This document shows, one piece after another, positions 1-30,531 of a stretch of DNA of 30,531 bases; the stretch's first letter is position 1, and each line of letters opens with the position of its first letter. Origin of the DNA: Myxococcota bacterium (GTDB lineage: Bacteria; Myxococcota_A; UBA9160; PR03); contig JBFIML010000047.1 of NCBI GenBank assembly GCA_041611735.1, forward strand, positions 1 to 30,531. Direction: 5' to 3'. A model generated the notes under the pieces. That model was not told the DNA's origin. It saw only the letters and a list, made by a program, of their open reading frames with translations, and ran no database searches. The translations under genes were made by a program, and so were the position numbers.

Positions 1-903
1 CCCCCCCCCCCCCCCACCACGGGGGGAACGACGCTCGGCGGCGGCGTGGTGCTCGACGTGGCCCCCCCGCACCGGCGCCGTACCGATCCAGCCCTGCGCC
101 GAGACCTGGAGGTCCTGGCGCACCGGGAGCCCGAGACCGAGGTGCGGGTCCGGGTGGAGCGGGCCGGGCTCGCGGGGGTCCGCCGGGAAGGGCTGGCCCG
201 GGAGATGGGTCTCGACGGCCTCGACGCGCTGCTGCGCGGCCTCGAGGAGAAGCGCCAGCTGGCCCGGACGCCGGCGGGCACGTGCCTGGCCGAGGAGGCG
301 CTCGCCGAGCTGGCGCGGCGCGCCGAGGCGGCCCTGGCCGACTTCCACGAGCGCGAGCCGCTGCGCCCGGGCATGCCGCGAGGAGCCCTGCGCGGAGCCC
401 TGCCCGACAACGTACCCGGCGATGCGGCCGACCTGGCCCTGGCGCGGCTGGTGGCAGCGGGGCGGGTGGAGGAGGAGGGCGAGACGCTGCGGCGTGCCGG
501 GCACCGGCCGGCACTGGGGGAGCGCGAGCGGGCGCTGGTCGCCCGAGTGAGGGCGCAGGCGCACGAAGCGGGGCTCGAGCCCCCCACGCTGCGGGACTGG
601 GCGGCCGCCCTGGGAGAGGCGCCCGAGCGCCTGCGCCCCCTGCTGGCCCATCTGGTTCGGGAGGGGGTCCTGGTGCGGGCGCCGGGCGAGCTCTGGTTCG
701 ACCGGGCCGCGGTGGACGCCCTGCGGGAGCGCGTCGTGGGCCACCTGCGCCTCCACGGAACCCTGGAGACCCCCGCCTACAAGGACCTGATCGGCACCAC
801 CCGCAAGCACGCGGTCCCGCTCATGGAGCTCTTCGATGGGGAGCGCCTGACCCTGCGCGTGGGCAACCGGCGGGTGCTGCGCGGGACGCAGCCCGGGACT
901 TAA
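1..903 (+). CDS. selB: Selenocysteine-specific elongation factor SelB, C-terminal part (5' truncated by the window edge)
   Basis: The frame is open from base 1. TLGGGVVLD marks the end of EF-Tu-like domain III. Winged-helix signatures follow: FHEREPLRPGMPR, and the terminal YKDLIGTTRKHAVPLMELFD...TLRVGNRRVLR typical of the SECIS-binding WH4. Confidence 0.9.
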   Translation, partial: PPPPPTTGGTTLGGGVVLDVAPPHRRRTDPALRRDLEVLAHREPETEVRVRVERAGLAGVRREGLAREMGLDGLDALLRGLEEKRQLARTPAGTCLAEEALAELARRAEAALADFHEREPLRPGMPRGALRGALPDNVPGDAADLALARLVAAGRVEEEGETLRRAGHRPALGERERALVARVRAQAHEAGLEPPTLRDWAAALGEAPERLRPLLAHLVREGVLVRAPGELWFDRAAVDALRERVVGHLRLHGTLETPAYKDLIGTTRKHAVPLMELFDGERLTLRVGNRRVLRGTQPGT

Positions 904-927
904 GCCGGGCTGCAAAGGGGCCGATAA
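901..927 (+). promoter_or_regulatory. Putative sigma28 (FliA/SigD)-type promoter TAAG-N15-GCCGATAA
   Basis: TAAG at 901-904, an exact 15-nt spacer, GCCGATAA at 920-927; the consensus is TAAA-N15-GCCGATAA. The ATG at 936 follows 8 nt later. Confidence 0.55.
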
Positions 928-935
928 GGCCCCCC

Positions 936-1355
936 ATGGAGGCCTCGCTGCGCATCTTCTGGGTGGCCATGCTGGCTGCGGTGGCCGTCTACGCGGCAAT
1001 CCCGGTGTTCTGGAAGCCGCCGCCGAGCCCGCTGGTGGAGATGCGCCTGCTGCTGCTCGGCATCCTGGCCGCCATTGCCGCCATGACGGCGGTGGCGAGC
1101 TTCGTGGTGCGATCGGTGCTGATCGGACGCGGGGGTGCCGAGCGGGTGGCCACCGCCTACGTGGTCGCCTGGGTGCTGTCCGAGTCCGTCGGCGTGCTCG
1201 GCCTCGTCGCCCTGGGGACGCTGGGCGAGCGCGGCATGGCGTGGGCCTTCGCTGCCGGAGCCCTGCTGCTGCTCGTGCTGCACGCGCCGCGCTCCATCGA
1301 GCCCACGCTCGGACCGCTGGCCCGGGGCGGCGGGCGCATGGGCCGACCCACCTGA
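936..1355 (+). CDS. Hypothetical membrane protein, about 4 TM helices, 139 aa
   Basis: ATG at 936 (MEASLRIFW...) within ORF 282..1355. Four hydrophobic stretches; the gene fills the gap between selB and the EamA gene. Confidence 0.75.
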   Translation: MEASLRIFWVAMLAAVAVYAAIPVFWKPPPSPLVEMRLLLLGILAAIAAMTAVASFVVRSVLIGRGGAERVATAYVVAWVLSESVGVLGLVALGTLGERGMAWAFAAGALLLLVLHAPRSIEPTLGPLARGGGRMGRPT

Positions 1356-1393
1356 TCCGAGGCGCGCGGCCCCGCTAGGATCGCGGGCCCTTC

Positions 1394-2302
1394 ATGTGGG
1401 TCCCGATCGCCCTCGCCGCCACGGGCTTCCAGACCACCCGCAACGCCCTGGCGCGGAGCCTGGCCGGTCGCGTCTCCCCGCTCCTGAACAGCTGGGCGCG
1501 CTTCGCCTTCAACCTGCCGTTTGCGGCCCTGCTCATGGCCGGGCTCGTGCTGGCCGCGGGCTGGCCACAGCTTCCGCCGGCCTTCTTCGGTTTCTGCCTC
1601 GGGACGGCGGGGACCCAGCTGCTGGGCAACGTGGCGCTCATCGCAGCCTTCGACCGGGCCCCCTTCGCCCAGTCCATCGTGCTCCACAAGCTCGAGGTGG
1701 TGTTCACCGCCATCGTGGGCGTCCTGTTCTTCGCCGAGTTCCCGAGCGCTTTCGGCTGGGCCGGGATCCTGGCCTGCGGCGCAGGCGTGCTGCTGCTCAA
1801 CCTCGGCCGCACCACGGGCCCGGCGGGCTGGCGGCGCGCGTTCCACCTGGACGCCGGCGCCGGCCTCGCCTTGGCGTGCGGCCTCCTGCTCGTCTTCGCC
1901 AGCTTCCTGCTCAAGGAGGCGACGCTCGAGTTCGCCAACGCGAACCCGCGCGTGGGCACCGGCCGCTTCGAGGCCGCCGCGCACACGCTCTTCCACACCA
2001 CCTGGATGGAGGTGCTCCTGCTCACGGCCGCCCTGCTGCTCTTCCGGCCCGGGGAGCTCCGGCGCGTGCGCGTGCACTGGCGCCGCATGCTCGCCATCGG
2101 GGCCACCGGCTTCGCGGGCAGCCTGTGCTGGTTCTGGGCCTACTCGATCGCTCTGGTGGCCTACGTGAAGGCCGTGGGCCAGCTCGAGGCGGCGGCGGCG
2201 GTGGGGCTCGGCCTGCTGGTCTGGCGGGAGCGGGAGGTGGCGCGGCAGATTCCGGGGGTCGTGTTGATCCTGCTCGGCATTGCGGGAGTCCTGCTGGGGT
2301 GA
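1394..2302 (+). CDS. EamA/DMT-family transporter, 302 aa
   Basis: About 10 hydrophobic segments in two halves. Motifs FQTTRNAL, WARFAFNLPF, LHKLEVVF, GSLCWFWAY, VAYVKAVGQLE resemble DMT-superfamily proteins. A -10-like TAGGAT lies at 1376-1381. Confidence 0.8.
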   Translation: MWVPIALAATGFQTTRNALARSLAGRVSPLLNSWARFAFNLPFAALLMAGLVLAAGWPQLPPAFFGFCLGTAGTQLLGNVALIAAFDRAPFAQSIVLHKLEVVFTAIVGVLFFAEFPSAFGWAGILACGAGVLLLNLGRTTGPAGWRRAFHLDAGAGLALACGLLLVFASFLLKEATLEFANANPRVGTGRFEAAAHTLFHTTWMEVLLLTAALLLFRPGELRRVRVHWRRMLAIGATGFAGSLCWFWAYSIALVAYVKAVGQLEAAAAVGLGLLVWREREVARQIPGVVLILLGIAGVLLG

Positions 2303-2805
2303 GGGAAGTGGGCGGCCCCGATGCGGAGCGGGCCGAGGCCCGGCGCGGGCGGCTGCGGCGCCTGGCTTGGCTGCTCGACAGCTCCCTCCGCATCCCGATC
2401 GTGGGCTGGCGCATCGGCGTCGAGGCGCTGCTCGGCCTGGTGCCGGGCGTGGGCGACGCGGTGGGGACCCTGCTCTCCGGCTACATCCTGGCCGAGGCCT
2501 GGCGCCTCGGCGCCCCGCGGGCCGTGCTGCTGCGCATGGCGGCGAACGTGGCCCTGGAAGCCGTGGTCGGGCTCCTGCCCGTGGCCGGCGACCTGTTCGA
2601 CATGGCCTGGAAGGCCAACCAGCGCAACGTGCGGCTGCTGGACGAGGCCCTGGCGCGGCCGCAGCGGACGGCGGTCGCCAGCCGGCTCCTGCTCGGGAGT
2701 GTGGCCGCGGCGCTGGGGGCCCTGGTGCTCGGCGCGCTCGCCGTGGGCGTCTGGATCGGCTGGGCGCTGCTCGGGCCGACTGGCCCCGGCGCGGGCCTGG
2801 AATGA
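2299..2805 (+). CDS. DUF4112-domain membrane protein, about 168 aa
   Basis: The GTG start overlaps the EamA stop (GTGA). Family-typical RLRRLAWLLDSSLRIP, LLGLVPGVGD and GLLPVAGDLFDMAWKANQRNVRLL. Confidence 0.85.
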   Translation: MREVGGPDAERAEARRGRLRRLAWLLDSSLRIPIVGWRIGVEALLGLVPGVGDAVGTLLSGYILAEAWRLGAPRAVLLRMAANVALEAVVGLLPVAGDLFDMAWKANQRNVRLLDEALARPQRTAVASRLLLGSVAAALGALVLGALAVGVWIGWALLGPTGPGAGLE

Positions 2806-2808
2806 CGA

Positions 2809-2830
2809 CGCCCCGGCCGAAGCCCGGGCG
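2809..2830. terminator. GC-rich hairpin between convergent DUF4112 and nuoN genes (possible terminator or 3' stabiliser)
   Basis: CGCCC-C-GGC-cgaa-GCC-C-GGGCG. On the minus strand the loop reads C(UUCG)G. There is no U-tract. Confidence 0.4.
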
Positions 2831-2833
2831 CGT

Positions 2834-4345
2834 TCAGTACAGCAACGCCACCGACTGACGCGCCCACTCGAGGGCGCGCACGTGCGCGAGCAGCCCCGGT
2901 CCCGCACCCGGGAAGATGCCGAGCAGCAGCACCACCACCGCGCACACCGCCAGCACCAACCGCTCGCCGCTGCTGCTCTCCTCGCGCAGGGCCGCCTCGC
3001 CGGGCTCGCTCATGTACATGGCCACCGGGATGCGCAGGTAGTAGTAGACGGAGACCACGCTGGTGAGTACACCCAGGATGGCGAGCCCGACGTAGCCGGC
3101 CCCCACCGCCGCCTTGAACACCATGAACTTGGCGATGAAGCCGCCCGTCCCGGGCATCCCCGCCAGCGCCAGCAGGAAGAGCGTCAGGAGCCCGGCCAGG
3201 GCCGGCCGCGAGCGCGCCAGGCCGGCCAGATCGTCGATGCGCTCGCAGTCGCGCCCGCGGTTGGCGAGGGCCACCAGCGCGGCGAAGGCACCGAGGTTCA
3301 TGAAGACGTAGACCAGCAGATAGAACAGCACGGCGGCGTGGCCCTCGGGAGTGCCCGCCACCAGCCCCACCAGCACGTAGCCGGCGTGGGCGATGCTCGA
3401 GTAGGCGAGCAGCCGCTTCAGGTTGTCCTGGATCACGGCCATCACGTTCCCGACCAGCATGGTCAGGGCCGCCAGCACCCAGAGCAGGCCCGTCAGCTCG
3501 CCGGCGAAGGGGCCGAAGGCGACCGTGAGCGTGCGCAGCAGGGCGCCGAAGGCCGCCACCTTCACCGTCACCGCCATGTAGGTGGTGACCGAGATGGGCG
3601 CGCCCTCGTAAACGTCCGGCGTCCACTGGTGGAAGGGCACCGAGGAGATCTTGAAGGCGAAGCCCACCAGCAGCAGCCCGAACCCCGTGAGTGCCAGCGG
3701 GTTGCCCGCCGGGAAGGCGGCGCGAATGCCGTCGAAGTCCGTGTGCCCGGTGGTCCCGTAGAGGAGCGCCATGCCGTAGAGCAGGATCGCGCTGGCGAAG
3801 GAGCCCACCAGGAAGTACTTGAGCGCCGACTCGTTGCTGCGCAGGCGCCGGCGGTCGAAGCCCGCCAGCACGTAGATGGGGATGCTCATGAGCTCGAGGC
3901 CCAGGAACAGCGTAATCAGGTCCGTGGAGCCGGCCAGCAGCATCATGCCCGAAGTAGCGAGCAGCAGGAGCGCGTAGTACTCGCCGTGGTTGATGCGGAC
4001 CTCGGCCAGGTACGTGACCGAGAGCACGCACACCAGCAGCGAGGCCACCGCCACGAGCGCCGTCACGAAGGCCGCCAGGCGGTCGAGCCTGAGCATGGGG
4101 CGCTCCAGCTGGAAGACCGCCGACGTGTCGGCCCAGAAGGCGTGGGCGCTCGCGTAGAGGGCGAGCGCCAGGAAGCCGGACGCGATCATGGCCAGGACGG
4201 CGCCGATCCAGACGTCGGTGACGGGGCGCCCGAGCAGGGTCTTGCGGCGCGAGAGCACCACCTCGGCCAGCAGCACCACCAGGGCCCCGATGGCCACGAA
4301 CCCGATGGGCGCCACGGCGGTCAAGTCGAGGGTCGGCGCCGTCAC
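2834..4345 (-). CDS. nuoN: NADH-quinone oxidoreductase subunit N, about 503 aa
   Basis: Motifs GLELMSIPIYVL, ESALKYFLVGSFAS, FKISSVPFHQWTPDVYEGAP, KRLLAYSSIAHAGY. The GTG at 4345 overlaps the nuoM stop. Confidence 0.95.
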   Translation of the reverse strand: MTAPTLDLTAVAPIGFVAIGALVVLLAEVVLSRRKTLLGRPVTDVWIGAVLAMIASGFLALALYASAHAFWADTSAVFQLERPMLRLDRLAAFVTALVAVASLLVCVLSVTYLAEVRINHGEYYALLLLATSGMMLLAGSTDLITLFLGLELMSIPIYVLAGFDRRRLRSNESALKYFLVGSFASAILLYGMALLYGTTGHTDFDGIRAAFPAGNPLALTGFGLLLVGFAFKISSVPFHQWTPDVYEGAPISVTTYMAVTVKVAAFGALLRTLTVAFGPFAGELTGLLWVLAALTMLVGNVMAVIQDNLKRLLAYSSIAHAGYVLVGLVAGTPEGHAAVLFYLLVYVFMNLGAFAALVALANRGRDCERIDDLAGLARSRPALAGLLTLFLLALAGMPGTGGFIAKFMVFKAAVGAGYVGLAILGVLTSVVSVYYYLRIPVAMYMSEPGEAALREESSSGERLVLAVCAVVVLLLGIFPGAGPGLLAHVRALEWARQSVALLY

Positions 4346-5967
4346 CGGCCGGCCTCTTCGGGACGCCCGGCAGGCGGCGCCAGGAACGCGGCGAGGGGCG
4401 GCGCCGCGGTCGCCCGGGCCGTCGTCGCCCCGTGGCGCTCTAGCCGATCCACCAGCTCGTTCACGGGTCCGTCGAGCCGGCGCAGAAAGGTCTTGGGATA
4501 CAGCCCGATCCAGAAGATCGGGATCAGGATCGTCACCAGGATCGCCTTCTCGCGCAGGCCCAGGTCGATGAGCGAACGGTTCTCGGGACTCTCCACCGGC
4601 CCGAACATGACGCGCCGGTACATCCAGAGCATGTAGGCCGCCGCCAGCACCACGCCGAAGGTGGCGGCTACGGCGACCCCCGGGCTCACCAGGAAGGTGC
4701 CGAGCAGGATCAAGAACTCGCCCACGAAGCCGTTCAGGGCCGGGAGACCGATGCTCGACATGGTGACGATTCCGAAGAACGCGGCGAAGACGGGCATGGG
4801 TCGGGCGATGCCGCCCAGGTCCGCGATCTGCCGGGTGTGGCGGCGCTCGTAGAGCATCCCCACCAGGAGGAAGAGCGCCCCGGTGGAGAGACCGTGGTTC
4901 ACCATCTGCAGCACGCTGCCTTCCAGACCCTCCTCGTTGAAGGCGAACATGCCGATCATGACGAAGCCCAGGTGGGCCACCGAGGAGTAGGCCACGAGCT
5001 TCTTGATGTCGCTCTGCACCATGGCGACGAGCGCGCCGTAGAGGATGCCCACCAGCCCGAGCCCGAACGCGAGGGGTGCGAACTGGAAGGACGCCTCCGG
5101 GAAGAGCGGCAGGGCGAAGCGTACGAAGCCGTAGGTTCCCATCTTGAGCAGCACGCCGGCGAGGATCACGGAGCCCGCCGTGGGGGCCTCCACGTGGGCG
5201 TCGGGCAACCAGGTGTGGAAGGGAACGATCGGCACCTTGATGCCGAAGGCCAGCGCGAAGGCCAGGAAGAGCCAGGTCTGGGTCTTCCACCACACGGCCT
5301 CGCCGGCCAGCGGGACGGCCGTGTCCAGCAGCGCCGGGCCCACGGCGCTGGGCGGCGGCACCAGGTCGAAGCTGAGCACTCCGTACTGCTCGAAGAAGAG
5401 GAGGTAGAGCACCAGGACCGCCACCAGCATGAGGAGCGACCCGAACATGGTGAACAGGAAGAACTTGATGGCGGCGTAGACGCGCCGCGGCCCGCCCCAG
5501 ATCCCGATGATGAAGTACATCGGGATCAGCATGATCTCCCAGAAGAGGTAGAACTGGAAGACGTTCAGGGAGACGAAGGCCCCGAGCATGCCCGTTTCGA
5601 GGAAGAGATTGAAGAAGACGAAGCCCTTCACGGACCGCGTGATGTCGGTCCAGGAAGCGAGCAGCACCAGCGGCATCAGGAAGGTGGTGAGCAGCACCAG
5701 CAGCAGGCTGATGCCGTCCACCCCGACGAAGTAGTGGATGCCGTAGGAGGGCAGCCAGGCGGCGTACTCCACGAACTGGAAGCCCGCCTTGGCGGGATCG
5801 AAGCCCAGGAAGAGGTGCACCGAGAGCAGGAAGGTGACCGTGGTGCTGGCCAGCGAGATGCCGCGCCAGGCGGACTCCGGGAGACGGTGTACGAGGAGCA
5901 GGCCGAGCGCCGTGGCGAGCGGCAGGAAGGTGACGACCGAAAGGAGATGGGTGTTCAGTTCGATCAT
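4342..5967 (-). CDS. nuoM: NADH-quinone oxidoreductase subunit M
   Basis: Motifs GVDGISL, FYLFWEIMLIPMY, KVPIVPFHTWLPDAHVEAPT, LKMGTYG, KKLVAYSSVAHLG, LQMVNHG. Confidence 0.96.
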   Translation of the reverse strand: MIELNTHLLSVVTFLPLATALGLLLVHRLPESAWRGISLASTTVTFLLSVHLFLGFDPAKAGFQFVEYAAWLPSYGIHYFVGVDGISLLLVLLTTFLMPLVLLASWTDITRSVKGFVFFNLFLETGMLGAFVSLNVFQFYLFWEIMLIPMYFIIGIWGGPRRVYAAIKFFLFTMFGSLLMLVAVLVLYLLFFEQYGVLSFDLVPPPSAVGPALLDTAVPLAGEAVWWKTQTWLFLAFALAFGIKVPIVPFHTWLPDAHVEAPTAGSVILAGVLLKMGTYGFVRFALPLFPEASFQFAPLAFGLGLVGILYGALVAMVQSDIKKLVAYSSVAHLGFVMIGMFAFNEEGLEGSVLQMVNHGLSTGALFLLVGMLYERRHTRQIADLGGIARPMPVFAAFFGIVTMSSIGLPALNGFVGEFLILLGTFLVSPGVAVAATFGVVLAAAYMLWMYRRVMFGPVESPENRSLIDLGLREKAILVTILIPIFWIGLYPKTFLRRLDGPVNELVDRLERHGATTARATAAPPLAAFLAPPAGRPEEAGR

Positions 5968-5971
5968 GGAC

Positions 5972-8005
5972 CTAGCGGACCAGCCAGCCGACCACGGCCA
6001 GCGTGCCGAGCAGCATGACGAAGAGGTAGCCCTGGGCGAGGCCGGAGTGGGCGTGCTTGAGGACCCGGGCGGCCAGCGCGCGCACCGCGCGCGCCGTCCC
6101 GTCGACGCCCACTGCGTCGATCAGCCCGGCGTCCACGCCCCGGAAGAGCACGCGGTCCGAAGCGATCACCAGGGGCCGCACGAGCAGGGCATCGTAGATC
6201 TCGTCCACGTAGAACTTGTCGCGGACCAGGCGGAAGAGCGCTCCCAGACCGGCGCGCAGCCGCGCAGGCAGCCCCGGGCGGTGCACGTAGAGCCACCAGG
6301 CGAGCAGGGTGCCGAGCGAGGCGGCGGCCACCGCCAGACCCGCGAGCCCGAGCTCCACGGCGTGGGAGACGTGGTGGGCCTCGGCGGCGAGGACCGGAGC
6401 GAGGAAGTGGGCCAGGCTGTTCGAATCGCTCACCCCCAGGGCGTCGCCGTACACCTGGGGAAGGCCCGCCAGGCCCGCCACCGCCGAGAAGGCGGCCAGC
6501 ACGTAGAGGGGCACCCGCACCACCTGGCTCGGCTCGTGCACGTGATTGCGGACCTCTTCGGGCACACGGCTCGCGCCCGCGAAGGTCCGGAAGTGGAGCC
6601 GGAACATGTAGAAGGCGGTGAGCGCGGCGGTGACCAGGCCCAGGGCCCAGAGGGCCTGGTGCCCGGGCACGTCGTGGGCGAGCCAGGCGGAGAGCAGGAT
6701 CTCGTCCTTCGAGAAGAAGCCCGACAGGGGCGGGAAGCCGGCGATCGCCAACACCCCCACCAGGAAGACGAGGTGGGTGTGGGGCAGGCGCCGGCGCAGG
6801 CCGCCCATGCGGTCCGTGTCCTGCTCGTGGTGCATGGCCAGGATCACGGCGCCCGAGCCCAGGAAGAGCAGCGCCTTGAAGAAGGCGTGCGTCCCCAGGT
6901 GAAAGATGGCGGCACCGTAGGCTCCGCAACCGGCGGCCACGAACATGTAGCCGAGCTGGCTCACCGTGGAGTAGGCGAGGACCTTCTTGATGTCGGTCTG
7001 GGCCAGGGCGATGGTGGCGGCCAGCAGCGCCGTCACGCCGCCGGTCCAGGCCACCGTGGCAGCCGCACCCGGCCCCGCTTCGTAGACGAACGAGAGCCGG
7101 CAAACCATGTAGACGCCGGCCGTCACCATGGTAGCGGCGTGGATCAGGGCCGAGACCGGCGTCGGGCCGGCCATGGCGTCGGGCAGCCAGGTGTAGAGCG
7201 GGATCTGCGCCGACTTTCCGCAGGCACCGAGGAAGAGGCACAGACCGATCAGGGTGGCGAGGCGCCACTCCGGCGCCCCGGGCAGGAAGCCGAGCCAGTC
7301 CGGCAGCCGCACCGTGCGCTCGGCCAAGGCCCCGAAGCCGGCCTCGATCTCGTGGAACGCGATCGAGCCGACGCCCACGTCGCGCAGGGCCCAGACCAGC
7401 AGGAAGATGCCGACCAGGAAGCCGAAGTCCCCGATCCGGTTGACGATGAACGCCTTGCTGCCGCAGTAGGCGTTCCAGCGGTCGCCGTACCAGAAGCCGA
7501 TCAGCAGGTAGGAGCAGAGCCCGACGCCCTCCCAGCCCAGGAAGAGGACCAGCAGGTTGTCGCCCAGGACGAGCAACAGCATCGCGCAGGTGAACAGGTT
7601 CAGGTAGCAGAAGAAACGCTGGAAGCCGCCGTCGTCGCGGTGGTCCTCGGCCATGTAGCCAACCGAGTAGACGTGGATCAGGAAGCCGACGCCCGTCACC
7701 ACCAGGGTCATCACCGCGGAGAGCGCATCCATCCGGAAGCCGAGCTCGGCGTGGAAGCGGCCGGCTCCGATCCAGCTCCACACCTCGTCGGCCAGGAAGC
7801 CCGCCTCTCCGGGCAGGGTCAGCAGTCGCCCGAGGGACACGCAGGCGAGTACGAAGGCGAGCCCCACGGCGCCGCAGGAGAGGCCGACCACGAAGGCGCG
7901 CGGGGCCTCGCGCCGCAGGAGGCCGAGCATCACGCCGTGCACGGCCGCCGCCAGCACGGGCAGGAACACGATCCAGCGCAGCAGCGAGGTCTCCGCGCCT
8001 ACCAT
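5972..8005 (-). CDS. nuoL: NADH-quinone oxidoreductase subunit L
   Basis: Motifs [74 protein letters not shown], and a C-terminal KFYVDEIYD helix region. Confidence 0.96.
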
Positions 8006-8301
8006 CGCAGCAGGCTCACGTCCTCGACGTTGATGGACTCGCGGTTGCGGAACAGCGCGATCACGATGCCGAGCCCCACGGCCACCTCGGCGGCGGCCAC
8101 CGTGATCACCATCAGGACGAAGATCTGGCCGTCCAGGCTGCCCCAGGCCCGCGAGAAGCCCACGAAGGCCAGGTTCACGGCGTTCAGCATCAGCTCGATG
8201 GACATCAGGATCACGATCAGGTTGCGACGCGTGAGGGCACCGACCGTGCCGATCCCGAACAGGATCGCGGAGAGACCGATCACGTGCTCCAGGGGCACCA
8301 T
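7999..8301 (-). CDS. nuoK: NADH-quinone oxidoreductase subunit K
   Basis: 100 aa with [20 protein letters not shown] and [13 protein letters not shown]. Confidence 0.96.
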
Positions 8302-8303
8302 GG

Positions 8304-8804
8304 TCAGTCGAGGCTCCGCTTGGCGAGCACCACCGATCCCACCATGGCAGCGAGCAGCAGCAGCGACGTGACCTCGAAGGGGAGTACGAAGTCCGTGAAG
8401 AGGACGCGGCCCACCTCCCGGTAGCCCCCGAAACCCTCCGGCGTGACCGCGGCGTCCGGGAGCGTGCCGGGCAGGGCGCCCAGGAAGGCCACGCAGACGG
8501 CCGCCGCTAGCAACACGCCGAGCCCCTTCACCACCCGCTGGCGCGGCGGTGGGAAGGCGTCCTGGCGCAGGTTGAGCAGCATCACCACGAACAGGAACAG
8601 CACGACGATGGCCCCCGCGTAGACCATGATCTGGATCACCGCGATCAGATGCGCCTCCAGCAGGACGTAGATGGCGCCGAGCGCCACCATGGTCACCACC
8701 AGGCTCATGGCGGCCGCCACGGTGTTGCGCAAGTTCAAGACCATGCCCAGGGCCGAGGCCACCGCCAGGAAGGCGAAGAAGTAGAAGAACACGGCCTCGC
8801 TCAT
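8304..8804 (-). CDS. nuoJ: NADH-quinone oxidoreductase subunit J, about 166 aa
   Basis: The ATG at 8804 overlaps the nuoH stop (ATGA). Motifs [20 protein letters not shown] and [15 protein letters not shown]. Confidence 0.95.
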
Positions 8805-9952
8805 GGCAGCTCCAGGATCGCGAGGATCACCAGGCCGGTGACCATCACGTTGGCCAGGGAGAGCGGCAGCATGATCTTCCAGCACAGGTCCATCACCTGG
8901 TCGTAGCGGAAGCGCGGCAGGGTCCAGCGCAGCGCCATCTGGAACCACACCATGACCACCACCTTGAACAGGAAGGCCCCCACGTGCAGCACCATGCAGG
9001 CGAGGTTCGCGAAGCCCTCGCCAAGAACCGGTGCGATGGCCCCGACCAGGGTGGCCTGGGGCAGCCAGGGGATCGACCAGCCGCCCAGGAAGATCGCCGT
9101 CATCAGGCCGGCGATCACCACCACCTCGATGAACTCGGACATGTAGAACAGCCCGAACCGCATGCCCGAGTACTCGGTGAAGTAGCCCGCCACCAGCTCC
9201 GACTCGGCCTCCGGCATGTCGAAGGGCGGCCGCTTGTTCTCGGCCATGGCGGCGGCCAGGAACATCACGAAGGCCAGCGGCTGCAGGAAGACCCCCCAGA
9301 AGGGGAGCTGAAGCACGCCGAGCCAGCCGATGTCCCGTACCCAGCCGAAGTGCTCGAGGAACCCGAACAGGCGGAAGGTCGCGTCCTGGGCCACGGCCAT
9401 GTCGGTCATGCGCAGGGTCTGGAAGACCATGAACACGCCCACCACCGAGAGGCCCATGGTGACCTCGTAGGAGATCATCTGGGCCGAGGCGCGCAGGCTG
9501 CCGAGCAGCGACCAGTTGTTGTTGCTGGCCCAGCCGGCGATCACGGTGCCGTAGGTCGCGATCGATCCGATGGCGAAGATGTAGAGCAGCCCCCAGTCCA
9601 GGTCCGCCACCACCAGCGAGAGCTCGCGGTCGCCGAAGCGGTAGGTGGATCCGTAGGGGATCACCGCGAAGGCGATCAGGGCCGGGATGGCCGCGATGAG
9701 CGGCGCCACCAGGTGCATGACCCGGTTGGCGCCCGTGGGCACCACGTCCTCCTTGGTGAGGAGCTTGATCACGTCGGCGAGCGGATGGAAGAGCCCGAGC
9801 AAGCGGATGCCGAAGATGTCGGCACGGTTGGCCCCGATGCGATCCTGCATCACGGCGCTCTGCTTGCGCTCCACCCAGGTGATGACGGGAGCGAAGGCGC
9901 CGACCACCACGGCGAGGATGAAGGCGGTCTTGAGGATGGTCTCGAGGAGCAT
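8801..9952 (-). CDS. nuoH: NADH-quinone oxidoreductase subunit H
   Basis: Motifs WVERK...[63 protein letters not shown]. Confidence 0.96.
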
Positions 9953-9953
9953 C

Positions 9954-11558
9954 TCAGGCGCCGGCCTCCGCCCCCGGAGCCGTGCGCAGCGGGACGCCCT
10001 CGTCCCCCACCGCGTCGAGATCCAGGCCCCGGAACGCCGGCTGCTCCGCAGCGAGCCGCCGGGAGACCGCCCGGACGTCGTAGGGTCCGTCGAAGCCCGG
10101 CAGCCCGAGCTCGGCGCCGAGGAGCCACAGCACCTCGCCGTCGGCGCGGGCCTCGAAGGGCGGCTCCACCGCCGGCCGGACCCGCTGCACGCGGCCCGCG
10201 TGGTTGGTGAGGGTCCCGTACTTCTCGGCGGCGTGACGCACCGGGATCACCACGTGCGCCACCTGCTCGAGCCGCGCGTGGCGGGTGTCGAGCCAGATCA
10301 CGGTGTCGAGCCCCTTCAGGGCCGCCGGGTCCTCGCCCAGGTAGGCCGCGTCCAGGACGTCGTGGCCCAGGACGAGCAGGCCCTGCACGCCACCGCTGCG
10401 CAGGCGCTCGAGCACGGGCGCCGCATCCCCGAAGCCGAGTGCGCGCGCGCCGGCCGCATTGGCGGCCTTCTCCGCCTGGACCAGCAGGTCGTCCGCCTCG
10501 CCCCGCACCACCGCGAACCCGGCCGTCTCGCTGCCGAGGGCGTCGAGCAGGCGGCGCAGCACGAAGAGGTCCTCGTTGGTCGCGTGCGGGGACGCCAGGG
10601 CGGCCACGACACCGGGACCCTGCGCCTGGAGCAGGCGCCCGAGACGGGCCGCGGCGGCGGCGACGGCCGTCGCCAGGGGGACGGCCTCAAGACGCCCCTC
10701 CGGCCCCCGCACCTGGGGCAGTTGCAGCCGGTCCGCCGCGCCGATCGCCTTGTAGGAAAGACGCCCCGCGTCGCACATCCAGGTCTCGTTCACCGCGTCG
10801 TTGCGCCGCGGCACGTAGCGGTAGACCTTGTTGTTGGCGACCCCGGCGTGGACGTTGCACCCGTTGGCGCACCCCGTGCAGACTCCGGGCACGTCCTCCA
10901 GGAACCAGACCCGGATCCGGAAGCGGAAGTCCTTGGTGGTGAGCGCTCCGACGGGGCAGATGTCGGCCACGTTCATGGAGTAGGGGTTGTCCAGCTCCGT
11001 GCCGGGGAACGTCTCGATCACCGAGCGATCGGCCCGCGCGAAGATGCCCAGCTCCCCGGTCTTCGGCACCTCGCGACAGAAGCGCACGCAGCGCCGGCAC
11101 AGAATGCAGCGCTCCTGGTCGAAGACGATGGTCGGCCCGAGGTCGACCCGCTTCTTGAGCGCTCGCCGCGGCTCGCGCGTGCGGGCGTGGGCCACGCCGT
11201 AGGCAAAGGCGTAGTCCTGGAGCTTGCACTCGCCGGCCTGGTCGCAGATCGGGCAGTCGAGGGGATGGTTCACCAGCAGGAGCTCCATCACCCCCTCGCG
11301 GGCCTGCTTGACCCGCTCCGTGTCGGTACGGATCACCATGCCCTCCTGGACCAGGGTGTTGCAGGCGATCTGGAGCTTGGGGATCCCTTCCACCTCTACC
11401 TGGCACAGCCGGCAGGAGCCGTCGATGGAGAGCTTCGGGTGCCAGCAGTAGTGGGGGACCTCGATCTCGCTCATGAGCAGGCCGAGGTCGTCGAGCGCCT
11501 GGAGGATCGTGCGCCCCTCCACCACCTGGAGCTCCCGGCCGTCGACGGTTATGCGCAT
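9954..11558 (-). CDS. nuoG: NADH-quinone oxidoreductase subunit G (short form, 534 aa)
   Basis: N1b (HYCWH...SCRLC...IACNT), N5 (HPLDCPICDQAGEC), N4 (CILCRRC...DICPVGAL) and an N7-type CTGCANGC...MCD motif. The C-terminal part is molybdopterin-oxidoreductase-like (AEKYGTLTNHAGRVQ). Confidence 0.93.
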   Translation of the reverse strand: MRITVDGRELQVVEGRTILQALDDLGLLMSEIEVPHYCWHPKLSIDGSCRLCQVEVEGIPKLQIACNTLVQEGMVIRTDTERVKQAREGVMELLLVNHPLDCPICDQAGECKLQDYAFAYGVAHARTREPRRALKKRVDLGPTIVFDQERCILCRRCVRFCREVPKTGELGIFARADRSVIETFPGTELDNPYSMNVADICPVGALTTKDFRFRIRVWFLEDVPGVCTGCANGCNVHAGVANNKVYRYVPRRNDAVNETWMCDAGRLSYKAIGAADRLQLPQVRGPEGRLEAVPLATAVAAAAARLGRLLQAQGPGVVAALASPHATNEDLFVLRRLLDALGSETAGFAVVRGEADDLLVQAEKAANAAGARALGFGDAAPVLERLRSGGVQGLLVLGHDVLDAAYLGEDPAALKGLDTVIWLDTRHARLEQVAHVVIPVRHAAEKYGTLTNHAGRVQRVRPAVEPPFEARADGEVLWLLGAELGLPGFDGPYDVRAVSRRLAAEQPAFRGLDLDAVGDEGVPLRTAPGAEAGA

Positions 11559-11612
11559 CGCTGGACTCTGCTGGCCAGGGATCGCTGCGCGAAGGCTGTG
11601 GCGCCTTGCACG

Positions 11613-12908
11613 TCAGAGCTCGAAGCTCTGGGGGAAGGGGCACTTCTCGTGCTCGAGGTGCGCCTCGAAGTCCGAGCGGAAGTGGCGCAGCAGACCCTGG
11701 ACCGGCCAGGCGGCGGCATCGGAAAAGGCGCAGATGGTCTGCCCCTCCATCTTGCCGGCCACGTCCAGCAGCACGTCCAGGTCGTGGGGCTCGCCGGCGC
11801 CCCGCTCGATGCGTTGCACGATCTTGTGCAGCCAGCCCGTCCCCTCCCGACACTGGGTGCACTGTCCGCAGGACTCGTCGCGGAAGAACCAGGTGATCAC
11901 GGCGGCGACGCGCACCATGCACGTCGTGTCGTCCATCACCATGATGCCGCCGGTGCCGAGCATGGTCTTGCGCTCGCGGAGGAACTCGTTGGCCATCGGG
12001 ACGTCGAGCTGGTCGGCGGGCAGGATCGGCATGGACATGCCGCCGGGGATCACGCCCTTCACTCGGCGGCCGTCCGGGACGCCGCCGGCGTGCTCGAAGA
12101 CGATCTCGTCCAGGCGCGTGCCGAGGGACAGCTCATAGAGTCCGGGGCGCTTCACGTGGCCGGACACCCCGAAGAGCGTCGTGCCGGGGCTCTTGTCGGT
12201 GCCGAAGCCGCGGAACCAGTCCGGTCCGTGGCGGATGATGTGCGGCACGTGGCAGAAGGTCTCCACGTTGTTCACGGTGGTGGGCATGCCGAAGGCGCCG
12301 TACTGGGCCGGGAAGGGCGGCTTCTTGCGGGGCTGACCCTTCTTTCCCTCCAGCGATTCGAGCAGCCCCGTCTCCTCGCCGCAGATGTAGGCGCCGGCGC
12401 CGTAGGTCAGGACCACGTGGTGCCGGAAGCCCGTGCCGAGCACGTCGTCGCCGAGCACCCCGGCCCGGTAGGCCTGTTCGATGGCCCGCTGGAGCGTGGC
12501 CCCGGGGCCGGCGTACTCCCCCCGCACGTACACGAAGGTCTTCTCGGCCCCGGTCGCCCGGGCCCCGATCAGGATCCCCTCGAGGATCTGGTGGGGAGTG
12601 CGCTCCATCAGGAAGCGGTCCTTGAAGGATCCCGGCTCGGACTCGTCGGCGTTGCAGACCAGGTACTTGGGCTTGTGGGCGTCCTTCGGCATGAAGGACC
12701 ACTTGAGCCCGGTGGAGAAGCCGGCGCCGCCGCGGCCCTGGAGGCCGGCGTCCTTGACGGCCTCGGTGACCTCGTCGGGCTGCATCTCCGTGATGGCGCG
12801 ATGCGCGGCCTCGTATCCGCCGTGCGCCCGGTAGCCCTCCAGGCCGACGAAGGCATCGTCCGCGCAGTGCTCGGTCAGGTAGCTGGTGACCCAGGGGACC
12901 TTCTGCAC
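11613..12908 (-). CDS. nuoF: NADH-quinone oxidoreductase subunit F, about 431 aa
   Basis: Motifs GRGGAGFSTG, CNADESEPG, GAGAYICGEETGLLESLEG, and N3 ligands ESCGQCTQCREG...TICAF. GTG at 12908 has GGAG upstream. Confidence 0.95.
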   Translation of the reverse strand: MQKVPWVTSYLTEHCADDAFVGLEGYRAHGGYEAAHRAITEMQPDEVTEAVKDAGLQGRGGAGFSTGLKWSFMPKDAHKPKYLVCNADESEPGSFKDRFLMERTPHQILEGILIGARATGAEKTFVYVRGEYAGPGATLQRAIEQAYRAGVLGDDVLGTGFRHHVVLTYGAGAYICGEETGLLESLEGKKGQPRKKPPFPAQYGAFGMPTTVNNVETFCHVPHIIRHGPDWFRGFGTDKSPGTTLFGVSGHVKRPGLYELSLGTRLDEIVFEHAGGVPDGRRVKGVIPGGMSMPILPADQLDVPMANEFLRERKTMLGTGGIMVMDDTTCMVRVAAVITWFFRDESCGQCTQCREGTGWLHKIVQRIERGAGEPHDLDVLLDVAGKMEGQTICAFSDAAAWPVQGLLRHFRSDFEAHLEHEKCPFPQSFEL

Positions 12909-12916
12909 CGCGCGCC

Positions 12917-13384
12917 CTACTCCAGCGCATCGAGGATCTGCTTGGCCCGCTCGGGACCGAGATCCTCGTGGTAGGTGCCGTCCACGCGCATCATGGGCGC
13001 CCAGCCGCAGGCCCCGAGACACTCCTCGTGCCCCAGGGTGATGCGGCCGTCCCGCGTCGTCTCCCCGGCGTGCACGCCGAGGTGTGTCTCGAGGGCACGG
13101 AGCAGCCCCCGGGCACCGCGCAGCGAACAGGGCAGGTTGGTGCACACGTACACGTGGTGCCGACCTTGAGGTTGGTCGTAGAACATGTTGTAGAAGGTGA
13201 CGACCTCCATCACCTCGACGGGGTGTAGACCGAAGAGCGATGCCACGGCGTTGGCGGCCTCGCGGTCGATGTGGCCGCGCTCCCGTTGCACCAGGTGGAG
13301 GGCCAGGAGCAGCGCGCCCCGCTTGTGGGGATAGCGCGCCATCTCGGCTTCGATGGCGGTACGCGTCTGTGCGGAGATCACCAC
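12917..13384 (-). CDS. nuoE: NADH-quinone oxidoreductase subunit E, about 155 aa
   Basis: EVVTFYNMF plus 2Fe-2S ligands VCTNLPC and ECLGACGWAPM. The start is GTG at 13384 or 13381, overlapping the nuoA end. Confidence 0.93.
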   Translation of the reverse strand: MVISAQTRTAIEAEMARYPHKRGALLLALHLVQRERGHIDREAANAVASLFGLHPVEVMEVVTFYNMFYDQPQGRHHVYVCTNLPCSLRGARGLLRALETHLGVHAGETTRDGRITLGHEECLGACGWAPMMRVDGTYHEDLGPERAKQILDALE

Positions 13385-13731
13385 TCGAGGGCTCCCTTCA
13401 TCCAGACGTAGGTCAGGCCGACGGCCAACACGCCGACGAAGGTGAACATCTCGATGAAGCCGAACCAGCCGAGCTCCGTGAAGAGCGCACCCCACGGGTA
13501 GAGGAAGACGGCCTCCACGTCGAACAGGATGAAGAGCATGGCGACCAGGTAGAACTTCACCGAATAGCGCTGGTGGGGCGAGACGAGCTGCCGTTCACCG
13601 CACTCGAAGGGCTCGAGCTTCTCTGCGAAGCGGCGGCGCGGACCCACGAGCAGGTGGATTCCGAGCAGCGCGCCGGCCATGACCAGCGCGATGGCGAGGA
13701 TGACCACGACGCCGCGGTACTCGGCGAGCAT
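13378..13731 (-). CDS. nuoA: NADH-quinone oxidoreductase subunit A, 117 aa
   Basis: Motifs KLEPFECG, FYLVAMLFILFDVEAVFLYPW, WMKGALEW. AGAGGGGA lies just upstream of the ATG. Confidence 0.95.
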   Translation of the reverse strand: MLAEYRGVVVILAIALVMAGALLGIHLLVGPRRRFAEKLEPFECGERQLVSPHQRYSVKFYLVAMLFILFDVEAVFLYPWGALFTELGWFGFIEMFTFVGVLAVGLTYVWMKGALEW

Positions 13732-13803
13732 GCTTCCCCTCTTGGCACCGCCCGAGGCCCGGGAACGCCACAAGCGCGCGTGTGGCTTGCGAAAACGCGC
13801 TGG

Positions 13804-13832
13804 ACGGTAGCCGTGGCCCCTGGCAAGGTCAA
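13804..13832 (-). promoter_or_regulatory. Putative sigma70 promoter of the nuo operon, TTGACC-N17-TACCGT
   Basis: On the minus strand, -35 TTGACC (13832-13827), a 17-nt spacer, and -10 TACCGT (13809-13804), about 70 nt upstream of nuoA. Confidence 0.6.
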
Positions 13833-13878
13833 GAAATCCGGCGGCGAAGGGCATGCGCTCGTGCGATAGACTCGCCGC

Positions 13879-14889
13879 ATGTCGCTCCCGGTAGGCGTGA
13901 TCGGCGCGGGCAGCTTCGGAACCTGCCTGGCGCTGCTCTCCGCCTGGCAGGGTCACGACGTCACGCTCTGGGCGCGTGACCCCCGCCTGGCGCACGCCAT
14001 CCAGCGCACCCGCTTCAACCCCCGCTACCTCTCGGACGTGGAGTGCCCCCCGAACCTGCGCGCCACGGAAGACCTGGAAGAGGCCCTGCGGGAGCGGGGC
14101 ATCGTGATCCTGGCGGTGCCGAGCCACGGGGTGCGGGAGGTGATGGGACGGGCCCGCGAGCACATGGCAGCGGACGCGATCCTCGTCTCGACGGTGAAGG
14201 GGATCGAGACGGAAACGGGCCGGACCATGGACCAGGTGCTGGCGGAGGTGCTCGCCCCCGCCCACCACCCGCGGCTCACCTTCCTCTCGGGACCCTCCTT
14301 CGCACGAGAGGTGGCCCAGCGCAAGCCGACCGTGGTGACGGTGGCCTGCCGGCAGGAGGCCTTCGCCGTAGCGGTGCAGACCGCCCTGGCCTGCCCCTGG
14401 TTCCGCATCTACTCCCACACCGACGTGCTCGGCGTGGAGCTGGGCGGCGCCCTCAAGAACGTAGTGGCCATCGCGGTCGGGATCAGCGACGGCCTTGGCC
14501 TCGGTCACAATGCACGGGCCGCCACCATGACCCGCGGGCTCGCGGAGATCACCCGGCTGGGGGTCCGCATGGGAGCAAATCCCCTCACCTTCCTCGGTTT
14601 GTCGGGAATGGGCGACCTGGTCCTCACCTGCACGGGCGACCTGTCGCGCAACCGGCAGGTGGGTCTCGAGCTGGGACGGGGGCGCAAGCTGGAGGAGATC
14701 CTGGGCGGCATGACCCAGGTGGCCGAGGGGGTGCGGACGACCGCGGCCGCCTGTGCCCTGGCGGATCGGCTCGGCGTGGAGCTGCCAATCGCGGAGATGG
14801 TGCGTAGCGTGCTGGACGGCGAGCTCGAGCCGGCGGAGGGCGTACACGCCCTGATGACGCGGCAGCTTCGCAGCGAGAAGGATCACTAG
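13879..14889 (+). CDS. gpsA: NAD(P)H-dependent glycerol-3-phosphate dehydrogenase
   Basis: Motifs GAGSFGT, LSGPSFA, ELGGALKNV, TRGLAEI, GMGDLVLTC...SRN, VAEGV. Confidence 0.96.
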   Translation: MSLPVGVIGAGSFGTCLALLSAWQGHDVTLWARDPRLAHAIQRTRFNPRYLSDVECPPNLRATEDLEEALRERGIVILAVPSHGVREVMGRAREHMAADAILVSTVKGIETETGRTMDQVLAEVLAPAHHPRLTFLSGPSFAREVAQRKPTVVTVACRQEAFAVAVQTALACPWFRIYSHTDVLGVELGGALKNVVAIAVGISDGLGLGHNARAATMTRGLAEITRLGVRMGANPLTFLGLSGMGDLVLTCTGDLSRNRQVGLELGRGRKLEEILGGMTQVAEGVRTTAAACALADRLGVELPIAEMVRSVLDGELEPAEGVHALMTRQLRSEKDH

Positions 14890-14930
14890 GAACGCGTTCG
14901 CAAATTTCTCCCGGGCCGTCCGCCCGTCCA

Positions 14931-14958
14931 TTGACGAGGGCTCACAGGCGGATAGCCT
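14931..14958 (+). promoter_or_regulatory. Putative sigma70 promoter TTGACG-N16-TAGCCT for the iron permease
   Basis: TTGACG at 14931-14936 and TAGCCT at 14953-14958, directly upstream of the Fur-like box. Confidence 0.5.
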
Positions 14959-14965
14959 TCCAATC

Positions 14966-14984
14966 GAAAACGATTTTCATTTTC
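14966..14984. promoter_or_regulatory. Fur-like box GAAAACGATTTTCATTTTC
   Basis: An AT-rich 19-mer imperfect palindrome in a very GC-rich background, matching GATAATGATAATCATTATC at 14/19 positions. It sits at the predicted transcription start of an iron permease gene. Confidence 0.7.
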
Positions 14985-15017
14985 TCTCCCGGGTTCCTGC
15001 GAGGCCCCCAAAGACCC

Positions 15018-17003
15018 GTGCCCCACCGCGCCGCACCTCTCCGCGACGCCTCCCCGGCCGCCCGGCCCGCCTGGGCCGGGCGACTCGGGGCGCTCGGGCT
15101 CGCCCTGGTGCTGGGGCTTCCCGGAGCCGCGGCGCAGGACCGCGACGAGGTGGCCCAGCGCACGGTGCATCTGCTGGAGTACGTGGCGATCGACTACCCG
15201 GCCGCCGTCCAGGATGGCCGGGTGGTGAGCGAGCTCGAGTACCGCGAGCAGCTCGACTTCCTGGCCGAAGTGGCGCTGCAGCTGGACACCCTGGGTGTGC
15301 CCGAGGCCGATCCGCTGCGGGACGGGTTGGCCGCCCTGGAGGAGGCGGTGCGGGCGCGAGCAGCGGCCTCGCGGGTGGCCGAGGGCGCGCAGTCGCTCTC
15401 CGACCGGCTGGTGCGCCGCTTCGACGTCTCGGTCCTGCCGCCGCGACCGCCCTCCGTGGAGCGCGGCCGGGCCCTCTACGCGGAGCACTGCGCCTCCTGT
15501 CACGGGCCGGCGGGCCGGGGCGACGGCCCCGCCGGCGTCGCCCTCGATCCCGCTCCGGGGGACCTCACCGACCGGGAGCGCATGCTGGCGCTCAGTCCTG
15601 CGGGCCTGTTCCGCACCATCACCTTCGGCGTGGCGGGCACGGGCATGGCCGGCTACGCGGACTCGCTCGACGAGCGCGCTCGCTGGGACCTCGCCTTCTT
15701 CTCGGGCTCTCTCGCATTCCACCCGGACGAGGTGGCGCGGGGCCGCACCCGCCTGGCGGGGGGCGGGGACCTCGCCGGGGCCGCGACTCCCACCCTCGCC
15801 GACCTGGCGCAGCGGCCAGCCCGGGAGCTCGGGATCGATCCGGCCACCATGGAGGTGGTCGCCTACCTGCGCACGCGGCCCCAGGCGCTGGCGGAAGGGG
15901 AGCTGCCCCTGGACGTGGCGCGCGCCCGCCTGCGCGCCTCGTGGCAGGCCTACGGCGAGGGCGACCGCCGCCGCGCCCTCGATCTGGCCATCTCGGCCTA
16001 CCTGGACGGCTTCGAGCATGCGGAGCCGGCGCTGGCCAGCGTCGATCGGGAGCTGCGGCTGCGCGTCGAGGACGACTTCCTGCGCTACCGCGGCCTGCTG
16101 CGCGAAGGCCAGCCCCCCGAGCAGGTGGCGGGCGTGTTCACGCGCCTCGAGGAGGGTCTCGCCGCCGCCCAGCAGAGCCTGGAGGGAGCCCGCTTCGGAC
16201 GCAGCGCGGCCTTCCTGGGCTCCTTCGCCATCGCCACCCGCGAAGGGCTCGAGGCCGTGCTGCTGGTGGTCGCGCTGTGCACGATCCTCGTCCGCGCCGG
16301 CCGCCGCGAGGGGCTTCGTTACGTGCACGCCGGCTGGCTGGCCGCCCTCGGCGCCGGGGCCGTCACCTGGTGGACCGCCCAGGAGCTGGTGCGCATCTCG
16401 GGCGCCGGGCGCGAGGTGATCGAGGGCGTGACGGCGCTGCTCGCCACCGGCATCCTCTTCTATGTGAGCTACTGGCTCGTCTCCAAGGTGGAGGTGGCGC
16501 GCTGGCAGACGTTCCTGCACCAGCGCATGCACTCCGCCCTCTCGCGCGGTTCGTTGTGGACGCTGGCCGGCGTCTCGTTCGTGGCGGTCTACCGCGAGGC
16601 GTTCGAGACGGTGCTCTTCTACCAGGCGCTGTTTGCCCAGGCGGGGCCCGGCGGCACACGGCCGATCCTGGCTGGCATGGCCGGCGGGGTCGCGCTGCTC
16701 GGCCTGCTGGCGGCCGTGGTGTTCCGCTTCGGTCTGCGCCTGCCCATGCGTCACTTCTTCGCGGCGAGCTCGGCCCTGCTGTACGCCCTCGCCATCGTGC
16801 TGGCGGGGCACGGCGTGGCGGCGCTCCAGGAGGCCGGCTGGCTGCCTGCCACCTTCGTGCCCGTGCTGCGCTTCGAGTGGCTCGGTATCCATCCCACCCT
16901 GGAAGGGCTCGGTCTCCAGGGCGTGCTGCTGGCCGTGGCCGCGCTCGGGATCCTGGTCATGCTGCTCCAGCGCCGTCCGCAGGCGAGCCTGCCGGCCGCC
17001 TAG
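15018..17003 (+). CDS. Cytochrome c / FTR1 (EfeU/PbrT-like) iron permease, about 661 aa
   Basis: Signal-peptide-like N-terminus, one heme motif CASCH with a later Met (GTGMAGY), YLDGFE, and two REXXE motifs (REGLE, REAFE) in a multi-TM C-terminal domain. I chose the GTG at 15018 because the ORF-track start at 14931 is the -35 box. Confidence 0.9.
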   Translation: MPHRAAPLRDASPAARPAWAGRLGALGLALVLGLPGAAAQDRDEVAQRTVHLLEYVAIDYPAAVQDGRVVSELEYREQLDFLAEVALQLDTLGVPEADPLRDGLAALEEAVRARAAASRVAEGAQSLSDRLVRRFDVSVLPPRPPSVERGRALYAEHCASCHGPAGRGDGPAGVALDPAPGDLTDRERMLALSPAGLFRTITFGVAGTGMAGYADSLDERARWDLAFFSGSLAFHPDEVARGRTRLAGGGDLAGAATPTLADLAQRPARELGIDPATMEVVAYLRTRPQALAEGELPLDVARARLRASWQAYGEGDRRRALDLAISAYLDGFEHAEPALASVDRELRLRVEDDFLRYRGLLREGQPPEQVAGVFTRLEEGLAAAQQSLEGARFGRSAAFLGSFAIATREGLEAVLLVVALCTILVRAGRREGLRYVHAGWLAALGAGAVTWWTAQELVRISGAGREVIEGVTALLATGILFYVSYWLVSKVEVARWQTFLHQRMHSALSRGSLWTLAGVSFVAVYREAFETVLFYQALFAQAGPGGTRPILAGMAGGVALLGLLAAVVFRFGLRLPMRHFFAASSALLYALAIVLAGHGVAALQEAGWLPATFVPVLRFEWLGIHPTLEGLGLQGVLLAVAALGILVMLLQRRPQASLPAA

Positions 17004-17004
17004 C

Positions 17005-17868
17005 ATGAAGGCCCTCGCCACGCGGCGGGGCGGCGCGCTGCTGGCGGCGCTCGTGCTGGCCGTCCTGCCGGGCTGCGGTCCTCGCTTCGTGCGCGAGACC
17101 GTCTTCCAGGAGGGCGAGATCGTCGCGCGAGTGCGCTGGCAACGGCAGGGCGGAGACCCCGTCGAGCGCGGCTTCGCCCATCCGGTCACGATCTCCCCGG
17201 TGCGCCTCGCCCACATCCTCTCGAACGTCGACGTCCGCTTCGAGAAGACCGAGGAGGACGAGCGGCAGCTCGCCATCCCGACGGAGCTCCTCTACCCGAT
17301 CGGCGAGGCCTTGGCCCGGGGGCTGGCCCGCGCCGACTCGAGCCAGGAGGTGGTGGTGACCGCCGTACGGCGCGAGCGCCGCCTCGGGATCTTCACGCGG
17401 CGCTTCCTGACCGGACTCGTGGCCTACGTGGAGAGCGAGAACCTGGTGCTCCACCTCTCACACCTGGACTGGGAAGTGCCGAGGGGGGAGAAGGACGAGC
17501 TGCCCGAGCCCTGGGCGAACCGCCCGCGCATGGGCTTCCGCGTGCTGTCTGCCGAGGGCATCACGCCGGCGGGTCCCCAGGCGCTGACGGTGACCTGGCG
17601 GGACCCTCGCTTCCGCAGCCCGCGCAGCCTGCGCGTCGGACCCACGGGCCGGGTGCTGCGACGCACCATCCTGATGGAGAGCGCACCGGAGCCGGCGGCG
17701 CCGCAAGGGGGCGCCGGGGTGGAAGACGCCCTGGATCCGGCGACGCTGCGCGCCCTGGCGGACCTGGAGGAGGCGCGCCGCCGTGGCGAGCTCACGGAGG
17801 CGGAATATCAGGCCCGCCGCCGCGAGCTCCTGGGCGGGGAGCCCGAGCCCGCGTCCAATCCACCCTGA
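17005..17868 (+). CDS. Putative lipoprotein with C-terminal SHOCT domain, 287 aa
   Basis: ATG 1 nt after the permease stop. Basic N-region, hydrophobic core and lipobox LPG-C24. The C-terminus LRALADLEEARRRGELTEAEYQARRRELL is SHOCT-like. Confidence 0.8.
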   Translation: MKALATRRGGALLAALVLAVLPGCGPRFVRETVFQEGEIVARVRWQRQGGDPVERGFAHPVTISPVRLAHILSNVDVRFEKTEEDERQLAIPTELLYPIGEALARGLARADSSQEVVVTAVRRERRLGIFTRRFLTGLVAYVESENLVLHLSHLDWEVPRGEKDELPEPWANRPRMGFRVLSAEGITPAGPQALTVTWRDPRFRSPRSLRVGPTGRVLRRTILMESAPEPAAPQGGAGVEDALDPATLRALADLEEARRRGELTEAEYQARRRELLGGEPEPASNPP

Positions 17869-17969
17869 TCGACCCCGCGGGGCGAGTGCGGTGTCGGGCC
17901 CCCGGCCCGAGGTTGGCGTAACCTGCCGGGCTTCCTCGAGCACCCATCCGGAAGGGCCCCACAGCCAGC

Positions 17970-20900
17970 ATGCCGATCCTCCTCGAGATCCTCGTCGTCG
18001 GCGCGGCGGCGTTCGCCGTCGCGCGCCTCACGGCCCCGCCCTGGCGCGGCCGCCTCCTGAACGTCTTCAAGGCCTACGTGACGGTGCGGGCCTTCTGGCT
18101 GCTGCTCACCCACCAGGTGGCCATGGACCCGGCGCAGATCGCCGCCCTGCACCTGGACGGGGTCGTGCCCGAGGGCACCCATCACGTGGCGGCGTGGCGT
18201 CTCATCCTCGCCCAGATCGGGCTGATCGAGGCGCGCACCTTCTGGGCCTTCGTGTTGCTCGCCGCGGCCGTGAAGTTCGTCGGCATCCTGGCCTCCATGA
18301 CGCGCTGGCGCCTGCTGCTGCTCGGCCAGCGCATCGAGCTTCCGTTCCGCCACATCTTTGGATCCTTCCTGATCGGGCGCTTCATCGGAACCTTCCTGCC
18401 CAGCACCGCCGGGCTCGACGGCTACAAGCTCTACGACGCGGCCCGCTTCAGCGGGCGCACGGTGGAGGCCACCGCCGCCACCGTGGTCGAGAAGGTGCTC
18501 GGCTTCTCCGGGATCTTCCTCTCGTTCCTGGTGGCGCTGCCCTTCGGCATCCAGATCTTCGGGACGCGGGGCCCGCTGATCGCGTCCCTGACCGTCCCCG
18601 TGGCCCTCGGCCTGATCGCCGGTCTGCTGATCGCGCTCTGGTTCCCGGGCTTCATCCAGTGGTTCCTGGACCATCTGCCCCTGCCCGGCAAGGCGCGCCT
18701 GGAGGGGCTCGTGATGCGGATCTCCCGCTCCGCCTCCGCCTACCGGGACAAGAAGCTGCTGGTGCTCAGCGCCCTGTTCCTGTCCTTTGTGGTGCACTTC
18801 ACCACGGCGGCCATGTACTACTTCACGGCCGTGGCCATCTCGGCGGAGGGCGCCGCGTTCTGGCCGATCGCCTTCGGCTCCTCGATCCAGATCTTCGCCA
18901 CGGTGATCAGCCCCTTCACCATCGCCGGCGAGGGCATTCGCGAGGCGGCCCAGTACGTGCTGCTCGGCAACCTGATCGGCCCGGCGGCGGCGATCGTGTC
19001 GGCGGCGCTCGGCTTCTGGGCCGCCGAGGCCCTCACGCTGATGGGCGGCGTCTTCTGGTGGGTGCGCAGCCCGGACTACCGCCCGGTGTACTGCCGGGTG
19101 AACGGCGACCAGGTGGACTACGTCGCGGCGGCCCGCGCGGCGCTGGCCCTGGAGACGGAGGAGGACCGGACGCGGCGCTCCGCGCGGCCGGCCGCCGAGC
19201 TGCCGCCGCTCCGGGAGCGGGTGCCCACGAGCGGAGGACTCGGGCTCGGGGCCGGCGTGGTGGCAGGGCTCGTGCTCGGCCTGGCCGAGGCCTTCGTGAT
19301 CCTGCGCGGCGGCGTGGCCGGCGAGGCCCAGGTGCTCTGGTACGGCCCGCTCGCCTACGCGGCGGTGCTCGGCGCGGCGGGGCTCGCGGGCGGCCTCGTG
19401 CTGGGACTGATCCCCATGGAGCGCCGCGAGATCCGCGGCTGGACGCCGAGCCTCGCCTGGCTGGCGCTGCTGGTCCCTCCCGGCCTCGCCGTGACGCTGT
19501 TTCGCGTGCGTCGGGACGTGTTCCACGAGCAGATGCCGCCAATCCCGGTGCTGGCGGCCATCCTCGCCGTGGCCGGACTCCTGGCCGTGGGCCTCTTCCT
19601 GGCGGGCCCGCGCTGGTTCGCCGGGCGTGCGGGCGCCTGGGTGCGGCCCGGGCGGGCCCTGGCTGCGCTCGCCCTGGTCGCCCTGGTGGGCGCCGTGGGC
19701 GCTCGCGTGGTGGCCCCGCCGTCGCCCCCGCTCCCGGCCCCGCGGGCGGTACCGGCGGCCCTGGCGGAGCGGCCCAACGTGATCCTGGTCATGGTGGACA
19801 CCCTGCGGGCCGACGTCCTCTCCTGCTACGGCGGCAGCGTGCAGGCGCCCGCCATCTGCGGACTCGGCGACGACGGCGGGAGCCGCTTCCTGGCCTTCTC
19901 CCACGCCTCCTGGACCAAGCCGGCCGCCGCGACGCTGCTCTCGTCACTGCTGCCCTCGAGCCATGCAGCCGTCTCCAAGACGGCTGCCCTGTCCCAGGAC
20001 GTGGACCTCGTCTCCGAGGTGATGCAGCGCGCCGGCTACGCCACCGGCGGCATCGTCTCGAACATCAACATGACCGCGAGCTTCGGGTTCGATCAGGGTT
20101 GGGACGAGTACCACTACCTCGGACCGGACTACCTGGCGGGGGCCCGGGAGTCGTCGTCGAAGCTGGTCCTGTACCAGATCGGCCGCAAGGTCTGGTTCCG
20201 GCTTTTGCCCGGGCACCGAGTCAACAACTTCTACCAGGACGCCGAGACGGTGAACCGGGTGGCCTTCGACTGGCTGGAGCGGCATCGCAACGCACGCTTC
20301 TTCCTGTTCCTGCACTACATGGACCCGCACGACCCGTACTTCGCCCACCCCTACGACGGGACGGCCGTGGCCCGCGTGGAGCGCGAGCATCCCGACCCGA
20401 CCCAGGCGGAGACCATGCGCCGCTTGTACGACGGGGAGATCCGCTGGCTCGACACGCACGTGGCGCGCCTCCTCGATCACCTGCGCGACCTCGGCCTCTC
20501 GGACGACACCTTGATCCTGCTGACGGCCGACCACGGCGAGGAGTTCCACGAGCACGGCGGCTGGTGGCACGGCAAGACCCTCTACGAGGAGCAGATCCAC
20601 GTCCCGCTGCTGGTCCGGTGGCCGCGAGGGTCGGCGGACGCGAACGGACGCACGGGGGATCGGATCGTTCGACTGCTCGACGTGGCGCCGACCCTCGTTG
20701 CGCGCGCGGGAGCGCCGGTGCCCGAGGCGATGCAGGGGACCGACCTGGTGGGCGGCCCCTTGGAGCGTGTCGTGTTCGCCGAGGAGGACCACGAAGGCAA
20801 CGTGCTCACGGCGATACGCACGCGGGAGTGGAAGCTGATCGAGGCGAACCAGGGCAACCCGCGCGGGCTGCCGCCCGTCGAGCTGTTCGCCATCCAGCGC

Positions 20901-21086
20901 GACCCGGGCGAGACGCGCAACCTGGACGGGACCCACGGCGACGTGGCGGCACGCCTGCGCGAGGAGGCGGCGGCCCAGCGCCGCTTCGCCGAGAGCCGGG
21001 CCGTGGGAGCGGGCGAGACCGCCCAGCTCAGCCGCGAGGAGTGCGAGAAGCTCCGCGTCCTCGGCTACGTCCAGGAGTGCGACTGA
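17970..21086 (+). CDS. Fusion of an LPG-synthase-TM/UPF0104 flippase-like domain, extra TM helices and a sulfatase-like (alkaline phosphatase superfamily) domain, 1038 aa
   Basis: The N-part has RWRLLL, FIGTFLPSTAGLDGYK, VVEKVLG, PFTIAGEGIREAA (PF03706-like). The C-part, from about aa 601, has RPNVILVMVDTLRAD, SWTKPA, HYMDPHDPY, TADHGEEF, HGKTLYEEQIHVPL and LRVLGYV. Confidence 0.85.
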   Translation: MPILLEILVVGAAAFAVARLTAPPWRGRLLNVFKAYVTVRAFWLLLTHQVAMDPAQIAALHLDGVVPEGTHHVAAWRLILAQIGLIEARTFWAFVLLAAAVKFVGILASMTRWRLLLLGQRIELPFRHIFGSFLIGRFIGTFLPSTAGLDGYKLYDAARFSGRTVEATAATVVEKVLGFSGIFLSFLVALPFGIQIFGTRGPLIASLTVPVALGLIAGLLIALWFPGFIQWFLDHLPLPGKARLEGLVMRISRSASAYRDKKLLVLSALFLSFVVHFTTAAMYYFTAVAISAEGAAFWPIAFGSSIQIFATVISPFTIAGEGIREAAQYVLLGNLIGPAAAIVSAALGFWAAEALTLMGGVFWWVRSPDYRPVYCRVNGDQVDYVAAARAALALETEEDRTRRSARPAAELPPLRERVPTSGGLGLGAGVVAGLVLGLAEAFVILRGGVAGEAQVLWYGPLAYAAVLGAAGLAGGLVLGLIPMERREIRGWTPSLAWLALLVPPGLAVTLFRVRRDVFHEQMPPIPVLAAILAVAGLLAVGLFLAGPRWFAGRAGAWVRPGRALAALALVALVGAVGARVVAPPSPPLPAPRAVPAALAERPNVILVMVDTLRADVLSCYGGSVQAPAICGLGDDGGSRFLAFSHASWTKPAAATLLSSLLPSSHAAVSKTAALSQDVDLVSEVMQRAGYATGGIVSNINMTASFGFDQGWDEYHYLGPDYLAGARESSSKLVLYQIGRKVWFRLLPGHRVNNFYQDAETVNRVAFDWLERHRNARFFLFLHYMDPHDPYFAHPYDGTAVARVEREHPDPTQAETMRRLYDGEIRWLDTHVARLLDHLRDLGLSDDTLILLTADHGEEFHEHGGWWHGKTLYEEQIHVPLLVRWPRGSADANGRTGDRIVRLLDVAPTLVARAGAPVPEAMQGTDLVGGPLERVVFAEEDHEGNVLTAIRTREWKLIEANQGNPRGLPPVELFAIQRDPGETRNLDGTHGDVAARLREEAAAQRRFAESRAVGAGETAQLSREECEKLRVLGYVQECD

Positions 21087-21154
21087 CGGGACGTGGTGGA
21101 CGAGTTGACTTTTCGAGACGGCTCCGCGGCCGACGTCCCCGGGGAAGAAGTCGA

Positions 21155-22573
21155 TCAGCCTACAACGTCCCCGGTCTCCTCGAGCTGGGCAGCGACGCGC
21201 AGGAGCACGTCCTCCCGCCCGTAGGCCGCCACGAGCTGCACGCCAATCGGGAGACCCGCCGCGTTGCGGCGCAGCGGCAGCGAGATGGCGGGCTGGCCCG
21301 TCACGTTGAACGGGATCGTGAAGAGGACGAAGCTCGTGGATCGAGACAGGGCCCGCATCGGCTCCTCGGGCGTCGGATCGAAGTCGCCGAGCGGCGGCGG
21401 CGGCTCGGGGATGGTCGGCGTGAGGAGCAGGTCGTAGCCGTCCTCCCACCAGCGCGCCATGCGACGGGAGAAGGTCTGCAGCGCGTTCACGGCCTCGATG
21501 TAGCGCGTCGCCGGGATCTCGCGTCCGAGTTCGGCGAGCGCCCAGTTGTGCGGCTCCACGTCGTCCGCTGCGATACGTCGCCCGGTGCGTCGGCTCCAGT
21601 AATCGAGGTTCCGGGCGGTCCAGCCGGCAATGAGCGCGGTGGTCGCTTCCGCGAGCTCCGGGTCCGCCAGGGCCGACGGGTGCGACTCTTCGACGCAATG
21701 CCCCAGGGATTCGAGCCGTCGCGCCGCCGCGTCCGCGGCGACGACGACGTCGCGGTGGACTTCGACCTGCCCGCGCGGATCTCGGGTTAGGAGCCCGATG
21801 CGCAGCCGCCCGGGTCCGGCGACCACCTCCGAGGCGAAGGGACGGGCGGGGACCGCTGCGAAGTAGGGGTCCCCCGGCATCGGTCCGGACAGCGCGTCCA
21901 ACATGCGGGCCGTATCGCGCACCGAGCGGCTCACCACCCCCTCGGTCACGAGGCCGGCCCACTTCTCGCCGCCATCCGGTCCGATGGGTAGCCGCCCGCG
22001 GGTCGGCTTGAGTCCGATCACCCCGCACTCGCTGGCGGGAATGCGGATCGAACCGCCCCCGTCGCTGGCATGGGCCACCGGCACCAGGCCCGCCGCGACC
22101 GCGGCCGCTGACCCGCCGCTCGAGCCTCCCGCCGAGCGCGAGGGGTCCCACGGGTTGTGCGTGCGACCGTAGGCGCGCGATTCGGTAGTGGTCTGGGTGC
22201 CGAGCTCGGGCGTGTTCGTCTTGCCGAGCAGCACGAGACCCGCCCGGCGGAACCGTTGCACCAGGTAGGTGTCTTCCGCTTCGACCCAGTTCAGCTGCTT
22301 CAGGAAGGTCATGCCCGCGTGGTAGGGATCCCCGGCCGAGTGGGAATCCAGGTCCTTCAGCAGGAAGGGGACGCCCCGGAAGGGCCCCTCCGGTGCGGCG
22401 TCGGCCTCGGTGCGCGCCTTCTCGAAGCGCTCCGTGATGACGGCGTTCAGGTCGGGATTCAGGCGCTCGATTCGCGCGATGGCGGCGGCGACCAGCTCGG
22501 CGGGCTTGGCCTCGCCGCGGCGCACGAGCTCGGCCTGGGCGGTGGCATCGAGCCGGGCCAGTTCGTCGCTCAT
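21155..22573 (-). CDS. Amidase-signature family amidase
   Basis: GVPFLLKD (catalytic Lys), [34 protein letters not shown]. An AAGGAG RBS and a TAGGAT -10 lie upstream. Confidence 0.93.
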
Positions 22574-22625
22574 GGGGTTCTCCTTGGCGAAGAGCGATCC
22601 TATGCCGGCCGCCCCGCCGGCGCCA

Positions 22626-22655
22626 TTGACGGCTTCCGGGGGACGCGTCTACCCT
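22626..22655 (+). promoter_or_regulatory. Putative sigma70 promoter TTGACG-N18-TACCCT for metB
   Basis: TTGACG at 22626-22631 and TACCCT at 22650-22655, which implies a leader of about 120 nt before the ATG at 22782. Confidence 0.45.
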
Positions 22656-22661
22656 GGGCGA

Positions 22662-22770
22662 CTGCGGGTCCGAAGGATCGGGTCGATTTCGGGCGCTTGC
22701 AGGACCCCTCGGACCCCCGGCCAACCCACCCGACGGGTGCTCCGCCCGACCTGCTAAGCGCCTCCGGACT
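22662..22770 (+). ncRNA. Candidate structured 5' leader (possible Met/SAM-related cis-regulatory RNA)
   Basis: GGGTCCGA (22666-73) pairs with TCGGACCC (22709-16). GGCGCTT-GCAGG (22692-22703) pairs with CCTGC-T-AAGCGCC (22750-62). There is also a CACCC-GAC-GGGTG hairpin (22727-39). Confidence 0.3.
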
Positions 22771-22781
22771 GCGAGAGACGC

Positions 22782-23963
22782 ATGACCGAACGCCGCAACC
22801 CGGCGGGCGATTCGACGCGCTCGGTGCACGCCGGCGAACGCGACCAGCGCGAGAGCGACGCCGTCCCGACCCCGATCTTCCAGACCTCCACCTTCTGGTT
22901 CCAGGACTCGGACCAGCTGCGGGCCTACCAGGAGAAGCGCCTGCGGCGGGACGAGTACGGCCGATACGGCAACCCCACCTGGCGTGCTGTGGAGTCCAAG
23001 CTCGCCGAGCTCGAGCAAGGCGAAGCCGCGGTGCTGTTCGCCTCGGGGATGTGCGCCGCCACCACCCTGTTCCTGGCGCTGCTGCCGCGAGGGTCGCACC
23101 TGATCGTGACGAGCGATTGCTACCGACGCACCCGGCAGTTCATCCGTCAGTACCTGAGCAAGCTCGACGTGGAGACGACCGTGATCGAGCCCGCCGACCC
23201 GGAGAAGCTCGAGGCGGCGATCGGAGCGAAGACGCGCTTCTTCTTCACCGAGAGCCCGACCAACCCCTATCTGCGTGTGATGGATCTTCCCGAGGCCGCA
23301 CGCGTCGCCCACGCGCGTGGCGTCAAGGTGGTGGTGGACTCCACCTTCGCCACGCCGGTGAATCAGCAGCCGCTCACCGAAGGCGCTGACCTGGTGATCC
23401 ACAGCGCCACCAAGTACCTGGGCGGACACAACGACCTGCTGGCGGGAGTAGCCGTGGGATCCACGGCCCTGGTGGACGAGCTGCGAGAGGCCGTCGGCGT
23501 GCTGGGGGGCGTGCTCGATCCGCACGCCGCCTGGCTCCTGCTGCGCGGCCTCAAGACCCTGGCGCTGCGCATGGAACGTCACAACGAGAACGGGCTGTGC
23601 GTGGCCCGCTGGCTCGAGTCGCATCCGCGCGTGCGGAAGGTGTTCTACCCGGGCCTCGACAGCCACCCGGACCACCCGGTGGCGAAGCGCCTGATGCGCG
23701 GCTTTGGCGGCGTGGTCACCTTCGAGCTCGACGCCGACTTCGACGCCACCGTGCGTTTCGTGGACCGCTGCCGGATCCCGTACCTGGCGCCGAGCCTGGG
23801 TGGCGTCGAGTCGCTGATCGAGATGCCGGCGCTCATGTCCTACTGGGACCTCTCACGGGACGAGCGCTATGCCCTGGGCATCACGGATTCGCTGGTGCGC
23901 CTGGCGTGCGGCATCGAGGACGCGGACGACCTGATCGCCGACCTGGAACAGGCGCTTGCCTGA
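22782..23963 (+). CDS. metB: Cys/Met metabolism PLP enzyme, probable cystathionine gamma-synthase (plant-like type)
   Basis: Motifs YGRYGNPT, FASGM, ESPTNP, DSTFATP, HSATKYLGGHND (PLP Lys), RGLKTL, SLGGVESL, LVRLACGIED. Confidence 0.8.
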   Translation: MTERRNPAGDSTRSVHAGERDQRESDAVPTPIFQTSTFWFQDSDQLRAYQEKRLRRDEYGRYGNPTWRAVESKLAELEQGEAAVLFASGMCAATTLFLALLPRGSHLIVTSDCYRRTRQFIRQYLSKLDVETTVIEPADPEKLEAAIGAKTRFFFTESPTNPYLRVMDLPEAARVAHARGVKVVVDSTFATPVNQQPLTEGADLVIHSATKYLGGHNDLLAGVAVGSTALVDELREAVGVLGGVLDPHAAWLLLRGLKTLALRMERHNENGLCVARWLESHPRVRKVFYPGLDSHPDHPVAKRLMRGFGGVVTFELDADFDATVRFVDRCRIPYLAPSLGGVESLIEMPALMSYWDLSRDERYALGITDSLVRLACGIEDADDLIADLEQALA

Positions 23964-24038
23964 TGGGATGGGGACCTGCTCGACTGCCTGACTTCCATGG
24001 GTCTCCCCGCGGGATTCGAAGCTCCCCACGCGGAGACG

Positions 24039-24557
24039 TCAGCGAGTCGCGAACGTCCCCGGACTCTCCATCGCCAGGAGGCGCTGCTTCAGGGCGAGCC
24101 CGCCGCCGTAGCCGCCGAGCCGTCCCCCGCTCGCGACGACGCGGTGGCAGGGCACCACCAGGGGAATCGGATTGGCGCCGTTGGACGCCCCCACGGCCCG
24201 GACCGCCCGCGGCCTCCCCATGCGGCGTGCAACCTCCCCGTAGGAGCGGGTCTCGCCGTAGGGGATGCGCGCCACCTCCCGGTAGACGGCGCGCTGGAAG
24301 GCCGTGCCGCGCAGGTCGAGGGGCAGCTCGAAGCGCCGCAGCTTGCCCTGCAGGTAGTCGACGACCTGGCGTGCCGCCTCCCGGTTGGGTGCGAACGCCT
24401 CGCTCACCTCAGCCTCCGGCGCAAAGCGCCGCAGCCAGCCCGCGAAGCCGCGCCCGCTGGCCCGCGGCAACTCCAGGTAGGCGAGCCCCTTGGCGGTGGA
24501 GGCGAGGCGCACGGACCCGATCGGGGAGTCGACCGTGGCGACGTGGACGATCTCCAT
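24039..24557 (-). CDS. ogt: Methylated-DNA--protein-cysteine S-methyltransferase
   Basis: Motifs GTAFQ, IPYGETRSYG, RAVG, NPIPLVVPCHRV (active-site PCHR), LGGYGGG...KQRLL..E. Confidence 0.95.
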   Translation of the reverse strand: MEIVHVATVDSPIGSVRLASTAKGLAYLELPRASGRGFAGWLRRFAPEAEVSEAFAPNREAARQVVDYLQGKLRRFELPLDLRGTAFQRAVYREVARIPYGETRSYGEVARRMGRPRAVRAVGASNGANPIPLVVPCHRVVASGGRLGGYGGGLALKQRLLAMESPGTFATR

Positions 24558-24566
24558 CCGCCCAGG

Positions 24567-24575
24567 ACGATACCA
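24567..24575 (-). promoter_or_regulatory. Extended -10 element TGGTATCGT, 9 nt upstream of the ogt start
   Basis: A TGn-TAnnnT pattern on the minus strand, with no SD sequence between it and the ATG. Confidence 0.4.
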
Positions 24576-24613
24576 GCCCAGGCCCGCTCTCGAAAGCCGC
24601 CAGGCTCGGGGCG

Positions 24614-26110
24614 CTAGTCGGCGATCCCGAGTCGTTTCATCATCTTCTGGAGCGATTGACGCGGAATGCCGAGACGCTCTGCCGCGCGGCTCTTGCTGCC
24701 GGTCTCGCGGATCGCCGCCAGGATCATGCGGCGCTTGAGCTCGTCCACGGAGCGGTTCAGATCCCAGCTCTCCCCGTCTTCCCGGGGCGGCCCAGCCGCC
24801 GCGGCCGGACTCCCACCCCGGATGTGCTCCGAGAGCATCTCGACGCCAATCGAGTCGGCCTCACCGGCCAGGGCCAGGACGCGCTCGATCTCGTTCTCGA
24901 GCTCGCGCACGTTCCCGCTCCAGTCGTAGGCCGTCAGGCGGTCCATGGCCGCATTGGTGAACCCCTTGAGCGAGCGGCCCATCTTGCGGTTGCTCTCCTC
25001 GAGGAAGTGGTGGGCCAGCAGCGGGATGTCCGAGCGCCGCTCGCGCAGGGGCGGCAGATCGATCTCCACCACCCGCAGGCGGTAGTAGAGGTCCTCCCGG
25101 AAACGCCCCTCCTGCACGAGCCGGCGCAGGTCCCGGTTCGTGGCCGCCATGACCCGCACGTCCACCTTGCGCGTCTCCGAGGAGCCCAGCGCACGGATCT
25201 CTCCGTCCTGGAGCACGCGCAGCAATCGCACCTGCATGCCCGGGTTCGTCTCGCCGATCTCGTCCAGGAAGATCGTGCCTCCGTCGGCGGCTTCGAAGAG
25301 GCCCTTCTTGTCGGCGTGGGCACCGGTGAAGGCACCGCGCTTGTGCCCGAAAAGCTCGCTCTCCAGCAGCGTGTCCGGCAACGCTGCGCAGTTCTGGGCC
25401 ACGAAACGACGGCTGCGGCGCGGTCCCGTGTAGTGGATGGCGCGCGCCACCAGGTCCTTGCCGGTGCCCGTCTCGCCGGTGATGAGCACCGTCGCGTCGG
25501 TCTGCGCCACCTTCTCCATCACCTCGAACACGCGGTGCATGGCCTGGCTCTCGCCCAGGATCTGGTCGAAGGCGTAGCGTCGCTCCACCTCCCGGCGCAG
25601 GTAGAGGTTCTCGCGGCGCAGCCGCTCGTTGGCCTCGGCCAGAGCCGCGGCCAGCTCGAGGTTCTCGCCGGCGAGACCGAACGACTCGAGGGCCCGCTTC
25701 ACGTTGATGCGTAGCTCGTCGGGATCCCAGGGCTTCGGGACGTAGCGGTAGATGCGCCCCGCGTTGATGGCCCGGACCAGCGATCCCACATCCGCGTAGC
25801 CGGCCAGCATCATGCGGATGGTACGCGGCGCCCTTTCGAGGACCTTCTCCAGGAACTCCACGCCGGTCATGCCCGGCATCATCTGGTCCGCGATCACGAG
25901 GGCGATTTCCTCGCGCTCGAGGATCGCAAGACCTTCCTCCCCCGTGCGCGCCGTGAAGACGCGGTAGTCGTCGCGGAGGGTGAGCTCCAGGCTCTCGAGG
26001 ATGGCCTCCTCGTCGTCGACGAGCAGGATCCCGTAGGGACGGTCCTCGGCGCCGCGCTGGATGGCGGCTTCGACGAGGGCGGGGGAGCGGAGATCGGGTT
26101 CGCTGGGCAC
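24614..26110 (-). CDS. Sigma54-dependent response regulator (NtrC family: REC-AAA+-Fis HTH)
   Basis: Receiver LLVDDE...IADQMMPG...KPW; Walker [22 protein letters not shown], Walker [26 protein letters not shown]-terminal [12 protein letters not shown]. Confidence 0.95.
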
Positions 26111-26119
26111 GCCGGACTA

Positions 26120-26128
26120 AGGATACCA
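26120..26128 (-). promoter_or_regulatory. Extended -10 element TGGTATCCT, 9 nt upstream of the regulator's GTG
   Basis: Near-identical motif and the same spacing as upstream of ogt; no SD sequence. Confidence 0.4.
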
Positions 26129-26145
26129 ACGAAGGCTCCCCGCCC

Positions 26146-26207
26146 AAAAGCGCCCGACGCTGCCCGGCGCGGGCGGCAGGCCGGGGCCAGGCCTCGACCT
26201 GCCGCCC
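26146..26207 (-). terminator. Overlapping hairpins downstream of the basic-protein gene; probable intrinsic terminator
   Basis: A perfect 10-bp inverted repeat GGGCGGCAGG (26171-80) / CCTGCCGCCC (26198-207). An alternative stem CGCCCG (26151-56) / CGGGCG (26170-75) is followed by CTTTT on the minus strand. Confidence 0.5.
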
Positions 26208-26224
26208 TCCCAGACGCCGCAGTC

Positions 26225-26665
26225 CTAGCGGCGTGCCCGGCGACGACCCGACGTGCGACGGGCCGTGGTGCGCCGACGCGCGGTGGTCCGGCGCGCCGGG
26301 CGCCGCGCGGTGCGGCGTGCGGCCTTGCGACGCCGTGTCGTGCCGCGCCGCGCCGTCGTGCGACGAGCGGTGCGGCCGCTGGCCCGGCGCCGAGCGGGCG
26401 CGCGCTTGGTGCGCGTGCTGCTCCGGCGGCGCCGCGAACCGGGACGCGCCATGCGGGTGGATGCCACGTCGCCGTCCCGATCCACGAAGTAGAGCATGCC
26501 CACTTCGCGATCGACGCCGACGCGGACCACCTTCTGGGGGCGGCCCCGGGGCGCCCGTCCGCCCGCCCGCGCCATGCGGGCTCGACTGACGTCGCCTTGC
26601 TTGTCGAGGTAGTAGAGCCACCCCTTCTCCCGGCGGATGCCGGTCCTGGCGATCTTCTTGGCCAT
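26225..26665 (-). CDS. Small, highly basic protein: two 31-aa repeats plus an Arg/Thr/Ala-rich protamine/histone H1-like tail (candidate nucleoid-associated protein)
   Basis: Repeats KKIARTGIRREKGWLYYLDKQGDVSRARMAR and QKVVRVGVDREVGMLYFVDRDGDVASTRMAR. The tail (aa 75-146) has 33 Arg and no acidic residue. RBS GGAAGGAGAGG. Confidence 0.85.
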   Translation of the reverse strand: MAKKIARTGIRREKGWLYYLDKQGDVSRARMARAGGRAPRGRPQKVVRVGVDREVGMLYFVDRDGDVASTRMARPGSRRRRSSTRTKRAPARRRASGRTARRTTARRGTTRRRKAARRTARRPARRTTARRRTTARRTSGRRRARR

Positions 26666-26775
26666 GAAGTCCTCTCCTTCCGATGCTGGGTTCTGGTTCG
26701 CACGGGGATGCGCGAGCCTCTCACGGGGGGAAGGAGGTGACGCCGCTCGGGAGGAAGGCGAGCGACATCAGGGCA

Positions 26776-26804
26776 AGCATGACGCCCTGGCCCGACGGTG
26801 TCAA
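26776..26804 (-). promoter_or_regulatory. Putative strong sigma70 promoter TTGACA-N17-CATGCT for the basic protein
   Basis: Perfect -35 TTGACA (26804-26799), a 17-nt spacer, and -10 CATGCT (26781-26776). Confidence 0.6.
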
Positions 26805-26819
26805 CGCTTTCCTGGGGGT

Positions 26820-27842
26820 TTAGGGGTCGGATTTGCGAGCCGAGATCCGTTTTTCGGGGGAACCGCTGGCCGCCCGCCGGGCGCGGGCCTCGGCCACCCG
26901 CCCCTCGAGGCGCTCGAGGACCCGGCCCTCGAGGACCACCCCCTCGAGGGCATCGACCTCCTGCATGCCCGTCGGGCTCGTGACGTTGACCTCGGTGAGC
27001 AGCCCCCCGATCACGTCGATCCCGACGAAGAAGAGCCCGTCGGCCCTCAGGCGGGGGGCGATCCGCTCCACGATGCGCAGGTCGTGGGCATCGAGGGCGG
27101 TGCGCTCGGGGCGCCCACCCACGTGCAGATTGGCCCGCGTCTCCTTCTCCGCCGGGACCCGGAGCAGCGCGCCGAGGGGCTCTCCCTCGAGGAGCAGGAT
27201 GCGCTTGTCGCCCTGGCGCACCTCCGGGAGGTAGCGCTGGGCCATGGTCCAGCGCCGGCCGAAGCCCGTCGCGGTCTCGAGGATCGAGAACAGGTTCCGG
27301 TCGTCGTGGCGGACGTGGAAGATGCCCTCGCCGCCCTTGCCCGCCAGGGGCTTCACGATCATCTCACCGCCGACCTTGGCCATGAAGTCCACCAGCTCGG
27401 GAATGCTCCGCGTCACGCGGCTCTCGGGCATGAGGTCGGCAAAGTGGAGCGTGTACAGCTTCTCGTTCGCCGCCAGGATGGCTTCGGGCCGGTTCAGGAC
27501 CAGGCAACGGCGGCACAGCATGAGCATCTGCGTGGCCACCATGTAGGCCTCGTCCACGGGGGGGTCCTTGCGCTGGAGCAGGACGTCCGCCTCGTCGTCC
27601 AGCACCACGGTGCGCGGGGGACCGAGATCGGCGTGCCGCCCCGCCTCGCGGCGCACGGTCGCCGGGCGCACCCGCGCCAGGAGCCGCCCGTCGTCCACGG
27701 TCAGGTCCCCGAGCTCGCAGTAGAGCACCCGATGGCCCCGGCGCTGGGCCTCCAGCATGAGCACGAAGGTGGTGTCCTTCTCGATGTCGATCGTGTCGAT
27801 CGGGTCCATCAAGAAGACCAGGGTGAGGGAGAGATGGGCCAC
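26820..27842 (-). CDS. gshB: Glutathione synthetase (ATP-grasp)
   Basis: Motifs FLMDPI...KDTTF, RKDPP, NEKL, KPLAGKGGEGIF, QRYLPEVRQGDKRI, RANLHVGG, GIDVIG...TEVNVTSPTG. GGAGG lies upstream of the GTG. Confidence 0.93.
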   Translation of the reverse strand: MAHLSLTLVFLMDPIDTIDIEKDTTFVLMLEAQRRGHRVLYCELGDLTVDDGRLLARVRPATVRREAGRHADLGPPRTVVLDDEADVLLQRKDPPVDEAYMVATQMLMLCRRCLVLNRPEAILAANEKLYTLHFADLMPESRVTRSIPELVDFMAKVGGEMIVKPLAGKGGEGIFHVRHDDRNLFSILETATGFGRRWTMAQRYLPEVRQGDKRILLLEGEPLGALLRVPAEKETRANLHVGGRPERTALDAHDLRIVERIAPRLRADGLFFVGIDVIGGLLTEVNVTSPTGMQEVDALEGVVLEGRVLERLEGRVAEARARRAASGSPEKRISARKSDP

Positions 27843-27925
27843 TGGAGCGGAGCCTCCGGCTGGCCGAAGCGGTAGCGCAGGGGGGAGGCCGTCGGCTACG
27901 GTGGGTCCCCTCGGGAGTGGATTCC

Positions 27926-30394
27926 ATGGCAGGACGTGGGGGGCGGCGCTCGCCGATCTGGATCGGCCTGGCGGCCTGCGCCGGGCTGCTGGCGATCGGC
28001 GCGGCTGCCGCGTGGGCGGCCTTCTACGTCACCTTCCTGCGCGACCTGCCCGACCTGCACGGAATCGCAGACTACCGGCCGCTGCTCGCCACCGTGGTGC
28101 TGGACCGCCATGGCCGGCCAGTAGGCGAGTTCTTCGAGGAGCGGCGTCGCCTGGTGAGCCTGGAGGAGGTCCCCGAGCACGTGGTCCTCGCCTTCGTGGC
28201 CGGCGAGGACGACGCCTTCTTCGAGCACCGGGGCATCGACTACCGCTCGATCGTGCGAGCAGCCTGGGTGGACCTGACCAGCGGTGAGATCCGGCAGGGC
28301 GCGAGCACCATCACCCAGCAGACCGTAAAGACGCTGCTGCTCACCCCGGAGCGACGCTTCAGCCGCAAGATCAAGGAGCTCATCCTGGCACGCCGTCTCG
28401 AGGAGCGGCTCACCAAGGAGGAGATCCTCTACCTGTATCTGAACCAGATCTACTTCGGGAACGGCGCTTGGGGCATCGGCGAGGCGGCGCGCAGCTACTT
28501 CGGCAAACCCGTGCGGGAGCTGGACGTCTCGGAGGGCGCGCTTCTGGCGGGTCTGCCCAAGGCCCCGTCGCGCTTCTCGCCCATGGCTCGTCCGGAGGCT
28601 GCCGAGAAACGACGCCAGTACGTACTGCGGCGCATGCTCGAGGAGGGCTATCTGGACCCGGCGGCCTACGAGGAGGCGCTGGCGAGTCGGCCGGAACTGC
28701 TGGGCCCCGCCGAGCAGGACGACTTCGAGGCGGCGCGCTGGTTCACGGAGGAGGTGCGGCGGAGGCTCTTCGAGCAGATCGGCGGGGAGCGGGTGCTGCG
28801 CGAGGGCCTGGTGGTGGAGACCACGCTGGACCTGGACCTGCAGCACGCCGCGGTGGCGGCACTGCGCCGAGGCCTCGAGGCGCTCGATCGACGCCAGGGC
28901 TGGCTCGGACCCGTGCGCCGTGTCCCGGCGACGGAGATTCCTGTCGAACGGAAACGCCTGGCCGAGGAGAACGGCTTCGCCGAGTCTCTTGACCACGCGC
29001 CGGGGGCGCTTCCCTCCGACCGGCCGCTGCTCGGGGTCGTAACGCACGTCGATTCCCGCACGAAGACCGCGCGCGTGGCCCTGGGGCCCGAGCACGAGGC
29101 GGACCTGCACCTCGTGGACCTCGAGTGGGCACAGCAGCGGCGCGAGGGGTCCGGCCGCCCTACGCCCCTCGACCAGGTGCTGCGGGTGGGCGACGTCGCC
29201 CGCTTCGCAGTGATCGAGGAGCCCTCCGACGGCGCCGGAGCGCGCGTCGTGGTCCACCAGGAGCCCGGTGTGGAGGGGGCGGTGCTCTCCTTCGAGCTCG
29301 GTTCCGGCGACGTGCTCGCCATGGTAGGTGGATACGACTTCACGCGCAGCGAGTTCAACCGCGCGGTGCAGGCCTCCCGACAGCCCGGCTCCGCGTTCAA
29401 GCCGATCATCTACTCTGCGGCGTTGTCTCGGGGCTACACGCCCGTCACCATCATCCACGACCGACCCGTGATCTACTCGGATCCGGAGACTGGCTTCACC
29501 TGGCGACCGGAGAACTACGGCCGCCGCTTCCTCGGGCCGATCCCCCTGCGCATGGCCCTGGCACGCTCGGTCAACAACGCCACGATCCACCTGCTCCGCG
29601 ACGTGGGCGTGGCGAACGTGGTGCGTCGGGCGCGCCGTCTCGGCATTCGGGCCTCGCTGGAGGCCGACCTCTCCCTGGCCCTCGGATCGAGCCCGGTTTC
29701 CCTCCTCGAGCTGACGCGGGCCTACGCTGCCTTCGGCGCCGGGGGACGCCGCGTCGAGCCGCGCTTCATCGTGCGCGTCCGCGACCGGGACGGGAACGTC
29801 CTGCTGGAGAACCTGCCTCTCGGCGAAGCCGATGCACAGCCGCTCGAGCCGGAACCTGCCTCGCTGGAGGCTGAGGCGGACCTCGCGGCTCCGCCCGCGC
29901 TGCCCGACGGCCAGCTCGTCCCGGAAGCCGAGGCCTACCTGGTGACGGACCTGTTGCGCGGCGTCATCGAGGATCCGCACGGAACCGGGCGCCGGGCACG
30001 TTCCCTGGGCCACGCGCTGGCCGGCAAGACGGGAACCACCAACGACCAGGGCGACGCCTGGTTCGTCGGCTTCTCACCGGACGTCGCCACCGGGGTGTGG
30101 GTGGGATACGACGAGCGCCGCGTGCTCGGTCCTGGAGAGACGGGGGGCCGCGCCGCGCTTCCGATCTGGATGGACGTGATGAAGACTGCCCTGGCGGAGC
30201 GGCCGGAGCAGAGCTTCCCGGTTCCGCCGGGCATCGTCTTCGCGCGGGTGGACCGGGAGACGGGGCTGTTGGCCGAGGGCGACGAGAAGGAGACGGTCTT
30301 CCAGGCCTTCCTGGCGGGGACCGAGCCGACCGAGACGGCTGCGCGCGCGCTGCCCGAGTCAGAATCTCGGCGCCTGCTCCGTCTCGACTTCTAG
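27926..30394 (+). CDS. mrcA: Class A penicillin-binding protein PBP1A (transglycosylase/transpeptidase)
   Basis: N-terminal TM anchor; GT51 motifs EDDAFFEHRG, QGASTITQQ, RKIKE, YLNQIYFG; an OB-like insert; TP motifs SAFK, SVN, KTG. I prefer the ATG at 27926 because GGAG lies 8 nt upstream. Confidence 0.93.
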   Translation: MAGRGGRRSPIWIGLAACAGLLAIGAAAAWAAFYVTFLRDLPDLHGIADYRPLLATVVLDRHGRPVGEFFEERRRLVSLEEVPEHVVLAFVAGEDDAFFEHRGIDYRSIVRAAWVDLTSGEIRQGASTITQQTVKTLLLTPERRFSRKIKELILARRLEERLTKEEILYLYLNQIYFGNGAWGIGEAARSYFGKPVRELDVSEGALLAGLPKAPSRFSPMARPEAAEKRRQYVLRRMLEEGYLDPAAYEEALASRPELLGPAEQDDFEAARWFTEEVRRRLFEQIGGERVLREGLVVETTLDLDLQHAAVAALRRGLEALDRRQGWLGPVRRVPATEIPVERKRLAEENGFAESLDHAPGALPSDRPLLGVVTHVDSRTKTARVALGPEHEADLHLVDLEWAQQRREGSGRPTPLDQVLRVGDVARFAVIEEPSDGAGARVVVHQEPGVEGAVLSFELGSGDVLAMVGGYDFTRSEFNRAVQASRQPGSAFKPIIYSAALSRGYTPVTIIHDRPVIYSDPETGFTWRPENYGRRFLGPIPLRMALARSVNNATIHLLRDVGVANVVRRARRLGIRASLEADLSLALGSSPVSLLELTRAYAAFGAGGRRVEPRFIVRVRDRDGNVLLENLPLGEADAQPLEPEPASLEAEADLAAPPALPDGQLVPEAEAYLVTDLLRGVIEDPHGTGRRARSLGHALAGKTGTTNDQGDAWFVGFSPDVATGVWVGYDERRVLGPGETGGRAALPIWMDVMKTALAERPEQSFPVPPGIVFARVDRETGLLAEGDEKETVFQAFLAGTEPTETAARALPESESRRLLRLDF

Positions 30395-30460
30395 CTTGTG
30401 GTTCGAAGATTGCGCCTGGGGGGGGGCCGGCCGGGGCCCGATCCGGGGGGATGGCTCGGG

Positions 30461-30531
30461 CTAGCGGGCGTAGACGGCCCGGTGGATGGGGCCGCGGGGC
30501 AGGCAGCGGGTGGGGATGCGGCGCTCGTAGC
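30461..30531 (-). CDS. Probable 3' end of an unidentified gene entering from the right edge (...YERRIPTRCLPRGPIHRAVYAR*)
   Basis: An open minus-strand frame with nearly all codons ending in C/G, stopping at TAG (30463-30461). Too short to identify. Confidence 0.4.
   Translation of the reverse strand, partial: YERRIPTRCLPRGPIHRAVYAR

Follow-up and report, generated by a model that had tools for sequence, protein, structure and literature searches.

The window analyzed here, 30,531 nt of contig JBFIML010000047.1 (assembly GCA_041611735.1) from a Myxococcota bacterium, contains on its + strand a fusion gene (17970..21086; 1038 aa plus stop) that joins a PplT/MprF-type domain, a bundle of five transmembrane helices (5-TM), and a Thr-type sulfatase-fold domain. 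The data directly support the architecture, conservation, and folds of this protein, the alignment of its catalytic residues, and its loss of the residues typical of sulfatases. Our best reading, to which we assign a probability of about 40%, is that of an inner-membrane three-module enzyme that would use Thr649 as nucleophile to transfer phospho-head groups of membrane lipids, with a scramblase built in. More generally, its probable task is to move head groups that are phosphate-linked in membrane lipids, and not to remove sulfate.

Integrity and Architecture of the Fusion Gene

The earlier note, made from the sequence alone, had described a single uninterrupted open reading frame of 1038 aa. 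Translation of 17970-21086 (+) indeed reveals no stop, and the GC content by codon position (GC1 0.72, GC2 0.49, GC3 0.95) is the coding pattern of a genome with 70% GC; the start codon M1 is supported because the homolog consensus also begins at M1. Contigs of a possible source run match the junction (19001-20554) with 0 differences, as do contigs from a run of another study (18864-19235 and 19216-19539), so that continuity across 19050-19250, for which a check had been proposed, is backed by two runs. In addition, all of the 120 best homologs (998-1053 aa) carry both PF03706 and PF00884, and full-length uninterrupted copies occur in 17 of 40 relatives, with pieces at contig ends in 8 more. 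The fusion is thus real and conserved, as opposed to being always encoded by two separate genes in relatives. An assembly artefact was considered and rejected, because the 120 homologs share one architecture, the copies in the 17 relatives are uninterrupted, and contigs of an independent study span the junction exactly.

The expected combination of PF03706 and PF00884 was recovered in Pfam searches, with LPG_synthase_TM (PF03706) at aa 80-347 (E 1.2e-14, 54.9 bits, cut-off 33.4) and Sulfatase (PF00884) at aa 602-914 (E 2.3e-40, 139 bits), to which an SGSH_C match (PF16347, aa 861-999, 51.7 bits) can be added.

Membrane Modules and Predicted Topology

The N-terminal domain (aa 1-365; 17970..19064, +) resembles the lipid-translocating TMD1 of MprF and, more widely, PplT/YbhN/GpgF (PF03706, UPF0104), as judged from Pfam, Foldseek, VIA, and AlphaFold2 helices. 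PF03706 also exceeds its cut-off in distant fusions (60.2 bits at locus L030, 68.4 bits at L046), and the NCBIfam model TIGR00374, 'flippase-like domain', reaches 33.7 bits, under its cut-off of 43.2. When the predicted model was searched with Foldseek, the only significant matches were six MprF entries (E 7e-5 to 8e-4; the next match had 0.046), with alignment columns that span about 600 and a TM of 0.35. Similarly, VIA placed 286-288 residues of model 1-395 on MprF (Z 20.6, with an rmsd of 4.1 over 286 aligned residues, and Z 18.6), the next unrelated match having a Z of 7.4. By sequence, a profile search with the N-domain found no MprF chain. AlphaFold2 predicts two helix-loop-helix hairpins (aa 126-161 and 297-336) with a repeated P-x-T-x-G...G/D motif; the comparison for these is provided by the re-entrant hairpins at TM3 and TM7 of PaMprF, described in excerpts of a 2025 structural study (PMC11980842). 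The modeled fold of the N-domain is that of MprF TMD1 with two such re-entrant helix hairpins.

The MprF-flippase-like character proposed from the sequence is therefore upheld by both Pfam and fold. The accompanying claim that the domain flips a specific lipid-linked substrate is too narrow, because the solved relative is described in the same excerpts as a promiscuous scramblase, PaMprF TMD1, whose physiological role is set by the fused enzyme (PMC11980842). As in MprF, a second membrane bundle links the transport domain to its lipid-related enzyme. Unlike MprF, the protein lacks an aminoacyl-PG synthase domain according to Pfam and ends instead in PF00884/PF16347, an alkaline-phosphatase (AP)-superfamily enzyme whose predicted place is the opposite, periplasmic face; moreover, its second bundle has five predicted helices where TMD2 has six, and the VIA alignment ends at residue 395.

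The two membrane modules are connected by a charged linker (aa 366-413; 19065..19208, +), predicted to be cytoplasmic by positive-inside reasoning and modeled as a small conserved hairpin and helix. Residues R366, Y370, P372, C375, V377, G379, Q381, and R417 of this region are invariant among close homologs. The five-helix bundle that follows (aa 414-581; 19209..19712, +) is delineated by AlphaFold2 (helices 414-446, 455-478, 485-517, 525-551, and 560-581), conservation, and loop charges, and corresponds to the bundle of about five helices noted previously. Its residues E440, R515, and D516 are at least 90% conserved across diverse fusions. A structure search with the aa 1-600 model returned no solved fold that matches the bundle, which packs against the N-domain to form one rigid body in AlphaFold2 (aa 1-600; pTM 0.82, pLDDT 90). 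The Pro-rich linker, also recognized previously, occupies aa 582-600 (19713..19769, +).

An excess of positive charge marks loops B-C and D-E (K+R of 2.83 and 2.55 vs. D+E of 0.97 and 0.45) in 66 aligned 5-TM regions, but not loops A-B and C-D. Furthermore, at least six PF00884 paralogs in the genome have a lipoprotein signal peptide directly before the domain. From this charge bias and these lipoprotein-type paralogs, the catalytic domain (aa 601-1038) is predicted to be periplasmic and not cytoplasmic, in agreement with the earlier expectation.

Catalytic Domain and Possible Chemistry

The catalytic domain (19770..21083, +) belongs to the AP superfamily and has an S1-sulfatase fold (PF00884 plus SGSH_C). 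In both sequence and fold it is closest to S1 sulfatases and phosphonate monoester hydrolases (PMH): the best sequence matches belong to these groups (E 4e-22 to 1e-12), and S1 sulfatases, PMH, and choline sulfatases account for all of the best 50 listed Foldseek matches (E about 1e-17 to 3e-17, TM about 0.65 on the target). As had been foreseen, automated annotation uses names such as 'sulfatase-like hydrolase/transferase' and 'arylsulfatase A-like enzyme/YbhN'. These likenesses to the S1 family (SulfAtlas S1; 4upk, 7p24, 9fo1, and 6hhm), which extend to the D...DHG ligands, would suit a genuine formylglycine-independent sulfatase, whose substrates might be sulfolipids brought in by the flippase-like domain, as would the SGSH_C subdomain and the three FGE-domain proteins encoded in the genome. 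However, the active site makes such an activity very unlikely. In HMMER alignments to solved sulfatases, T649 (codon 19914..19916, +; motif SWTKPAA) takes the place of the Cys/Ser in C/S-x-P-x-R, and A653 that of the Arg, so that T-K-P-A-A stands at the formylglycine signature; Thr649 is kept in 120/120 homologs, and position 653 is T, A, F, or I. In alignments to 7p24 and 4upk, N698 and N700 occupy the sulfatase K-x-H, and G868, directly preceded by H867, occupies a Lys conserved in sulfatases and PMH; N698, N700, and H867 are themselves conserved in the family. In sulfatases such as arylsulfatase A, the Lys and His after the nucleophile and the Lys after the DxG metal motif bind sulfate. In addition, among the 17 PF00884 paralogs of the genome whose alignment covers the site, 16 have Thr and none has C/S-x-P-x-R; the FGE homologs therefore lack an evident client. 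Also unlike S1 sulfatases, the protein is membrane-anchored, with 13 helices predicted in total. These results are consistent with the previous reading of a Thr nucleophile without the Arg, and with the view that the protein is probably no true sulfatase.

The motifs DTLRAD (610-615), SWTKPAA (647-653), DPH (785-787), and DHG (854-856) can all be found in the translation. In hhalign, the family profile aligns with Escherichia coli EptA (Prob 92.1%, E 6e-7, 270 columns, EptA 232-529) in such a way that D610 (19797..19799, +), T649, H787 (20328..20330, +), D854-H855 (20529..20534, +), and H867 of WWHG (20568..20570, +) correspond, respectively, to GETSRAE, the second Thr of CGTAT, GSHGP, DHGE, and YLHG; D610, T649, H787, D854-H855, and H867 thus all fall on the Zn-site or conserved His residues of EptA. 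With D610, the protein has an Asp as first metal ligand where EptA has a Glu, a conservative difference. We take His787 to be equivalent to His395 of MCR-1, and we likewise assume the correspondence between the EptA motifs and MCR-1 numbering. Across 143 representatives, which reach down to about 30% identity, conservation at D610, T649, H787, D854, H855, and H867 is at least 95%. Thr649 itself is matched by T in 49 of the 51 fused sequences, with gaps in the other 2, and in 88 of the 92 non-fused ones, where the exceptions are 2 gaps, 1 G, and 1 A. The invariant cysteine pair C619 and C630 accords with the predicted periplasmic location. The roles of the aligned catalytic residues in MCR-1, LptA, and EptC are given in an excerpt of PMC5031297.

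Only these active-site residues match EptA, which is the part of the earlier likening to LtaS/EptA that stands; the scaffold is instead the S1-sulfatase fold, with an additional SGSH_C of about 120 aa past the end of the alignment. There was no LtaS or OpgB among the 60 listed PDB sequence matches or the 50 listed Foldseek matches, and EptA-family NCBIfam models score 15-25 bits against cut-offs of 493-1250 (17.4 vs. 561 for EptA PRK09598; 14.9-24.5 vs. 1075-1250 for the MCR models). No similarity to the membrane domain of EptA was detected with hhalign, whose match covers EptA 232-529, and the N-terminal PplT domain is an addition with respect to EptA. In overall layout, the protein resembles EptA, LptA, EptC, and MCR-1, in which an AP-superfamily domain with a Thr nucleophile is exported and comes after several membrane helices. 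Five membrane helices plus an exported Thr-type domain is the layout of the lipid-donor transferases EptA, LtaS, and OpgB, with GacH as a further analog, and a polytopic anchor with conserved charged residues is typical of such transferases.

We infer that the chemistry is phosphoryl and not sulfuryl, that a lipid is the donor, that the head group is transferred instead of being hydrolyzed off, and that lipids are actually scrambled. The PplT module would move or equilibrate phospholipids between leaflets, and the five-helix module would anchor the catalytic domain and probably present lipid to it. A metal held by D610, D854, and H855 would activate the Thr649 alkoxide, which could attack the phosphodiester of an outer-leaflet membrane phospholipid; a covalent phospho-head-group-Thr intermediate would form as diacylglycerol leaves. 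An acceptor in the envelope may then receive the head group, as happens with EptA, LtaS, and OpgB. Fresh donor lipid would come from the fused scramblase, which would also restore the balance between the leaflets.

The protein could also be a lipid sensor or regulator like PbgA/YejM with little or no catalysis, in which the AP-like domain binds lipid, the membrane part relays its level, and the PplT domain is a lipid-binding module. YejM/PbgA shares the layout of five helices and an AP-like domain, the YejM NCBIfam model gives a weak match (E 4.6e-8, 31.8 bits), and no operon is seen that would supply an acceptor pathway. However, this match is limited to aa 812-929, around DHG, and lies far under the cut-off of 825, and the residues that catalysis requires are conserved to the extent given above, which leaves a regulatory role with a low probability.

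Distribution, Genomic Context, and Significance

Of the 301 genomes sampled from the phylum, 58 contain frames of at least 980 aa that match aa 1-600. Fusions are also present in records of Candidatus Fermentibacteria and Hydrogenedentota, and thus in at least three phyla overall. In a tree of the catalytic domain, forms with and without the N-domain interleave (29 changes, at least 19 of them forced by well-supported branches). At 19 stand-alone loci for the 5-TM plus catalytic module, no N-domain gene is nearby, and other families of the phylum encode stand-alone N-domain homologs (42-50% identity), with the enzyme gene not adjacent in 8/8 loci examined. The N-domain is thus facultative, as close relatives of the remaining module exist without it or a neighboring copy.

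This repeated gain or loss, the separate loci, and a second, canonical PplT encoded in the same genome would fit a fusion without functional coupling, in which the PplT domain is just one more membrane anchor or a housekeeping scramblase in its own right. We nevertheless judge this unlikely: the fusion is kept to about 30% identity and across those phyla, the N-domain and the five-helix bundle are modeled as a single rigid body, and the linker contains invariant residues.

A gene for a 287-aa lipoprotein (17005..17868, +; lipobox L-P-G-C, C-terminal SHOCT-like helix) lies 101 nt upstream of the fusion gene. The close clade keeps it immediately before the fusion gene, with which it may share an operon. 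The neighbors in the window are gpsA, an FTR1-cytochrome c gene, the lipoprotein gene, and an amidase gene, with no envelope-biosynthesis operon among them. The neighborhoods of 10 distant fusions have nothing consistent in common, and no deeply conserved operon was found.

Some of these neighborhoods bear on whether the protein is a hydrolase. An enzyme with this architecture and Thr chemistry could also act in the periplasm as a phosphodiesterase, or in the manner of phospholipase C/D, and strip phospho-head groups from outer-leaflet lipids or envelope phosphodiesters, for phosphorus scavenging or lipid remodeling, with the scramblase feeding substrate. Its active-site set is common to hydrolases and transferases of the AP superfamily, and PF01663 is also above its cut-off on the catalytic domain (27.7 vs. 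23 bits). PF01663 phosphodiesterase genes lie directly upstream of relatives at two distant loci, L030 and L026, and other phosphatase-type neighbors (Ppx/GppA and histidine phosphatase, HAD and metallophosphoesterase; L031/L034, L039, and L050) fit hydrolysis as well as transfer. The sequence is also present in runs labeled marine metagenome, which would suit such a role. However, phosphatase-type neighbors are not kept across the family and there are none in this window, a polytopic anchor with the conserved charged residues E440, R515, and D516 would be superfluous for a simple hydrolase, and lipoprotein-anchored paralogs already serve soluble substrates. We therefore regard hydrolysis as a possible but rather unlikely alternative to head-group transfer.

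The conservation of the upstream lipoprotein, the absence of C/S-x-P-x-R from alignable PF00884 paralogs, and the interleaving of fused and N-domain-less forms are new here. Taken further, and more doubtfully, the protein might represent an uncharacterized 'flip-and-transfer' class of envelope enzymes, in which an MprF-type scramblase and a periplasmic phospho-head-group transferase are permanently joined. The latter would have arisen from an S1-sulfatase scaffold when threonine replaced formylglycine, and its active site would have converged on that of EptA/LtaS. A single polypeptide would then couple lipid translocation to envelope decoration. If so, the arrangement would be a mirror image of MprF, whose enzyme lies inside and whose product is flipped outward.

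Little is known so far about phospholipid scramblases and flippases in bacteria, the transport domain of MprF being the best-studied case. Fusion of such a domain to a predicted periplasmic-side enzyme directly tests the idea, put forward in the excerpts cited above, that the fused enzyme sets the role of the scramblase (PMC11980842). The family also shows that, in Myxococcota and neighboring phyla, a large part of the proteins named 'sulfatase' in databases is devoid of sulfatase chemistry, which affects inferences on sulfur and glycan cycling from metagenomes. Under the 'flip-and-transfer' reading, the 16 Thr-type paralogs of this genome would be a radiation of misnamed 'sulfatases', devoted to phosphoryl chemistry in the envelope of marine Myxococcota. 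If the head groups are placed on lipid A, glycans, or lipoproteins, this would constitute a new route to modification of envelope charge.

A single gene joins the two domains

The fusion gene (17970-21086, plus strand) is a single frame of 1038 codons without interruption, and its codon composition (GC1 0.72, GC2 0.49, GC3 0.95) is typical of genuine genes in this genome of about 70% GC. Long ORFs overlapping it, whether in a different frame or on the complementary strand, have the inverted codon composition expected of shadows. In Pfam, PF03706 (LPG_synthase_TM) matches residues 80-347 (54.9 bits, cut-off 33.4), PF00884 (Sulfatase) residues 602-914 (E 2.3e-40) and PF16347 (SGSH_C) residues 861-999; PF01663 gives a weaker match (27.7 bits, cut-off 23). 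All the sequence motifs that the earlier note had quoted were found at the positions it gave.

That note had also taken the two domains to be encoded by one gene, as opposed to a pair of genes kept apart in all relatives or a frameshift at the junction. The 120 best of 859 homologs range from 998 to 1053 aa, and PF03706 and PF00884 are present in every one of them; their source annotation is "sulfatase-like hydrolase/transferase" or "arylsulfatase A-like enzyme/YbhN". Of 40 genomes related to that of the window, 17 have the full-length fusion without an internal stop, and eight more have high-identity pieces of it, mostly at contig ends. Across 301 genomes sampled evenly from the phylum, residues 1-600 find a match at E ≤1e-20 in 89, and in 58 of these the matching frame is 980 aa or longer. 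Logan contigs from a possible source run span the entire gene and are identical to it, and the junction zone is covered exactly, at 18864-19235 and 19216-19539, by contigs of a run from a different study. In contigs of a more distant strain, the gene contains two pairs of +1 and -1 indels that offset each other, and the frame is preserved. Homologs, relatives, phylum sample and contigs therefore all speak against separate genes and against a frameshift, and the fusion is real.

In all four runs, contig depth rises 5- to 10-fold at 20516-20624, around the DHGEEF motif, and many loose contig ends lie at 20527-20563; a short stretch around this motif is common to paralogs and other organisms. Two genomes show the gene in parts: in the 68%-complete genome G017, matches to the N-terminal 620 residues and to the catalytic domain lie far apart on a single "contig" (C1:2537527-2539335 and C1:1695628-1696818), and in genome G015 (C14:490959-494087) frameshifts break the gene into three pieces. 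Both cases are probably assembly or long-read errors. A scan of 13000-21400 returned no promoters and no terminators, and there is no RNA run among those listed for the window's sequence.

Active site of the catalytic domain

The best sequence matches of the catalytic domain (residues 601-1038) are S1 sulfatases and phosphonate monoester hydrolases (4upk, 3.8e-22; 7p24, 1e-21). These two groups also account for all 50 Foldseek matches listed for the full-length model (pLDDT 82; E ~1e-17, target TM ~0.65). In the alignment to sulfatases, T649, the predicted nucleophile, falls on the Cys/Ser of C/S-x-P-x-R and A653 on its Arg, while the K-x-H pair corresponds to N698 and N700 and the later Lys to G868; we take the roles of these sulfatase residues to be those known from arylsulfatase A. 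The fusion thus differs from the S1 sulfatases in the very signature that defines them, and its being a true sulfatase, despite the fold, is very improbable. T649 is invariant in the 120 close homologs, and among the representatives Thr occupies this site in 49 of 51 fused sequences (two gaps) and in 88 of 92 unfused ones (two gaps, one Gly, one Ala).

The same pattern extends to the paralogs. The window's genome has 18 PF00884 places (contigs C4, C5, C7, C9, C19, C39, C43, C45 and C87), and phmmer recovers the same 18. Thr occupies the nucleophile position in 16 of the 17 with alignment there, typically in W-T-x-P-[SA]-H, and in the remaining one, on C19, a Ser stands there within a region of poor alignment. 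Since C/S-x-P-x-R occurs in none of the 17 alignable paralogs, the three FGE-domain genes of this genome (C11, C29 and C72) have no evident sulfatase client.

In a profile-profile comparison, 270 columns of the fusion family align with E. coli K-12 EptA (EptA 232-529; probability 92%, E 6e-7). D610 pairs with the Glu of GETSRAE, T649 with the second Thr of CGTAT, H787 with the His of GSHGP, D854-H855 with DHGE and H867 with the His of YLHG; the EptA motifs presumably correspond to the numbered residues of MCR-1. Each of these positions shows at least 95% conservation among the representatives. According to the available text of a structural study of MCR-1, the Zn1 ligands are phospho-Thr285, Glu246, Asp465 and His466, the T285A change abolishes function, and EptC and LptA both retain His395 and His478, which in LptA bind the second zinc (PMC5031297). 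Conserved EptA-type residues on a sulfatase fold thus suggest that the catalytic domain is a sulfatase scaffold with a phosphotransferase-type active site.

The same Thr chemistry could end in hydrolysis instead of transfer, which is the main rival explanation, though an unlikely one. Against NCBIfam, the fusion has sub-threshold matches only, to arylsulfatase, choline sulfatase and YejM, and to EptA/MCR around the DHG motif. A role as a PbgA-like sensor is quite improbable.

Membrane domains and location of the active site

For residues 1-600, AlphaFold2 run with 51 diverse sequences gave a pLDDT of 90.3 and a pTM of 0.82, and on these values the N-domain (about residues 1-365) and the five-helix bundle (residues 414-581) are predicted to form a single body. 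With this model, Foldseek retrieved six MprF entries from the PDB (E 7e-5 to 8e-4, probability 1.00; next best E 0.046). A VIA search against representatives likewise gave MprF, with Z 20.6 (rmsd 4.1, 286 residues) and Z 18.6, before a next value of Z 7.4; the MprF alignments cover model residues 1-395. The model contains two helix-loop-helix hairpins (residues 126-161 and 297-336), each with a repeated P-x-T-x-G motif. In the available text on PaMprF, TMD1 comprises TM1-8 with two re-entrant hairpin pairs and is described as a promiscuous scramblase whose role is set by the fused enzyme, and YbhN is mentioned (PMC11980842). A phmmer search of the PDB with residues 1-600 returned no matches at E up to 10, and a profile of 11 N-domains gave chance matches only (E ≥0.74). 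The link to MprF is thus one of Pfam family and fold, and sequence alone falls short of the MprF structures.

No solved fold was matched by the five-helix bundle in the VIA search with the 1-600 model: its best match, a designed GPCR-like protein (Z 7.4), is not meaningful. Nor does the bundle align to the membrane domain of EptA, the hhalign match being confined to EptA 232-529. E440, R515 and D516 of the bundle are at least 90% conserved among diverse fusions.

From loop charges, the signal peptides and anchors of paralogs and an invariant Cys pair, we infer that the catalytic domain is periplasmic. In 66 aligned five-helix regions, loops B-C and D-E are positive (K+R 2.83 and 2.55; D+E 0.97 and 0.45) and loops A-B and C-D are not (K+R/D+E 0.50/1.14 and 2.29/1.89), which fits an N-terminus inside, five crossings and a catalytic domain outside. 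Loops 111-127 and 236-262, both strongly basic, together with the linker 366-417, would place the end of the N-domain inside. Among the 18 PF00884 places of the genome, a lipoprotein signal peptide directly precedes the domain in at least six, and at least five have multi-helix anchors. The invariant pair is C619 and C630.

Neighbourhood, distribution and proposed function

The fusion does not lie in an envelope operon in the window. It is accompanied by the 3' part of selB, with SelB winged-helix domains (1-903, plus strand), and complex I genes (nuoG-, H-, L- and M-like; 4342-11558, minus strand), both housekeeping context, and by an EamA transporter gene, gpsA (glycerol-3-phosphate dehydrogenase; 13879-14889, plus strand), a 690-aa gene with a cytochrome c domain (residues 176-257) and an FTR1 iron-permease domain (14931-17003, plus strand) and a lipoprotein gene. 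Further genes encode a convergent amidase, a Cys/Met-metabolism PLP-dependent enzyme, a sigma-54 regulator, GshB and a class A PBP.

The 287-aa lipoprotein (17005-17868, plus strand; lipobox L-P-G-C) ends 101 nt upstream of the fusion; the longest ORF call, starting at 16633, overlaps the FTR1-cytochrome c gene and is an over-extension. The lipoprotein matches no family above cut-off, its C-terminal helix being SHOCT-like just under it (25.5 bits, cut-off 27), and the nearest ESM Atlas clusters are "SHOCT domain-containing" or hypothetical proteins. Single-copy in the window's genome, it immediately precedes the fusion in 15 loci of the close clade (L009 is without it) and keeps the lipobox Cys in 13 of 13 aligned full-length copies; it is absent from 10 distant fusion loci, whose 57 neighbour ORFs include no consistent shared partner. 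A complex prediction with the catalytic domain (score 0.01, mark 0.32) is no evidence of binding or of its absence.

The gpsA gene precedes the fusion by a few kb, in the same orientation, in the window and in the close loci L019, L020, L021, L024, L052 and L061, and it precedes the unfused relative likewise in the stand-alone locus L026; this may be no more than shared gene order, or it may point to the supply of glycerophospholipids. A PF01663 (NPP-type phosphodiesterase) gene lies directly upstream of the stand-alone relative L026 of Thermodesulfobacteriota (L026:2800-5340, plus strand) and of the fused relative L030 of Fermentibacteria (L030:2721-5733, plus strand), and phosphatase-type genes lie near fusions or relatives in L031/L034, L039 and L050. 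These neighbours are hints, and they form no conserved system. Directly downstream in L030 is a gene for a PEBP (phosphatidylethanolamine-binding protein).

A search of 1.84 billion cluster representatives returned two architectures among its best 150. Classified with family HMMs made here, the 151 sequences (query included) comprise 51 with N-domain and catalytic domain, 92 with five-helix bundle and catalytic domain or catalytic domain only, and eight N-terminal pieces. Records of named genomes place the fusion in many Myxococcota MAGs and also in Candidatus Fermentibacteria (L030) and Candidatus Hydrogenedentota (L046, L047, L049 and L050), with both Pfam domains confirmed in L030 and L046. 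The unfused form is also real: complete stand-alone genes for five-helix bundle plus catalytic domain, each bounded by an upstream stop, were found at 19 loci in Thermodesulfobacteriota, Polyangiaceae, Binatia, Zixiibacteriota, Ignavibacteria and others. In L026, the first 400 aa of the frame were rejected as non-coding because their GC3 pattern is out of frame, the actual start being near residue 405. On a FastTree of the catalytic domain (129 rows, with 22 rows less than 80% filled left out), fused and unfused forms interleave: the tree needs 29 changes (shuffled mean 37), and well-supported branches force at least 19 of these. The unfused rows may include some truncated gene calls from metagenomes. 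Interleaving and stand-alone loci together therefore make the N-domain a recurrent, facultative addition to the five-helix and catalytic module. In a split-gene (Rosetta-stone) test, there was no N-domain gene in the fetched flanks of the 19 loci, though highly divergent PF03706 genes could escape the family HMM, and no five-helix or catalytic gene adjoined eight stand-alone N-domain homologs; L102, one of the eight, has one weak generic sulfatase-fold paralog about 5 kb off. That the fusion is uncoupled is improbable.

The stand-alone N-domain homologs (L098-L105, in genomes G058, G099, G103, G180, G216, G155, G140 and G090) are about 450-540 aa long and belong to other families of the phylum. 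They are 42-50% identical to the N-domain of the fusion, and closer to it than the N-domains of distant fusions are. Two conserved proteins of about 290 and 780 aa adjoin them in five of the eight loci (L098, L099, L103, L104 and L105); these have no match in Pfam, NCBIfam or the PDB and are unrelated to the window's lipoprotein. An Mrp/NUBPL-type ATPase gene lies nearby in three loci, two of which have moaA too. The window's genome also encodes a canonical stand-alone PplT/YbhN of 358 aa (contig C13, L015:1405-2481, minus strand; PF03706 143.5 bits) next to ribF, and the organism therefore carries two PF03706 proteins.

No published description of the fusion architecture was found in the literature searched. 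No paper containing PF03706 appeared among the 15 listed of 10,312 matches, a second search aimed at the architecture gave none, and the matches listed for YbhN/UPF0104 and for Thr-nucleophile enzymes of the AP superfamily included none on it. The PplT preprint, in its available text, lists other fusions and counts 148 architectures; the word "sulfatase" is absent from that text, and its Figure 2 or supplements may list this architecture among the 148.

The fusion resembles MprF in its logic, a transport domain with a lipid enzyme, and, in the favoured reading, EptA and LtaS in its chemistry, but it is a member of neither the MprF nor the EptA/LtaS family. In that reading, to which we give a probability of about 40%, it would be a Thr-dependent phospho-head-group transferase with a built-in scramblase, whose donor would be a membrane phospholipid at the periplasmic face.
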